A stretch of DNA of 64,000 nt from Chitinophagaceae bacterium (GCA_016713085.1 JADJPV010000002.1:1575352-1639351); one strand, 5' to 3'. Positions 1 to 64,000 are shown, counted from the first letter of the stretch. Numbers and translations: made by a program. Notes: a model not told the origin generated them from the letters alone.

Positions 1-1083
1 ACTTATGCTATGTTGTTAATGTTATATGCAGCCAATAATTTACCCTACTCTGCACTGAGTGGTGTAATTACCGGAGATATGAAAGAACGTAACAGCATGT
101 CATCCTATCGTTTTGTTGCAGTAATGTTTGCACAATTTTTTGTACAGGTATTTATGTACAACTTTATTATTAAAGCAGGAGGAGGAACAGATGCTGAATC
201 AATGAAAGTTGGCATATCTAACGTAATGACGGTGTTGGCTATCATTGGAACCATCATGCTGATCATTTGTTTTTTAGCAACTAAAGAAAGAATTGTACCA
301 AAACCAGAACAGAAATCGAGCTTAAAGGAAGATTTATCCGACCTGTTTAAAAATAAGCCATGGATCATAATGCTAACCGTTACCACGCTGGTGTTTGTTA
401 CCCTGGCCATGAAAGGTGGTTCTTATGTTTATTATTTTGAAAACTATGTTGATAAAGCAGAGTTGACTTCATTTTTAGACCCATTCAAAAAGTTTCTTCC
501 CACTTTTGAAAATGACACTTCCTTAGGTTTGGGGGTTTTTAATGGTGGTGGTATTTTAGTGGGTTTGGTTGGTATCATGTTGTCGCAACAATTTGCAAAT
601 AAATATGGCAAGCGAAATGTATTTATGGCATCGCTGTTTATATCAACCCTGTTCATTATTTTATTTTACTTTTTTCAGCCAAAATCAATTGGAATAATTT
701 TTGGCGCACAAATATTGCACGGCTTTTTTTACGGTATAAGCACACCAATATTATGGACGATGATCGCTGATGTGGCTGATTTTAGTGAATGGAAAAATAA
801 CCGTCGGGCAACTGCCATTATATTCTCTGCCATGATGGTGGGTTTAAAAGCCGGCTTAAGTATTGGCAGTTCATTAGTGTCCTGGATACTGGGCAAATAC
901 GAATATGTGGCCAATAGTACTTCAGGGCAAACAGCAACTGCCATTAATGGCACTAAAATGCTCATTAGTATATTCCCTGCAATACCATTTCTTATAGCAG
1001 TTGCATTATTGTTCTTCTATGAAATAAATAAAAAGAAGGAAGTGCAGATTGAAGCCGATTTAAAACAAAGAAGAACGGCATAA
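1..1083 (+). CDS. MFS transporter, glycoside-pentoside-hexuronide (GPH) family, 5'-partial; probable xyloside/oligosaccharide symporter
   Basis: Frame is open from base 1. GPH motifs NLPYSALSGVIT...R, WTMIADVADFSEWKNNRRATA and K.GL..G; many TM helices; sits directly before GH43 genes. Confidence 0.9.
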   Translation, partial: TYAMLLMLYAANNLPYSALSGVITGDMKERNSMSSYRFVAVMFAQFFVQVFMYNFIIKAGGGTDAESMKVGISNVMTVLAIIGTIMLIICFLATKERIVPKPEQKSSLKEDLSDLFKNKPWIIMLTVTTLVFVTLAMKGGSYVYYFENYVDKAELTSFLDPFKKFLPTFENDTSLGLGVFNGGGILVGLVGIMLSQQFANKYGKRNVFMASLFISTLFIILFYFFQPKSIGIIFGAQILHGFFYGISTPILWTMIADVADFSEWKNNRRATAIIFSAMMVGLKAGLSIGSSLVSWILGKYEYVANSTSGQTATAINGTKMLISIFPAIPFLIAVALLFFYEINKKKEVQIEADLKQRRTA

Positions 1084-1110
1084 CTTAAACTTATAACATA
1101 AAACTTTCTC

Positions 1111-2148
1111 ATGCCTGAAGACAGTATTGATCATATTGATTTTGATGATTTAAATAAGAAGGCAATTTCCCAGCCGCTTGTTTCGCATATTTACACAGCT
1201 GATCCATCAGCACATGTTTTTGATGGGAAGATTTACATCTACCCATCGCATGATGTTGATGCAGGTGATGCTTTTGATGATTTGGGAAGTCATTTTGCTA
1301 TGGAAGATTATCATATTCTCTCCATGGATAACCCAACTGCAGAAACAATTGATCATGGTGTTGCGTTGCATGTAAAGGATGTACCGTGGGCCGATAAACA
1401 AATGTGGGCCCCTGATGCTTCGGAAAAAGACGGCACTTATTATTTGTTCTTTCCTGCGAAAGGACATGACGGTATCTTCCGTATTGGTGTTGCAACAAGT
1501 GCGTCACCAACAGGCCCTTTTAAACCGCAACCGGAAGCGATCAAAAAAAGTTTTTCGATTGACCCTGCCGTTTTTAAAGATGATGATAGAAGTTACTATA
1601 TGTACTTTGGCGGCATCTGGGGAGGTCAGTTACAACGCTGGAGAACAGGCGCATTTAAAAGTGAACAGGCAGAAAGTCCTGTTGCATTCTTACCGGAAGA
1701 TCATGAAACTGCATTGTGTGCGAAGATTGTAAAACTCAGAGATGATTTGCTGGAGTTTGCTGAAACACCAAAAGATATTGTGATCACTGATGAACATGGT
1801 CAACCTCTTTTGCAAGGCGATAAAGACCGCCGGTTTTTTGAAGCATCGTGGATGCATAAGTATAATGGTAAGTATTATTTCTCTTACTCAACAGGTGATA
1901 CGCATTATATCTGTTATGCCATTGGTGATAATCCTTACGGACCGTTTACTTATGCAGGAAGAATTTTAGAACCCGTTGTTGGATGGACATCACACCACTC
2001 CATTTGCCAGTTTAAAAACAAGTGGTACTTATTTTATCACGACAGCAGTTTAAGCAAAGGAGTAACACATTTGCGAAGTGTAAAAGTGACGGAACTTATT
2101 CATGATGAGAATGGATTTATCCAGACAATTAAGCCTTACAACAATTAA
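1111..2148 (+). CDS. GH43 beta-xylosidase/alpha-L-arabinofuranosidase (GH43_1-like), no signal peptide
   Basis: YTADPSAHVF, MWAPD, SIDPAVF, RFFEASWMHK and GWTSHHSI motifs. Confidence 0.9.
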   Translation: MPEDSIDHIDFDDLNKKAISQPLVSHIYTADPSAHVFDGKIYIYPSHDVDAGDAFDDLGSHFAMEDYHILSMDNPTAETIDHGVALHVKDVPWADKQMWAPDASEKDGTYYLFFPAKGHDGIFRIGVATSASPTGPFKPQPEAIKKSFSIDPAVFKDDDRSYYMYFGGIWGGQLQRWRTGAFKSEQAESPVAFLPEDHETALCAKIVKLRDDLLEFAETPKDIVITDEHGQPLLQGDKDRRFFEASWMHKYNGKYYFSYSTGDTHYICYAIGDNPYGPFTYAGRILEPVVGWTSHHSICQFKNKWYLFYHDSSLSKGVTHLRSVKVTELIHDENGFIQTIKPYNN

Positions 2149-2162
2149 ACGTTAAAAACGTA

Positions 2163-3809
2163 ATGAAGAAATTTCTTTCAGTAATACTATTGAACATTGC
2201 ATTCATACTTGCAAATGCACAGTCGTTTCAAAACCCGATATTGGCCGGCTATTATCCCGACCCCAGTATCTGTCGTGCAGGCGATGATTATTATATTGTC
2301 AACTCTTCTTTTGCATACTACCCCGGTTTGCCTCTTTTTCACAGTAAAGATTTACTGAACTGGAAACAGATTGGCTATGCCATGAACAGACCGGAACAGT
2401 TAAACCTTGATGGTGCAGGTGTATCAAGAGGTTTATTTGCACCTGCGATTACCTGGCACAACGGTACATTTTATATTATTTGTACGGAAGTAAGTAAGCT
2501 TGGCAATTTTGTTATCACAGCAAAAGATCCCAAAGGACCCTGGAGCAATCCTGTTTCATTACCACAGGTAAATGGCATTGACCCCTCTATTTTTTTTGAC
2601 GACAATGGAAACGCATATGTTCTGTTTAACAGCATCCCTCCGAATAATATTTCTATGCACGATGGACACCGCACCATACGTATGTTTGAATTTGATGCTG
2701 TGAACCTGAAAGTGGTTGGTGAAGAAAAATTATTGATTAATGGCGGAACCGATATGGCCAAAAAACCTGTGTGGATTGAAGGACCGCACCTGATAAAAAA
2801 AGATGGCTGGTATTATTTAATCTGTGCTGAAGGTGGCACCGGTTATAATCATTCGGAAGTAGTCTTCAGAAGTAAATCACCCGAAGGTCCCTTTGTTTCT
2901 TATGAAAAGAATCCAATCCTTACACAACGTCATCTTGATCCAAAAAGAATGAACCCAATTACGACCACAGGTCATGCAGATTTTGTTGAAGGGAAAGATG
3001 GTAAATGGTGGGGAGTGTTTTTAGGCTGCCGTCCGTATGAAGGCGATTTTTATAATACAGGCAGAGAAACATTTATGGCACCCGTAGTATGGAAAAATGG
3101 CTGGCCTGAATTTGAACTTGGAGGAGATGAAGTAAAATACTCTTATCATATCAATGCTGTTGCAGATGAGAAAAGAGAGCTCTTCAACGGCAATTATCTT
3201 TTCCATGATGACTTCACTAACAATGTTCTCAACATCCGTTACCAGTTTTTAAGAACAGTACATAATCAATGGTACAATCTTACAGATAAACCTGGTTCAT
3301 TAACGTTGAAGCTTCGCCCGGGAACCTGCGCCGGAACAGACAACCCTTCATTTGTCGGATTTCATCAGCCACATATTAAAGGCTACGCTGCTGCATCATT
3401 AAACTTTATACCAAAAGTGGAATATGAAAAAGCCGGGTTACTGGCATTTCAAAATGAAAAAAATTATTACTACCTGTGCAAATCAATAAAGAATGGAAAA
3501 CAAACAGTAGAATTGTATAAAGGAACAGAGCTATTGGTCAGTAAAGAGGTGAACGTAAAAGTGAATAAGAACATCTTCCTGAAAATTGAAGCGAAAGCAG
3601 ATAAATATGCATTTTACTTCGCCACGAAAAAAAATCATTGGCAGGTAGTACTGGATAATGCCGATGGAAAATATCTCAGCACCAAATCAGCAGGAGGTTT
3701 TGTGGGATGCATGTATGCGATGTACGCTACATCAAACGGGAACGCTTCAGACAATACAGCTTCTTTCGATTGGTTTGAGATTAAGAATAACGATGAAGTC
3801 TATAAATGA
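2163..3809 (+). CDS. GH43 beta-xylosidase/arabinofuranosidase with C-terminal beta-sandwich, signal peptide
   Basis: NPILAGYYPDPSICR, GIDPSIFFD, WIEGPHL, TGHADFVE and C-terminal GGFVG motifs. Confidence 0.92.
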   Translation: MKKFLSVILLNIAFILANAQSFQNPILAGYYPDPSICRAGDDYYIVNSSFAYYPGLPLFHSKDLLNWKQIGYAMNRPEQLNLDGAGVSRGLFAPAITWHNGTFYIICTEVSKLGNFVITAKDPKGPWSNPVSLPQVNGIDPSIFFDDNGNAYVLFNSIPPNNISMHDGHRTIRMFEFDAVNLKVVGEEKLLINGGTDMAKKPVWIEGPHLIKKDGWYYLICAEGGTGYNHSEVVFRSKSPEGPFVSYEKNPILTQRHLDPKRMNPITTTGHADFVEGKDGKWWGVFLGCRPYEGDFYNTGRETFMAPVVWKNGWPEFELGGDEVKYSYHINAVADEKRELFNGNYLFHDDFTNNVLNIRYQFLRTVHNQWYNLTDKPGSLTLKLRPGTCAGTDNPSFVGFHQPHIKGYAAASLNFIPKVEYEKAGLLAFQNEKNYYYLCKSIKNGKQTVELYKGTELLVSKEVNVKVNKNIFLKIEAKADKYAFYFATKKNHWQVVLDNADGKYLSTKSAGGFVGCMYAMYATSNGNASDNTASFDWFEIKNNDEVYK

Positions 3810-3829
3810 ATTTATAATAAAAACAAAAG

Positions 3830-6448
3830 ATGAGAAAATTTAGTTTGCTGTTATTATGCTTATTCGCTGCAAAACTGTTTGCACAGGATTACAAATCATT
3901 CCCTATGTGGAATTACAAATTACCTGTTGAACAAAGGGTGAATGATTTAGTAAGCCGTTTAACACTGGAAGAAAAAGTAGCACAGATGCTGAATGCAACA
4001 CCTGCTGTTGAAAGACTTGGCATCCCTGCTTATGACTGGTGGAATGAAACACTTCATGGTGTTGCAAGAACTCCCTATAAGGTTACCTCCTATCCACAGG
4101 CAATTGGTATGGCAGCTACATGGGATACAAATTCACTGTACCGCATGGCCGATTATTCTGCAACGGAAGGAAGAGCTATCAATAACAAAGCAATTGAATT
4201 GGGAAGAACAAAGGACCGCTATGTTGGTCTTACCTACTGGACACCCAATATTAATATCTTCCGTGATCCACGCTGGGGTCGTGGACAGGAAACTTATGGC
4301 GAAGATCCATTCTTAACTGCTATGCTTGGCAGTGCTTTTGTAAATGGGCTGCAGGGCAACGATCCGAAATATTTAAAAGCAGCAGCCTGTGCCAAACATT
4401 TTGCTGTACACAGCGGACCTGAACCAAGCCGCCACTCCGATAATTTCAATCCAACTGTTTATGATTTGTGGGATACGTATTTACCGGCATTTAAAGAACT
4501 GATCGTAAATGCAAATGTTGCCGGTGTAATGTGCGCTTACAATGCAGTAAATACACAACCCTGCTGCGGAAGTGATCTGTTGATGAATGATATTCTCCGT
4601 AAGCAATGGAAGTTCACCGGCTATGTAACGAGTGATTGTGGTGGTATTGATGATTTCTTCCGTTTTCATAAAACGCATAAAGATGCAACAGTAGCTTCTG
4701 TTGATGCTGTGTTGCACGGAACAGATGTTGAATGCGGACGGGCTGCTTTCTACACACTTGTTGATGCAGTTAAGAAAGGTTTGATCAGTGAAGAACAAAT
4801 TAATATCTCTGTTAAACGGCTGTTTACTATCCGTTACCGGTTGGGTGTGTTTGATCCTGTATCGATGGTGAAGTATGCACAAACTCCTTCTTCCGTGCTG
4901 GAAGCTCCACAACACAAAGCACATGCTTTAAAGATGGCGCAGCAGTCAATCGTATTGCTGAAAAATCAGAATAACATTTTACCCTTAAGCAAAAAGATAA
5001 AGAAGATTGCCATACTTGGTCCTAATGCAGACAATGAAATTGCAGTACTTGGTAATTACAATGGCACCCCTTCCAATATTGTTTCAGTACTGGAAGGCAT
5101 CAAAGAAAAACTGGGAAAAGATGTGGAAGTGATTTATGAAAAGGCCATCAACTTTGCAAACGATACCCTGCTGGTACACAAAGATATTTCAACACTGTAC
5201 AGTTATGATGGCAAACCAGGTGTAAAAGCAGAATACTTCTCCAATGAAAAACTGGAAGGCAGTCCTGTTCTTACGCAAACAGAAAAAGAAATCAATCATT
5301 ACTGGCAGGAAGGAAGTATTCCTTTTCCGGGTGTACCATCTGTACATTTTTCTGCCCGTTATACTACTGCCATTACAGCAACCAAAGATGAAGTAATGAG
5401 TTTTGAAAGTGAAGCCAATGACGGCTACAGGGTTTTAATTAATGACAGTATAGTAGTAGATGTATGGGAACGCAACCGCTGGGGCAGTAAGCAATTTAAC
5501 CTGCCGGTAAAAAAAGGTGTTACTTACAAAATTGAAATGAGTTTCCGCCAGAGTGAAGGCGATGCTACCGTAAAACTGCGGGCAGGTAATTATGTAAAAA
5601 CAGATTTCACTGCTTTAGCCAATCGCTTAAAAGATGTAGATGCTATCATTTTCGCAGGAGGTATTTCACCTCAGCTGGAAGGTGAAGAAATGCCCGTTAA
5701 TGTTCCGGGCTTTAAAGGAGGCGACCGCACAAGCATCATGTTGCCAGCTGTACAAACAGAATTAATGAAAGCTTTAAAAGCAACAGGCAAACCTGTTGTG
5801 TTTGTGATGATGACGGGAAGTGCAATTGCAATTCCATGGGAAGATGAAAACATTCCTGCCATCGTCAATACATGGTATGGCGGACAAAGTGCAGGCACTG
5901 CCATTGCAGATGTATTGTTTGGTGATTATAATCCTGCAGGACGTTTACCCGTTACATTTTACAGAGGCGACAATGATCTTCCAGGCTTCAGTGATTACTC
6001 AATGGATGGAAGAACCTACCGTTACTTCAGAGGTAAAGCACTATATCCATTTGGTTACGGATTAAGTTATACTACCTTTAACTACAGTGCTTTGAAACTT
6101 CCAAAAGCAACAGCAAAGAATAAAAAAATCACCGTATCAGTCATTGTAAAAAATACCGGCGCCCGTGCAGGTGAAGAAGTTGTACAGTTGTATATATCAC
6201 ATCAATACATCAAGGGAAAAACACCTGTAAGAGCATTGAAAGGTTTTAAACGTATCGCTTTAAAAGCAGGTGAAAGTAAACTTGTTTCGTTTACACTAAC
6301 GCCGGAAGAATTATCTCTTGTAAGTGAAGAAGATGGAAAACTGTTTCAGCCTTCAGGAAAAATAATGATCAGCATTGGCGGCGGGCAACCGGGTGTAAAA
6401 AATAAAACATCAGGCAATGTGGTAAGCAATTCAATAACGGTTCTGTAA
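3830..6448 (+). CDS. GH3 beta-xylosidase/glucosidase with PA14 insert and Fn3-like C-terminus
   Basis: WTPNINIFRDPRWGRGQETYGEDP, CAKHFAVHSGPE, GYVTSDCG and YPFGYGLSYT motifs. Confidence 0.95.
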   Translation: MRKFSLLLLCLFAAKLFAQDYKSFPMWNYKLPVEQRVNDLVSRLTLEEKVAQMLNATPAVERLGIPAYDWWNETLHGVARTPYKVTSYPQAIGMAATWDTNSLYRMADYSATEGRAINNKAIELGRTKDRYVGLTYWTPNINIFRDPRWGRGQETYGEDPFLTAMLGSAFVNGLQGNDPKYLKAAACAKHFAVHSGPEPSRHSDNFNPTVYDLWDTYLPAFKELIVNANVAGVMCAYNAVNTQPCCGSDLLMNDILRKQWKFTGYVTSDCGGIDDFFRFHKTHKDATVASVDAVLHGTDVECGRAAFYTLVDAVKKGLISEEQINISVKRLFTIRYRLGVFDPVSMVKYAQTPSSVLEAPQHKAHALKMAQQSIVLLKNQNNILPLSKKIKKIAILGPNADNEIAVLGNYNGTPSNIVSVLEGIKEKLGKDVEVIYEKAINFANDTLLVHKDISTLYSYDGKPGVKAEYFSNEKLEGSPVLTQTEKEINHYWQEGSIPFPGVPSVHFSARYTTAITATKDEVMSFESEANDGYRVLINDSIVVDVWERNRWGSKQFNLPVKKGVTYKIEMSFRQSEGDATVKLRAGNYVKTDFTALANRLKDVDAIIFAGGISPQLEGEEMPVNVPGFKGGDRTSIMLPAVQTELMKALKATGKPVVFVMMTGSAIAIPWEDENIPAIVNTWYGGQSAGTAIADVLFGDYNPAGRLPVTFYRGDNDLPGFSDYSMDGRTYRYFRGKALYPFGYGLSYTTFNYSALKLPKATAKNKKITVSVIVKNTGARAGEEVVQLYISHQYIKGKTPVRALKGFKRIALKAGESKLVSFTLTPEELSLVSEEDGKLFQPSGKIMISIGGGQPGVKNKTSGNVVSNSITVL

Positions 6449-6572
6449 TCTGAATAGAGTTGAGATAGTTAAATCTAAAAAGAATAAAGTGAATCGCACA
6501 GGGATGTGGCGCAATAACTGATGCTGTGAAAAACTGAAGTTGTTATCATATTATCAATCACTAAAAAGTTGA

Positions 6573-7952
6573 ATGATGAAAAAAAGAACACAGTCCCGCC
6601 GGGAGTTTCTGAGCAATTCGATTAAAGCATCTGCAATATTTGCGTTGCCGTCAATTGTTCCTTTCAGTGTGTTTGGAAAAAATGCACCAGGTAACCGCAT
6701 TAACGTTGCGGCAATTGGCTCCGGCCGTATTTCACGCATTCACGATATGCCCGGTGTATGGGGTCAGAATTATGCTCAGCTGATGGCAGTGTGTGACCTG
6801 GATTCAAACAGAGCTGCGGAAGGAAAAACATTGGTGAATGATTTTTACTCAAAAAGAGATGGCAAACCATTTGACGGTGTAAAAGTTTATACAGATTACC
6901 GTGAACTGTTACAGAATAAAGATATTGATGCAGTATTGATAAGTACACCCGATCATACTCATGCCATGATTGGAGCTGCAGCAGCACGTGCAGGTAAACA
7001 TATTTATATGCAGAAGCCTGCATCACTTACGATTGCTGAAGGAAGAATCATCAGCAATGTGATACAGAAAAGCGGCGTAAAATTTCAGATAGGAAGTCAG
7101 CAGCGGAGCAGTGAACAATTCCGTTATGCAGCAGAGTTGGTTCGTAATGGCCGCATTGGAAAACTGAAAACTGTTTATGTTGGTTTGCCCGGTGATCCGC
7201 CCGGAGGAAAGACAGACGAAATGCCTGTTCCAAAAAACTTGGATTATGATATGTGGCTTGCATCAACTCCTGAAGTGTATTATACTGAAGACCGTGTACA
7301 TCCGCAAGTTGGTTATGGTCGTCCCGGTTGGTTACGTTGTGAGCAGTTTGGTGCAGGTATGATAACCGGATGGGGTGCACATCATATTGATTCTGCACAT
7401 TGGGGCATGGGTATGGAAAGCAGCGGACCTGTTGAAATCTGGAATGAAAAAGCTGAGTTTGCAACAGGTGGATTGTGGAATGTACATGGAGTATTTAAAA
7501 CCGGTGCAACCTATGCAAACGGTGTTACAATGATTGTAAGCAACGAGTTTCAAAACGGGATAAAATTTGAAGGAACAACCGGATGGATTTTTGTTTCAAG
7601 AGGAGATTACCAGGTTACATCATCTGATGGCAATGCCGGAACAGCACAGGCGAAGAAAATTGATGCCAGCGATCCAAAGCTCCTTACATCTGTAATAGCT
7701 GAAAACGAATTTCATTTTACTGTAAGTAAAGATCATCATGCCAACTGGCTGGAAGCGATCCGTGATAATAAAAAAACAATTGCACCGGTTGAAGAAGCAC
7801 ACCGTGCCTGCTCAGCCTGCCTGCTGCATCATATAGCTATGAAGCTAAACAGGAAATTATACTGGGACCCCGCAAAGGAGCAATTTAATAATGATGATGA
7901 AGCAAATAAACTCCTGTCGAGGCCACAACGCAAAGGCTATGAAGTGAAATAG
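6573..7952 (+). CDS. Gfo/Idh/MocA family NAD(P)-dependent oxidoreductase with twin-arginine (Tat) signal
   Basis: SRREFL Tat motif; IGSG Rossmann motif; DAVLISTPDHTH, KHIYMQKP, QIGSQQRS and GWGAHHID motifs. Confidence 0.92.
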   Translation: MMKKRTQSRREFLSNSIKASAIFALPSIVPFSVFGKNAPGNRINVAAIGSGRISRIHDMPGVWGQNYAQLMAVCDLDSNRAAEGKTLVNDFYSKRDGKPFDGVKVYTDYRELLQNKDIDAVLISTPDHTHAMIGAAAARAGKHIYMQKPASLTIAEGRIISNVIQKSGVKFQIGSQQRSSEQFRYAAELVRNGRIGKLKTVYVGLPGDPPGGKTDEMPVPKNLDYDMWLASTPEVYYTEDRVHPQVGYGRPGWLRCEQFGAGMITGWGAHHIDSAHWGMGMESSGPVEIWNEKAEFATGGLWNVHGVFKTGATYANGVTMIVSNEFQNGIKFEGTTGWIFVSRGDYQVTSSDGNAGTAQAKKIDASDPKLLTSVIAENEFHFTVSKDHHANWLEAIRDNKKTIAPVEEAHRACSACLLHHIAMKLNRKLYWDPAKEQFNNDDEANKLLSRPQRKGYEVK

Positions 7953-7982
7953 ATTTTTTTACTGAATTTAATCAACCATAAC

Positions 7983-8747
7983 ATGAAAAAAATACTTGCC
8001 ATATTATTCCTGCTCCCGCTTTACACTTTGGCGCAGCAGGACTCAGTCTTATCAGGAGTTTACAATTGGGCTGAGCTAGCTTCATCAACAATCAATAAAA
8101 TTTCTTCCACTGTATTGCTGGAAGGAAAAACCCATGACTTTAAATGGATACAGTTAACTGCAAACAGTTTAAATCCATCACCTGTAAGAATCAAACAAAC
8201 TGTTCCCAAAAACCAGGAACAATTAATTATTGTGAAAACAGGTACCCTGCAAATTGGCTTGGGCGATTCAACCTTTGCACTGAATGCCGGAAGTGTAGCA
8301 ATATTAATGCCCGGAAAAAAGATTTTACTCAACAGTATAAAGCCCTGCAGTTTTTATATTATGAAATACCGGAGCAAAGCCCCAAAGGATCTGCAAAGGG
8401 GAAAAAACAATGGAGGCTCGTTTATAAAATTCTGGGAAGCCATTCCGTTTAAACCAAACAATAACGGCGGTGGCAGAAGAGATTTTTTTGAACATCCTAC
8501 TGCCATGCAGAAAAGATTTGAAATGCATGTTACCACGCTGAAAGAAGGACTGAGAAGCCACGATCCACATACGCACCGTGCAGAAGAAATAATAATCATG
8601 ATAGAAGGTGATACCGAAATGCAGATAGGTGAAAATTTCGCCAAAGGAAAAACAGGTGATTTCTTTTATCTTGGAAGTAATATACTTCATGGAATAAAAA
8701 ATATTGGTACAAAACCCTGCATGTATTTTGCCATTCAGTTTGAATAA
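7983..8747 (+). CDS. Secreted bicupin-domain protein
   Basis: Signal peptide and two cupin repeats; the second keeps HDPHTHRAEEIIIMIEG ... HGIKN metal ligands. Confidence 0.8.
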   Translation: MKKILAILFLLPLYTLAQQDSVLSGVYNWAELASSTINKISSTVLLEGKTHDFKWIQLTANSLNPSPVRIKQTVPKNQEQLIIVKTGTLQIGLGDSTFALNAGSVAILMPGKKILLNSIKPCSFYIMKYRSKAPKDLQRGKNNGGSFIKFWEAIPFKPNNNGGGRRDFFEHPTAMQKRFEMHVTTLKEGLRSHDPHTHRAEEIIIMIEGDTEMQIGENFAKGKTGDFFYLGSNILHGIKNIGTKPCMYFAIQFE

Positions 8748-8779
8748 TGATAAATGAACATTTCATTAAAGCATAAAGA

Positions 8780-9861
8780 ATGAAAAAATATTATTCATTT
8801 TATTCATCTGTACTTCGATGAATAGTTTTGCTCAATATCCCCGTGTGGATATCCCCGGTTCTGAAGTAAGAAAAATTACTTCTTCCATTGTTACCGGGCA
8901 GGAATATGAATTGCATATCCTGTTACCGGGCAGTTACAGGAGCAGTACAAAAAAATTTCCTGTTGTGTACCTGATGGATTCTCAATGGGATTTCTCACTG
9001 GTAAAATCAATTTTCGGTCAGCAGTATTATGATGGCTTTATTCCTGAACTGATTATTGTGGGCGTAACATGGGGAGGAATAAAACCAAACCCCGACAGTT
9101 TAAGAGCAAGAGATTATACTTCAACTAAAGAAACAAGAGCTCCGCAAAGTGGTGGTGCAGATAAATTTCTTTCCTTCATAAAAAATGAACTGTTCCCGTT
9201 TATTGAAAAAAATTATAAAGCCGATAGTGCAAACAGAATATTAATGGGCTGTTCACTTGGAGGATTATTTACAGTATATACATTGTTCACTCAACCGGAA
9301 CTGTTTACAGGCTATGCCGCTGCCAGCCCTGCTATTGGCTGGGATAGGGAAGTAATGTACCAGTTTGAAAAAGAGTTTTATCAGAAAAAATTATCCAAAC
9401 CTGTGCGTTTGTATATGACGGTTGGAGATGTGGAAAGCAGCCGACCTGCTTATGAAAAATTTGCCGCACAAATGATCGGCAGGAACTACTCATCAGTAAG
9501 CATTCAATCAAAAATATTAGAAAACACCGGGCATTCAGGAACAAAATCAGAAACATACAGCAGAGGTCTTCAATATATTTTTGAACGGCCGAAGCTGAGT
9601 CTTGATACAAAGCTGCTGGATAAATATGCCGGTATTTATGTATCAGCAACGGGAAACAGAATTGAAATAAAAAAGGAAAACGGCAGCCTCGTTTTATTCT
9701 ATTCCCCTTTCAATAAATACCAGCTGTATGCATCAACTGAAACAGGCTTTTATTCAACGTCAGAATTTCTGAACATTGATTTCAAAATAGAAAACGGCAA
9801 AGCAAGTGCCTTGCAATTGGAAAGATTTGGCGGGACTGATTTATTAAAAAAGATTAACTAA
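8780..9861 (+). CDS. Alpha/beta-hydrolase esterase (IroE/Fes-like) with C-terminal DUF3471-like domain; single-base frameshift in the signal peptide
   Basis: GCSLGG nucleophile elbow, RARDYT, FPVVYLMD. ATG at 8780 (MKK) is one base out of frame with ILFILFICTSMNSFAQ, with the break in an A-run. Confidence 0.8.
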
Positions 9862-9864
9862 AGA

Positions 9865-11018
9865 ATGTTACGGAAGCAATTTTTTTTTATCATCTTAACT
9901 TTCTGTATACTGGTTGCAAACAGTTACGGCCAATTCAATGATTGGCCAAAAGGCAAGTCGCCAGAAGAAGTTGGCCTTCGTATTGCAGAGCGTTTCATTT
10001 CTTCAGCACATGGCGTATATAATTCGCCGGGAACAAAACCGCATATCCCCTATTTTGAAGTTTGTACCTGGTACGGAGCTTTAACATTTGCTGATCTTAC
10101 TGCTAATAATGACCTGCGAACAAAATTGATTGACAGGTTTACTCCGCTGTTTGATAAGGATTCATCTTTGCTTACAGTTCCTGACCATGTAGACTACACA
10201 GTCTTTGGTGCACTACCATTAGAGATCTATCTGCAGACAAAAGACAAAAAATACTTTAACCTCGGTAAACATTATGCAGACAAACAATGGGCTGCTCCCG
10301 AAGGTCCAAGAGTAATTCCTGAATCTTACACCTATTACAATAATGGGCTAAGCTGGCAAACAAGATTGTGGATTGATGACATGTATATGATTACAATGAT
10401 ACAGGCTCAGGCATTTCGTGCAACAGGCGATCAGAAATATATTGATCGTGCTGCAACTGAAATGGTTTTTTATTTACATGAGCTGCAAAAAGAAAATGGA
10501 TTGTTTTATCATGCCCCCGATGCTCCTTTCTTCTGGGGAAGAGGAAATGGCTGGATGGCAGCAGGTATGACTGAATTGCTGAGAGTGTTACCAAAAAACA
10601 ATACGAACTATAAAGCAATCATGAATGGTTATAAAAAAATGATGGGGTCTTTATTAAAGTATCAAAGTGAGAACGGTATGTGGCGGCAATTGGTTGATGA
10701 TCCTGCTTTCTGGCCTGAAACATCCTGCTCAGCCATGTTTACTTTTGCAATGATCACTGGTGTAAAGAATGGATGGCTTGATAAAAAAACATACAGCAAA
10801 GCCGCAAGGAAAGGATGGCTTGGCTTAATTTCTTATATCAATGAAAATAATGAAATCACTGAGTGTGTGAAGGAACCGGGAAAAAGAACGACCGGCAATA
10901 TTATATGGACCGAAAACACATTACAGGTGATTTTCATGGACAGGCTCCTGTGCTTTGGTGTGCAAGTGCATTATTGAGAAAGAACAATACTTTTAAAAAT
11001 GAAAAACGAAAAAGATAA
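9865..11018 (+). CDS. GH88/GH105 unsaturated glycuronyl hydrolase; single-base frameshift near 10864
   Basis: LWIDDMYM, FFWGRGNGWMAAG and WPETSCSAMFTFA motifs. The conserved tail VCEGTGKKNDRQYYMDRKHITGDFHGQAPVLWCASALL is in a shifted frame and ends at TAA 11016-11018. Confidence 0.85.
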
Positions 11019-12753
11019 TAACTCTCAGCAGGGCGGAGATTCTTACAAACTCAGAAGCTACGATTGGTTTGGCAAATCTGATAAGATGGGATTTGTACAT
11101 CGTTCCTGGTTACGTAACCAGGGATATCCTGATGATTATTTCCAGGGCAAACCCGTTATTGGTATTTGCAATACATGGAGCGAACTGACACCCTGTAACG
11201 GTCACCTGCGTGATTTTGCAGAAATCGTAAAACGTGGTGTAATTGAAGCTGGAGGATTTCCATTAGAGTTTCCGGTTACATCATTGGGTGAAACAATCAT
11301 GCGGCCCACAACCATGCTCTTTCGGAATTTGGCGAGTATGGATACAGAAGAAAGCATTCGTGCCAATCCGATTGATGGTGTTGTTTTACTTACAGGTTGT
11401 GATAAAACTACTCCTTCTACTTTAATGGGTGCATGCAGTGTTGATCTGCCAACCATCGTTGTTCCAGGTGGTCCAATGCTGAATGGAAGATTCAAAGGCG
11501 AATGCCTTGGCAGCGGCTCATTCAACTGGATGGTAAAGGAAAAAACATTAGTAGAGAATTATACAGCAGAAGATATTCATGAAGCAGAGGTTGGCGCTGC
11601 AAGAAGTCAGGGACATTGTATGAGTATGGGTACTGCTTCAACTATGGCCTGCATGGTGGAAGCACTGGGTCTTACATTACCGGGTGCTGCTGCTATTCCT
11701 GCTGTTGATTCAAGAAAGAAAGTAAGGGAGCAATTATCAGGAAGAATAATTGTAGAGATGGTGAAAGAAGATTTGAAACTCTCAAAAATTCTTACAAGAA
11801 AAGCGTTTGAGAATTCGATTATAGTAAATGCCGGTGTTGGTGGCTCAACCAATTTAATCATTCACCTGCTTGCGATTGCCGGAAGAATAGGTATTGAATT
11901 AAATCTGGAGGACTTTGATACTATCGGAAGCAAAATTCCATTGCTTGCCAACCTGAAACCTTCAGGAAAATATTTGATGGAAGATTTTTATTATGCCGGT
12001 GGATTACCTGTTGTGATCAATGAACTAAAAAAATATCTGCACAATGATGTGATTACAGTTAATGGAAAATCAATCGGTGATAACAACAGCAAACCCGTTT
12101 GCTACAACCGTGAAGTGATCGCATCTGTTGATACGCCTTTGCAAACGGAAGCAGGTATTGCTGTGCTGAAAGGAAATTTATGTGCCGATGGTGCCATCAT
12201 TAAACCATCTGCTGCGACAAAATCATTAATGAAGCACAGGGGCAAAGCGGTTGTGTTTGAAACGATGGAAGATTATCATGCAAGAATTGATGACCCAAAT
12301 CTGGATATTGATGAAAACTCTGTGATCGTATTAAAAGGTGTTGGGCCGGTAGGTTATCCCGGCATGCCTGAAGTTGGCAATGTTGATCTTCCTGAGAAAT
12401 TACTGAGGAAAGGTGTTAAAGATATGATCCGCATTTCAGATGGAAGAATGAGTGGCACAGCTGCAGGAACTGTGGTGCTGCATGTTTCACCTGAATCGTC
12501 CATTGGTGGAGTACTTGCATTAGTGAAAGATGGCGATATGATTGAACTTGACGTCGATCAGAGAAAACTTCATCTTGATGTAAGCGATGAAGAATTAAAC
12601 AAACGGAAACTGGCATGGGTCGCACCTGAACCAATGGCAACAAGAGGTTATGTAAAATTTTATATTGACCATGTGCAGCAGGCACATCTCGGAGCAGACC
12701 TTGATATTTTGCAGGGCGGCAGCGGAAGTGAAGTAACAAGAGATTTACATTAA
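10999..12753 (+). CDS. IlvD/Edd-family sugar-acid dehydratase, L-arabinonate dehydratase-like
   Basis: IGICNTWSELTPCN, FRNLASMDTEESIR, GCDKTTP, GHCMSMGTASTM, RISDGRMSGTA. The N-terminal GFVHRSW and the C-terminal ...SEVTRDLH resemble pentonate dehydratases rather than IlvD. Confidence 0.85.
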   Translation: MKNEKDNNSQQGGDSYKLRSYDWFGKSDKMGFVHRSWLRNQGYPDDYFQGKPVIGICNTWSELTPCNGHLRDFAEIVKRGVIEAGGFPLEFPVTSLGETIMRPTTMLFRNLASMDTEESIRANPIDGVVLLTGCDKTTPSTLMGACSVDLPTIVVPGGPMLNGRFKGECLGSGSFNWMVKEKTLVENYTAEDIHEAEVGAARSQGHCMSMGTASTMACMVEALGLTLPGAAAIPAVDSRKKVREQLSGRIIVEMVKEDLKLSKILTRKAFENSIIVNAGVGGSTNLIIHLLAIAGRIGIELNLEDFDTIGSKIPLLANLKPSGKYLMEDFYYAGGLPVVINELKKYLHNDVITVNGKSIGDNNSKPVCYNREVIASVDTPLQTEAGIAVLKGNLCADGAIIKPSAATKSLMKHRGKAVVFETMEDYHARIDDPNLDIDENSVIVLKGVGPVGYPGMPEVGNVDLPEKLLRKGVKDMIRISDGRMSGTAAGTVVLHVSPESSIGGVLALVKDGDMIELDVDQRKLHLDVSDEELNKRKLAWVAPEPMATRGYVKFYIDHVQQAHLGADLDILQGGSGSEVTRDLH

Positions 12754-12759
12754 GCCCTG

Positions 12760-12771
12760 CCCCTAAAGGGG
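12760..12771. repeat. Short REP-like palindrome CCCC-TAAA-GGGG
   Basis: Read directly, just after the dehydratase stop codon. Confidence 0.4.
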
Positions 12772-12821
12772 AAGTTTAGGTTTTAAATTAAAAATAGTAT
12801 TAAGTAAAATATATACAGAGT

Positions 12822-13823
12822 ATGAAACAAATTTTTCTTTTCTGCTTTATCGTCTTCATAGTAAGTTGTAACAGTAAGCCACAATACAAATCGATTGGCG
12901 CTATTGAAAGAATGGATCCTGCATTGGATATAATTATTTCTCCAAACGCCAAAGCAGAGATCATTGCTGAGGGCTTTGAATGGAGTGAAGGACCGTTGTG
13001 GATCGAAAAGGAAAAGATGTTGTTATTTTCTGATGTGCCTGCTAATACAATCTACAAATGGACAGAAGAAAAAGGAAAAGAAGTTTACCTGAAGCCATCC
13101 GGCTATACAGACAGCCTTCCATCCATCTGCAAAGAACCCGGCAGCAATGGTTTAATACTGGACGCTGAAGGCAGCCTTATTCTTTGTCAGCATGGCGACA
13201 GAAGAATGGCGAGAATGGATGCTGCATTAGATAAACCAATAGCAAAATTTATTACACTTGCCGATAAGTATAATAACAAACGGCTCAGCAGTCCAAATGA
13301 TGCAGTGTATAATTTTGGCGAATTATTTTTTACTGATCCGCCTTATGGATTAAGTACACAGGATGATAAGGACACTGAAAAAGAAATTCCTTTCAATGGA
13401 GTTTATAGATTAACAAAAAAAGGTCGGGTAACCTTAATTACCGACTCCCTCTCCCGCCCCAACGGTCTTGCATTTTTCCCCGGAGGAAGAAGATTGCTGG
13501 TTGCTAATTCTGATCCCGAAAAACCTAACTGGTATCTGTTTGATATAAATCCTGGTGATACTATTTTCCCTCCAAAACTATTTTTCAGTGCTGCTGGTAA
13601 TGATAAAAAGTTAAATGGTCTGCCGGACGGATTGAAGATCGATAAGAATGGGAATGTATTTGCAACAGGCCCGGGCGGAATTTATATATTTAATGAAAGC
13701 GGAAAATTATTAGGTAAACTGAAATTAGAAAATTCTTCATCGAATTGTGCTTTATCACCCGATGAAAAAACATTGTACATCACAAACGATATGTATGTAC
13801 TGCGGTTTAAAATGAGAGAATAA
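12822..13823 (+). CDS. SMP-30/gluconolactonase/LRE family lactonase, lipoprotein
   Basis: Lipobox IVSC; WSEGPLW, PGSNGL, SPND, LFFTDPPYG, RPNGLAF and PDGLKID motifs. Confidence 0.9.
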   Translation: MKQIFLFCFIVFIVSCNSKPQYKSIGAIERMDPALDIIISPNAKAEIIAEGFEWSEGPLWIEKEKMLLFSDVPANTIYKWTEEKGKEVYLKPSGYTDSLPSICKEPGSNGLILDAEGSLILCQHGDRRMARMDAALDKPIAKFITLADKYNNKRLSSPNDAVYNFGELFFTDPPYGLSTQDDKDTEKEIPFNGVYRLTKKGRVTLITDSLSRPNGLAFFPGGRRLLVANSDPEKPNWYLFDINPGDTIFPPKLFFSAAGNDKKLNGLPDGLKIDKNGNVFATGPGGIYIFNESGKLLGKLKLENSSSNCALSPDEKTLYITNDMYVLRFKMRE

Positions 13824-13852
13824 AATCAATCAGAATAAAAACAATAAGACGA

Positions 13853-15169
13853 ATGCCCTTACTAATCATCTTACTGGGAATTGCTTTGCAGATTTTTTTA
13901 ACGGTTAAAAAAGTCAGCCCTTTTTTATCGTTACTGATCGTAGCTATTTTCATTGGTTTTTTATTGGGCATGCAACCCTCTGCCATCCTTACTTCTGTAG
14001 AAAAAGGAGTTGGCAGTACATTGGGCGGGCTTGCATTGATCCTTTGCCTTGGCGCTGTTCTTGGAAAAATACTGGAAGCAAGTGGTGCTGCTGAACAAAT
14101 TTCGGGTACACTCATCAACAGTTTTGGCGAAAAGAATATTCAGTGGGCCATGCTGCTTACAGGTTTCTTAGTTGGACTTCCACTTTATTATAATGCAGGT
14201 TTTATCATTCTTGTGCCGCTTGTATTTTCTGTTGCCAAAAGAACAAAATTACCTTTACTGTATCTCGCTATTCCTATGGCGGCATCTTTATCAACCACAC
14301 ATTGTTTTTTACCCCCACACCCCGGGCCTGTTGTACTGGTAAATGCCTTTAAAGCTGATCTCGGCAAAACCCTTGTTTACGGATTGATACTTGTAATACC
14401 GATTGTAATTATTGCCGGACCGTTTTTAGGTCGCTTACTGCAAAAAATAACGACAGGTGTACTGGCTCCCTTTTCTATTGGAGATAACATAATCGTTGAC
14501 AAAAAATTACCCTCCGTTACTCCAAGTTTTATCATCGCATTACTTCCGGTATTTTTGATTACACTGTCTGTGATAGCAAAATACTTTTTATCAGATGACT
14601 CACTCATAAAGAATGTTATTCTGTTTACTGGTGATTCCACCATTGCTTTATTACTATCAGTGCTTTGCGCCATTTACTTTTTTGGTATAAGGATGAATAA
14701 CAAAATGCCGGTAATTATGCAATGGCTCAATGATGCCATATCAGGTATTGCAGTCATCATGCTCATTATTACTGCAGGTGGTGTATTAAAACAAATATTA
14801 ACCGACAGCGGAACCGGAGCTTACATTACTTCATTCAGCAGTGACTGGCAGATTCATCCATTGGTGTTTGGATGGGTGGTAACTGCCTTATTACGTGTCG
14901 CAATAGGATCTGCAACAGTAGCAGGTTTAACTGCTGCAGGCATTGTATCCCCCATTGTTGTTGCAGGTGCAGTTTCACCTGAATTGATGGTACTGGCTGT
15001 AGGTGCCGGCAGTGTATTTGGTTCTCACATCAATGATTCGGGATTCTGGATGTTCAAAGAATTTTTCAAAGTAACTCTGAAACAAACTTTTTTATCATGG
15101 ACTATTATGGAAACGATCATTTCAATTCTGGGATTGATCGGCATATTATTGTTAAATATGTTTATTTAA
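13853..15169 (+). CDS. GntP family gluconate/aldonate:H+ symporter
   Basis: THCFLPPHPGP, LRVAIGSATVA and SHINDSGFWMFKEFF motifs. Confidence 0.93.
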   Translation: MPLLIILLGIALQIFLTVKKVSPFLSLLIVAIFIGFLLGMQPSAILTSVEKGVGSTLGGLALILCLGAVLGKILEASGAAEQISGTLINSFGEKNIQWAMLLTGFLVGLPLYYNAGFIILVPLVFSVAKRTKLPLLYLAIPMAASLSTTHCFLPPHPGPVVLVNAFKADLGKTLVYGLILVIPIVIIAGPFLGRLLQKITTGVLAPFSIGDNIIVDKKLPSVTPSFIIALLPVFLITLSVIAKYFLSDDSLIKNVILFTGDSTIALLLSVLCAIYFFGIRMNNKMPVIMQWLNDAISGIAVIMLIITAGGVLKQILTDSGTGAYITSFSSDWQIHPLVFGWVVTALLRVAIGSATVAGLTAAGIVSPIVVAGAVSPELMVLAVGAGSVFGSHINDSGFWMFKEFFKVTLKQTFLSWTIMETIISILGLIGILLLNMFI

Positions 15170-15174
15170 GAAAA

Positions 15175-17118
15175 ATGAATAGCAAAATAAAAACAACATG
15201 CCTGCTCATCTGCTGTATTCTTTTGTTGTTATCTAATCAGTCAGGTGCACAGGTAAAACTTCCTCAAATTGTAAGAGACAGCATGATCCTGCAAAGAGAT
15301 GTACCCGTAAATATCTGGGGATGGTCGTCTGTAAATGAAAAAGTAACCGTGAAGTTTAATGGAAAAACATATAAAACAAAAGGTAATGCGGATGGTAAAT
15401 GGATCATCAAACTTCCTCCAACCAAAGCAGGCGGCCCGTATACGATTAATATTACTGCAAGTAATAAAATCAGTCTGAAAGAAATTTTATTTGGCGATGT
15501 TTGGTTTTGCAGTGGTCAGTCAAACATGGTGCATCAACTGAATATTCATGATGTAACCTATGCAAAAGAAATTGCAGAAGCAAACGATCAGCAGATACGA
15601 CAGTTCTGGATACCAACACTTACCGGCTTACAGGGAGCACAACAGAACCTGCCGGGCGGTTACTGGAAAGCAGCAGTTGGTGAAGATGTTCGTCCATTTT
15701 CTGCAGTTGCCTATTTCTTTGCAAAGCGTTTATACGAAAAATACAAAGTACCTGTCGGTATCATCAATGCAAGTGTGGGCGGCACACCTGTTGAAGCTTG
15801 GACAAGTGAAGAAGGGTTAAAAGATTTTACTTCACTGAAAAATACCATCGAAAAAAATAAAGACACAGCTTATCTCAACAGTCTGAACCGAAGATCTCCC
15901 ACTACGAACCGCATGCCGCCCCCTGTTGATGCAGGTTTATCAGCTGCCATTAAATGGCTTGATGTCAACTATATACCTAAAGGCTGGCGCAATATCAATC
16001 TTCCCGGTTACTGGGAAGACCAGGGCATTAAAGATCTGAATGGTGTTGTTTGGTTTAGAAAAGAAATAGAAATTCCGGCATCAATGGCTGGTAAAGTTGC
16101 AAAAGTTTTTTTAGGAAGAATTGTTGATGCAGATGAATTATACATCAATGGAAAATTAGTTGGTAAAACTACTTATCAATATCCGCAACGCAGATATCCA
16201 GTTCCAGCAGATGTTTTAAAAGCAGGGAAAAACATTTTTGTTATTCGTGTAACAAACTCGTCTGGCAAAGGCGGTTTTGTATCAGACAAACCTTACTGTA
16301 TTTTTTCAGGTACTGATACAGTTGATTTGAAAGGCTACTGGCAATACAAAGTTGGTCTTGTGTATAAACCTTTCACAGGCGGAGGTTTTGGTGGAGGCAT
16401 CAATGCACAAAATCAACCGGCAGCATTGTACAATGCAATGGTGGCACCGGAGATCAATTATACTATTAAAGGTTTTTGCTGGTACCAGGGTGAAAGCAAT
16501 GCAGGCAGGCCAAAGGAATATGAAAAACTTTTATCCGCATTAATTAATGACTGGCGAAGCAAATGGAACCAGGGCTCACTTCCATTTCTGTACATACAGC
16601 TTCCGGGCTTTATGGATTATAACTACCTCCCTACCGAAAGCCAATGGGCTGAGTTACGTGAAGGGCAACTAAAAACTCTTTCCGTTCCCAATACGGCGAT
16701 GGCAGTTACTATTGAACTTGGCGAATGGAATGATATTCACCCCGACAATAAAAAAGATGTTGGTGAGCGCTTAGCCTTAGCTGCAATGAAAACTGCTTAC
16801 AATGAAAACATTGTTTATTCAGGTCCGCTTTTTCAATCGGCAACTATTGAGTCAAACAAGATTATAATAGAATTTTCAAATACAGGCAGTGGCTTAGTAA
16901 CTAATGATGGCGAAGAGTTAAGTGAGTTTGCTATTGCAGGGGCCGATAAAAAATTTGTATGGGCAAAAGCAAAAATAGAAGGCAACAAAGTTGTTGTATG
17001 GAGTGATGAAGTTAAAGAACCAATGTATATGCGTTATGCCTGGGCAGATAATCCTGTTAATCCAAATCTTTTTAACAAAGATGGATTACCGGCATCACCA
17101 TTCAGAACTGATAAATAA
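15175..17118 (+). CDS. Sialate O-acetylesterase (SASA/SGNH) family carbohydrate acetylesterase with internal sugar-binding domain
   Basis: GDVWFCSGQSNM, GGTPVEAW, WYQGESN and DIHPDNK motifs. Start placed at MNSKIK (15175) rather than the overlapping 15097. Confidence 0.88.
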   Translation: MNSKIKTTCLLICCILLLLSNQSGAQVKLPQIVRDSMILQRDVPVNIWGWSSVNEKVTVKFNGKTYKTKGNADGKWIIKLPPTKAGGPYTINITASNKISLKEILFGDVWFCSGQSNMVHQLNIHDVTYAKEIAEANDQQIRQFWIPTLTGLQGAQQNLPGGYWKAAVGEDVRPFSAVAYFFAKRLYEKYKVPVGIINASVGGTPVEAWTSEEGLKDFTSLKNTIEKNKDTAYLNSLNRRSPTTNRMPPPVDAGLSAAIKWLDVNYIPKGWRNINLPGYWEDQGIKDLNGVVWFRKEIEIPASMAGKVAKVFLGRIVDADELYINGKLVGKTTYQYPQRRYPVPADVLKAGKNIFVIRVTNSSGKGGFVSDKPYCIFSGTDTVDLKGYWQYKVGLVYKPFTGGGFGGGINAQNQPAALYNAMVAPEINYTIKGFCWYQGESNAGRPKEYEKLLSALINDWRSKWNQGSLPFLYIQLPGFMDYNYLPTESQWAELREGQLKTLSVPNTAMAVTIELGEWNDIHPDNKKDVGERLALAAMKTAYNENIVYSGPLFQSATIESNKIIIEFSNTGSGLVTNDGEELSEFAIAGADKKFVWAKAKIEGNKVVVWSDEVKEPMYMRYAWADNPVNPNLFNKDGLPASPFRTDK

Positions 17119-17148
17119 AAAAGTATCTCTAATACTATAAACTTCTGT

Positions 17149-18693
17149 ATGAAAAATTATTTGATATTGTTATTATGCATCTGCTTTACATCAGAGATAA
17201 CTGCACAGTCTGTTTCTGTTGACAGCAGTAAGTATCCCCGACTCGTTACATTCACTGCTCAACAGGATCAGGCACAAATGATGCAGCAGTTGGGTATTAA
17301 AAAATTAAGACCCGGCCCAAGCGGTAATGCGTCCGCTCCCAATCATGCTAATTACGATGAAGCAATAGCAAACCCCTGTCCGTTATTACCTGATGCACTG
17401 ATTACCAAAAAAGGTAAAAAAGTAACCAATGCTGAACAGTGGTGGCAACAGAGACGCCCGGAAATTGTGGAAGATTTTGAAACTGAAATGTATGGCAGAA
17501 TTCCATCAAAAACACCAAACGTTACATGGACTGCAAAAATCACCGATTATGAATTTGTTGGACGCATTCCTGTTATTGCAAAACAATTAGTGGGTCATGT
17601 TGATAACAGCGAATATCCTCTCATTCATGTAAACATCAACATGGTACTTGTATTACCATTGAATGTAAAAGGCCCTGTTCCTGTATTGATCATGTTTGGA
17701 TTCCCTTCATTACCATCTCCTGCACAACCCAACCCTGCAGACATGGAAAAGCTCAATTCAACTTTCAAAGAGATGATGATACAGCAGAACCCGGAGATGA
17801 AAGCCATCTTCGATCGCTATCCTGCTTATTCACCTGTTACACGATTGCCCGGTTCAAACTTTTTTGCACCTGCCCCAACAGGCGACTCACCCCCTACTGA
17901 ACAATTGCTGGCTGCAGGTTGGGGATACTGTGTGATAGAGCCAAACAGTATCCAGGCTGATAATGGTGCAGGTTTAACAAGAGGTATTATTGGTTTAGTA
18001 AATAAAGGACAACCACGTAAGCCTGACGATTGGGGTTCATTAAGAGCATGGGGCTGGGGTGCATCACGTGCATTGGATTATTTTGAAACAGATACATTGA
18101 TCAACACAAAAAGAGTTGGTATTGAAGGCGTATCCCGTTATGGAAAAGCAGCATTGGTAACAATGGCTTTTGATCAGCGATTTGCAATTGTATTAATCGG
18201 TTCTTCAGGAAAAGGTGGTGCAACACTGCAGCGCCGTGTTTTTGGTGAAGCGGTTGAAAGTCTTGCAGGCAGTGGTGAGTATCACTGGATGTCGGGAAAT
18301 TATTTAAAATACGCAACTGCAGAATCTTCCTTTGGCAGTAAAACAGGTTGCGATCTTCCCGTTGACTCACATGAACTGTTGGCACTTTGTGCACCAAGGC
18401 CAGTGTTCGTCAGTTATGGAATACCGGAGAAAGGAGATGCCAATTGGCTCGATCAAATGGGAAGCTATAAAGCAACCATTGCAGCAGGTACCGTATTTAA
18501 ATTATTAGGAGCAAAAGATTTGGGTGTTAGCAATGATTATAACACAGAACAAATGCCGCCGGTGCTTACAGGCTTGCTCGATGGTGAACTGGCATGGCGG
18601 CAGCACGACGGAGGACATACTGATGCTCCTAACTTTAAATTCTTTATACCATGGGCCAACCGTGTGTTGAAGTATGAAAAAGTTGCCCGTTAA
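17149..18693 (+). CDS. CE15 glucuronoyl esterase-like protein
   Basis: GVSRYGKA catalytic motif, WGSLRAWGWGASRALDY, LPVDSHELLALCAPRP and RQHDGGH. Confidence 0.85.
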   Translation: MKNYLILLLCICFTSEITAQSVSVDSSKYPRLVTFTAQQDQAQMMQQLGIKKLRPGPSGNASAPNHANYDEAIANPCPLLPDALITKKGKKVTNAEQWWQQRRPEIVEDFETEMYGRIPSKTPNVTWTAKITDYEFVGRIPVIAKQLVGHVDNSEYPLIHVNINMVLVLPLNVKGPVPVLIMFGFPSLPSPAQPNPADMEKLNSTFKEMMIQQNPEMKAIFDRYPAYSPVTRLPGSNFFAPAPTGDSPPTEQLLAAGWGYCVIEPNSIQADNGAGLTRGIIGLVNKGQPRKPDDWGSLRAWGWGASRALDYFETDTLINTKRVGIEGVSRYGKAALVTMAFDQRFAIVLIGSSGKGGATLQRRVFGEAVESLAGSGEYHWMSGNYLKYATAESSFGSKTGCDLPVDSHELLALCAPRPVFVSYGIPEKGDANWLDQMGSYKATIAAGTVFKLLGAKDLGVSNDYNTEQMPPVLTGLLDGELAWRQHDGGHTDAPNFKFFIPWANRVLKYEKVAR

Positions 18694-18733
18694 TTGTATT
18701 GCTGATTCTATAACATTATTGAAAAGGAAAATC

Positions 18734-19522
18734 ATGCTCAAAAAAAGGATACTACTTACAGCTTCTGCATTTTTGTTTACAGTTATTTTACATGCACAAA
18801 CACAATCTCCATGGTATGGAAAAAAATGTGCCGTTGTACTTACATATGACGATGCAATAGATCAGCACCTGGATAATGCAGTTCCATTGTTGGATTCACT
18901 GGGATTGAAAGCAACGTTTTATATAACTGCTTTTTCACAATCAGTACAAACAAGAATAAATGACTGGAAAAAACTTTCTGTTACGGGTCACGAATTAGGT
19001 AATCATACATTGTTTCATCCCTGTATTGGTAACAGCCCCGGCCGTGAGTGGGTTTCACCCGAAAACAATTTGAATAATTATACCGTGAAGCGTATGGAAA
19101 ATGAAATACGCATGACGAATACCTTTCTGCAGGCACTTGATGGAAAAATCAAACGCACATTTGCATTCACCTGCGGCGATATGAAGATTGCTGACTCCTC
19201 TTTCATTAATGGAATGAAAAAAGATTTTGTTGCGGCAAGAGCAGTACGTAACGAAATGCATAAGATTAACGAAGTGGATCTGTACAATATAGATTGCTAC
19301 ATGGTAAACAATAACAGCTTTGAAGAAATGAAAGCATGGGTAGATAAAGCAATTGAAACCAACTCACTGCTTGTTATACTTTTTCACGGTGTAGGCGGTG
19401 GCAACAGTTTAAATGTTTCGCTGACAGATCACCATAAATTGCTTACTTATTTAAAGCAAAAACAAGAAAGCATCTGGGTTGCGCCCATGATCACAGTTGC
19501 TGAACATATTAACGAATGGTAA
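18734..19522 (+). CDS. Polysaccharide deacetylase (NodB/CE4-like), signal peptide
   Basis: VLTYDDA, HELGNHTLFHPC and ILFHGV motifs. Start placed at MLKKRILL. Confidence 0.85.
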   Translation: MLKKRILLTASAFLFTVILHAQTQSPWYGKKCAVVLTYDDAIDQHLDNAVPLLDSLGLKATFYITAFSQSVQTRINDWKKLSVTGHELGNHTLFHPCIGNSPGREWVSPENNLNNYTVKRMENEIRMTNTFLQALDGKIKRTFAFTCGDMKIADSSFINGMKKDFVAARAVRNEMHKINEVDLYNIDCYMVNNNSFEEMKAWVDKAIETNSLLVILFHGVGGGNSLNVSLTDHHKLLTYLKQKQESIWVAPMITVAEHINEW

Positions 19523-19559
19523 AACATAACCAAGTAGCCTACTGCTGATCTGCCTGTGT

Positions 19560-21131
19560 TTACCGGATGATTGTATCCATTATATGAAAAAAATCAAAAT
19601 CAACATAACCACCTGTTGATTTAGTTGCATAATTGAACAATCCAAAACGGTAACCCATAAAATGAGGTAATGTGTAAGTCATTTGCAATGGAGAACCAAT
19701 TGCTGTCCATTTTTTTCCATCAAGACTGTAATAGAAATACCCTTTATCTGTTCGGTTAACAAAGTCGCAGTCTGCTTTCAGATAAATTTTCTTCTGCACC
19801 AATGGAAGACTTTGTACTTCAACAGGCTTTCCCGATTCAGCATTAATCATAACAATTGATTTTGTTCCTTCAGTTGATTTCACTCCCACCCATCCATAGT
19901 TCTTCTGCAAAAGCACAAGACCTGCAAAGTCACCGTCTTTCATATTGCTAATATCAATAACAGTTGTACCCGAACATTCAGGCCCAAATGTTCGTTGCGT
20001 AAGTGTGTTACGGGCAAGAAGAATAGATGTGTCAACTCTTCCTGTTGTAATGCGGAGATATCCTTTGCGCTTAGCAAGTGACCAGTTTTTATTATCAGGA
20101 TTATGATTCCATTGCCAAACCAGCGGGAAAGATATATCACCGGGCTTACGGTTGAACTCATCAGAAGCTACTATGCCGGGAATATACCCTTTGCTGGATG
20201 GAAGATTCAATGTATCAGGCACCTTACCATTACTGCCAATTACCGGCCATCCATTTTCCCATTTAACAGGTACAAGATAAGGAATACGACCAACTGCTCC
20301 GTAATCTCTGAACAGATATGCATACCAATCACCTTGCGATGTATTGATAAGACCACCCTGTGCCACGCCTTTATCCTGAAGGGCAACACGGCCCTCGTAA
20401 GGTCCTGTAATTTTATCGGCCCTATGTATAACAACAGTACGCATCCCTCCTTTTGGCCAGGTAATATTGAACAGGTAATATTTTCCATACATTTTAAACA
20501 GTTGTGAGCCTTCTGCATTTAAACCTCCGTTATCACCAGATGGCAAACTTGCATTTTCTATTACCACCTGATTTATTCCACCAGGTTTTATTCCGGATAC
20601 ATCTTCATTTAATTCAACAAGGGTGAGTTTACCTCCACCATATAACATATACACTTTGCCATCTTCATCAAAAAATAAAGAATGATCGTGCAGACTTGGT
20701 TTAAAAGAAACAGCTTTCCATGGACCTTTCTCAATATTCTTTGTGCTGTAGATGTAGGTTTTACCGGTTGTTTGTGCAAATGTGCTTACATAGAAAGTAC
20801 CGTTATGATAGCGAATGCTGCTTGCCCAGGAACCTCTGCCATAAGTGCTTTTGCCGTTGGCGAGATTCAATTCATCTACATTTGCCAAAGTATCGTATGC
20901 ATAGTTCACCAGCTTCCAGTTAACCAGATCTTTCGATTTCATTATTGGCACACCCGGACTCATATGCATGGTTGTGCTGCTCATGTAGTAAGTATCGCCC
21001 ACACGGATCATCGCCATATCAGGAACATCAGCATAAATAACAGGGTTGAATGCAGGCTGTGCCTGTAGATAAGAGATTGCACCGGTATATACAATCACAA
21101 AAAAAATAACTGCAGTAAGAAATTTTTTCAT
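19560..21131 (-). CDS. GH43 glycoside hydrolase with C-terminal beta-sandwich
   Basis: PVIYADVPD, YGRGSWASSIR, LHDHSLFFD, AEGSQLFK, VAQGGL and HFMGYRFGLFNYAT motifs. Confidence 0.9.
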   Translation of the reverse strand: MKKFLTAVIFFVIVYTGAISYLQAQPAFNPVIYADVPDMAMIRVGDTYYMSSTTMHMSPGVPIMKSKDLVNWKLVNYAYDTLANVDELNLANGKSTYGRGSWASSIRYHNGTFYVSTFAQTTGKTYIYSTKNIEKGPWKAVSFKPSLHDHSLFFDEDGKVYMLYGGGKLTLVELNEDVSGIKPGGINQVVIENASLPSGDNGGLNAEGSQLFKMYGKYYLFNITWPKGGMRTVVIHRADKITGPYEGRVALQDKGVAQGGLINTSQGDWYAYLFRDYGAVGRIPYLVPVKWENGWPVIGSNGKVPDTLNLPSSKGYIPGIVASDEFNRKPGDISFPLVWQWNHNPDNKNWSLAKRKGYLRITTGRVDTSILLARNTLTQRTFGPECSGTTVIDISNMKDGDFAGLVLLQKNYGWVGVKSTEGTKSIVMINAESGKPVEVQSLPLVQKKIYLKADCDFVNRTDKGYFYYSLDGKKWTAIGSPLQMTYTLPHFMGYRFGLFNYATKSTGGYVDFDFFHIMDTIIR

Positions 21132-21412
21132 TCAATTTTTTGTTTGAGATGGCAGGTATACTTTTCTAATCCGACTCATAAATTGCTAAGTAAAAAGATA
21201 TGAGCACTACAGAATATCCAAAACCTGAAACCAGGCTATTAAATGGCTGCATTTCGTCTGCATACAGAAGAACATGTAATGGCACTAAACTGGATATTTT
21301 TCCTGGATCATGCAGCAAACTATTTTAGCATAATATGCTCTCTGCTTAAATTCAATTTATTTTATTCAAACAGAGTACTGATCAACCTACCCCTCCGGTA
21401 CAGGATGCAGCT

Positions 21413-24400
21413 TTATTTTTCCCGTAAAAAAAGTTTACTCATTGCATCATAAAGCAGTAAATATTGATTGGATTTCCCATCATTATCAAAAAACTTCTCC
21501 CATGTACTTAATGGCTCCCAGATGCAGGTTCCTTTTCCTCTTCCATTGGGTAAACTGAAGGCAATTTTATTGACGTCTTCTTTTAATGCTGAATACTCTA
21601 CCACAATCACATCTTTATTGTAGCGACGAACAAGATCGTTGAGATTATTTTCCAGGTCAGCTAATGTACCATGCCACTTTGGATAGTACGATTCCCCAAT
21701 TACATCAAACTGTACACCACGGGCAATCATGTTATCGATAAAGAAAACAGATTCATCGTTTTGTCCGCCCAATGCAACATGCAACATCATCTGTACAGTT
21801 GGATCAACTGCTTTTACCGCTGCTGTGCCTGCACAAAGCAACTGTGCTGTTTGATCAATATTGCTCACATTCCCTTCGGGCCATACAATGCCATGATTGA
21901 TTTCGTTACCTACCTGCACCATATCAGGAGTGGTACCCTGCGCTTTCAGTTCTTCCATCACCATTTTGGTATAGTCATATAATGCTTGCTTTAATTCTTC
22001 AAATGAAAGATTTTTCCACGCAGCAGGTTTGTATTGCTTTCCGGGATCGGCCCAGTAATCGCTGTAATGAAAATCGAGCAGAAGTTTTAAACCGGCAGCT
22101 TTTACACGCTTCGCCATTTGTTTTGTGTAATCCAGGTTACAGAAACCTTTCTTAGGCGAGTAACCAGCTTCCTGTGCAGGGTCATTAAAAATGCGGAGAC
22201 GCACATAATTAATTCCATGATCTTTTAATATCTCAATCGCATCTTTGGTAACGCCTTTATCTGAAAATTTCATTCCACGCTCTTCTAATTGAGGAAGAAA
22301 AGAAATATCAGCTCCCAGCATTTGATCAACTGTTCTTGGCTTAGCTGCTTCCCCTTTCAGTTTATATTTCTCATCGATTGTAACCGTATTTACATTCTCA
22401 GGTGAAACAGTAATAATATCTGTTGACCCGGTGAACAATCCGCTGGCACCTGCTTCAAACTTAATGATGCCGGGCTTTGTTCCTGCCTGCACAATTACCT
22501 GGCATTTACCATTGAATAAACTCCGTTGCCACGCACCATCCACACATTTATCGGGTTCATGACTGCTGGGATCGCCGTTACCAACGCCGATAATTTTTGC
22601 ATCGCCTTCAATTTTAAACTTGATCATGTTATCTGCATCCGGAACTTCACGGCCTTCACGATCAACAACTGTTATATTCATCACTGTTACATCTTTACCA
22701 TCAGCAAGCATAGTAGTTTTATAAGGCGTTAACACTACTTCTGTTGCTGCACCGGTTGTTTCTACTTTTGATTTAAGGATTCTTCCCTTCTTATTGGCAA
22801 CAGCTTCCAGTTTGCCGGGTTCAAATTCCACCTTCCATTGCAGGTGTCCATTGCGTGGCATATCCTTCTTTCCTAAACTTTTTCCGTTTAAGAACAGTTC
22901 TACATCATCTGCATTACTGTTCACCCACACATCAATTTGTTTCTTTGGTTTACCCCATTCGTTACGATGGTTCCAATGTGGAGAGATATGTAACACATCC
23001 TTATCTGTCCACCAGCTTTGATAGTAGTAATAAATATTTTTTGGAAAGCCGCATACATCCATCACACCAAAATGCGAATTGATATTGGGCCATTTGAATG
23101 GTGTAGGTTCACCACGATAATCAAAACCAGTCCATATAAAACCGCCAAGCCAGAAATCATTTGTTGCAGCAAGTTTCCACCACTCTTCTGCCCTGCTTGC
23201 CCACCACGGTGCTGTAATATCCTGATCGGGTAAGTACCCACGGATAGAATCTTTTTCCAGAATACCACGGGTACTAACGGTGCTGCCCATCTCTGTTCCA
23301 ATGATCGGTTGAGTTGGATGATCGTTGTGATAATCTGCAACAGCAAACTGGCGGTAATTAAAACTGCGTACAGGAATTACTTCATTCACTCCTTTAAACA
23401 CATTGGGTAAATCAGCAGCATAGGTAGACGTACGGGTTGGATCGAGCTGCTTTAATTTACTGATAAATGTTTCAGCAATTCGTTTGCCATGTGATGTAGT
23501 GTGAATCCAGCCTTCTTCATTACCAATGCTCCACATAAATACAGATGTGCGGCTGCGGTCACGTTTTACTAAGCGTTCAAACTGATCCATGTATTCAGCA
23601 CTACTGTTCAGCAATCGCTGTTCATCCATTACCAGCATACCCAAACTGTCGCATGCATCTAACAACTCCGGGGTTGGTGTATTATGACTTGTACGGTATG
23701 CATTGCTGCCAAAATTTTTCAACACACTAATACGGTAGTATTGCAGATAATCAGGCAATGCACTTCCTACACCTGCATGATCCTGGTGATTGTTTGTTCC
23801 AAACAGTTTTATATACTTTCCATTAAGAAAAACACCATTTGGTTTGATTTCAATAGTACGGAAACCAAAGCGGAGCTTTTTGCTGTCAACAACAACTCCA
23901 TTCTGCTTTAACTCAACCACCACACGATAGAGATATGGATTCTCTAATGACCAAAGTGTTGGGTTTGTAACATTAATGATTTGCTTACTTGTTTTCTCTT
24001 CATTTGAATTGATGGTAACTGGTGCTTCTTTTGCAGTGCCGATTTTAACACCGCTTCTGTCAGTTAAATAGGTGTTGACAGAGTAACTGCCGCCGACACT
24101 GTATTCATTGGCTATAGTTGTTTCAACGCTCAATATTGCTTTATTACCGGTGATAGCAGCATAAGCAAAAACACCATCCGTTGCAATATGTGTGTTGGCA
24201 TAACTGTTCAGCCATACATGGCGGTAAATACCGGCACCCTCGTAAAACCAACCTTCATATTGTGTAGCGTCAACCCGAACCGTTATGACATTGTTACGAT
24301 CGTAGTTAATAAAATCAGTTACATCGTAATTCACCCCAACATAACCGCTTTTATTATTTCCAAGATAAAATCCATTGACCCAAACCTGCGCATCACGGAA

Positions 24401-24817
24401 AATTCCATCAAACTGCAATTGAAAACGACGGCCCGAATCGGCTTTTGCAATAGTGAAATGTTTACGGTACCAGCCAATGCTCGTTGCAGGAAATAAACCA
24501 CCTACAGGTTTGTATCCATGACTTTCCACATCGAAATTTTCCACCTGCACAAAAGGAAGTTCCACTGCCCAGTCATGCGGGAGATTGAGCGAACGCCAGC
24601 TGCTGTCGTTAAAACGCAGATCGATAGCAGTACCTGCAGCACCACCCGATTTAGAAAAGATTGTTTTTATACTGTAGTTAAAATCTTTATCGGGATTGGC
24701 GGCATGGCCAAATGCGAATTTCCAGTTGTTATCGAAGTTGACATGAGACCGTTGTGCTGATGCTGACAAGCTTAATCCTGTAACGCAAAGGATAAATGCG
24801 ATAATCTTATGTTTCAT
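21413..24817 (-). CDS. GH2 beta-galactosidase fused to a C-terminal GH53 endo-beta-1,4-galactanase
   Basis: GH2 part: LPHDWAVE, WFYEGAGIYRHVWL, NAYRTSHN, WSIGNEE, TEMGS. GH53 part (about 21416-22320): GADISFL, YVRLRIF, LLDFHYSDYWADPGKQ, VQVGNE, IVVEYS. Confidence 0.9.
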   Translation of the reverse strand: MKHKIIAFILCVTGLSLSASAQRSHVNFDNNWKFAFGHAANPDKDFNYSIKTIFSKSGGAAGTAIDLRFNDSSWRSLNLPHDWAVELPFVQVENFDVESHGYKPVGGLFPATSIGWYRKHFTIAKADSGRRFQLQFDGIFRDAQVWVNGFYLGNNKSGYVGVNYDVTDFINYDRNNVITVRVDATQYEGWFYEGAGIYRHVWLNSYANTHIATDGVFAYAAITGNKAILSVETTIANEYSVGGSYSVNTYLTDRSGVKIGTAKEAPVTINSNEEKTSKQIINVTNPTLWSLENPYLYRVVVELKQNGVVVDSKKLRFGFRTIEIKPNGVFLNGKYIKLFGTNNHQDHAGVGSALPDYLQYYRISVLKNFGSNAYRTSHNTPTPELLDACDSLGMLVMDEQRLLNSSAEYMDQFERLVKRDRSRTSVFMWSIGNEEGWIHTTSHGKRIAETFISKLKQLDPTRTSTYAADLPNVFKGVNEVIPVRSFNYRQFAVADYHNDHPTQPIIGTEMGSTVSTRGILEKDSIRGYLPDQDITAPWWASRAEEWWKLAATNDFWLGGFIWTGFDYRGEPTPFKWPNINSHFGVMDVCGFPKNIYYYYQSWWTDKDVLHISPHWNHRNEWGKPKKQIDVWVNSNADDVELFLNGKSLGKKDMPRNGHLQWKVEFEPGKLEAVANKKGRILKSKVETTGAATEVVLTPYKTTMLADGKDVTVMNITVVDREGREVPDADNMIKFKIEGDAKIIGVGNGDPSSHEPDKCVDGAWQRSLFNGKCQVIVQAGTKPGIIKFEAGASGLFTGSTDIITVSPENVNTVTIDEKYKLKGEAAKPRTVDQMLGADISFLPQLEERGMKFSDKGVTKDAIEILKDHGINYVRLRIFNDPAQEAGYSPKKGFCNLDYTKQMAKRVKAAGLKLLLDFHYSDYWADPGKQYKPAAWKNLSFEELKQALYDYTKMVMEELKAQGTTPDMVQVGNEINHGIVWPEGNVSNIDQTAQLLCAGTAAVKAVDPTVQMMLHVALGGQNDESVFFIDNMIARGVQFDVIGESYYPKWHGTLADLENNLNDLVRRYNKDVIVVEYSALKEDVNKIAFSLPNGRGKGTCIWEPLSTWEKFFDNDGKSNQYLLLYDAMSKLFLREK

Positions 24818-24875
24818 ATTCAGTTTTTGCAGGTAACACGAAGGACAGCAAGGTACGCCTGTGTTACGGATTTAT

Positions 24876-27431
24876 TTATTGAAGTACTATTTTTTCTATT
24901 TCGAGACTGTACGATTTATTGTTTGATTGTTGAATTAAGGGACTGACCGTTATTTCAATTTTTTCGATGTTTTTTAAATTCAGCGCTTCATCAACTGCCG
25001 ACAATTGAAAATACAGCGGTTGAAAACCGGGATACGGCCTTGGCATCAGCAACGCCTTATCGTTTTTGAAATGTACCAGTGGAATTTCCATATCCCGAAA
25101 CTGATTGCTTAAAGAAACAATTGCAGCAAATGCAAAACCATTTTTACTAACCAGTGTAATTTTTACATTCAGCGGTTCCTTGTTTTCTGTTCGTGCCCGT
25201 AGGATGATTTTTGTAAATGAGTTAAGTTCAGAGCTTCTTTGTTGTAATTTATTACCAATGAAATGCTGCAGACCCATTACTTCATCCTCCTTTATATCGG
25301 TAATGCTGAATTTATGAATCAGGGTTCCTGTGCTGCTGCCTGATGCATACCCCGTTTGAAATCCCCTTCTGAAATTGGGTAAAACATGTACTGTTCTGTC
25401 GGTTGAAGGATTGTATAATTCCAGCGAAGAACCTGCTGCTGCAATATTGGTTTTATATGTTTCAAAACTGTAGTTATCCCAAGCAAAAGGATTCCCTTTG
25501 ATTGCACCGGGATAGGTAACAAACTCATTTCCTTCTTGTACCAGTATGCGGTATGGCAGCTGGCCGGTTACTACAACATCAGCAGGAATTTCAGCCGTAT
25601 ACTCATAACCGTTTTTCTTCATGGGTATATTCCGGAATAAACCGCCACCGAGTTTTGATAATTGTACAGAAACACGTGCAGAATCAACTCCTCCAACAAT
25701 CGCTTTGATCAAAAAAGATTTACCGGCGCTTACCTCTGTAAATTGTTCATGCCGCACAACAACTTCTTTTTTAGAAGATAGAGGTGCAACAAACTCACTG
25801 TTATAAGACCATTTTTCATCTGTTAATAAATGACTGATAATGTATTTGCCCGGAGTAATATCAAAGCCATCTTCCAGATTAACTCCTTGCTGTATTGTAT
25901 AATTGTTACCTTGATTGACTGCACGTACAATCAGGTTTCCGCCCAGCCCATCAAGAAATAATTTCATCCTGTTTTTATTCCATTTAATCTGCGTAACTTC
26001 TTTGTTGGGTGATGCACGTTCAAACGGATCCCTTACATAAATTACATCGGGCATTACTTCGAGTATCCACACTCCATCTGAAATTTTATCAAGAAAATAA
26101 GCACCTGTTCCTTCATATTGTACTACAGGTGAACTGCCAACTCCTGCAATATGTTTTAATTCTTTTTTATTAACAGGTACAGTGGTTGTGTTATTGGAAT
26201 AATAAAACTTATCAGCCGCATTCATTTCACTTAATGCATTTGCATAACTCACCCGAAACACATCAAACACACTGTCGGCCGGATATGCACCAAAGTTTTT
26301 CATACGTGGTACACGGTGAAACACTTCAGCAGCAATCATCATGCTGATGGCTTTTGAAGGAGTATAAGCAAGGTTGAGATAATGGGTTTGATACTCTGTA
26401 TTTACATAGGCAATCGCCATTGGATCGTAAGCGAACTGTGTCGCCCATTGAAAGCCGGCTCCCCTGAAACTTTTTGCGATTGCCGGGTACATATAACTAT
26501 CCATTACATCTGCTGCATCAAATTCATACACCATCAATGCTTTGTTTTTAAATGCTGTAACTGTATCACGAAATGGAATTTGATACAGATCTACATTTGG
26601 CAATGTATTTCCTTTGATTGTTTGATTGCCCACCAATCCCGATGGATACCATTGAAAGCTGAAACCATCTACAACTGATGCTGCAACAGCATCGCTGAAG
26701 TATGGGCCTTGTGCAATATTGTAAAATAAAGGTTTGGTAAAGCCTGTACTTTTTACCGCTGCTGCCAAACGGTTTATATAATCCGTCACTCTTTTTTTGG
26801 GGTTACTATGCGAGGGCTCATTGTTCAGTTCAACAGCAATAATATCTTTATCATTTTCGTAACTGAGTTTGGTGTACGGATTAATATGTTTAAAAAACTG
26901 CTTCAGGTAATTTTCCTGTGCACGGATCGCCGTATCATTTGTGGTAAGTTTTCCCCTTCCAAAATAACGGGAGAAACCGGGAGTTGCTTCATCCCGTTCA
27001 GGATAACCATTTCCCCAAAAAGCAATGGGAGTAATAATGGTTTTGATATTTCGTTTTTTTAATTCAGCCAGTAAAAAATCAAATAAACGTAAGTGTTCAT
27101 TCTCAATAAGGTTACCTGCTGTATCACTTATTTCATTATCCCATACATGCACCCGGAATGCATTTAATCCAAGCCGTGAAAAATGATAAACATCATTACG
27201 GATAGCCTGTTCCAGATCAACATTTAATACTTTGTGTGCACGATATGCATGTGCAAAGGGGGTAGTGTAGTTTACGCCAAAAAAACTTGCCTCTGCTTTC
27301 GTTGAAGTGTAACGCAGTACTCCCTGTTTATCTGCATAAACAAGATTAGCCTGCTTTGTTTTTTGTGCAGCAAGCATTGTAACAGAAAAAAATAACACAA
27401 AACAAAAGACTGCTTTCTTGAAATAAATCAT
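24876..27431 (-). CDS. Clan GH-A glycoside hydrolase, probably GH147 beta-galactosidase
   Basis: FFGVNYT, RVHVWD.EISD..GNL, ELNNEP and VYEFDAAD motifs. Its size and its place between GH53 and GH2 match galactan PUL architecture. Confidence 0.65.
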   Translation of the reverse strand: MIYFKKAVFCFVLFFSVTMLAAQKTKQANLVYADKQGVLRYTSTKAEASFFGVNYTTPFAHAYRAHKVLNVDLEQAIRNDVYHFSRLGLNAFRVHVWDNEISDTAGNLIENEHLRLFDFLLAELKKRNIKTIITPIAFWGNGYPERDEATPGFSRYFGRGKLTTNDTAIRAQENYLKQFFKHINPYTKLSYENDKDIIAVELNNEPSHSNPKKRVTDYINRLAAAVKSTGFTKPLFYNIAQGPYFSDAVAASVVDGFSFQWYPSGLVGNQTIKGNTLPNVDLYQIPFRDTVTAFKNKALMVYEFDAADVMDSYMYPAIAKSFRGAGFQWATQFAYDPMAIAYVNTEYQTHYLNLAYTPSKAISMMIAAEVFHRVPRMKNFGAYPADSVFDVFRVSYANALSEMNAADKFYYSNNTTTVPVNKKELKHIAGVGSSPVVQYEGTGAYFLDKISDGVWILEVMPDVIYVRDPFERASPNKEVTQIKWNKNRMKLFLDGLGGNLIVRAVNQGNNYTIQQGVNLEDGFDITPGKYIISHLLTDEKWSYNSEFVAPLSSKKEVVVRHEQFTEVSAGKSFLIKAIVGGVDSARVSVQLSKLGGGLFRNIPMKKNGYEYTAEIPADVVVTGQLPYRILVQEGNEFVTYPGAIKGNPFAWDNYSFETYKTNIAAAGSSLELYNPSTDRTVHVLPNFRRGFQTGYASGSSTGTLIHKFSITDIKEDEVMGLQHFIGNKLQQRSSELNSFTKIILRARTENKEPLNVKITLVSKNGFAFAAIVSLSNQFRDMEIPLVHFKNDKALLMPRPYPGFQPLYFQLSAVDEALNLKNIEKIEITVSPLIQQSNNKSYSLEIEKIVLQ

Positions 27432-27566
27432 TACAGCTTATTATTTAACAGTGTATAATCTGAAAAATTCCCTGTAGAAACAGAGGAAGAATTTAAAAAC
27501 TACTGATTTTACAAAATCAGCTTTTTCATGCCGTTATCCGGCAAATAATATTCACCTGAAGGAAAC

Positions 27567-28610
27567 TTAATTCTTAAATGAATCCATTGCAACAGTTGGC
27601 TTTCCGCTGTTATCAAACGCACCAAGTGTATAGCCTTTCCATCCACCATAACTCTGAGGCTCCCAATACAGTACACCTAAACCTTTACTGCCTGTTACTG
27701 ATTTTACTTTTGTTATAAGATCTGTTATAAACAATTTACATTCTGCCGCATTATCCCAGGGCATCCCAACTTCAACAACCATCACTTCTTTATTGTAAAG
27801 TGAAACCATATCGTTCATATTCACAAGGCATTGTTGGTTGGCACTCCCCCATCCCGCCGCTACATAAGAAGGATACAGAGACATGCCAATTACATCAAAC
27901 TTAGCACCGTTGCTGATTAGTCCGCCAATATTCCAGCGGAATAAAGAATTATCCCAGCCATTTGAAACATGTACAATCACTTTTGCAGAAGCAAACACTG
28001 CTTTCACAGCATCGTAACCTGCATTTACGAGTTGCGCATAATTACTCATGTTGGTGGATGCTCTTCCTTCGGGCCACAACATACCATTGTTGGTTTCATT
28101 ACCCACCTGCACCCATTCGGGAGTTACACCTGCTGTTTTTAACTGATTCAACACATCAGTGGTATGTGCTGACAATGCATTTTTCATATCTGCAAAACTC
28201 ATTGCTGCCCATGCTGCCGGTTTTGTTTGCTGACCAGGATCGGCCCATGAATCGCTGTAATGAAAATCAATCATTACACGCAAACCAAGATTTTTTGCAC
28301 GCAGCGCTTTTGCCACTACATCAGCAGCATTGTTCCAGGCAGGACTTGGGTTAACCCATACTCGCAGGCGAATGGTATTCATGCCAAGTGATTTCATCAA
28401 TGCAAAACACTCTGTTTCTGCACCCGATGCATTGTAAAATTTTTTACCTGATGCTTCCATCTCTGTTATCCAGCCAATATCAGCTCCTTTCACAAATCCT
28501 GTTTCAACAACTGGAGGAACCGGATCCGGAGTCATTTTATTTTTTTTGCAGGTAGATGACAATGCAACTGCTGCAAATAAAAGCCCTGCTGTATAAAGTA
28601 TTTTTCTCAT
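27567..28610 (-). CDS. GH53 endo-beta-1,4-galactanase, probable surface lipoprotein
   Basis: Signal with SSTC Cys; KGADIGW, RLRVWV, IDFHYSDSWADPGQQ, WVQVGNE, VVEVG and YWEP motifs. Confidence 0.92.
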   Translation of the reverse strand: MRKILYTAGLLFAAVALSSTCKKNKMTPDPVPPVVETGFVKGADIGWITEMEASGKKFYNASGAETECFALMKSLGMNTIRLRVWVNPSPAWNNAADVVAKALRAKNLGLRVMIDFHYSDSWADPGQQTKPAAWAAMSFADMKNALSAHTTDVLNQLKTAGVTPEWVQVGNETNNGMLWPEGRASTNMSNYAQLVNAGYDAVKAVFASAKVIVHVSNGWDNSLFRWNIGGLISNGAKFDVIGMSLYPSYVAAGWGSANQQCLVNMNDMVSLYNKEVMVVEVGMPWDNAAECKLFITDLITKVKSVTGSKGLGVLYWEPQSYGGWKGYTLGAFDNSGKPTVAMDSFKN

Positions 28611-29050
28611 TTACTTTTTTGAATTTTATAAATATTACCCTGTAAGAACCTGTGCCTGGTGCGCTGATATTATTACCGCCCGGTTTGGCAGACCAGCAAT
28701 ACCAGTTTGCCGTACGCATTTACCTTGTAAATTATATCGTAAGAACCATTACTGGAAAATACAAATTTGTTACAGGCTGTAAATGCCAAATTGGTTGCTA
28801 CCCTTGATTGGTTGTTGTATTTAAATGTCATTGGTGTTGCAGAAGTGCTCCACACATGTTGATCTCCTGAGAGATAAAATTAAACTGCTGTAAAATTAAC
28901 AGTTCCAGCATTTACAACTTCATTTACTTTCATATAATTCGTTTCCGGGAAAATCAACGATTTCCTGATGTACCGTTAACCAAAGTGGTGGTGCTTCCAC
29001 ACCATTCATATTTTATACCACTGCTTTCCATTCTTGGTGATGAGATTCAA
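28611..29050 (-). pseudogene. Decayed C-terminal fragment of a SusE/SusF-like surface glycan-binding protein
   Basis: Frame-hopping translation gives WSTSATPMTF / NTTTNQ.VATN.AFTA.NKFVFSSNGSYDI.YKVNA.GKLV / AGLPN.GGNNISAPGTGSYRVI. Multiple stops and indels; no N-terminus. Confidence 0.65.
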
Positions 29051-29171
29051 CTCACTTAATAAATCCTTTTAAAAACAAGCAAATCATTACTTAAATGCGT
29101 AAGCCGTATTCACTGGCTTTATAATATTTTCGTTTTTTACGATTATTTTTTTTTTTTTTTCATTATTGGCT

Positions 29172-29179
29172 TATTTTTG
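29172..29179 (+). promoter_or_regulatory. Bacteroidota -7 promoter element TATTTTTG for the DeoR operon, preceded by a T15 tract (29146-29160)
   Basis: Matches TAnnTTTG, directly upstream of the DeoR start. Confidence 0.5.
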
Positions 29180-29184
29180 GTCAA

Positions 29185-29957
29185 ATGTCGATTATGCTTG
29201 CAACGCATAGAAGAGAGAAGATATTAGACTTACTGAGGGAAGATGGTTCGGCCAAAGTATTAAATCTGGCAAAAATCTTTAAGGTAACCGAGGTAACCAT
29301 CCGGCAGGACCTTGAAAAGCTGGAAAAGGATGGCTCCATAACCCGTGAACATGGTGGAGCTTATATTAAAAACATTAAAGATCAGGTTCAGACTTTTTCG
29401 TTAGTGCACCAGGAGAACCTTGATAAAAAGAGTTGATCGCAGAAAAATGCATTGAGTTCATTGAAAGCGGGGATACAATTATATTGGATTCTGGTACCAC
29501 CACTACCGAAGTGGCCAAAAAACTGAAAGGCATGAAAGGCCTTACCGTAATTACCAATGCGCTCAATATAGCATTAATGCTTGGAGCAGAGCCTGGAATT
29601 GAAGTGATTGTTACCGGCGGAGAGTTTAAACCGCCTACTCTGTCATTAACAGGCCAAAAGGCTGCAGATTTTTTCAAAGGGCTGCATGTTCAAAAGTTGT
29701 TTTTGGCTACAGCGGGTATATCATTAAAAGCCGGTCTTACCTACCCAAGTATAAGTGATATAGTAGTTAAAAAAGCAATGATTGAAGCAGCCGAAACAAC
29801 ATATCTGCTGGCCGACTCTACTAAAATAGGCAAAGCCGCTTTTGCAAGCCTGGGTGCTTTATCCCTGATTGATTACATCATAACAGATGCCGGCATTGAA
29901 GAAAAGCACAAACAGGTATTTAAGGATAATGAAATTGAATTAATAATAGCAAGCTGA
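29185..29957 (+). CDS. DeoR/GlpR family transcriptional regulator; single-base frameshift near 29427
   Basis: HTH ...VTEVTIRQDLEKLE...HGGA in the first frame. The sensor domain (IILDSGTTT, ITNALNIA, LADSTKIG) is in the shifted frame; the join ENLDKK/ELIAEK lies in an A-run. Confidence 0.9.
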
Positions 29958-29962
29958 TAACA

Positions 29963-31378
29963 ATGGCAAATACTAAACAAACAACACTGGGCGTAATCAT
30001 TGGCAACCGTGATTTCTTTCCTGACAAACTGGTTGCTGAGGCAAGAAACGAAATTCTTGACTTGTTCAAAAAACTTAACATCACTCCCGTTTTATTGAGC
30101 GATGCCGATTCAAAACTGGGTGGTGTAGAAACTTTTGCAGAAGCACAAAAATGTGCGGCTCTGTTCAATAAACATGCGGAAGAAATTGACGGTATCCTTG
30201 TAGTCCTTCCCAACTTTGGTGACGAAAAAGGTGTGGCTGAAACCATTAAATGGTCAGGCTTGAATGTTCCTGTTTTAATACAGGCTTATCCTGATGATTT
30301 GGGCAAAATGGATGTTGTAAACAGAAGGGATGCCTGGTGTGGTAAGATTTCAGTTTGCAATAATTTATATCAGTTTGGTATAAAATATTCCTTAACAACA
30401 AAGCATGTAGTAAGTCCGAAAAACGAATCGTTTATCAGCGACTTAAAACAATTTACAGCAGTATGCCGTGTGGTGAAAGGCTTACGTAAAGTGCGCATTG
30501 GTGCAGTTGGAGCAAGACCGGGAGCATTTAATACAGTCCGTTACAGTGAAAAGATTTTACAGCGCAATGGTATTTCGGTTACTACGGTTGATTTATCAGA
30601 AATATTAGGCAATGCCAACAAACTAACTGCTGATGATAAATCAGTAAAAGAAAAATTAGAAAAAATTCATGCGTATACAAATACAGGATTAACGCCACCG
30701 GATAAATTAGTACAGATAGCAAAACTGGATGTAGTGCTGGCCAATTTTATGGCTGAAAATTATCTGGACGCATCTGCTATTCAATGCTGGACATCGTTGC
30801 AGCAAAACTATGGCTGTAATGTGTGCACCAGTATGAGTATGATGAGTGAGCATATGCTGCCATCTGCCTGTGAAGTAGATGTTACCGGAACATTAAGTAT
30901 GTATGCTATGCAATTGGCAAGCGGCTCCCCTTCTGCCCTGGTTGACTGGAATAATAACTATGCAGATGACGATACAAAATGCGTATTGTTTCACTGTGGT
31001 AACTGGGCCAAGTCATTTTTGCCCGATATAACCATCAGCACCGCTCCAATCCTTGGTACTTCTGTAGGTACTGAAAATACATATGGAGCATTAGATGGAC
31101 GTACACCAGCCATGCCTCTTACTTATGGCCGAATCAGTACAGATGATTGTAAAGGAATTATCAAAGCATATATTGGTGAAGGTGAATTAACCAACGATGC
31201 ATTAAACACATTTGGTAACAGAGCAGTAGCGCAAATTGACAACCTGCAGGGTTTAATGCAGTATGTGTGCCGTAATGGCTTTGAACACCATGTTGTAATG
31301 AATGCCAGTAAAACAGCAGGCATTTTAAAAGAAGCATTTGAAAATTATTTGGGATGGGAAACCTATTCTCATTCCTGA
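29963..31378 (+). CDS. L-fucose/L-arabinose isomerase family protein (candidate D-apiose isomerase)
   Basis: NFGDE, DAWCGKISV, AIQCW, SACEVD, LFHCGN and GFEHHV motifs. Confidence 0.8.
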   Translation: MANTKQTTLGVIIGNRDFFPDKLVAEARNEILDLFKKLNITPVLLSDADSKLGGVETFAEAQKCAALFNKHAEEIDGILVVLPNFGDEKGVAETIKWSGLNVPVLIQAYPDDLGKMDVVNRRDAWCGKISVCNNLYQFGIKYSLTTKHVVSPKNESFISDLKQFTAVCRVVKGLRKVRIGAVGARPGAFNTVRYSEKILQRNGISVTTVDLSEILGNANKLTADDKSVKEKLEKIHAYTNTGLTPPDKLVQIAKLDVVLANFMAENYLDASAIQCWTSLQQNYGCNVCTSMSMMSEHMLPSACEVDVTGTLSMYAMQLASGSPSALVDWNNNYADDDTKCVLFHCGNWAKSFLPDITISTAPILGTSVGTENTYGALDGRTPAMPLTYGRISTDDCKGIIKAYIGEGELTNDALNTFGNRAVAQIDNLQGLMQYVCRNGFEHHVVMNASKTAGILKEAFENYLGWETYSHS

Positions 31379-31399
31379 CTTGGAAACTGAACAGGTAAA

Positions 31400-32224
31400 A
31401 TGACAACAAAAGAATTAAAACAAAAATCGCTGATATACCGTAAGAAGATTTTACAGTACATCACCAAAGCAAAAGCCGGGCATACCGGCGGCAGTTTGTC
31501 GAGTATCGATATTTTAAATGTACTGTATAACGAAGTTTTGAATGTATCTCCGCAAAATTTCACTTCACCTGACAGGGACAGGTATGTGCAAAGCAAGGGG
31601 CATTGTGTGGAAGCATTATATGTAGTACTTGCAGACAAAGGTTTTTTTCCTGAAGATGATTTGAATACCCTCTGCCAATATAAATCCCACTACATTGGCC
31701 ATCCAACAAAAAAAATAAAAGGCGTTGAACAAAATACCGGTGCATTAGGACATGGATTGCCTATTTGTGTTGGAACAGCACTCGCTGCAAAAATGGATGA
31801 AAAAGATTACAGAGTATTTACATTACTGGGAGATGGCGAATTACCTGAAGGCTCAAACTGGGAAGCGGCTTTGACAGCGGCACATTACAAACTGGATAAC
31901 CTTTGTGCTGTTATTGACAAAAACAATTTACAGATTTCCGGCACTACTGCTGAAGTTTGCAATACAGACCCATTGGATAAAAAATTTGAGAGTTTTGGCT
32001 GGGCCGTAAAAGAAATAAACGGCAATGATGTGGATGAATTAAAAGCAGCGTTCAACAGCTTACCCTTTGAAAAGGGAAAGCCTTCGGTAATCATTGCACA
32101 CACGATAAAAGGTAAGGGTGTAAGCTATATGGAGAACGATGTAAAATGGCATCATGGTGTACCTGATAAAGAACAGTACGAATCAGCGCAGAAAGAATTA
32201 GATCATGCATTAACCCTGATATAA
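31400..32224 (+). CDS. Transketolase N-terminal (TPP-binding) subunit, AptA-like
   Basis: GHTGGSLS, SKGH, TGALGHGL, GDGELPEGSNWEA, HTIKGKG and WHHG motifs. Confidence 0.92.
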   Translation: MTTKELKQKSLIYRKKILQYITKAKAGHTGGSLSSIDILNVLYNEVLNVSPQNFTSPDRDRYVQSKGHCVEALYVVLADKGFFPEDDLNTLCQYKSHYIGHPTKKIKGVEQNTGALGHGLPICVGTALAAKMDEKDYRVFTLLGDGELPEGSNWEAALTAAHYKLDNLCAVIDKNNLQISGTTAEVCNTDPLDKKFESFGWAVKEINGNDVDELKAAFNSLPFEKGKPSVIIAHTIKGKGVSYMENDVKWHHGVPDKEQYESAQKELDHALTLI

Positions 32225-32225
32225 A

Positions 32226-33200
32226 ATGGCAGATCAGATCAATACAAATAGTTACAAGGCAAACTTAGAAATATTTTCAGAAACATTACAGCGCTTAGCT
32301 GCAGATGATAAGAATGTTATTGCTGTAACCAGTGACAGCCGTGGCTCAGGAAAACTGGTGCCCTTTGGGAAAAAATTCCCGAAACAGATTGTGGAAATTG
32401 GTATTGCTGAACAAAATTTAGTGGGTGTTGCTGCCGGGTTAGCGGCATGCGGCAAAAAAGTATTCGCCGTTTCACCTGCCTGTTTTTTAACCGCAAGGGC
32501 ATTAGAACAAATAAAGAATGATGTCGCCTACAGTGATAATCCCGTTAATGTGATTGGCATAAGTGCTGGCGTCAGTTATGGTGCATTGGGAAGTACACAT
32601 CACAGTTTACATGATTATGCTGCCTTAAGAGCAATCAATAATATAATGATTGTAGCACCGGCTGATAATTTTGAAACCGAACAGGCTATTGAGCTGGCAT
32701 CTAAAACCAATCAGCCAATTTATCTGCGCTTTGGCAAAAAGCCAATGCCTCCTTTGAAAGCAATAAATAATGATGTATTTGTATTTGGAAAAGGAAGAAT
32801 AATTACAGAAGGAAATGATGTTGCAATCATTGCAACCGGAGAAACTGTTTACCCGGCATTACAGGCGGCGGCTAAATTAAAAAGTGAAGGAGTTTATGCT
32901 ACCGTCATCAGTATGCATACCATTAAACCTTTGGATACAGAATTATTACAGACTGTTGCCGGTAAATGTAAAGCAATTGTAACGGTAGAAGAGCATAGTG
33001 TGAATGGTGGATTGGGTGAAGCCTGTGCTTCTTACCTGCTGCAGAACCAGTTTGCAAAACCATTTAAAATTATTGGAATACCTGATGAGTACACCGTCAC
33101 AGGATCACAACAGGATATTTTTAATCATTATGGAATAAATGAAGAAGGTATTGCTGAAGAGGTGAATAAATTATTAGAAAAAAAACCGGTGCACTCTTAA
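32226..33200 (+). CDS. Transketolase C-terminal subunit, AptB-like
   Basis: EIGIAEQNLVGVAAGLA, GSTHHSLHD, YLRFGK, TIKPLD and VEEHSVNGGLGEA motifs. Confidence 0.92.
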   Translation: MADQINTNSYKANLEIFSETLQRLAADDKNVIAVTSDSRGSGKLVPFGKKFPKQIVEIGIAEQNLVGVAAGLAACGKKVFAVSPACFLTARALEQIKNDVAYSDNPVNVIGISAGVSYGALGSTHHSLHDYAALRAINNIMIVAPADNFETEQAIELASKTNQPIYLRFGKKPMPPLKAINNDVFVFGKGRIITEGNDVAIIATGETVYPALQAAAKLKSEGVYATVISMHTIKPLDTELLQTVAGKCKAIVTVEEHSVNGGLGEACASYLLQNQFAKPFKIIGIPDEYTVTGSQQDIFNHYGINEEGIAEEVNKLLEKKPVHS

Positions 33201-33295
33201 GTTATTTGTTGCATTAGAGACTATTAACAGGTTATTTTAAGTACCGGCCACAGGAATATATTTTAACGATTGAATTACAAAGTAAAATTTGTTCA

Positions 33296-34246
33296 ATGCA
33301 AAAACGGGTGCCATTTTCTCCATTGCTGCTATTATTGTTAATGCTGTTTTTTTTTACTCAATGTAAAACCAAAACAACAGACAAAAAACAGCACAAGATT
33401 GCTATTGTTGTTTCTACACTCAATAATCCCTGGTTTGTTTTCCTTGCAGAAACAGCTGCTGCAAAATCAAAGGCGCTGGGTTATGAAGCGAAGATTTTTG
33501 ATTCCCAAAACAACACAGCTTTAGAAAGTGATCATTTCGAAAATATCATTGTTTCGGGTTTTGATGCAATTCTTTTTAATTCTACCGATGCAAATGGGTC
33601 TGTAGCCAATGTATTAAAAGCAAAAGCTGCCGGTGTACCGGTGTTTTGCATGGACAGGGAAGTAAACAGCAACGATCCCACCTCACAAATTTTAAGCGAC
33701 AGTTATTCCGGTGCAGTTGCTATTGGAAAATATTTTACTCAGCAATTAAATAAAAAAGGAACCTATGTAGAACTGCTCGGTATTGTGGGTGATAATAATA
33801 CCTGGGCAAGAAGCAAGGGTTTTCACAGTGTGGTGGATAATTACACGGGGTTAAAAATGGTTGCGCAGCAAAGTGCCGACTTTGACCGCAACAAAGCAAT
33901 GGAAGTAATGGAATCCATTTTGCAGGCCCACCCTGGTATTGATGCCGTTTTTTGTGGTAACGATGGCATGGCAAGCGGAGCCTACCAGGCATTGGTTTCA
34001 ATCGGAAAGGCAAATAAAATAAAAGTATATGGATTTGACGGTGCAGAAGATGTAATTACATCTATTGGCGAAAATAAAATTGCAGCAACCGGCATGCAGT
34101 TCCCTAAAGTAATGGCCGAAACGGCCGCACAGTTTGCAGATGAATATATAAAAGGAAGAAGAGATTTTCCGGAAAAAATACCTGTTGCAGTTGAATTGGT
34201 TACTGTAAAAAATATTGCCGATTACATTGCTTACGGTAAAAAATAA
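33296..34246 (+). CDS. Sugar ABC transporter substrate-binding protein (RbsB-like), probable lipoprotein
   Basis: [30 protein letters not shown] and GFDG motifs; hydrophobic leader ending in FTQC. Confidence 0.9.
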
Positions 34247-34253
34247 ACAACCA

Positions 34254-34883
34254 ATGAAGAAACTTGTAGCATATATTCTTATTGCAGCCATCACAGGTTT
34301 AGTGGGTTATAACTCAGTTTACTTTAAAAAGCTTAGTGATGTAAGAAACTCATCTGTTGAGAAATTTGATGCCGTAACTTTTTCTAAACAATTGTGGTCC
34401 GAAAAAATGCCACAAAAACTTGACAGTGCTGTTGATTTAGCAGTTTTGATAAACGCAGTTACTGCTGACAAAGAAGCTGCACTTAACAATTATTCAAATG
34501 CTTTGGGCATTGGTAATTACCGGTACGCATTGATTAAAACCCAGGCAACTGTTACAGCTGTAAATGAAGATGAATTACTGATTCAAATATCTGTTTCCGA
34601 CTCTGCACTGAATGCTGTACTTGCCACAGAATATATCTATGGCAATGCCATCCGTGATGCCTCTGCATTGGTAGATCTGAAAGATTTCTCTAACACATCC
34701 GATTTAAACAGTATTTCTGAAGAACTGAATAAAACAGTGAGAACAACTGTATTGCCCATATTCAGGAAAAGTGTAAAGAAAGGAGATAAACTGAAAATCA
34801 CTGCTGCAGTTGAATTAAACAAAGAGCATATTAAATGGAACGGATTGGAACTGCTTCCTCTCCGCCTGCAAATAGTAAACTAA
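34254..34883 (+). CDS. DUF2291 family protein
   Basis: N-terminal anchor and GNAIRDAS.LVDLKDFSNTSDLNSISEELN motif; lies between the SBP and the ATPase. Confidence 0.75.
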   Translation: MKKLVAYILIAAITGLVGYNSVYFKKLSDVRNSSVEKFDAVTFSKQLWSEKMPQKLDSAVDLAVLINAVTADKEAALNNYSNALGIGNYRYALIKTQATVTAVNEDELLIQISVSDSALNAVLATEYIYGNAIRDASALVDLKDFSNTSDLNSISEELNKTVRTTVLPIFRKSVKKGDKLKITAAVELNKEHIKWNGLELLPLRLQIVN

Positions 34884-36389
34884 ATGCTGGAAGCAAAAAA
34901 TATATCAAAGAAATTTTCGGGTGTTACTGCCCTTTCAAACATCAATCTTGTATTGCATCCCGGCAAGGTAAATGCAATCATTGGTGAAAATGGAGCAGGT
35001 AAATCTACTTTGATGAAAATTTTTTCAGGAGTATACACTCAATATGAAGGCCAGATTATTTATAACGGAAAGCCGGTTAAATTTTCCGGTACAAAAGCAG
35101 CCGAAGATGCAGGCATTGCCATCATTCACCAGGAGCTGAACCTTGTTCCGCATTTAACCATCGCAGAAAATATTTTTCTGGGCCGGGAGCTTACCAATGC
35201 CTTTGGTGTGCTGGATAAAAAAAGGATGAATGAAATTACAAAGCAATTACTTTCAAGATTAAATCTTTCCATAAGCCCCGATACAAAAATTGTTGAAATA
35301 AAAGTTGGCCAGCAGCAGTTAGTGGAAATAGCAAAAGCATTATATTCCAATGCATCTGTTATTATAATGGACGAACCTACTTCTGCCATCAGCGACAAAG
35401 AAGTGGATAACCTGTTTGCCATTATTGCTCAGTTAAAAAGTGAAGGAAAAACAATCGCTTATATCTCTCATAAGTTTAAAGAGCTTTTTGCCATTGCCGA
35501 CCACTATGTTGTATTAAGAGATGGCGCTACTGCAGATGCTGGCGATATGCAACAGGCAACACAGGAATCGTTGATTCAAAAAATGACAGGCAGAGATGTT
35601 ACACTGCAAAAGCGAACAGGGAATGCAACTGAAGCAGAAATATTACTTTCTGCTAATAAAATATACCTCCGTCATCCTGAAATAAAAACCACCTGTTTGC
35701 TCAGTAATATTTCCTTCAATTTATACAAAGGCGAAATTTTAGGGGTTTATGGATTGATGGGTGCAGGCAGAACAGAACTGATGGAAACCATTTTTGGACT
35801 TCATCCTAAAAATGCAAGTGGTGAAATATTCGTTGAAGAGTCAGTAAAAAAAATCAAGTCCCCCTGCGACGCTATTAAGGCCGGTATTGCTTTGGTACCG
35901 GAGGATAGAAAATTGCAGGGCTTAATTCTTAATCAATCTGTAAGTAAAAACATAAGCCTTACCATTTTACAGCAATTGCAGCAATGGGGCATTATGCTGA
36001 GTAATACAAAAGAGAAAGCGTTATCGGTAAATTATATCAGCAGGCTTGGCATTAAAACGTCATCGGGCAATAATGCTGCACAAAACCTGAGTGGTGGTAA
36101 TCAGCAAAAAATTGTTATTGCAAAATGGCTGGCCACCAATCCAAAAATATTGTTGCTTGATGAACCTACCCGTGGTATCGACATTACTGCAAAATCAGAA
36201 ATATACAAGTTGATGAAATCACTTGCAGCTGAGGGTCTTGGTATCATCATGGTTTCATCTGAGCTGCCTGAAATACTGGCTGTATCAGACAGAATTCTGG
36301 TAATGTGTGAAGGAGAGCTGACAGCCAATCTGCCAATTGCTGCTGCTAACGAACAGGAAATTCTAAAATATGCCATCCATAAAAACTGA
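34884..36389 (+). CDS. Sugar ABC transporter ATP-binding protein (RbsA-like, two domains)
   Basis: GENGAGKST, MDEPTSA, VPEDRK, LSGGNQQK and LDEPTRGID motifs. Confidence 0.95.
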   Translation: MLEAKNISKKFSGVTALSNINLVLHPGKVNAIIGENGAGKSTLMKIFSGVYTQYEGQIIYNGKPVKFSGTKAAEDAGIAIIHQELNLVPHLTIAENIFLGRELTNAFGVLDKKRMNEITKQLLSRLNLSISPDTKIVEIKVGQQQLVEIAKALYSNASVIIMDEPTSAISDKEVDNLFAIIAQLKSEGKTIAYISHKFKELFAIADHYVVLRDGATADAGDMQQATQESLIQKMTGRDVTLQKRTGNATEAEILLSANKIYLRHPEIKTTCLLSNISFNLYKGEILGVYGLMGAGRTELMETIFGLHPKNASGEIFVEESVKKIKSPCDAIKAGIALVPEDRKLQGLILNQSVSKNISLTILQQLQQWGIMLSNTKEKALSVNYISRLGIKTSSGNNAAQNLSGGNQQKIVIAKWLATNPKILLLDEPTRGIDITAKSEIYKLMKSLAAEGLGIIMVSSELPEILAVSDRILVMCEGELTANLPIAAANEQEILKYAIHKN

Positions 36390-36397
36390 TTGAACGA

Positions 36398-37378
36398 ATG
36401 ACAACAACTGCATTATCATATAAAAGTAACTTAAGTAAATTTCAATCGCTGATTGCACTGCTGGTATTATGCATTGTATTAAGTTTTCTTACCGATAAGT
36501 TTTTTACTGCTGCCAATGGAGTAAATGTACTGAGACAGGTTGCAGTAAATGTTTGCATCGCCACCGGTATGACGTTAATAGTACTTACAGCAGGTATTGA
36601 TTTATCTGTCGGTTCTGTTTTAGCTTTATGCGGCGCTATCACTGCCGGTTTATTAAAAAATGGCATGCAGTTTCCCTCAGCAGACCTTTTTATTGGCTTC
36701 ACAATTTTAGGTGCTGTACTGGGTGCAATTATTATTGGTGGTTTACTGGGTTTATTCAACGGACTTGTGATTACCAAATTTAAAGTACCGCCCTTTGTGG
36801 CCACTTTAGCCATGCTAACTATTGCAAGAGGTTTCACCATGTTGTATACAGGAGGCCACCCTATCAGCAACCTTGGAAATAATTTTGCATATATCGGTGC
36901 AGGTTCTTTTATTGGTATACCTGTGCCGGTTTGGATTGCAACGATTGTAGTTTTGCTGGCGGTTTTTATTACCAAAAAAACAAAACTCGGAAGATATATC
37001 TATGCCATTGGTGGCAATGAAACTGCCGCTAAACTTTCGGGTATTCGCATTAACAGGGTAAAATTAATAGTGTATAGTTTGGGTGCAGCACTGGCTGCTG
37101 TTGGTGGTGTGATTGTTACTTCAAGGTTAGATTCTGCACAACCCAATGCCGGTATCAGTTACGAACTGGATGCTATTGCAGCAGTTGTCATTGGCGGCAC
37201 TTCATTAAATGGTGGTAAAGGAAGTGTGTGGGGTACTGTTATTGGCGCTGTAATTATCGGCGTATTAAATAATGGTTTGGTATTGCTGAATGTTTCTCCT
37301 TTCTGGCAGCAGGTAGTGAAAGGTGGAGTGATATTACTGGCAGTTATTATTGATAAAATGGGTGATAAAAAAGAATAA
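36398..37378 (+). CDS. Sugar ABC transporter permease (RbsC-like)
   Basis: GIDLSVGS, VPPFVATL, GRYIYAIGGNE and YELDAIAAVVIGGTSL.GGKG motifs. Confidence 0.95.
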   Translation: MTTTALSYKSNLSKFQSLIALLVLCIVLSFLTDKFFTAANGVNVLRQVAVNVCIATGMTLIVLTAGIDLSVGSVLALCGAITAGLLKNGMQFPSADLFIGFTILGAVLGAIIIGGLLGLFNGLVITKFKVPPFVATLAMLTIARGFTMLYTGGHPISNLGNNFAYIGAGSFIGIPVPVWIATIVVLLAVFITKKTKLGRYIYAIGGNETAAKLSGIRINRVKLIVYSLGAALAAVGGVIVTSRLDSAQPNAGISYELDAIAAVVIGGTSLNGGKGSVWGTVIGAVIIGVLNNGLVLLNVSPFWQQVVKGGVILLAVIIDKMGDKKE

Positions 37379-37384
37379 ACTATT

Positions 37385-38908
37385 TTGCAAAACAAAAAAT
37401 ATATACTGGCAATAGACCAGGGTACCAGCTCTACGAAGTCGCTAATATTTGATTCAGATGGCAACGCAATTGCCAAAGGTTCAGAACCCCTTCACAGCAA
37501 TTACCTTGATAATAGTTTTGTGGAACAGGACCCTGAAGCTATATATCAGAATGTATTGACATCAGTAAAAAAATGTTTACAACAATTTTACGAAAAGGGT
37601 TTTAAAGAAACAGATATAGCTGCCATAGGTATAGACAATCAACGGGAAACATTTGTTATCTGGGATAAAGATGGCAAACCACTATATCCAGCCGTGGTAT
37701 GGCAATGCAAACGTTCGGTGCAGGTATGTGAGCAGTTAAAAGAAAAAGGTTTGTCAGCAAGCATACAGCAAAAAACAGGCCTGGTGATTGACCCCTATTT
37801 TTCTGCTACTAAACTTATCTGGTTGTTTCAGAATAATGAAACCATCAGAGATGCAGTTAAAAGCGGCAATGCTTTTTTCGGAACAATTGATACCTGGTTA
37901 TTATACAAATTAACAAACGGAAAAGAATACGCAACAGATTACACAAATGCATCCCGTACATTACTTTTTAACCTGCATACACTGCAATGGGATAAAGAAT
38001 TAATTGATGCTTATGGACTGACAGGTATTCAATTACCGAAAATAAAATCATCCTCCTTTTTGTTTGGAGAAACGCTGCTCAACGGATTGTTTAAAAATGC
38101 TGTTCCCATAACTGCACTTATCGGAGATTCACATGCAGCCGCATTTGGCGAAGGTTGTTTTGAAACAGGCACCGCCAAAGCCACATTAGGAACAGGTTGC
38201 AGTATTTTACTGAATATAGGTAGCAAACCATTGCCTTCAAAAAACGGAATGGTTACAACCGTATGCTGGAGTATAGAAAACAGAATTGACTTTGCTTACG
38301 AAGGTGTGATTGTTTCATGCGGCGCTGCAATTGAATGGATGAAAAACGAATTACATCTTTTTAATGACAGCAAAGAAACAGAAGCCATGGCCAATGCTGT
38401 TGCAGATAATGGCGGGGTGTATTTAATTCCGGCATTCAGTGGTTTGGGTTCTCCACATTGGCAAATGGACAGAAGGGCCTCGCTTTCAGGAATGAGTTTC
38501 AGCACAACTAAAAATCATGTTGTAAGAGCGGCACTTGAATCTATCCCCTATCAGATAATGGACGTGGTAACTGCTATGGAAAAAGACGCAGGACTGTCAT
38601 TAAAAGAGCTCAATGCGGATGGAGGTATCAGCTCCAACCTGTTTGTGATTCAGTTAATCGCTGATTTGCTGAATAAAAAGGTAGCTACCATTGGCATGCC
38701 TGACGTTTCTGCGTTGGGGGCAGCATTGCTGGCAGGCCTTAGCTCCGGGGTATATGAAAGTATTGATGCTCTGAAGAAAATGAAAACAGATAAAAAACAT
38801 TACACTCCAGCCAATACTGTTGATGCAGAAAAAAAATATAAGGGTTGGCAGCATGAAATTCAACAGTATTTAATCATAAAAAATAATCACATCAGTTCAG
38901 GCATATGA
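37385..38908 (+). CDS. FGGY carbohydrate kinase, glycerol-kinase-like (candidate apulose kinase); TTG start
   Basis: LAIDQGTSSTK, NQRET, YFSATK, TDYTNASRT, GDSHAA, KATLGTG and ADGG motifs. Confidence 0.88.
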   Translation: MQNKKYILAIDQGTSSTKSLIFDSDGNAIAKGSEPLHSNYLDNSFVEQDPEAIYQNVLTSVKKCLQQFYEKGFKETDIAAIGIDNQRETFVIWDKDGKPLYPAVVWQCKRSVQVCEQLKEKGLSASIQQKTGLVIDPYFSATKLIWLFQNNETIRDAVKSGNAFFGTIDTWLLYKLTNGKEYATDYTNASRTLLFNLHTLQWDKELIDAYGLTGIQLPKIKSSSFLFGETLLNGLFKNAVPITALIGDSHAAAFGEGCFETGTAKATLGTGCSILLNIGSKPLPSKNGMVTTVCWSIENRIDFAYEGVIVSCGAAIEWMKNELHLFNDSKETEAMANAVADNGGVYLIPAFSGLGSPHWQMDRRASLSGMSFSTTKNHVVRAALESIPYQIMDVVTAMEKDAGLSLKELNADGGISSNLFVIQLIADLLNKKVATIGMPDVSALGAALLAGLSSGVYESIDALKKMKTDKKHYTPANTVDAEKKYKGWQHEIQQYLIIKNNHISSGI

Positions 38909-40525
38909 AACAGAAATTCAAAGCCGGCTTAGCAGCTACTTTATTATTCTTGCTGTGCGGTTCTTTTCTTTGCCCAACAGCAAGTACAGCAATGGAACAG
39001 GTTTGAAGTTGTATTAAAACAAATATACAATGGCAATGCTTTTGCCAATGTAAAGCTTACCGCTAAATTTATCAGCAAAGACACGACATATATTGCAGAT
39101 GGATTTTATGATGGCGATAATACGTTTATAATCCGTTTTATGCCGGAAAAACCCGGCCATTGGACTTACGTTACCAGCAGTAACATAAAGCAACTCAACA
39201 ATCAAAAAGGAAATTTTGAATGTGTAGCTGCATCAGGCAATAATCATGGAATAGTAAGGGTAAGCAATACGTATAATTTCAAGTATGCAGATGGCAAACA
39301 ATACTATCCTGTAGGTACTACTGCTTATGCATGGAACCACATGAGTAAGCCAGTGCAGGAAATGACTTTGCAATCATTAAAACAATCTGGTTTCAATAAA
39401 GTGCGTATGTGTGTATTTCCCAAAGATTACAACCTGGTAAAAGAAGAACCCGAAATATACCCTTTCGTTTCAGCCGGAATAGAAAAAGGGCCGAATGGAA
39501 AAGAAAGAAAGGTCTGGGATTTCACCACCTTTAACCCCGCTTTTTTCCGTGTGCTGGAAAAACAAATTGATGAATTGAATCAATTGGGCATTGAAGCTGA
39601 TCTGATTCTTTTTCATCCGTATGATAAAGGCCGCTGGGGTTTTGATTCATTACCAATGGATGTAAATTTCAAATACATCAAATACATTGTTGCAAGGTTA
39701 GGCTCGTTCCGGAATGTATGGTGGTCACTTGCAAACGAATGGGATTTGGTAAAATATAAATCACATGACGATTGGATTGCGTTGTCAAAAGCTGTAGCCG
39801 AAACTGACCCCTATCATCATTTAACTTCTATACATGGAAGCACTGCAAAATATATTGAATACTGGTTGCCGTATTATACGCATGTAAGCATACAGGATGA
39901 AGGCCCGGTTTTGCATTGGGGTGCGGCTGTTATTTTACGCAATGCCTATTATAAACCTGTTATTTATGATGAAGTGGGTTATGAAGGAAACCTTGTAAGC
40001 CGCTGGGGCCGCTATAGTGGCGAAGAGATGAACTACCTGATGTGGATGGGTGCTATTGGGGGTACTTATGTTACGCATGGCGAATCGTATATGTTTAAAG
40101 ATGCAACTGATACCATCTTCTGGGCAAAAGGCGGAACATTCAAAGGTACAAGCTGGAAGAGAGCAGGGTTTTTAAGGAAGATTTTAGAAGAAGCACCCGG
40201 CCCATTAGAAGCATCTGATGGAAGCCGTGATTTTAAAACAGCATCAGGCGGCAACGGACACTTCATTGTTTATTTCGGAAAAGAGATGAATGAGTATTGG
40301 TATTTCAATCTTCCGCAAAGAAATGGTTCATTCACCAGGCTTACCGCAGGAAAAAAATATAAAGTAGAAATTATTGACACCTGGGATATGACGATTACAC
40401 CTGTTACTGCTGTATTTGAAACAACTCCGGCAGAAGATTACCGTTTATATGATAAGGATAGAAAAAAAATCAGACTGCCAGCAAAACCTTATATCGCATT
40501 GCGAATAACAGAAATTACAAAATAG
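38905..40525 (+). CDS. Secreted DUF5060/DUF4038/DUF5605 protein (apiosidase/GH140-like TIM barrel); frameshift in the signal peptide at about 38933-38970
   Basis: ATG at 38905 overlaps the kinase TGA. The mature frame reads QQVQQWNRFE...GFYDGDNTFIIRFMPEKPGHW (DUF5060), then YADGKQYYPVGTTAYAW, WWSLANEWD, PVIYDEVGYEG, THGESY and a YKVEIIDTWDMTI tail. Confidence 0.75.
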
Positions 40526-40629
40526 CAGTCTTACGTTTGTGTGTTTTACATTTATAATAGTATAATCAGCACAATAGCCTGATACCTGTTAAATGCCTTT
40601 TCCAATTTAGTTTAAAATCTGCCATCAAC

Positions 40630-43578
40630 TTATTTCACAATCACTTCATCAATAAAAATATGCGAAGGCGATCCTGCACTCTCATGCCATGCAGGTAATT
40701 TGCCGCCACTTTTTGCAACCACCCGTATAAACCTTGCACTTGCTTTTACATTACTGCCTAACTCCTGCACAATAGGCCCCCGTTCATTCATTGTAACCGT
40801 ATTCACAACCCTTGCAAGCGGTATGAAATTTTTACCATCTTTGCTCACTTCAAAGAACACTTCTCCAGGAAAAACAATCCAAGGGCTAACCTCCTGCAAT
40901 ACATGAACTCCTACATAGTTAATGGGTCTTGTTTGCTGTAAATCTATAACAGCTATAAAATCCGTATCATAATAACTCTGCCAGTCACCGGTTTTCCAAT
41001 TGGCTGCTCCTGTAATTCCATCGATTAACAGATTGTTCCCTCCTCCCGTATACATCGGATGCACTTTACTTAATACATTAATACTTCTATCGGAAGGAAT
41101 TTTATGAAATTGTTGCGTGATAACCGCACTTTTAAAGCCCTTCTTTTCTGCATACAGTTTTACAACAGCCGTTTCATTTATTGCAAAAGGCTTAGTATAG
41201 CGAATAAAAGCTGATGGGCTTCCACCTTTTCTTTGAATACTGTAAAAGAGTGTTGCTTTGGCATCAAGATGTTGCAACACAATATTCAGATTATATTTAA
41301 ATTTATTACTGGGCATTTTAAAAAAAGGCACTGCAACAAACTGTTCATCATTCACAAACGAAACAGGCATTTCACTTTTCTTCACGCCACGTGTTAAATT
41401 GGGTTGATTGCTCATTTCAAATACAAGTTCTCCTCCATTTTCAACATCTGTATTTTTTATAAAGGTTGCAGCATATGGTATTCCGTTGAGTATTACATTA
41501 TTTACATAATAATTCGATGGCTTCCTGTTGTTCGCAGTAATTGTAAATGTCTTCCCGTTTTCAAGATGAATCTTCACTTCATCAAACAATGCTACACCTA
41601 ATGCATATATTCCGCTTCCGGGGGTTACCTGATAAAAACCCATCGAGCTCATCACAAACCAGGCACTCATCTGCCCGCAATCTTCATTACCTATTAAACC
41701 ATCGGGGCTGTTTGGGTAAAACTCTGTACATATCTTATGCACCAACTCCTGTGTGCGCCAGGGTTTACCTGCATAATTGAACAGATAGGCGATGTGATGA
41801 CTTGGCTCGTTTCCATGTGCATACTGTCCAATTAAACCTGTTACATCTGCCTGGTCACGACCGCTTAGTGTTTGTGTAGTACTAAATAGCTCCTCCAGCT
41901 TTTGCAAAAATTTCTCTTTGCCTCCATACAGCTTTATCAATCCTTCTATATCCTGCTGCGCTGAAAAAGAATAATGCCAGGAATTACCTTCGGTAAAAAA
42001 ATTATTAACTTCTGTTGCATTAAATGGCGAAAACCAAAACCCCTGTACTTTACCCCGGATATGACCGGAAAAAGGATCAAACAGATTTCGGTAGTTGAGT
42101 GATCGCAGTAAATACTTCCGATACACATCATCGTTGCCAAGCCATTGTGCAAACTGTGCAATACACCAATCGTCATAAGCATACTCTACTGTTTTAGAGC
42201 TGCTTTCATGATCAAAATCATTACTTACAAAACCCTGCTTCTTGTATTGCTGCAAACCAAACCGCTCGCTTTCTGCATAAGTCATCATTGCTTTTAACGC
42301 CAGCTGTGTATCAAAATTTCTGATTCCTTTTTGGTATGCATCTGCAATTACAGAAACCGAGTGATAGCCGATCATACAGAATGTTTCATTTCCGCTTAAC
42401 TCCCAAACCGGCAACATCCCTCCGTATTTGTATTGCATTAAAAAAGTATTAATCCAATCTCCTGTTCGCTTACTGTTAATGATTGACATTAAAGGATGCA
42501 ATGCCCTGTGCGTATCCCACAATGAAAAAACAGAGTAATTCGTAAACCCATCTGTTTTATGAATAAGTTGATCGGTTCCCCGGTATTCATTATTAACGTC
42601 GGTATATATATTCGGACTTAACGAGGCATGATACAACGCTGTATAAAAAGAAACCTGCTGGTCTTTTGTTCCCCCTTTAATTTCAATTTTACCCAACTCC
42701 TTATTCCATTCGTCTTCCGCTTTCTTTTTAAGTGCTGAAAAATTCCAATTTGTAATTTCCGTATCCAGGTTAAGCTTTGCATTTTCCATACTTACTCCGG
42801 AAATACCCACTTTCATCTGCACACGCCTGCTATCCTGCAGGTCAAAAACAAAATATGATTTCAGGTTTTTTCCTGCAGCAGATTGTATCCCTTTTTGCAA
42901 TACATCATTCACAGCAATCCCATATTCCCTGATTGGTTTTTCAAAACGGATATAAAAAAACAAAGACTGATCAGTTGCCCACGATTTACTCCGGCGCATA
43001 CCTCTAACTTCATATGCATTTACAACTTCCATTGACGATTCAAGTACTTCATCCCGGTGCTGAAGATCGAGAAGTATTTTACCATCGGTTGTTTTTGCAT
43101 CAAATGTATATGCATGCATACCGGAGCGATAAGATGTACTGAGTTCAGCTTTGATATTGTGTTTATCAAGCACTACTTCATAGTAACCGGGAGCTGCTTT
43201 TTCTTTTTTATGCGAAAAGGGAGATGCGTATTCAGTGTTTTTCCATTTTACATTACCTGTAAACGGCATTACCAGTACATCACAATAATCGGCAATACCT
43301 GTACCGCTCAAATGCGTATGAGAAAACCCATAGATCAGCGAATCTGAATAATGATAACCGCTGCAACCATCCCATCCTTCCAGCCTCGTATCAGGGCTCA
43401 ACTGCATCATGCCAAAGGGCATACTGGCGCCTGGATATGTATGTCCATGGCCGCCCGTACCGATGAAAGGATTCACAAAGCCGGAGTACTTAGTTTGTGC
43501 AGGAGCACTAAAACCAAATACAAACAGCAGGAAATAAATGGTGATTGATTGAATAACTTTCTTCTGACTATTTTTCAT
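40630..43578 (-). CDS. GH92 alpha-mannosidase with C-terminal Fn3-like and F5/8-type domains
   Basis: VNPFIGTGGHGHTYPGA, GFSHTHLSGTG, FSLWDTHR, CMIGYHS, TEGNSWHY, GQYAHGNEPSHH and GNEDCGQMSAW motifs. Confidence 0.95.
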   Translation of the reverse strand: MKNSQKKVIQSITIYFLLFVFGFSAPAQTKYSGFVNPFIGTGGHGHTYPGASMPFGMMQLSPDTRLEGWDGCSGYHYSDSLIYGFSHTHLSGTGIADYCDVLVMPFTGNVKWKNTEYASPFSHKKEKAAPGYYEVVLDKHNIKAELSTSYRSGMHAYTFDAKTTDGKILLDLQHRDEVLESSMEVVNAYEVRGMRRSKSWATDQSLFFYIRFEKPIREYGIAVNDVLQKGIQSAAGKNLKSYFVFDLQDSRRVQMKVGISGVSMENAKLNLDTEITNWNFSALKKKAEDEWNKELGKIEIKGGTKDQQVSFYTALYHASLSPNIYTDVNNEYRGTDQLIHKTDGFTNYSVFSLWDTHRALHPLMSIINSKRTGDWINTFLMQYKYGGMLPVWELSGNETFCMIGYHSVSVIADAYQKGIRNFDTQLALKAMMTYAESERFGLQQYKKQGFVSNDFDHESSSKTVEYAYDDWCIAQFAQWLGNDDVYRKYLLRSLNYRNLFDPFSGHIRGKVQGFWFSPFNATEVNNFFTEGNSWHYSFSAQQDIEGLIKLYGGKEKFLQKLEELFSTTQTLSGRDQADVTGLIGQYAHGNEPSHHIAYLFNYAGKPWRTQELVHKICTEFYPNSPDGLIGNEDCGQMSAWFVMSSMGFYQVTPGSGIYALGVALFDEVKIHLENGKTFTITANNRKPSNYYVNNVILNGIPYAATFIKNTDVENGGELVFEMSNQPNLTRGVKKSEMPVSFVNDEQFVAVPFFKMPSNKFKYNLNIVLQHLDAKATLFYSIQRKGGSPSAFIRYTKPFAINETAVVKLYAEKKGFKSAVITQQFHKIPSDRSINVLSKVHPMYTGGGNNLLIDGITGAANWKTGDWQSYYDTDFIAVIDLQQTRPINYVGVHVLQEVSPWIVFPGEVFFEVSKDGKNFIPLARVVNTVTMNERGPIVQELGSNVKASARFIRVVAKSGGKLPAWHESAGSPSHIFIDEVIVK

Positions 43579-43675
43579 TTCTGTTTATCCTTTTTTTCGA
43601 TAAAACATACCCTTCTGCTTTACTCAGGACGGCTTCCTTATTATTACACAGAATATGTTTGAGCCGTTTCGGTTA

Positions 43676-44188
43676 TCATTTTAAATACAGTTCAATAATA
43701 CGATCAACCTCATCCAATACAATAGCTGTAAGATAAATAAATGTTCCTTTCGGCAGCAGTTTCAACTTAACTTCTTTTCCATTATCTGTTTCAGTTCAGG
43801 AATGAAAATATAACCCGGTTGCTCAGGCCAGCTGAGAATGTACATAAACAAGTACTGACTTTAAAAGTAACGGGAATAAATGCTCGCTGCTCAATCAGTA
43901 TTTCTTTTAAAGAAATATTTGTGGCTGTTGTTCAGAAAGCGTGTAGCTGTTCAGCATTTCATCAAATTCATCTGCTGCCAAATCTTTTTCGGTTTTAACT
44001 GCAATTCTATTTGCCGGTAATCTTTTCAATACTTCCCGTTTCTTTGATTTTTGACACCCATTCAATACCCAAATTTTGTGCTCGGAATGCAGGTTGTTGT
44101 TACACAAACCGGATATGCAGTAAAAGACGAAACCCTTCACAGGGAAGGGCTTCGGCAATGTACTGTGCTTTGTGAAGAATACTGACAA
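43676..44188 (-). pseudogene. Possible multiply frameshifted hypothetical gene (about 170 aa)
   Basis: A 93-aa ORF is followed by protein-like segments in successive frames (ISLKEILIEQRAFIP / FMYILSWPEQPGYIFIPELKQ / VKLKLLPKGTFILSY / AIVLDEVDRIIELYLK*). Family not recognised. Confidence 0.3.
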
Positions 44189-44376
44189 ACCTTAAACCCG
44201 CTATGGTGTGTGTGGGGGGTGGAAGGCAGTTTGCTTGGCAATTTTTTTTCTTTCAAACGAAAAAAAAATCTACATACATTCATCTGTTACATTGCAACTA
44301 TACATTATTCGATATTTCATTATTTACAAGTTTAATTTCATTAAATTTTAGTCAAACTGCTCCTTAAATACATAAC

Positions 44377-44846
44377 TTAAAATGTATATCGAATTCCAAG
44401 CCCTCCCCAATTCCCAACAAAACCTCTGTTATTCCCAAATTCAAAAGCCGGCTGCCAGTCAACAGACATATTTAGTGGCAGTGATTTGAATTTATAATCA
44501 AGACCAAGACCCCGTCAATTCCGGCAAACACGCCATCACCGTAATTCGTATTGTAAAATCCAATATGGGCACCGGGTCCGATATACCATTTCAAACCGGT
44601 TACGTTAGCAATGGGAGTATGTATTTCATACAAACCGGTTAATCGCATCCCATGGCCCCAAAAATAACCTGTAAGCTCAACTGCATCTTTAGAATGAAAG
44701 AAATGTTTAAAGCTTATGCCAGCCCCATCCCAGGCTTTTACACCCAAAGCTGTTTTGTAACTACTGCTCTTGGTTGATTTACTTTGTGCATTAACAATAA
44801 TAGTCATAAACAGAAAACACATAACTAAACAGGATACTCTTTTCAT
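44377..44846 (-). CDS. Small outer-membrane beta-barrel-like protein; single-base frameshift near 44508
   Basis: Signal peptide, YKTALGVK, WYIGPGAHIGF. The shifted frame continues LGLDYKFKSLPLNMSVDWQPAFEF...GGLGIRYTF* with a terminal Phe. Confidence 0.8.
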
Positions 44847-44980
44847 AAAAAATATTTTACACTATGACTTTTAAATAAATGGAATAGTTGCTGTTTGTAA
44901 AATAAAAAGACTATCGTCTGTTTTATTTTGCTGAATAAGTATTTACCTGCAACTAATATTCTAACAAAAAAGTCTTATTA

Positions 44981-45187
44981 ATGAAAAAGTTTCACTTGCA
45001 GATTGGATACTGTTGGTGGTTAATGACAGAAATGGCGCCTTTGCAGGTTTCTGTTGAGGCCCTTTCTCTAAATTCTACTATAAATGATTTGAGGAAGTAT
45101 TTCCTTCTAACCTATGAACCTGATTTTAAACAGCTTCCCGTTCATTGTTCAGTTTATCTAAAACAAATTCCCGGGAAATTGAAGTAA
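44981..45187 (+). CDS. Hypothetical 68-aa protein
   Basis: ORF in an otherwise empty interval, divergent from the OMP gene; no motif recognised. Confidence 0.35.
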   Translation: MKKFHLQIGYCWWLMTEMAPLQVSVEALSLNSTINDLRKYFLLTYEPDFKQLPVHCSVYLKQIPGKLK

Positions 45188-45215
45188 AAAAAAACAACTG
45201 ACTAAAAAAAACGAA

Positions 45216-45509
45216 GTGTTGGTAAAAGCACTAACTACGATAAAAAATATTGAAACAGGCTTCTTTCAACCACACAACCGAACAAACTGTGTCGTTTGTC
45301 AAACAGGCATTCCCTGTAAAGATTGCATTGATGAGGAATATATAAAACTGGGAAGGCTTGATATTAAAAAAGATGATGTACTGTATGTAAGATATCAACA
45401 CAAGAATACAGTGAGTCTGGCTGACCAAAACGGCTTTATTTATTCTGTAAACATATCTGATTTTCACACCTTTTTTGAAAATCTGAATGACAGGGCTGGA
45501 AAAATATAA
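45216..45509 (+). CDS. Hypothetical 97-aa protein with CxxC-x5-CxxC motif
   Basis: GTG start; CVVCQTGIPCKDC. Confidence 0.55.
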   Translation: MLVKALTTIKNIETGFFQPHNRTNCVVCQTGIPCKDCIDEEYIKLGRLDIKKDDVLYVRYQHKNTVSLADQNGFIYSVNISDFHTFFENLNDRAGKI

Positions 45510-45556
45510 AAACTAAATACAGGAGCACTTAAATTTCTATTCTGATATCTGCATTT

Positions 45557-46261
45557 TTATCTGCTATTAGTCTGTACAAATTTCCTCACCGGGTAACCCA
45601 TTGCCGGAATCTGAAAAACAGCAGGAGCGATTGCAAGATCAGATATACTTACAGCAGTATATGTTAAAACGGCTCTTTCATTTTCGTACGTATATTGTAA
45701 TACCAACCCTGGAATACCCGCAAATGCCGGTTCAGCAATTTCAAACATTGAATTCCTGATCAATTCAGTATAAAAAACAACGATCTTTTGTTCTTCACTC
45801 AGAATAATTGTTGCTTTTTTACACTGATAACCCAAAATAAGAATACTGTCATTACTTAGTATACAGGTACTGCTGTCGTATTTACGGTTGTATTGCTGCC
45901 ATTCTTTCAGCGACAGGTAGGTTTTGTATTTATCCTTACCTGATTCATTTACAATAGCGATTGTTCTTTCCCTGTTACCTGTTTCCCGAAAATAAAAAAC
46001 ACTTTGCATACGCATTAATGAAACCAACCGGTTTCTTACCCTTCCTTTACTGATAAACAACGTTTTTAATCCGCCATTATACGTTTCAGCATATCCTTCT
46101 TTTTGAAGTGATTTGATATTCAGTGAGTAGGAAACCGTTAAATCGGATTCACCGCTTGTATCAATAAAAGGTAAATTCTCCTGTATCTGTGCGCTTAATA
46201 GCTCACACGAGAGGAGTAACCCGAAAATTAAAATAATATATGACCAGATTTTTTTACTCAT
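45557..46261 (-). CDS. GLPGLI/DUF4412-like secreted protein
   Basis: Signal peptide; ILGYQCKKA, VFYT, GIPGLVLQY and FQIP..GY motifs. Confidence 0.75.
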   Translation of the reverse strand: MSKKIWSYIILIFGLLLSCELLSAQIQENLPFIDTSGESDLTVSYSLNIKSLQKEGYAETYNGGLKTLFISKGRVRNRLVSLMRMQSVFYFRETGNRERTIAIVNESGKDKYKTYLSLKEWQQYNRKYDSSTCILSNDSILILGYQCKKATIILSEEQKIVVFYTELIRNSMFEIAEPAFAGIPGLVLQYTYENERAVLTYTAVSISDLAIAPAVFQIPAMGYPVRKFVQTNSR

Positions 46262-46264
46262 GGA

Positions 46265-47137
46265 TCAGTAATTAAACAGGCTATCACCCATATCAATAAT
46301 ATCAAGTGGATTTGCATTCATTTTTTTATCAAACAGTTTCACATCATTCTTCCTCCATTTCTCAATTCTTCCTTTCACTCTTCTTGCTTTCCAGGTTGGT
46401 TTCCCTTTTCGACCCGTCTTATACAATTCAGAAATTATGGTCTGCATATAGGAGGAAACAGAAATATTCGTGAACTCATTAATCGAAATCTGTATCTCTT
46501 TCCCATCCGAACTTCTGAAAAAGGATGGCACTGTTTTGGGTTTAAGTTTTGCAAATGTGTACAACAGATCATTCTCGTATACTATCAGATTATCTCCATT
46601 TATCTGTACATAAGAAACAGCCAGCCAATTATCGGTCTGCTTGTGAAAGCTTAATTTGCCAGGTGCTGTTTGATGTGACTTGTTTGCAGTAAGTTCTGCT
46701 TGTGTTTTTTTTTCATTAAGCTTCGGTTGATTTTCCAGTAACTTATCAGCACTTTTCACTTTAACAGTATCTGGTCCCTTCTGCTTCTGAGGGCTGTATT
46801 TCTTTAATAGAAATGGCACTGCCAGTATGAAAATAAAAATAGCTGCAGCAACGGCATACTTCCTGAAAAGAAAAATAATTCTTCCCGAGGTTCTTTCATT
46901 TCCTGTCACCCTTTGCTGGGCCTGTATATTTTCTCTTTGATAATTGACTTTGATTTGTTCAAACAGTATTTCCGGAGGTTTTTGTTCAAAATTCTGCAAC
47001 TCCCTGCTCTTTATTTTCAGGTACGCATCCCCCGGTTTACCAAAAAACTCATCTTGCAAAGCTTCCCATATTTTAGGGGGAGGCGTTACACTGTAATTTT
47101 TCAGTCTTTTGAAAATATCGTAGTTATTGTTGCTCAT
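46265..47137 (-). CDS. Putative membrane-anchored anti-sigma factor
   Basis: Overlaps the ECF sigma stop. N-terminal LKNYSVTPPPKIWEAL motif, one TM helix (YAVAAAIFIFILAVPFLL), then a periplasmic domain. Confidence 0.65.
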   Translation of the reverse strand: MSNNNYDIFKRLKNYSVTPPPKIWEALQDEFFGKPGDAYLKIKSRELQNFEQKPPEILFEQIKVNYQRENIQAQQRVTGNERTSGRIIFLFRKYAVAAAIFIFILAVPFLLKKYSPQKQKGPDTVKVKSADKLLENQPKLNEKKTQAELTANKSHQTAPGKLSFHKQTDNWLAVSYVQINGDNLIVYENDLLYTFAKLKPKTVPSFFRSSDGKEIQISINEFTNISVSSYMQTIISELYKTGRKGKPTWKARRVKGRIEKWRKNDVKLFDKKMNANPLDIIDMGDSLFNY

Positions 47138-47672
47138 CAGCCAATAATTTCTTTAATTGATTTTTTGCCCTGTGCAACTGTGCTTTACTGCCACTTTCAG
47201 ATATCTGCAGCATTTCAGCGATTTCTTTATGATCATAGCCTTCAACAAGATAAAGGTTAAAAACAGTTCGTTGACCGTGTGGCAGCTTCTTGACTAATGA
47301 AAACAGGTCTTCAAGTGCAAGTTTGTCAAACCCGGTAAAGCCATTTGCCTCGCTTGGTAAATCTTCATTGCTTTCTATAAAATGAATATTTTTCTTCTTA
47401 TAGAAATCAAGACAGGTATTAACGAAAACTCGCCTGGCCCAACCCTCAAATGATCCTTCATATCTGAAGCTTTTCAGATTTAGAAATAATCTCGTGAAAG
47501 CACTTTGAAAAATGTCATTGGCATCCTGTGTGTTGTCGGTTTGCCGCAAACACAAACTGTACATTTTTCCTGCTATCATATCATATAGCTTCTTAAATGC
47601 CCGCTCATCACCAATTATACTTTTCTCAATTAAGACTCTGGTTTCTGCTGACTGGTCACTTTCTTTTCCCAT
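47124..47672 (-). CDS. RNA polymerase ECF sigma-70 factor
   Basis: AFKKLYD, SFEGWARRVFVNTCLD, LPHGQRTVFNL..VEGYDHKEIAEML.ISESGSKAQLHRAK. Confidence 0.95.
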   Translation of the reverse strand: MGKESDQSAETRVLIEKSIIGDERAFKKLYDMIAGKMYSLCLRQTDNTQDANDIFQSAFTRLFLNLKSFRYEGSFEGWARRVFVNTCLDFYKKKNIHFIESNEDLPSEANGFTGFDKLALEDLFSLVKKLPHGQRTVFNLYLVEGYDHKEIAEMLQISESGSKAQLHRAKNQLKKLLADEQQ

Positions 47673-48324
47673 ATTTTTTTTGACCTTTATCCGTATTAAA
47701 TAGTTATCACTTAGAAACTTTTCTGTTGGTCTGATCGTCTATAAATAGATCAGATAACCAAAACGTCATTCATAAGCTTGTCTGATGATGTTACTGTTAA
47801 CCATTAAACCTGTACTTTTTTTTTGCAAACAGCAGGTTTTCTTCAGTTGTACTGAAACGGTTTCATCTGAGTATTTTTAATACGGATTAAACTATATATG
47901 GTGTCTTAATTGGTCTGCACTTCATTGCAAATATCTCTGTTATCTGTCCAATCCTGTTACAATCGAACAATAACTGCCTGATGTTGATTGTCCGGTTGTT
48001 CAGTACATATAAAATTTACTGCATGCAAATAAACGGGCCACTTTCGCAACCCGTTGCCCACCTGCAAACAAAAGCCAGGTAACTGCCAGAATATTTTACA
48101 CAATTCATCAAGCCTTAACGGTAAAGACGACTGTACTGCTGAAAAAGTTGCAGTCCGTAAAAAAAACAACCTCTGGTGAATTAAAACGTAAAAGCCGGCT
48201 GTTGAAACAACTGGCTTAACTTCTAATTTCAGGTTTTCTCCGGATAGTTTTTCTTATAGCATTATATATATGACTGCTAAATTTTAAAAAGCAACTGACG
48301 ACAATACTTATACTGTTTAAAATA

Positions 48325-48346
48325 GCCCGCTATGGAAATAGCAGGC
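48325..48346 (-). terminator. Rho-independent terminator of the GEVED gene
   Basis: Minus strand GCCTGCTAT-TTCC-ATAGCGGGC followed by TATTTT. Confidence 0.6.
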
Positions 48347-48458
48347 GTTCCATCAAACCTGTACCTTATTAATCCATGAAAAATTACTACTGATTAATGC
48401 GTATTGCACTAGTGAATTAATGAGCGCAATTGAAACGGTTTTCTGCAGATTTCCATCT

Positions 48459-50873
48459 CTATTGCTTAATGATCCGTTTTGTATATATTTTCCTGTTATC
48501 CTGTATAATTGCTGCTTCATATATCCCATTGCTCCAGTTATTCGTATTAATTTGCAAAACAGAAGCTCCATTAACTGTTTCAGATTTTATAATCTGCCCC
48601 ATACTATTATAAATCAAAAGTTGCTTAAGCCCTTTACCTTTCAGCTCTACAGTAAGCATATCACGAACAGCAACAGGGTAAACAGAATATTGCACTTTAA
48701 AACAGTTAAAGTTTACACTCACAATTTCACTGATTTTTTCCTGCATGTCAACATCAACCATGCGTAAGCGATAGAGGTAGTTACCTGCAGTCACTGATGC
48801 ATCAGCATACTGATAGTTCATTTCGGAACTGCTGTTACCGGAAGCAGCAACATTGCCGATCACTTTCCAGTCTCTTCCATTACTGCTTCGCTCTACCAGG
48901 AATTGTTTACTGTTCTGTTCTGCTGCTGTGCTCCACTTTAACATGATAGCTGAACAATCTGAATTCACCTGAACAGTAAATAATTTCAGTGTTACCGGTA
49001 ATGCAATTGCCCAATTGATTGTATAGGTTGCCGGAGTATTATCAACTGCTCCTGCAGCATCTCTATAAGCATATGTAAAACTTGTGCTGAGTGCCCCAAC
49101 GGTTGCACTGGTTAATTTAACAGATAATAATGCTGGATTATAATTGCTGATGATATCCCCATTACTCAATTTAATTCCATCATACAGTAAATCTGCATTT
49201 GAAGGAACCGTTGTTATCTGTACTGTCTTCCCAATGAGAAAAGCAGTCGTATATAAATCCTCAAAATCATTTCCTGTTAATGGACCGGGACTGCCTGCAG
49301 AACCGGAACCATTTAATGAAATCAAAGCTCCTGCTGCGGGTTGTGAAATTGTATATGACTGTGTGATACTTTCCGGTAATTTTTCTATTCCAAAATTAAC
49401 ATCCGTAATATCTGCTGTAGTGATTATTACAGGGTTCACTGTTCCATTTACTGTTAAATCATTTCCCTCAGATACTCCTATGTTTTCGCCGGTATTGATC
49501 CAGCCCTGAGGTAATGTTGTACCGGAAGAGGGCGAAGGAGAATTGTTAATCAGAACGGTGTAAGCACCTGCTGTAAGATTTAAAAATTCATACTTTCCAT
49601 TTGCTAAAACATCAAACTTAGCAATTTCTATTCCGGTAGAAAATAAATGCGCATAGATAGACCCGCCAACATTCGTTCCTGTACCGTTTACGGTAAGATC
49701 AGTTAACCCGTTTGCATCATTATAAACATACCCACTGATATTTGCAAGTATGTTAACGGCTACATCTTCTACTTCACCTGTTGATGCCAGTCCTGTAGGA
49801 GCTGACACTTCAGATGAGTTCACCGCTATTCTGCAACGCAAATAGCTTATTCCTGCAACCGGCGTTGTAAATCCAGTAAATGTTACACTGGCAGTTTGTT
49901 GTAAAGCGCTTGGGGGAACTGTAACAGAAGTTATTTCACCGGCATCAAGAAAATCACCATCACGGTTAAAATCAAACCAGCATGCCAGCGTTGCGTCTGC
50001 ACCGGTATTATTAAACACACTAACTGTAAAAGAAACGCTGGTTGAAGTTGTAGATATAACCGGAAACACACTAACACCGTCTTCATCATCAGTTGAACCT
50101 GTATTGCTGATATCATCTTCCTGCGCTGCAACAGATTGAAGAGTTCCCGGATCAGCATCCGGTGCAGAATTGCCGAGGTATAATTCATTGTTGAAAAGAT
50201 GTCTTGGCCCATTGTCAGCATCCAGTGTATTATAATTACCAGCTCCTGTACTTGCTCCACCGGGGATATCCGGAGCGTCACCATAATCAAGATTCAAACC
50301 ACTATTCATTGCAGTGCAGTCAACAACAGTTAAAAGCAAATCAAATACAACTGCGTTATTGTTGCCATCTCCTGTATTAATACGCAGCATCACATTCCCA
50401 GTAAAAGATGATGCATTATTCATTTGCACCCTTAAAGCATCAGCAGTTCCATTACCATCTGTATCTACCAGACTGTATATAGGATCGGCGGCCGGCACTA
50501 ATAAATATAAAGCGCCATTATGCAGATAAAGTGACAAAGCAAAAAAGGGTGCCGGATAATTGCTATTACCGGCTTTAGCCAGATTATTAAGAGGGAATAC
50601 CACAGAAGTTCCCTTACACATAGTTGCCGACATTCCTATGCGGCCGGTGGCGGCAAAAACCGGTTTAAAACTCATGCCTGTTAAACACAATACAAGCAGC
50701 ATTTTCACAAGTGTACTGATGTTCGTCTTTGCTTTTACAATAACCTTTTTCTGGCTGCACACATTTGACTGATTGCAATTTCCAGCCTTGGTTCCTGAAA
50801 GCAGGTGCTCTGAATTCTTACGGCTCATTTGAGAAAATCCCAGCGTTAGAAATTGGGTAAAATTTTGTTTCAT
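48459..50873 (-). CDS. T9SS-secreted surface protein with GEVED and SdrD-B-like domains
   Basis: DYGDAP...DDEDGV...WFDFNRDGDF...TGEVED; ISGYVYNDANG; LPVTLKLF plus a type-A CTD ending KRIIKQ. Start placed at MKQNF (50873); 50948 is also possible. Confidence 0.85.
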   Translation of the reverse strand: MKQNFTQFLTLGFSQMSRKNSEHLLSGTKAGNCNQSNVCSQKKVIVKAKTNISTLVKMLLVLCLTGMSFKPVFAATGRIGMSATMCKGTSVVFPLNNLAKAGNSNYPAPFFALSLYLHNGALYLLVPAADPIYSLVDTDGNGTADALRVQMNNASSFTGNVMLRINTGDGNNNAVVFDLLLTVVDCTAMNSGLNLDYGDAPDIPGGASTGAGNYNTLDADNGPRHLFNNELYLGNSAPDADPGTLQSVAAQEDDISNTGSTDDEDGVSVFPVISTTSTSVSFTVSVFNNTGADATLACWFDFNRDGDFLDAGEITSVTVPPSALQQTASVTFTGFTTPVAGISYLRCRIAVNSSEVSAPTGLASTGEVEDVAVNILANISGYVYNDANGLTDLTVNGTGTNVGGSIYAHLFSTGIEIAKFDVLANGKYEFLNLTAGAYTVLINNSPSPSSGTTLPQGWINTGENIGVSEGNDLTVNGTVNPVIITTADITDVNFGIEKLPESITQSYTISQPAAGALISLNGSGSAGSPGPLTGNDFEDLYTTAFLIGKTVQITTVPSNADLLYDGIKLSNGDIISNYNPALLSVKLTSATVGALSTSFTYAYRDAAGAVDNTPATYTINWAIALPVTLKLFTVQVNSDCSAIMLKWSTAAEQNSKQFLVERSSNGRDWKVIGNVAASGNSSSEMNYQYADASVTAGNYLYRLRMVDVDMQEKISEIVSVNFNCFKVQYSVYPVAVRDMLTVELKGKGLKQLLIYNSMGQIIKSETVNGASVLQINTNNWSNGIYEAAIIQDNRKIYTKRIIKQ

Positions 50874-51147
50874 GTTGTACGATTTAAAATTTAATTTAAT
50901 ATCCTGGCTTATACAGGAACGCTGCAACAATTCAGTTGTACGTTGCAAAAAAACTGATGATAAGGTTTATAAATATCTGGTCCGTCAATCAGGGCAATCC
51001 CCTGTTTTTGCACTTTACTGATTTTCAATCATGAATATTTTGGTTGGATTTCCATTGGGTTGAATCACTCCCTGGCGGGAATTGTAAAGCTTAAAGACCT
51101 GAATAGATTCATATCGGTTGCAGGCAAAGTGGCTAAGAATCTATTTC

Positions 51148-51161
51148 ATGACTTTTGTCAT
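51148..51161. promoter_or_regulatory. Candidate Crp/Fnr operator ATGAC-TTTT-GTCAT
   Basis: Perfect 5+5 inverted repeat between the divergent GEVED and Crp/Fnr genes. Confidence 0.4.
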
Positions 51162-51250
51162 TATTTTGAAACAACTGCAACTTTGTAAATTAAAAAATCG
51201 TCCTGACCCTGACCTGATAGTCAGATAAATTCCCGCAATATATTTGCAGC

Positions 51251-51904
51251 ATGATGAATCTTTTTTTTGAACAGTACAGTAACGATAAGTTCCATGCAGG
51301 CTCACATAATAATACGATTGACTTTGGTTTCACACAACTTGAGAAACTATATTATTTTCTGGGATTTCCCCGTATAGACGATATGAAAGCACATTTAAGA
51401 AGCTCCTATGAATACATTGAATTTAAAAAAGGTACTCAGTTAATCAGGAAGGGCGATTCCTGTAATTCGCTTTTTTTTATCATCAGCGGTTCAACAAGAA
51501 TTTTCACTTATACAGTTGACAATTATGAGCAGGTGTTTCTTCTCTCAAATGAAGGGAATATTGCAACATCTGTTACTTCATTCCTGAAAAACCAACCGTC
51601 TGATATTTTTATGGAAACCTGCCAGAAAACGAAAATGCTGGTATTGAAAAAAGATCGCTTTGAGCAGATTATGCAGTCAGAGTTAAACCCTTCTTATCTG
51701 CATCTGCTCTATAGTTTAAATGACAAATCTCTTTACTATCAAAAAAAACTTACCAGTATGCTTTATATGAACAGTAAGGAGAAACTCGACTACCTGTATA
51801 ACTCTTTTCCTGACATTTTCAATTCCTTTGCGGTGAAACATATTGCTTCACTTTCAGGTATTAAGCCTGAAACACTCAGTCGTATCCGTAAAACACTTGC
51901 TTAA
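51251..51904 (+). CDS. Crp/Fnr family transcriptional regulator
   Basis: cNMP-binding fold (LIRKGD...LFFIISG.TR) and C-terminal KHIASLSGIKPETLSRIRK. Confidence 0.9.
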   Translation: MMNLFFEQYSNDKFHAGSHNNTIDFGFTQLEKLYYFLGFPRIDDMKAHLRSSYEYIEFKKGTQLIRKGDSCNSLFFIISGSTRIFTYTVDNYEQVFLLSNEGNIATSVTSFLKNQPSDIFMETCQKTKMLVLKKDRFEQIMQSELNPSYLHLLYSLNDKSLYYQKKLTSMLYMNSKEKLDYLYNSFPDIFNSFAVKHIASLSGIKPETLSRIRKTLA

Positions 51905-52063
51905 AAAAACACCGGAACAGGTATCAAAGAGTTTTCACCTTATTGAAATAAACTTCCCTGTTTATCCATATGAACAACTATCAAGCAGAATGGAAGATTA
52001 TTTTCTGTAGATTTCATTGACACTCCTTTTATACAATGCTGTTAGCTGACAGAAGAAAACAAA

Positions 52064-52098
52064 AATGGACAACTCTTAAAAATTCAGAATTGTCCATT
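52064..52098 (-). terminator. Terminator after tRNA-Ala
   Basis: 13-bp stem AATGGACAATTCT/AGAGTTGTCCATT with a following T-rich tract on the minus strand. Confidence 0.7.
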
Positions 52099-52100
52099 GC

Positions 52101-52177
<77 letters not shown>

Positions 52178-52194
52178 ATTTATCATTTCAATTT

Positions 52195-52282
52195 ATCCTT
52201 CTCAGAACCGACAAACTTCCTGCTTATAAGCAGGACCGTCTATCCATCCCGATAGCTATCGGGAGAGTGACCCGTAAAGGAT
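52195..52282 (-). ncRNA. Candidate three-way-junction structured RNA in the tRNA-Ala leader
   Basis: Two perfect 18-bp palindromes (52218-52235 and 52247-52264) enclosed by an ATCCTT/AAGGAT closing stem, starting just downstream of a -7 promoter element. Confidence 0.45.
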
Positions 52283-52284
52283 GG

Positions 52285-52292
52285 CAAAGATA
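52285..52292 (-). promoter_or_regulatory. -7 promoter element TATCTTTG
   Basis: Exact TAnnTTTG upstream of the leader RNA and tRNA-Ala. Confidence 0.7.
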
Positions 52293-52332
52293 ATCGTACA
52301 GCTGAATGCAGCAAAAACATTTTCAATGTAAA

Positions 52333-52355
52333 AAGGCCGCTGTTCAGGCGGCCTT
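52333..52355 (-). terminator. Terminator after the lipoprotein gene
   Basis: AAGGCCGC-7nt-GCGGCCTT followed by a T-run on the minus strand. Confidence 0.8.
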
Positions 52356-52364
52356 CGTAATCTC

Positions 52365-52673
52365 TTATTGTTTTATTTTTTCTTCAATCTCATTCACCTT
52401 TTCTTTTAATTTTTCACCAGCTTTCTTCACATCTTTCTTAACCGGTTCAATCACTTTTTTCTGAAGGGTGTCGCCTATTTTGTTTCCCTTGCTTTGCAGG
52501 GTATCCACAATCTCATTTGCTTTTTCCTGTGCTTTGTCAATTGCATTGGATGTATCAGCTGCTTCAGCGGCTTCTGAAGATTCTACCTTTTGGTTATCGG
52601 TTTTATTTTCTGCTTCGTTATTGCAGGCAATAAAGAAAGACGCTAACAATAGAACGATGAATAATTTTTTCAT
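52365..52673 (-). CDS. Small coiled-coil lipoprotein, hypothetical
   Basis: Lipobox FFIAC; charged Lys/Glu-rich body. Confidence 0.8.
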   Translation of the reverse strand: MKKLFIVLLLASFFIACNNEAENKTDNQKVESSEAAEAADTSNAIDKAQEKANEIVDTLQSKGNKIGDTLQKKVIEPVKKDVKKAGEKLKEKVNEIEEKIKQ

Positions 52674-52732
52674 TTGTTATTTTTTTGAACTGTGAAATTA
52701 GTAATCGCCGGAAATAAATCAGGATACAGTTG

Positions 52733-54043
52733 TTATTTTTTTCTGAAAAATAACCGCATGGATGTTCCGGTAAAATCAAATGCTTTACGCAGCTGATTTT
52801 CCAGGTAATTCTTATAAGGTTGTTTTACATCATCCGGGTGGTTACAGAAAAATGAAAACGATGGAACCGGCGTTGGCAACTGTGTTACATACTTAATACT
52901 CACAGGTACGCCTCTTACAACCGGCGGATGGAAAGCCTGGATCGATTTCTGCACCGCTTCATTTAATTCAGAGGTTGCAATTTTACGTTGCCTGTTATCA
53001 ACAACCTGCAAGGCAGCTTCAATAGCCTGCATGATTCTTGTTTTTTCAGTTGCAGAAATAAACAGGATCGGAATATCATTAAACGGAAGAAGACGGTTCT
53101 TTAATTCCTTTTCGTAATCACGGGCAGTGTTGGTTTCTTTTACAATCAAGTCCCACTTGTTCACCAGCATCACAATCCCCTTTCCTTTCTTTACTGCTAA
53201 AGAATAAATATTCAAATCTTGTTGGGAAATTCCTTTCTCTGCATCAATAATGAGCAAACAAACATCTGCTTCATCCAGTGCACGGATGGCACGGATCACA
53301 GAATAAAACTCCAGATCTTCATTCACTTTTGTTTTACGGCGTATCCCGGCTGTATCAATGAGAATAAAATCCTTACCAAACAGTTTATACTTTGTATGAA
53401 TCGTATCTCTTGTTGTACCTGCAATATCACTTACAATGGTTCTTTCTTCACCAAGTAAAGAATTCAACAAAGATGATTTACCAACATTCGGCTGACCAAT
53501 AATCGCAATCTTTGGAATTGTTGATTCAACTTCATCTTCCTGGTCAGCAGGAATCAACTCTGCAATTCCATCTAATAATTCACCAGTGCCGCTACCAGAC
53601 ATACTGCTGAGAAAAAAAATCTTGTCGAAACCAAGCGTATAAAATTCACTTGCTTCCAGCAGGCGTTCATGATTATCTACTTTGTTAATCGCCAGAAAAA
53701 CCGGTTTGGTGGAACGGCGCAATACATCGGTCATTGCTTCGTCAAGGTCAGTAACTCCTGTTGCAGCATCGCACATAAACACAACTGCATTTGCTTCATC
53801 CAAAGCTATTTTCACCTGTTTACGGATCTCTGTTTCAAAAATATCTTTGCTGTCGGGAACAAATCCACCCGTATCAATGATATTAAACGACTTTCCATTC
53901 CAGTCGGCCACACCATACTGGCGGTCACGGGTAACCCCGCTTTCATCATCCACAATAGCTTTACGCTCCTGCAATAATCGATTGAAGAATGTACTTTTTC
54001 CCACATTGGGTCTGCCCACAATTGCAACGGTAAAACCTGCCAT
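52733..54043 (-). CDS. der: Ribosome biogenesis GTPase Der (EngA)
   Basis: Two GTPase domains (GRPNVGKST, GQPNVGKSS, DTAG) and a KH-like tail. Confidence 0.99.
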   Translation of the reverse strand: MAGFTVAIVGRPNVGKSTFFNRLLQERKAIVDDESGVTRDRQYGVADWNGKSFNIIDTGGFVPDSKDIFETEIRKQVKIALDEANAVVFMCDAATGVTDLDEAMTDVLRRSTKPVFLAINKVDNHERLLEASEFYTLGFDKIFFLSSMSGSGTGELLDGIAELIPADQEDEVESTIPKIAIIGQPNVGKSSLLNSLLGEERTIVSDIAGTTRDTIHTKYKLFGKDFILIDTAGIRRKTKVNEDLEFYSVIRAIRALDEADVCLLIIDAEKGISQQDLNIYSLAVKKGKGIVMLVNKWDLIVKETNTARDYEKELKNRLLPFNDIPILFISATEKTRIMQAIEAALQVVDNRQRKIATSELNEAVQKSIQAFHPPVVRGVPVSIKYVTQLPTPVPSFSFFCNHPDDVKQPYKNYLENQLRKAFDFTGTSMRLFFRKK

Positions 54044-54126
54044 AATAAAATTATAAAGTTGGCGAAGGTACTGAATTAAACAGTAAGAAGACCGGTCTAT
54101 CTCAATCCGGGCGTCACGATGCCCTC

Positions 54127-54996
54127 TTAATTGTAACCGTATTCCTTTAAAAACATGTCACTATCACGCCACTTGGGTCTTACTTTCACGAAGAGTTCAA
54201 GGAACACTTTTGAATCCACAAACTTCTCAATTTCAACCCTTGCAAGGCTGCCGAGTTTCTTGATCATTTCACCCTTTGTGCCCAGCAAAATACCTTTCTG
54301 GCTTTCACGCTGTACAATAATTTCAGCTGAAATCTTAATTAAGGATGTTTTTTGTTCAAAAGCAGTAACAACTACGGTGGTATGATAAGGGATCTCATCA
54401 CTGAAGAGATCAAATATTTTTTCACGAACCAGTTCGGCTACAAAAAAACGGGTGCTCAGATCCGTTAGCTGATCTTCTTCAAAGAAAGGCTCGCCTTCAG
54501 GAAGCAGGTCGAGAATAGGTTTGATAAATGCTTTGATATTGATACCTGATAAAGCAGTGATGGTGATTACCTGTTTGCAATAAGGCCTTGCTTCAAAAAA
54601 AGCCTTGGCTTCAGCCAGCTTCGCTGTATCAACCAGGTCAATCTTATTCAGTACAACAACTGTAGGAACTTTTAACTTCAGTGATGCAAATAACTCATCA
54701 TTTTCCTGCCAGTTGTCTTTGATGTCGAGTAACAGTAACGCCACATCAGCATCTTCCAGTGCACTCTTAACACTGCCCATCATTTTTTCCTGCAGTTTGT
54801 ACTTGGGATCAATGATACCGGGCGTATCAGAAAATATAATCTGGTATTCCTTAGTAGTAAGAATCCCTTTAATACGATGCCTGGTTGTTTGCACCTTTGG
54901 TGAAACAATGGCTAATTTTTCTCCCAACAGAGCATTCAGCAAAGTGCTTTTGCCTGCATTGGGTTTACCAAATATGTTTACAAATCCAACTTTCAT
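54127..54996 (-). CDS. era: GTPase Era
   Basis: GKPNAGKSTL, QTTRHRI, DTPG, NKID and the KH motif SQKGILLG.KG. Confidence 0.99.
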   Translation of the reverse strand: MKVGFVNIFGKPNAGKSTLLNALLGEKLAIVSPKVQTTRHRIKGILTTKEYQIIFSDTPGIIDPKYKLQEKMMGSVKSALEDADVALLLLDIKDNWQENDELFASLKLKVPTVVVLNKIDLVDTAKLAEAKAFFEARPYCKQVITITALSGINIKAFIKPILDLLPEGEPFFEEDQLTDLSTRFFVAELVREKIFDLFSDEIPYHTTVVVTAFEQKTSLIKISAEIIVQRESQKGILLGTKGEMIKKLGSLARVEIEKFVDSKVFLELFVKVRPKWRDSDMFLKEYGYN

Positions 54997-55002
54997 AAAA
55001 GA

Positions 55003-55037
55003 AGCTGCTTGCTGTAAGCTGCAAGCTACACGCTATT
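55003..55037. repeat. Five degenerate 7-nt tandem repeats (nGCTRyw)
   Basis: AGCTGCT TGCTGTA AGCTGCA AGCTACA CGCTATT, upstream of era. Confidence 0.6.
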
Positions 55038-55050
55038 AACTTAAAAAGAA

Positions 55051-55071
55051 AATCCCGCCAGAGGCGGGACT
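55051..55071 (-). terminator. Terminator after tRNA-fMet
   Basis: Minus strand AGTCCCGCC-TCT-GGCGGGATT followed by TTCTTTTT. Confidence 0.8.
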
Positions 55072-55074
55072 TTG

Positions 55075-55146
<72 letters not shown>

Positions 55147-55156
55147 GAATGGACGG

Positions 55157-55164
55157 CAAAAGTA
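55157..55164 (-). promoter_or_regulatory. -7 promoter element TACTTTTG
   Basis: Exact TAnnTTTG 10 nt upstream of the tRNA. Confidence 0.7.
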
Positions 55165-55241
55165 AGGGTAAATAGCATTGCACCCAAAACAAAGAGGCAG
55201 AACTTTTATTCTGCCTCTCTGCTCATCATCAAGTATGAAAC

Positions 55242-55976
55242 TTATTTTGAATTTCTTTTCTTTAAACTGGAAGCACCACTTGTTTTAAAATCACTGATCA
55301 TGGCTGATCCTTTATATTCTATATCACTTGCCCCGCTTGCATTTGCACGCAGATCTTTATTAACAGTAATCCTGATATCAGATGCGCCGGAAGCTTCGGC
55401 TTTACAATTTTCAGTTACAAGGTCGAATCCTTTAAAATCACTGGCACCACTTACTTCAATAGTAAGATTGGTTACACTTCCTTTGATATTTGCATCTGAT
55501 GCACCGCTTTGATCCACCACAAGATCAGTATAATTCAATTCGCCTTTTAAACTGGAAGCACCGCTTAATTCTAGTTTCAGTTTACTGCCTTTCAGTACAC
55601 CATCCACTTTTACATCACATGCACCGGAAGCTTCAATATAATCAAGATTCTTTACTGAAATATAGGCTTTCAGTTTCCTGTTTTCACTGCTCCATTTCCA
55701 TACTTTATTATCATTATCGTAAGAAATACGGAGAACACCATTGATCACTTCGGTTTTAATACGGCTGCGGAATTTTTCTTCGCTGGCACTTACTACAACA
55801 CCTTCACTGCTCCCCTGCTGAATGATGACATCAAATGCATTCGACACTTTAATACCGTGGAAACTGCCCACTGTTCTTGCCTGTGCATTTTTATCGTTGA
55901 TCACTGTTACATCCTGTGCAGATACAATGCTGAATACAGCAACCAGTACAACAAATGATAAGATTATTTTTTTCAT
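55242..55976 (-). CDS. Head GIN domain (DUF2807) protein
   Basis: Signal peptide; R.VGSFHGIKVS; repeated SGAS beta-solenoid motifs. Confidence 0.88.
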   Translation of the reverse strand: MKKIILSFVVLVAVFSIVSAQDVTVINDKNAQARTVGSFHGIKVSNAFDVIIQQGSSEGVVVSASEEKFRSRIKTEVINGVLRISYDNDNKVWKWSSENRKLKAYISVKNLDYIEASGACDVKVDGVLKGSKLKLELSGASSLKGELNYTDLVVDQSGASDANIKGSVTNLTIEVSGASDFKGFDLVTENCKAEASGASDIRITVNKDLRANASGASDIEYKGSAMISDFKTSGASSLKKRNSK

Positions 55977-55999
55977 GTGTATATGTTTTGATGTTAAGA

Positions 56000-56722
56000 T
56001 TAATCGTCTTTACGGCGGATGATAGAACCAACATTAGTTCCCACTTCACTGATCTTTGCTGTGCCTTTATAATAAATACTTCCGCCGGTGGATGAATATA
56101 ATTTCATTTCATCGTTCACTGTTACTTCTATTTTGGCACCTGTGGTCGAACGGATATCTGCTTTACCGGCAGACAAAGTATATGCTTCCACTCTGCCTCC
56201 ACTGTTGGCATGCACATTAAATGTTCCAACTGAACCCGACACTGAAACCTTCGCACCACTTTCTGATTCAACAATCAGTTTACCTGCTTCAACCTTCCCT
56301 TTAAAATCGGCACCCGATTGAAGATAGAGACTAAGCACTTCTTCCTTTATTACACCCTCCACTTTCACAGAGCTTCCGGCATGGGCAGTAAGTTTATCCA
56401 GAGTTTTGAAAGAGATATATACTTTGAGTTTTTTGCCGGTGCTTGTCCAGTCGCTGAAAGATTCACGATCATAATAAATTTTCAACTGGCCATCTTCCAC
56501 TTCTGTTTTCAGGCGGGAGCGGTATTCATCTCTGGAGGCACTTACCACCACTTTATCTTCATTTGACTGGGTAAGATACAAGTCAATCCCGTCGGTTACT
56601 TTAATGGAACGGAATGGCTTCACCGTCCTTGTTTCAGCATTCGGATCTTCAATTTTGGTTTCCTGGGCCTTTGCCAGCAGGAAAAAAGACATAGCGATAA
56701 GGGTGAACATCAATTTCTGCAT
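56000..56722 (-). CDS. Head GIN domain (DUF2807) protein, tandem paralog
   Basis: RTVKPFRSIKV..GIDLYL; SGA/SGG repeats; IYYKG tail. Confidence 0.88.
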   Translation of the reverse strand: MQKLMFTLIAMSFFLLAKAQETKIEDPNAETRTVKPFRSIKVTDGIDLYLTQSNEDKVVVSASRDEYRSRLKTEVEDGQLKIYYDRESFSDWTSTGKKLKVYISFKTLDKLTAHAGSSVKVEGVIKEEVLSLYLQSGADFKGKVEAGKLIVESESGAKVSVSGSVGTFNVHANSGGRVEAYTLSAGKADIRSTTGAKIEVTVNDEMKLYSSTGGSIYYKGTAKISEVGTNVGSIIRRKDD

Positions 56723-56784
56723 AATATTCGTTTTGTATGATACGGCTCACCAAAGCAGAATGTTACAGGTATCCTAAAACAATT

Positions 56785-56792
56785 TACCTTTG
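56785..56792 (+). promoter_or_regulatory. -7 promoter element TACCTTTG
   Basis: Exact TAnnTTTG upstream of the TPP riboswitch. Confidence 0.7.
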
Positions 56793-56830
56793 ACCCGTCA
56801 AAAAGCGGTGAATGCCGGTTTTGACACAGA

Positions 56831-56918
56831 TTCCCCGGGGTGCTAAACTCCTGCCAACCGCAGGAGAGCTGAGATCAAACCCGTAGAACCTGATCAGGGT
56901 AATGCCTGCGCAGGGAAG
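56831..56918 (+). promoter_or_regulatory. TPP riboswitch
   Basis: GGGGTGC...GCTGAGATCAAACCCGTAGAACCTGATCAGGGTAATGCCTGCGCAGGGAA core; P1 TTCCC/GGGAA; a downstream pyrimidine tract suggests terminator control. Confidence 0.96.
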
Positions 56919-56988
56919 GAGGTTCTATATTTCCCCTCTTTTCGTTTCGCAGCATTTCCGACTCAATTTTTAACTGTAAAAAGTGTAA

Positions 56989-59487
56989 ATGATGATGAAA
57001 AAATTGATGCTGGGAATGTTGGTGATTGTATCACAACAAATTTCAGTGGCTCAGTACAAACTGAGCGGAAAAGTCAACGACGGAGCAACCAATTCTCCGC
57101 TTGAAAATGCAACTGTAGAAATCAATCAAACTGCAGTTACGCAAACCAACAGTGCCGGAGTATTCAATACCGGACTATCAAAAAAAGGAACCTACCGGAT
57201 CCGCATCAGCAGCGTAGGGTACAAAACATGGGAACAGGTATTTGTCGTATCCGACAAAGAAACAACTCTCAGTTTTTCACTGGAACAGCATAAGCTGTTT
57301 TTAAAACCCATTGAAGTAACCGCCATCCGTGCAGGCGACCGTATGCCCTTCAGCAAAACCAATCTCAACAAAAAAGAAATTGAGAAAGTAAACCTCGGGC
57401 AGGACCTTCCCTTCATTGTCAATCAAACTCCATCCGTGGTGGTAAATTCTGATGCAGGAAACGGAATTGGTTACACCGGTATCCGCATCCGTGGTACTGA
57501 TGCAACAAGGATCAACATGACATTGAATGGCATTCCTTACAATGATCCGGAAAGCCAGGGATTGTTTTTTGTGAACCTTCCTGATTTCTCTTCTTCGGTA
57601 AGTTCTATCCAGATCCAGAGAGGGGTTGGTACATCTTCCAATGGTGCAGGTGCATTTGGTGCCACATTAAATCTCAGCACCAATGAGTTTAACGATAAGC
57701 CTTATGCAGAACTGAACAATGGCTTCGGCAGTTTTAACACATGGAGGCAAACCATTAAAGCAGGAAGCGGTTTGATGGGCAATCATTTTACCGTTGATGC
57801 AAGATTATCATTTATCAACAGTGATGGATTTATCGACAGAGGCGCATCGAAGCTCAGTTCATTGTATTTCTCAACTGCTTATATCAACAATAAAACATCC
57901 ATCCGTTTTAATGCCATCACCGGTAAAGAAAAAACCTACCAGTCATGGAATGGTATTCCTGAATATAAATTGCATCGCAACGATGCAAAGCTCATGGAGC
58001 ATTACTGGAACAACAGTTATCCAACAACAGCAGATTCACTGAACCTGTTTGATAATAATAATAACAGAACCTACAATGTATTCACTTATAAAAATCAAAC
58101 CGATAATTACCAGCAGGATCATTACCAGTTATTCTTCAATCATGAACTGAACAAAGCCTGGAATTTCAATGCGGCTTTCTTCTTAACAAGAGGCCGTGGT
58201 TATTATGAAGAATACAAATACAAGGAAGACCTCGGCGATTATGGACTAAGCAGTGCAGTTGATGCAGACATCATCCGTCAGCTCTGGCTCAACAACTGGT
58301 TTTACGGAACCACCTTTTCTGCTCAATACAAAAAAGACAAGGACCAGCTAACCATTGGCGGAGCATATACCCGTTACAAAGGTTTGCACTATGGAAAAAT
58401 CATCTGGAGTGAAGTATCTGTACCCAAAGATTATAAATGGTATGATTTGAATGCATTTAAAAATGATTTCAACATCTATACAAAATACCAGCGCCGCATT
58501 GCAACAAGATGGGAAGCATTTGCAGATCTGCAGTTCCGTTCTGTAACATATACCATTAATGGCTTCCGTAAAACACCAACCCTGAAACTCGATAACCAAT
58601 TCAATTTCTTTAACCCGAAAGTTGGATTGTCTTAGGCGGATAGTAAAGGATGACTTGGTTTTATATCCGATAGTGTTGGAAATAAAGAACCCAACCGTGA
58701 AGATTTTGAAGCAGGTGTAAACCAACAACCAAAACACGAAACAGTATACGATCTTGAATTAAATATTGAACAGCCTAAAGAAATGTATAACTGGAGCGTT
58801 ACGGGTTACTACATGCATTATAACAATCAACTTGTCCTTACCGGAAAGGTTAATGACGTTGGTGCTTACAATCGTATCAATGTTCCAAAAAGCTATCGTG
58901 CGGGTGTGGAATTACAGGCAGGTATAAAACCCATCAGCTGGTTTAATGCAAGCGGTAATCTAACGCTGAGCAGAAACCGCATCCTCAACTTTACAGAATT
59001 TGTTGATGATTATGATAATGGCGGACAGCAGGAAAATAAATTTACTTCTACACCACTTTCCTTCTCGCCTGCTGCAGTTGCTGGACTTACGCTTAACTTT
59101 ATTCCTTTTAAGAATATGGAGATCAGCTTACTTAACAAATATGTATCACGCCAATTTCTGGATAACACAGGAGATGTAAAAAGAAGTATTGATCCATATA
59201 GTTCACGTGACAAGCAGCCTAACTTAAGCTTAAACACCGGACAACAATATCAATATGGGAATTACGGTATACCATTTGTGACCGATTTACGGCTGCAATA
59301 TGGCATCCATTTAAAAAGAATTAAAGAAATTAATTTGACATTCCAGCTCAACAATGTGTTTAATGAACTGTACGAAACCAATGGCTATACCTTCAGCTAT
59401 ATCTATGGTGCACAAACCATCACCGAGAATTTTTATTATCCCATGGCCGGAATAAATTTCCTCGCCGGTATCAATATAAAACTCTGA
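56989..59487 (+). pseudogene. TonB-dependent receptor (thiamine-related), interrupted by in-frame TAG (58633) and TGA (58651)
   Basis: CarboxypepD-like N-terminus, plug (GYTGIRIRG.D.TRIN, IQRGVGTSSNG) and a barrel ending GINIKL. Both ORF halves are in the same frame. Confidence 0.88.
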
Positions 59488-59494
59488 TAAAAGA

Positions 59495-59528
59495 AAAGAG
59501 GTGATCGAATTCATTCGATCACCTCTTT
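59495..59528. terminator. Strong bidirectional terminator hairpin
   Basis: About 16-bp perfect stem AAAGAGGTGATCGAAT-TC-ATTCGATCACCTCTTT between convergent genes. Confidence 0.85.
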
Positions 59529-59579
59529 ATATATTTTCCTTGTATTTCTCCTTTCCTCCTCTCCTCTGCGTGAAACCAT

Positions 59580-59689
59580 GTGCCGTAGGTACATCTCATA
59601 GGTTGAATCATTAATGAAAGCATCACACGTTCCTTCGGAACGTTTCATGCTTCTTATTAGTTTATTACTCGGTACCGTCCCTACGGGAC
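59580..59689. mobile_element. Candidate 110-bp MITE/REPIN-like element
   Basis: 13-bp imperfect terminal inverted repeats GTGCCGTAGGTAC / GTCCCTACGGGAC; central hairpin CGTTCC-TTC-GGAACG. Confidence 0.5.
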
Positions 59690-59782
59690 ATCACAACATA
59701 AAAAAGTGAGCACTTCTTCAAGCCTCACCAAAACTATTTTCTTCTCTGTGTTTCTTCTTTCCTCCACTCCTCTGTGTTGAAA

Positions 59783-60091
59783 CTACCCTCCGAACTTCTC
59801 TCTCCACGCAAGCATCCCGCCCGTTACATTCACTACATTTTCAAAACCCAATGTTTCTGCAAACATACAGGCCTGTCCGCTGCGGTTACCACTGCGGCAA
59901 TAGAAAATCACTTCCTGGTCTTTTAAATTTTCAATGACTTCCACATCCATATTGCGGATATTTCCCAACGGATGAAGGATGCCCCCGATATTAAATTCTT
60001 CATGTTCATTTGGTTCACGGACATCTACAATATTCAATTGTTCGCCAGCATCGATTCTTGCCTTTAATTCTTCAACAGTTATTGTTCGCAT
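59783..60091 (-). CDS. Rhodanese-like domain protein
   Basis: IVDVREPNE and YCRSGNRS motifs. Confidence 0.95.
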   Translation of the reverse strand: MRTITVEELKARIDAGEQLNIVDVREPNEHEEFNIGGILHPLGNIRNMDVEVIENLKDQEVIFYCRSGNRSGQACMFAETLGFENVVNVTGGMLAWREKFGG

Positions 60092-60102
60092 GATTGATAG
60101 TT

Positions 60103-60933
60103 TTAGTATTCATTTTCTGTTTTCGGCATCACCGCTTTGGGTCTTTGTGTAGTATCCATCTTCGATTTATCCATACTGATGTACAGATCCATCAGCTGAC
60201 CTCCACGAATGCGGATTGGTCTTCCTTCATCATCCCTTCTTGCCGGACTTTGCCTGATCACAAATGCACCAGAGCTATCTCCCACCGGACCATCCACAAT
60301 CACCGCACCCAGCAACAGTTCATTACTTTCTAAAAATACTTTCGCTTCTGCAAAGGTCATTCCCAGTAAATCAGGTACCAGCATTTCATGTTGCTTAATA
60401 CCTCCGCCCAATACAAAACTGATGCGGCTTCCCATCGGGATTCTTGTTCCCGGCACAATTGTATTTCCATTGTATAGTTGTTCAAGTACGGACCCAACTG
60501 CAAAATCGGGACGGGAAGTAGTATCGCCGAACTTCAATCCCAATGTATTCAACTGTAACAAAACGCTGCGGTAGGTTTGACCAACAAAGTTGGGTATCGC
60601 CACCAGCGGTGCTTCTGAACGGTTCACCGTTAAATAAACAGTACGGTTCACCTTCACCATTTCATTGGGAGCAGGTGATTGTTTTACAACAGAAAGTTTT
60701 GGTAAGCTGTCGAAATACACACTATCCTGTACCTGCACCTGGAAGCCCTGCGACTCCAGTAATTTCTTTGCCTCTTCAATATTTTTTCCTTTGATTTCGG
60801 GCACTTTAATATAATCCCCGTGCTGTGTAATCTTATCCAGCAGCAGGAAAAAGATAAAGAAAATAGCCAGTCCCAATGCAATAGCAATGAGCAGGTTTAA
60901 CAAAAAAGAACGACTTGTAATTGATTGAAACAC
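60103..60933 (-). CDS. PASTA domain-containing membrane protein
   Basis: N-terminal TM helix and three PASTA repeats (VPEIKG, IPNFVG, VPDLLG). Confidence 0.93.
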   Translation of the reverse strand: MFQSITSRSFLLNLLIAIALGLAIFFIFFLLLDKITQHGDYIKVPEIKGKNIEEAKKLLESQGFQVQVQDSVYFDSLPKLSVVKQSPAPNEMVKVNRTVYLTVNRSEAPLVAIPNFVGQTYRSVLLQLNTLGLKFGDTTSRPDFAVGSVLEQLYNGNTIVPGTRIPMGSRISFVLGGGIKQHEMLVPDLLGMTFAEAKVFLESNELLLGAVIVDGPVGDSSGAFVIRQSPARRDDEGRPIRIRGGQLMDLYISMDKSKMDTTQRPKAVMPKTENEY

Positions 60934-60970
60934 GGAAATTGAATTTGGTTGCCGAATATCGGTAATAATA

Positions 60971-61963
60971 TTAAGATGAATGTTTTGCCAATGCCTCTTC
61001 CACCAATGCTGAATAAAACTCTTCCAGTTCCCAGCCCATGGCCCTCACCTGCTGCGGAACAATACTGGCATCCGTTTGCCCCGGAATAGTATTGATCTCT
61101 AACATAAACGGTTCATTCTTTTCTTCATTGTAAATGAAGTCGATCCGTATCACACCACCGCAGTTAAAAACTGCATATACCTTCTTGGCCGCCGCACTTA
61201 CCTTCTGATAAATTTCATCACTTGCTTCAGCAGGAGTGATTTCTGTACTCTTGCCATGATACTTCGCCACAAAATCAAAAAACTCCATATCAGGGTCAGC
61301 TTTTACTTCCGTCATCGGCATCGCAATAATTTCGCCCTTGCTTTTAAACACACCAATCGTAAACTCACGGCCCTTAATCATTTCTTCCACCAGCACCTGG
61401 TCATCTTCAACAAATGCTTTATCAATGGCTGCTGCAAGATCTTCCTGTTTGCTCACCTTGCTCATTCCAATACTGCTGCCGCCGTTATTTGGTTTTACAA
61501 ACACAGGAAATTTTAAATGGATACTGTTTGCATCAACCGGCTGATGTTCGAACAGGTGTACACTCTTTGCCACATTGATACCGGCAAAAGCAGCCACTGC
61601 TACTGTATACCGTTTATTAAAAGTAATTGCAGAAGTTGCCGCACTGCAGGAAGTATAAGGAAGACCCAGTACATCAAAATAGCCCTGCAGTTTTCCATCC
61701 TCACCGGGAGTGCCGTGCATACCAATAAACACACAATCAAAATGAACCTTCTCTCCATCCACCTTTACCGTGAAATCGTTTTTATCAACGATCTGTTTAT
61801 GATCATGAGCATCTGTATACGTCCAACCCTCTTTGGAAATATCAATTAAGAATACATTGTATTTCTGTTTGTCTAAATGACTGTAAATGGTTTTGGCGCT
61901 TTTGTAAGAGATCACCGCCTCACCGCTGTACCCGCCCGTAACAAGGGCAATATTTTTCTGCAT
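60971..61963 (-). CDS. ddl: D-alanine--D-alanine ligase
   Basis: MQKNIALVTGGYSGE, HGTPGEDG, FVKPNNGGSSIG, AKY and LEINTIPG motifs. True start is at 61963. Confidence 0.97.
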   Translation of the reverse strand: MQKNIALVTGGYSGEAVISYKSAKTIYSHLDKQKYNVFLIDISKEGWTYTDAHDHKQIVDKNDFTVKVDGEKVHFDCVFIGMHGTPGEDGKLQGYFDVLGLPYTSCSAATSAITFNKRYTVAVAAFAGINVAKSVHLFEHQPVDANSIHLKFPVFVKPNNGGSSIGMSKVSKQEDLAAAIDKAFVEDDQVLVEEMIKGREFTIGVFKSKGEIIAMPMTEVKADPDMEFFDFVAKYHGKSTEITPAEASDEIYQKVSAAAKKVYAVFNCGGVIRIDFIYNEEKNEPFMLEINTIPGQTDASIVPQQVRAMGWELEEFYSALVEEALAKHSS

Positions 61964-62039
61964 ATGGTTGTGTATAAAAATCGAATGTTCTTCTCTCTTC
62001 CAAAACAATGCCGCTTTTCTCCCTCTTTTTCTCTTCTTT

Positions 62040-62064
62040 GTCATCCTGAGCGATAGTCGAAGGA
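62040..62064. repeat. REP-like sequence GTCATCCTGAGCGATAGTCGAAGGA with a truncated inverted partner (CCTTCGA at about 62069)
   Basis: Read directly; resembles GTCATCCTGAGC-type extragenic palindromes. Confidence 0.55.
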
Positions 62065-62074
62065 CCCTCCTTCG

Positions 62075-62245
62075 AACTCTTAGCCCTGCCTTTCCCCACT
62101 CTTTGCCTCTGTATTCCCTATTTGCCTTTGTTCTCCCTCTTTGCTTCTGCCTCGTTGCCTTCACTCCTTTCCCTCTTTCCCCTCCTTTCAACTCTTAGCC
62201 CTGCCTTTGTCTTCCCTCTTTGCCTTTGCCTCTGCCTCGTTGCCT
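62075..62245. repeat. Pyrimidine/purine-skewed low-complexity tract with internal direct repeats
   Basis: AACTCTTAGCCCTGCCTTT at 62075 and 62190; TCTGCCTCGTTGCCT at 62146 and 62231. Confidence 0.7.
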
Positions 62246-62735
62246 ATTTGCCTTCCCCAACCCCCTGATTCCCCGTATCCACCACAAACTTCCACTTCCC
62301 ATCCTTCTGTTTTCTCCAGATCGATAAATAAGTTCCCTGCATCGTTGTATCCTTTGTCTTTACGGTATAAACACCATACGTATATCCAAGATCATGTGCC
62401 ACCGACATATCAGCACCCTTCGGCACCCATGTCATGGTAAACGAAGTATCCTCCTGTGCTTTTAAAAACTGAATCACATCTCCTTCCACAATCGGTAAAT
62501 AACCCGGGCGTAGCAGCACTGCATCATCTGCCACATAATAAAGAAACGCATTCTTCATCCCCTCCTTTGCACTCGCTTCCGAAAAAGCAATATCTGTATC
62601 CACCATTTCCTGCATGGCCATTTCAGTATCCGGGTCCTTTTTCTCAACCAACAGATCAACAGGTTTCTCCTCAAAAAAACCGCAACCCGTAAACAGTAAT
62701 GCAGCTGTCAACAAAAAAAGTAAATTCTTCCGCAT
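62244..62735 (-). CDS. NTF2-like (DUF4440/SnoaL) lipoprotein
   Basis: Lipobox LFTGC; DLGYTYG and G.YLSIWRKQKDGKWKFVVD.G motifs. Confidence 0.88.
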   Translation of the reverse strand: MRKNLLFLLTAALLFTGCGFFEEKPVDLLVEKKDPDTEMAMQEMVDTDIAFSEASAKEGMKNAFLYYVADDAVLLRPGYLPIVEGDVIQFLKAQEDTSFTMTWVPKGADMSVAHDLGYTYGVYTVKTKDTTMQGTYLSIWRKQKDGKWKFVVDTGNQGVGEGK

Positions 62736-62836
62736 GTATGCAAGATAATGATTCAGGGTTTATTTCAGAGAGGGGAAGCCCGTACATTATGAGCAATTTC
62801 ACAGCTCCCGAATTTACAGACCTGTATAAAAAAAGC

Positions 62837-62864
62837 AAGGTGAAGGTTTTCAAGCCTTCACCTT
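62837..62864. terminator. Terminator hairpin, probably bidirectional
   Basis: AAGGTGAAGG-8nt-CCTTCACCTT with A- and T-runs on either side. Confidence 0.8.
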
Positions 62865-63020
62865 TTTCTTAACGGGAAATATCACCCGCCGTATTCTGGA
62901 ATCATCCTTACGGGAACTCATCCATCGTGAAAAAAATGTTTCTTTACAATATCTGCTGTTAAGTTACTCAAAGCAGATTGTTTCGTCAACAAATGATTCA
63001 AATACTTATGCACCTTTTTC

Positions 63021-63056
63021 ATCCGACTCAGCCTTGGCGAAGTCGGATTATCCGAC
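63021..63056. repeat. REP-like hairpin with overlapping alternative stems
   Basis: ATCCGACT...AGTCGGAT (63021-63048) and GTCGGA-TTA-TCCGAC (63042-63056). Confidence 0.5.
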
Positions 63057-63084
63057 ACAACTCAGGCAAACTCAGGTTGGGGTC

Positions 63085-63432
63085 TTACCCGTGCAACACA
63101 GCCTTTCTTGCCATCAGCGTATCCACTGTTTCCACATACGCTTCATCAGGTACGCAGCAATCAACCGGACAAACACTGGCGCACTGTGGTTCTTCATGAA
63201 AACCCTGGCACTCGGTGCATTTGTTGGGAGTAATATAATAAACATCCATTGCAAGAGGTGCATTCTTTGCATCTGCATCTACACTTGTTCCGTCAATCAA
63301 TGTAAAACTTCCTTTTACGGCAGTTCCATCGGCAACGGCCCATTCTACCCCGCCTTCATAAATAGCATTGTTGGGACACTCAGGTTCGCAGGCCCCGCAG
63401 TTGATACATTCTTCTGTAATTTTAATAGCCAT
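63085..63432 (-). CDS. 4Fe-4S dicluster ferredoxin (YfhL-like)
   Basis: CINCGACEPECP and CTEC...C.SVCPVDCC motifs. Confidence 0.95.
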   Translation of the reverse strand: MAIKITEECINCGACEPECPNNAIYEGGVEWAVADGTAVKGSFTLIDGTSVDADAKNAPLAMDVYYITPNKCTECQGFHEEPQCASVCPVDCCVPDEAYVETVDTLMARKAVLHG

Positions 63433-63584
63433 GATCTTTAATTTTTAGGATTTTATCTTGAATTGTCAGTAAGTCAATCGTTATAATCCGTACTGCGGGC
63501 CCGTTGTTAACTTTCTCCTCCTTATCTGCACAGCCCGTACCTTATTCAGTTACTTTGCTGCTCAAATGTAAAATAAACAGTTGA

Positions 63585-64000
63585 ATGAACTTACAAGAAA
63601 GAGTAGAAATTTTACAACAACTTCAACAATATATTTCCAGTACTGACGAAGGTTGGCAAAATATTCAGGAAAAATCCTTACAGCACAACAACTGGTTCAC
63701 CCATCAGTACACTCAACTCGCTGCAAAAACCATTGCCACTGAATTTTTAGACAAACAAAAATTATTGCAGTGGACTGACCACTATCATCTCGATGATAAC
63801 ATTATTCCCAAAACAGTTGGCATCATCATGGCCGGCAATATTCCCTTAGTGGGCTTTCATGATTTTTTATGTGTGTTCATCAGCGGGCACAAACAACTCA
63901 TCAAACTAAGCAGTAAAGATCAGTTCCTGCTCAAACATCTCGTTGATAAAATGATTGAGTGGAACCCAGACATGAAGAACCACGTAAGCTTTGCAGCCAT
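63585..64000 (+). CDS. Acyl-CoA reductase (LuxC-like), 3'-partial
   Basis: My translation: MNLQERVE...NNWFT...KTVGIIMAGNIPLVGFHDFLCVFISGH..LIKLSSKD. It runs off the window and is absent from the ORF track. Confidence 0.9.
   Translation, partial: MNLQERVEILQQLQQYISSTDEGWQNIQEKSLQHNNWFTHQYTQLAAKTIATEFLDKQKLLQWTDHYHLDDNIIPKTVGIIMAGNIPLVGFHDFLCVFISGHKQLIKLSSKDQFLLKHLVDKMIEWNPDMKNHVSFAA

Follow-up and report, generated by a model that had tools for sequence, protein, structure and literature searches.

A candidate DeoR-controlled operon for D-apiose use through the transketolase route in a Chitinophagaceae bacterium

Known apiose systems and the layout of the operon

D-apiose, a branched sugar of the plant wall, anchors the side chains of rhamnogalacturonan-II (RG-II) and its borate cross-link. 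The transketolase route of D-apiose catabolism was reportedly described, chemistry included, by Carter et al. in 2018 (Nat Chem Biol 14:696), and Ndeh et al. are said to have described BT1012 as a GH140 beta-D-apiosidase in 2017. The route employs ApsI, AplK, the AptA/AptB pair and a CUT2 importer (MetaCyc PWY-8089), and the operon reported here has the same parts list. E. coli ST131 strains with the cluster ECSF_RS02670-02715 grow on apiose, and apsI is found in Pectobacterium, whereas E. coli has two SDRs in its place (PMC13001218). BT1012, a beta-D-apiosidase of family GH140, is encoded in the RG-II PUL of Bacteroides thetaiotaomicron, and both this organism and most of the tested Flavobacterium strains release apiose but do not consume it (bioRxiv 10.64898/2026.03.13.711244). 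The first-pass annotation had called the present locus under-described. This is true only in part, since the pathway itself is published. For the Bacteroidota, we found no description, biochemistry or growth data on apiose catabolism in the literature searched.

Our analysis suggests that the operon at 29185-40525 of the window (the whole stretch of 64,000 nucleotides that was analysed) quite probably serves the use of D-apiose, under the control of a DeoR regulator, through the non-oxidative transketolase route. The host is a Lacibacter (Bacteroidota) of soil or freshwater. The Pfam domain search recovered all ten co-oriented genes on the + strand, with the same families as first named:

29185..29957, + strand: DeoR-family regulator, in two ORFs (HTH_DeoR 5.5e-16, DeoRC 2.8e-48)
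29963..31378, + strand: candidate D-apiose isomerase of the Fucose_iso_C family, 471 aa (PF02952 1.3e-27)
31400..32224, + strand: transketolase N-terminal (ThDP-binding) subunit, AptA-like (PF00456 2.2e-46)
32226..33200, + strand: transketolase C-terminal (pyrimidine-binding) subunit, AptB-like (PF02779, Transket_pyr; PF02780, Transketolase_C)
33296..34246, + strand: CUT2-type periplasmic sugar-binding lipoprotein, SBP (Peripla_BP_4 1.9e-54)
34254..34883, + strand: DUF2291 importer accessory protein, membrane-anchored or periplasmic (PF10054 1.1e-48)
34884..36389, + strand: ATPase of the ABC importer, a fusion of two nucleotide-binding domains (ABC_tran twice)
36398..37378, + strand: ABC importer permease (BPD_transp_2 2.1e-44)
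37385..38908, + strand: GlpK-like FGGY kinase, candidate apulose 4-kinase (FGGY_N/C)
38905..40525, + strand: exported GH140-like hydrolase, candidate apiosidase, with DUF5060, an Apiosidase-like barrel and DUF5605 (PF13204, formerly DUF4038; DUF5605)

Neighbouring genes of the operon overlap by 4 bp at the tightest and lie 21 bp apart at the widest, with the exception of 95 bp ahead of the SBP gene. The ATG at 34254 is a likelier start for the DUF2291 gene than the listed TTG at 34215. The operon resembles the E. coli ST131 cluster (PMC13001218) in the set and the order of SBP, DUF2291, ATPase, permease, FGGY kinase, AptA and AptB, while the regulator is of the DeoR family here and of the SorC family in the enterobacterial cluster.

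The arrangement of the module is far beyond chance. We collected 80 related loci, and both transketolase genes lie 3' of the isomerase gene in all of the 75 loci long enough to judge; the kinase is found in 57/64 loci and the full ABC set in 52/64. A DeoR gene of the matching type precedes the isomerase gene in 34/53 loci. The DeoR gene of our operon is probably co-transcribed with the other genes, because it ends 5 bp 5' of the isomerase gene. A sigma-70 promoter scan performed no better than on shuffled sequences, and a terminator scan 3' of the operon gave nothing useful. There is a single Bacteroidota-type TAnnTTTG motif at 29172, too near the annotated DeoR start for an interpretation.

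Two genes of the operon carry a one-base frameshift each, and both are most likely assembly errors. The DeoR gene is split into two ORFs (29185-29436 and 29433-29957), and its A-run at ~29425-29430 has five A here and six in four relatives, the sole gap in ~760 aligned bases. One further relative (L008) likewise shows a single gap against it, at 29427, but without an A-run there. The gene is in one frame in the relatives G003 and G001. The hydrolase ORF as listed (from 39140) lacks a signal peptide and DUF5060. The true start codon, an ATG at 38905, shares an ATGA with the kinase stop, and within a T-rich stretch, somewhere between ~38933 and ~38975, the frame changes. Two frameshifts within 11.3 kb could mean that the operon has decayed and is non-functional, with the regulator and the hydrolase being genuine pseudogenes. 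We consider this extremely improbable. Both rpoB and rpoC show this kind of split in the source assembly and are intact in a relative (G014), and the DUF6298 gene in the RG-II PUL of the source genome is also split; since rpoB and rpoC are essential, we read the frameshifts as errors of the assembly. In addition, the DeoR break is a one-base loss in a homopolymer, the hydrolase break lies in its T-rich stretch, and elsewhere both genes are conserved and free of stops. The DeoR regulator is probably intact in the living organism, despite its split ORF.

Isomerase, transketolase and kinase

The isomerase has a full-length counterpart in an enterobacterial apiose cluster. The enterobacterial clusters used for comparison are those of E. 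coli ST131, Rahnella and Serratia, Pectobacterium being absent among the top AplK homologues. The Rahnella and E. coli ST131 clusters are orthologous, with AplK, AptA and AptB 72-80% identical between them, and differ at the isomerase site, which is occupied by a PF02952 enzyme in Rahnella (472 aa, encoded between aptB and aplK) and by two SDRs in E. coli. Our isomerase is 54.5% identical to this Rahnella protein over the full length (466 residues), and identities within the Bacteroidota are 79-96%. Based on the Rahnella synteny and the report on apsI (PMC13001218), we infer that the ApsI of Carter belongs to the PF02952 family. The isomerase had been regarded as a non-orthologous substitute, a view that has to be dropped since the enterobacterial cluster employs the same family. 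No solved structure matches the isomerase at E <= 0.001. We also considered the sulfoquinovose transketolase pathway and rejected it: the lone NCBIfam match of the isomerase, SftI, scores 88 bits against a cut-off of 700, a kinase is present, and there are no sulfonate-handling genes.

The split transketolase groups with AptAB. With AptA of E. coli and of Rahnella, the N subunit shares 49% and 51% identity, respectively, while certain generic split transketolase N-subunits match it as closely (up to 49%) as AptA does; the C subunit is 41% identical to AptB of both E. coli and Rahnella. The first-pass annotation had considered that a transketolase falling outside the AptAB clade would speak against apiose. 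In our tree of the concatenated subunits, 11 Bacteroidota modules, this one included, and 3 enterobacterial AptAB pairs are separated from 7 generic split transketolases with a moderate support of 85/75.

By best match and by tree, the FGGY kinase does not come out as an orthologue of the proteobacterial AplK, whereas its pocket points to AplK. It is no nearer to AplK (35-37% identity) than to the E. coli GlpK (40%), and GlpK is its best E. coli match with 456 bits versus 329 bits for AplK. In the kinase tree the module kinase does not join AplK, and AplK itself groups with GlpK. The kinase retains R83, E84, W103, Y135 and D245 of GlpK, but its glycerol pocket is not intact, with Q246 and F270 replaced. 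The changes Q246S, Q247H and F270S are common to all 15 module kinases (15/15) and all 7 AplK proteins (7/7), whereas the true GlpKs keep Q, Q and F. The kinase scores 557 against TIGR01311, the GlpK equivalog, under the cut-off of 590, and passes the looser subfamily model NF000756. A true GlpK with 63% identity to the E. coli GlpK is encoded elsewhere in the source genome, on contig C1.

Hydrolase, RG-II loci and sugar-binding protein

The hydrolase belongs to a family distinct from the BT1012-type enzymes. An intact homologue of 532 aa in the relative G003 consists of DUF5060, Apiosidase and DUF5605 domains, and matches PDB 4N0R over its full length (E 5.6e-197, ~60-65% identity). The latter, presumably a Bacteroides/Phocaeicola protein, is a structural-genomics 'putative glycoside hydrolase', an entry without an assigned function. 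The hydrolase of our operon resembles BT1012 in having an Apiosidase-like domain above the threshold, in the D-x-E...Y-E stretch and in its siting in RG-II or apiose loci. It differs in its far lower PF13204 score (57 bits, with a cut-off of 26.5, versus 376 bits for the BT1012-type enzymes), in having DUF5060 and DUF5605 in place of Collagen_bind_2, and in having NE at the presumed acid/base position, where the BT1012-type enzymes have NGGD. The profile-profile alignment of the two types is weak (hhalign probability 32%, E 5e-4), and within this weak alignment the stretch with E350 and E354 is aligned with DxEPSYE of the BT1012-type enzymes. N271-E272, E350 and E354 are near-invariant across 42 family members.

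All the 4N0R-family homologues that we sampled (5/5) lie in apiose or RG-II loci. Those of Runella and Arcicella are within the apiose operon, a Planctomycete homologue adjoins an SBP gene and a true GH140, and the two others are located 3' of SusC/SusD in RG-II PULs. The 4N0R-family hydrolase is probably not redundant with the BT1012-type enzyme, because both types coexist in the same PULs and in the source genome.

The module is repeatedly part of a larger RG-II locus. In 12 of the 53 fully flanked loci, including that of Lacibacter sediminis, it is embedded in an RG-II PUL beside a BT1012-type GH140, and the order in these 12 loci is DUF6298, BT1012-type GH140 (376 bits), GH43, BT1020-like, the module, GH63-like and GH2. 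A full RG-II PUL of this make-up, BT1012-type GH140 included but without the module insert, also lies in the source genome, ~265 kb from the operon, so that the earlier description of the operon as self-contained was overstated. Thus the module and the RG-II PUL are separate in the source genome, while the module is inserted in the PUL in other Lacibacter/Chitinophagaceae. Among further Lacibacter isolates, L. cauensis CGMCC 1.7271 carries the operon together with the hydrolase, and L. luteus TTM-7 carries the module but no ABC importer. The proteobacterial clusters differ in this respect: our operon includes the GH140-like hydrolase, and the module of its relatives lies inside RG-II PULs.

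The importer has the gene order of the enterobacterial apiose clusters and a binding protein of the ribose-binding type. The order SBP, DUF2291, ATPase and permease is the same as in the E. coli, Rahnella and Serratia clusters, and the ATPase and the permease are 42% and 45% identical to their E. coli apiose-cluster counterparts. The SBP is a lipoprotein with Cys23 after its signal peptide. Its best solved relative is the ribose-crystallised tmRBP of Thermotoga maritima (TM0958; PDB 2FN8/2FN9; PMC2630998), with E 1e-102 and ~62% identity to 2FN8. All ten ribose-contact residues, including Trp15, are as in tmRBP, and 9/10 are as in the E. coli RBP. Among E. coli proteins it matches RbsB best, and not the apiose-cluster SBP, and its pocket differs from the pockets of the apiose-cluster SBPs in E. 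coli and Rahnella. By best match, the SBP is not an orthologue of the proteobacterial apiose SBP.

An alternative hypothesis could be that this is an operon for the uptake of ribose or of pentoses in general, in which the isomerase, the kinase and the transketolase merely feed or boost the pentose-phosphate pathway. It would fit the likeness of the SBP to tmRBP and RbsB, and the nearest NCBIfam models for the importer are indeed RbsB and RbsC. We nevertheless hold it to be very unlikely. The SBP scores 215 bits against the RbsB model NF007936, under its cut-off of 337, the operon has neither a ribokinase nor an RbsD gene, and ribose use requires no such isomerase, GlpK-like kinase or dedicated transketolase. 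In addition, the module recurs in RG-II PULs and by GH140-family genes, and ribose is not a sugar of RG-II. Rhizobium etli has an apiose-binding protein (4RY0/5IBQ) that is likewise reported to have an RBP-like pocket and to have been crystallised with both apiose and ribose. The tmRBP operon of T. maritima also carries rbsK and rbsD, both of which are absent from the operon reported here. tmRBP itself has been characterised with ribose only, and the T. maritima genome has profile matches, at the genome level, to DUF2291 (PF10054), Fucose_iso_C (PF02952) and the Apiosidase domain (PF13204).

Proposed pathway and its significance

The assignment of D-apiose as the substrate, as first proposed, is supported by the homology of the isomerase and the split transketolase, by the siting of the module in RG-II PULs and by the linkage with a second GH140-like family. 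In the proposed pathway, apiose or small apiosides from RG-II or other apiose-bearing plant glycans would enter the periplasm. There the exported GH140-like hydrolase probably liberates apiose, although this step is close to an even call. The SBP lipoprotein would bind the sugar, and the DUF2291 protein, the ATPase and the permease would import it, as homology and gene context indicate. The PF02952 isomerase would then convert apiose into apulose, and the GlpK-like kinase would phosphorylate one hydroxymethyl arm to give apulose-4-phosphate. From this, the two-subunit transketolase would transfer a C1-C2 unit to glyceraldehyde-3-phosphate, the products being xylulose-5-phosphate and DHAP, following the chemistry of the transketolase route as summarised in PMC13001218. 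The DeoR regulator probably senses a phosphorylated intermediate, as suggested by its family.

The same enzyme logic could also act on another rare sugar released from RG-II or on a small ketose precursor, e.g. a tetrose/erythrulose, hamamelose or an aceric acid product. The case for the substrate is built from 35-55% homology and context; neither the kinase nor the SBP comes out as an orthologue of the characterised apiose proteins, and RG-II PULs liberate several sugars without a known catabolic route. We regard this possibility as unlikely, however, since both the isomerase and the transketolase side with their counterparts from the enterobacterial apiose cluster, the kinase has the pocket changes of AplK, and the recurrent neighbours are two distinct GH140-family proteins, the sole family with a proven apiosidase. 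Chemical reasoning also favours apiose: the cleavage of apulose-4-phosphate would give DHAP directly, while a tetrulose phosphate would be cleaved to glycolaldehyde phosphate.

Taken as an apiose operon, the locus is very probably a fairly ordinary new example of the published pathway, as far as its gene content and homologies tell. We tentatively speculate, and rather doubt than expect, that three things hold jointly: the 4N0R family is a second apiose-releasing type with a specificity unlike that of BT1012; the Bacteroidota kinase is an apulose kinase that, independently of AplK, evolved from GlpK; and SBPs of the tmRBP type, including the 'ribose' protein of Thermotoga, physiologically carry apiose. 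A distinct specificity of the 4N0R family would explain both its coexistence with the BT1012-type GH140 and its wiring into the apiose operon. If so, apiosyl oligosaccharides, apiogalacturonan and small apiosides would be the candidate substrates of this family.

Our analysis bears on how such genes are annotated, as the default annotations, i.e. glycerol kinase, ribose transporter, transketolase and fucose isomerase, are misleading for the genes of an apiose module. The 4N0R hydrolases, a family with a solved structure but without a function, become a concrete candidate apiosidase. The conserved module for import and catabolism, which enters and leaves RG-II PULs, may mark those environmental Bacteroidota that are able to retain apiose.

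Layout and reading frames of the operon

Pfam domain matches in the window place ten genes on the + strand at 29185-40525. The genes are spaced as in an operon: neighbours overlap by up to 4 bp or lie up to 21 bp apart, except for a 95-bp gap ahead of the sugar-binding protein (SBP). The ten-gene arrangement of the first-pass annotation is confirmed. On the opposite strand, the neighbours are a GH53 gene upstream and a GH92 gene downstream.

Genes of the operon, in order
Gene 1, first in 29185-40525, +, DeoR regulator
Gene 2, 29963-31378, +, 471-aa protein with the L-fucose isomerase C-terminal domain as its sole domain
Genes 3 and 4, +, split transketolase, N-terminal half (TktN) and C-terminal half (TktC)
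Gene 5, +, Peripla_BP_4 SBP with a lipoprotein signal, Cys23
Gene 6, +, DUF2291 protein, start more likely at 34254
Gene 7, +, two-domain ABC ATPase
Gene 8, +, permease
Gene 9, +, FGGY kinase
Gene 10, start ATG 38905, +, Pfam Apiosidase-like barrel (formerly DUF4038) and DUF5605

Two of the genes are broken. The DeoR reading frame is interrupted at 29433; against five relatives the sole gap in ~760 aligned bases is a single base, placed in four of the five alignments one A short of an A6 run at ~29425-29430. The hydrolase start overlaps the stop codon of the kinase, and its frame changes somewhere within 38933-38975, which is why the ORF as listed, with its start at 39140, is missing both the signal peptide and DUF5060. 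The unbroken homologue in a congeneric genome has 532 aa and all three domains. As an internal control, rpoB and rpoC of the same assembly each lie in two frames and are intact in the complete genome of another congener (G014). Even indispensable genes thus show about one frameshift every 4-5 kb, so the two breaks are what the error rate of the assembly predicts and are most likely assembly errors. The main rpoB and rpoC copies are at C2:121407-129486, each split by one frameshift, and contig C8 (~1-5700) carries a second rpoB-rpoC copy riddled with errors and dozens of stops. The DUF6298 gene in a polysaccharide utilization locus (PUL) for rhamnogalacturonan-II (RG-II) of this genome is likewise split. 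Overall, the sequence resembles an assembly of long reads whose polishing was imperfect.

The catabolic genes and the proteobacterial apiose cluster

The apiose cluster of E. coli ST131/SE15 encodes an SBP, DUF2291, an ATPase, a permease, an FGGY kinase, a SorC regulator, a split transketolase and two SDRs; aplK is ECSF_RS02700 and aptA/aptB are RS02710/02715, and strains carrying the cluster grow on apiose (PMC13001218). According to the same source, the isomerase gene apsI belongs to the Pectobacterium cluster of Carter et al. and is absent from E. coli (PMC13001218). The Rahnella cluster, whose AplK, AptA and AptB are 72%, 80% and 76% identical to those of E. coli, encodes a 472-aa PF02952 protein between aptB and aplK, and the window isomerase is 54.5% identical to it over the whole length; no other gene of the operon has so good a match across phyla. 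The earlier idea that the isomerase is a substitute enzyme is therefore rejected. The Rahnella synteny suggests instead that a fucose-isomerase-like enzyme would be the normal entry enzyme of the apiose transketolase pathway, of the regular ApsI type. Across Bacteroidota classes the isomerase keeps 79-96% amino acid identity (median 87%) between the window and 80 related loci (L011-L090), above the kinase (53-86%) and DUF2291 (30-75%) in the same loci. A sequence search found no solved structural relative of the isomerase at E <= 0.001. In Lacibacter sediminis (L009) a 272-aa DUF6438 protein is inserted between isomerase and TktN at 8247-9065.

For the transketolase we built a tree of both subunits concatenated, from 11 copies of the module (isomerase, split transketolase and kinase, often with an ABC importer), three enterobacterial AptAB pairs, six generic Bacteroidota split transketolases with none of the module's other genes nearby, and the window genome's own second transketolase. 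The module and AptAB share one side of a branch with moderate support (85/75), and the transketolase thus does not fall outside the AptAB clade, the outcome that would have spoken against the first-pass annotation.

The kinase differs from its proteobacterial counterpart, being an AplK orthologue neither by best match nor by tree. Its best match in E. coli SE15 is GlpK (40%, 456 bits), followed by AplK (37%, 329 bits), and AplK joins GlpK, not the module kinases, in a tree whose outgroup branch is very long. The true GlpK of Lacibacter is on a different contig and is 63% identical to that of E. coli. We take the glycerol pocket of E. coli GlpK to be R83, E84, W103, Y135, D245 and F270. R, E, W, Y and D are retained at these sites in all 15 module kinases, which also carry S246, H247 and S270, exactly as 7/7 AplK do; both true GlpKs have Q, Q and F there. 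Apulose resembles glycerol with a glycoloyl group on C2, and an apulose kinase would be expected to have a GlpK-like site that F270S has opened. The class-specific columns for the three pairings (10, 11 and 8) show no bias towards grouping the module kinases with AplK, and the pocket likeness could have arisen by common descent or by convergence.

The SBP has RbsB as its best E. coli match and the Thermotoga ribose-binding protein 2FN8 (~62% identity) as its best solved relative. Ten ribose-contact residues are listed for the Thermotoga protein (PMC2630998); the window SBP, like all module SBPs that were compared, has the same residue at each of the ten. In the apiose clusters of E. coli, Serratia and Rahnella, the SBPs have pockets different from this ribose-type one. 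The SBP is therefore the point at which the case for apiose is weakest. Among 14 control genomes, Thermotoga maritima alone matches all three of the Apiosidase-like domain, DUF2291 and Fucose_iso_C, and the module may also be present at its 'ribose' locus.

Distribution and RG-II context of the module

Near-identical isomerases carry the organism names Lacibacter, Ferruginibacter and Chitinophagaceae, which assigns the window to a Lacibacter (Bacteroidota). The module is patchy: of 24 further genomes in the genus four have it, and sampling of 16 other families in the order gave no case. In an even draw of 150 Bacteroidota genomes, 3 had its type of transketolase. Species representatives yielded more than 567 loci, with hosts including Pedobacter, Mucilaginibacter, Spirosoma, Larkinella, Runella, Pontibacter, Adhaeribacter and one Flavobacterium. 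The gene order is kept as isomerase, TktN, TktC, (SBP, DUF2291, ATPase, permease), kinase. Among the related loci, the transketolase genes are present in 75/75, the kinase in 57/64 and the full importer in 52/64.

Module copies without any ABC importer were seen in 7/64 loci, the loci listed for this form being L009, L010, L016, L017, L018, L022, L023, L029 and L035. In one relative (G003) the genes immediately upstream of DeoR encode an SSF-family symporter and a 744-aa xylose-isomerase-like TIM-barrel protein, and two Chitinophagaceae loci (L014, L071) have tandem DeoR-type genes upstream of the isomerase. L038 (CALRVE020000007.1), from a MAG labelled Asaia bogorensis (Alphaproteobacteria), shares 81-89% identity with the Chitinophagaceae operon; the bin is probably contaminated or carries the wrong label.

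In L. sediminis the module sits between a BT1020-like gene and GH63-like/GH2 genes, with DUF6298, a GH140 of the type of the apiosidase BT1012 (Apiosidase 376 bits, plus Collagen_bind_2) and GH43 just upstream. This arrangement is found in 12 of 53 fully flanked loci, L. sediminis included. The window's genome has the matching RG-II PUL outside the window, at C2:1331005-1342481 (DUF6298, GH140, GH43, BT1020-like, GH63-like, GH2; 80-94% identity to L. sediminis), where only 130 bp, and no module, separate the BT1020-like gene from the GH63-like gene. The module therefore behaves as a movable cassette, and it is found either within an RG-II PUL or alone behind DeoR, as in the window. In B. thetaiotaomicron BT1012 frees apiose from RG-II and the sugar is then secreted; most Flavobacterium RG-II degraders leave apiose unused (bioRxiv 10.64898/2026.03.13.711244), consistent with the rarity of the module in Flavobacterium.

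The terminal hydrolase and the apiose reading

The hydrolase matches PF13204 with only 57 bits. Over its full length, the intact homologue shares ~60-65% identity with PDB 4N0R, an entry titled 'putative glycoside hydrolase' without assigned function, in a family of more than 4,000 members named only as DUF5060 or DUF5605 proteins. All five homologues sampled for context lie in an apiose or RG-II setting. In Runella and Arcicella the gene is part of the operon and separates TktC from the SBP; in a Planctomycete its neighbours are an SBP and a BT1012-type GH140; and in two RG-II PULs, both with a BT1012-type GH140 and DeoR and one with the module, it directly follows SusC/SusD. The family keeps N271-E272, E350 and E354 (positions as in the G003 homologue) near-invariant. 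Profile comparison with the BT1012 type is weak (E 5e-4), aligning DEVGYE with DxEPSYE but NE with NGGD. The window hydrolase is thus only distantly related to the proven type, alongside which it occurs, and the most economical reading would give it a specificity related to apiose yet distinct from that of the proven type.

Several loci encode, beside the apiose module, proteins with the Sde182 nucleoside-hydrolase-like domain (PF07632, former DUF1593), one of them between isomerase and transketolase; a Planctomycete protein combines this domain with a BT1012-type GH140 in a single chain. Such proteins could act on apiosides as a further furanosidase. The window's genome was searched for the family and gave no match.

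Sde182-domain proteins in related loci
L107 (Runella), 4045-5550 and 17788-19197
L109 (Arcicella), 2190-3710 and 6450-8051
L108 (Sedimentisphaerales), 2770-5502

The apiose interpretation proposed earlier is supported by the match of isomerase and transketolase to the apiose cluster and by the RG-II/GH140 context. We consider it probable for the catabolic core, while the hydrolase is an evenly balanced candidate for an apiosidase. The apiose transketolase pathway itself is already published. What is notable here is the evidence for the isomerase family being the regular ApsI type, one pocket signature common to two GlpK-like kinase lineages, an SBP with a ribose-type pocket, and a 4N0R family consistently wired to apiose genes.
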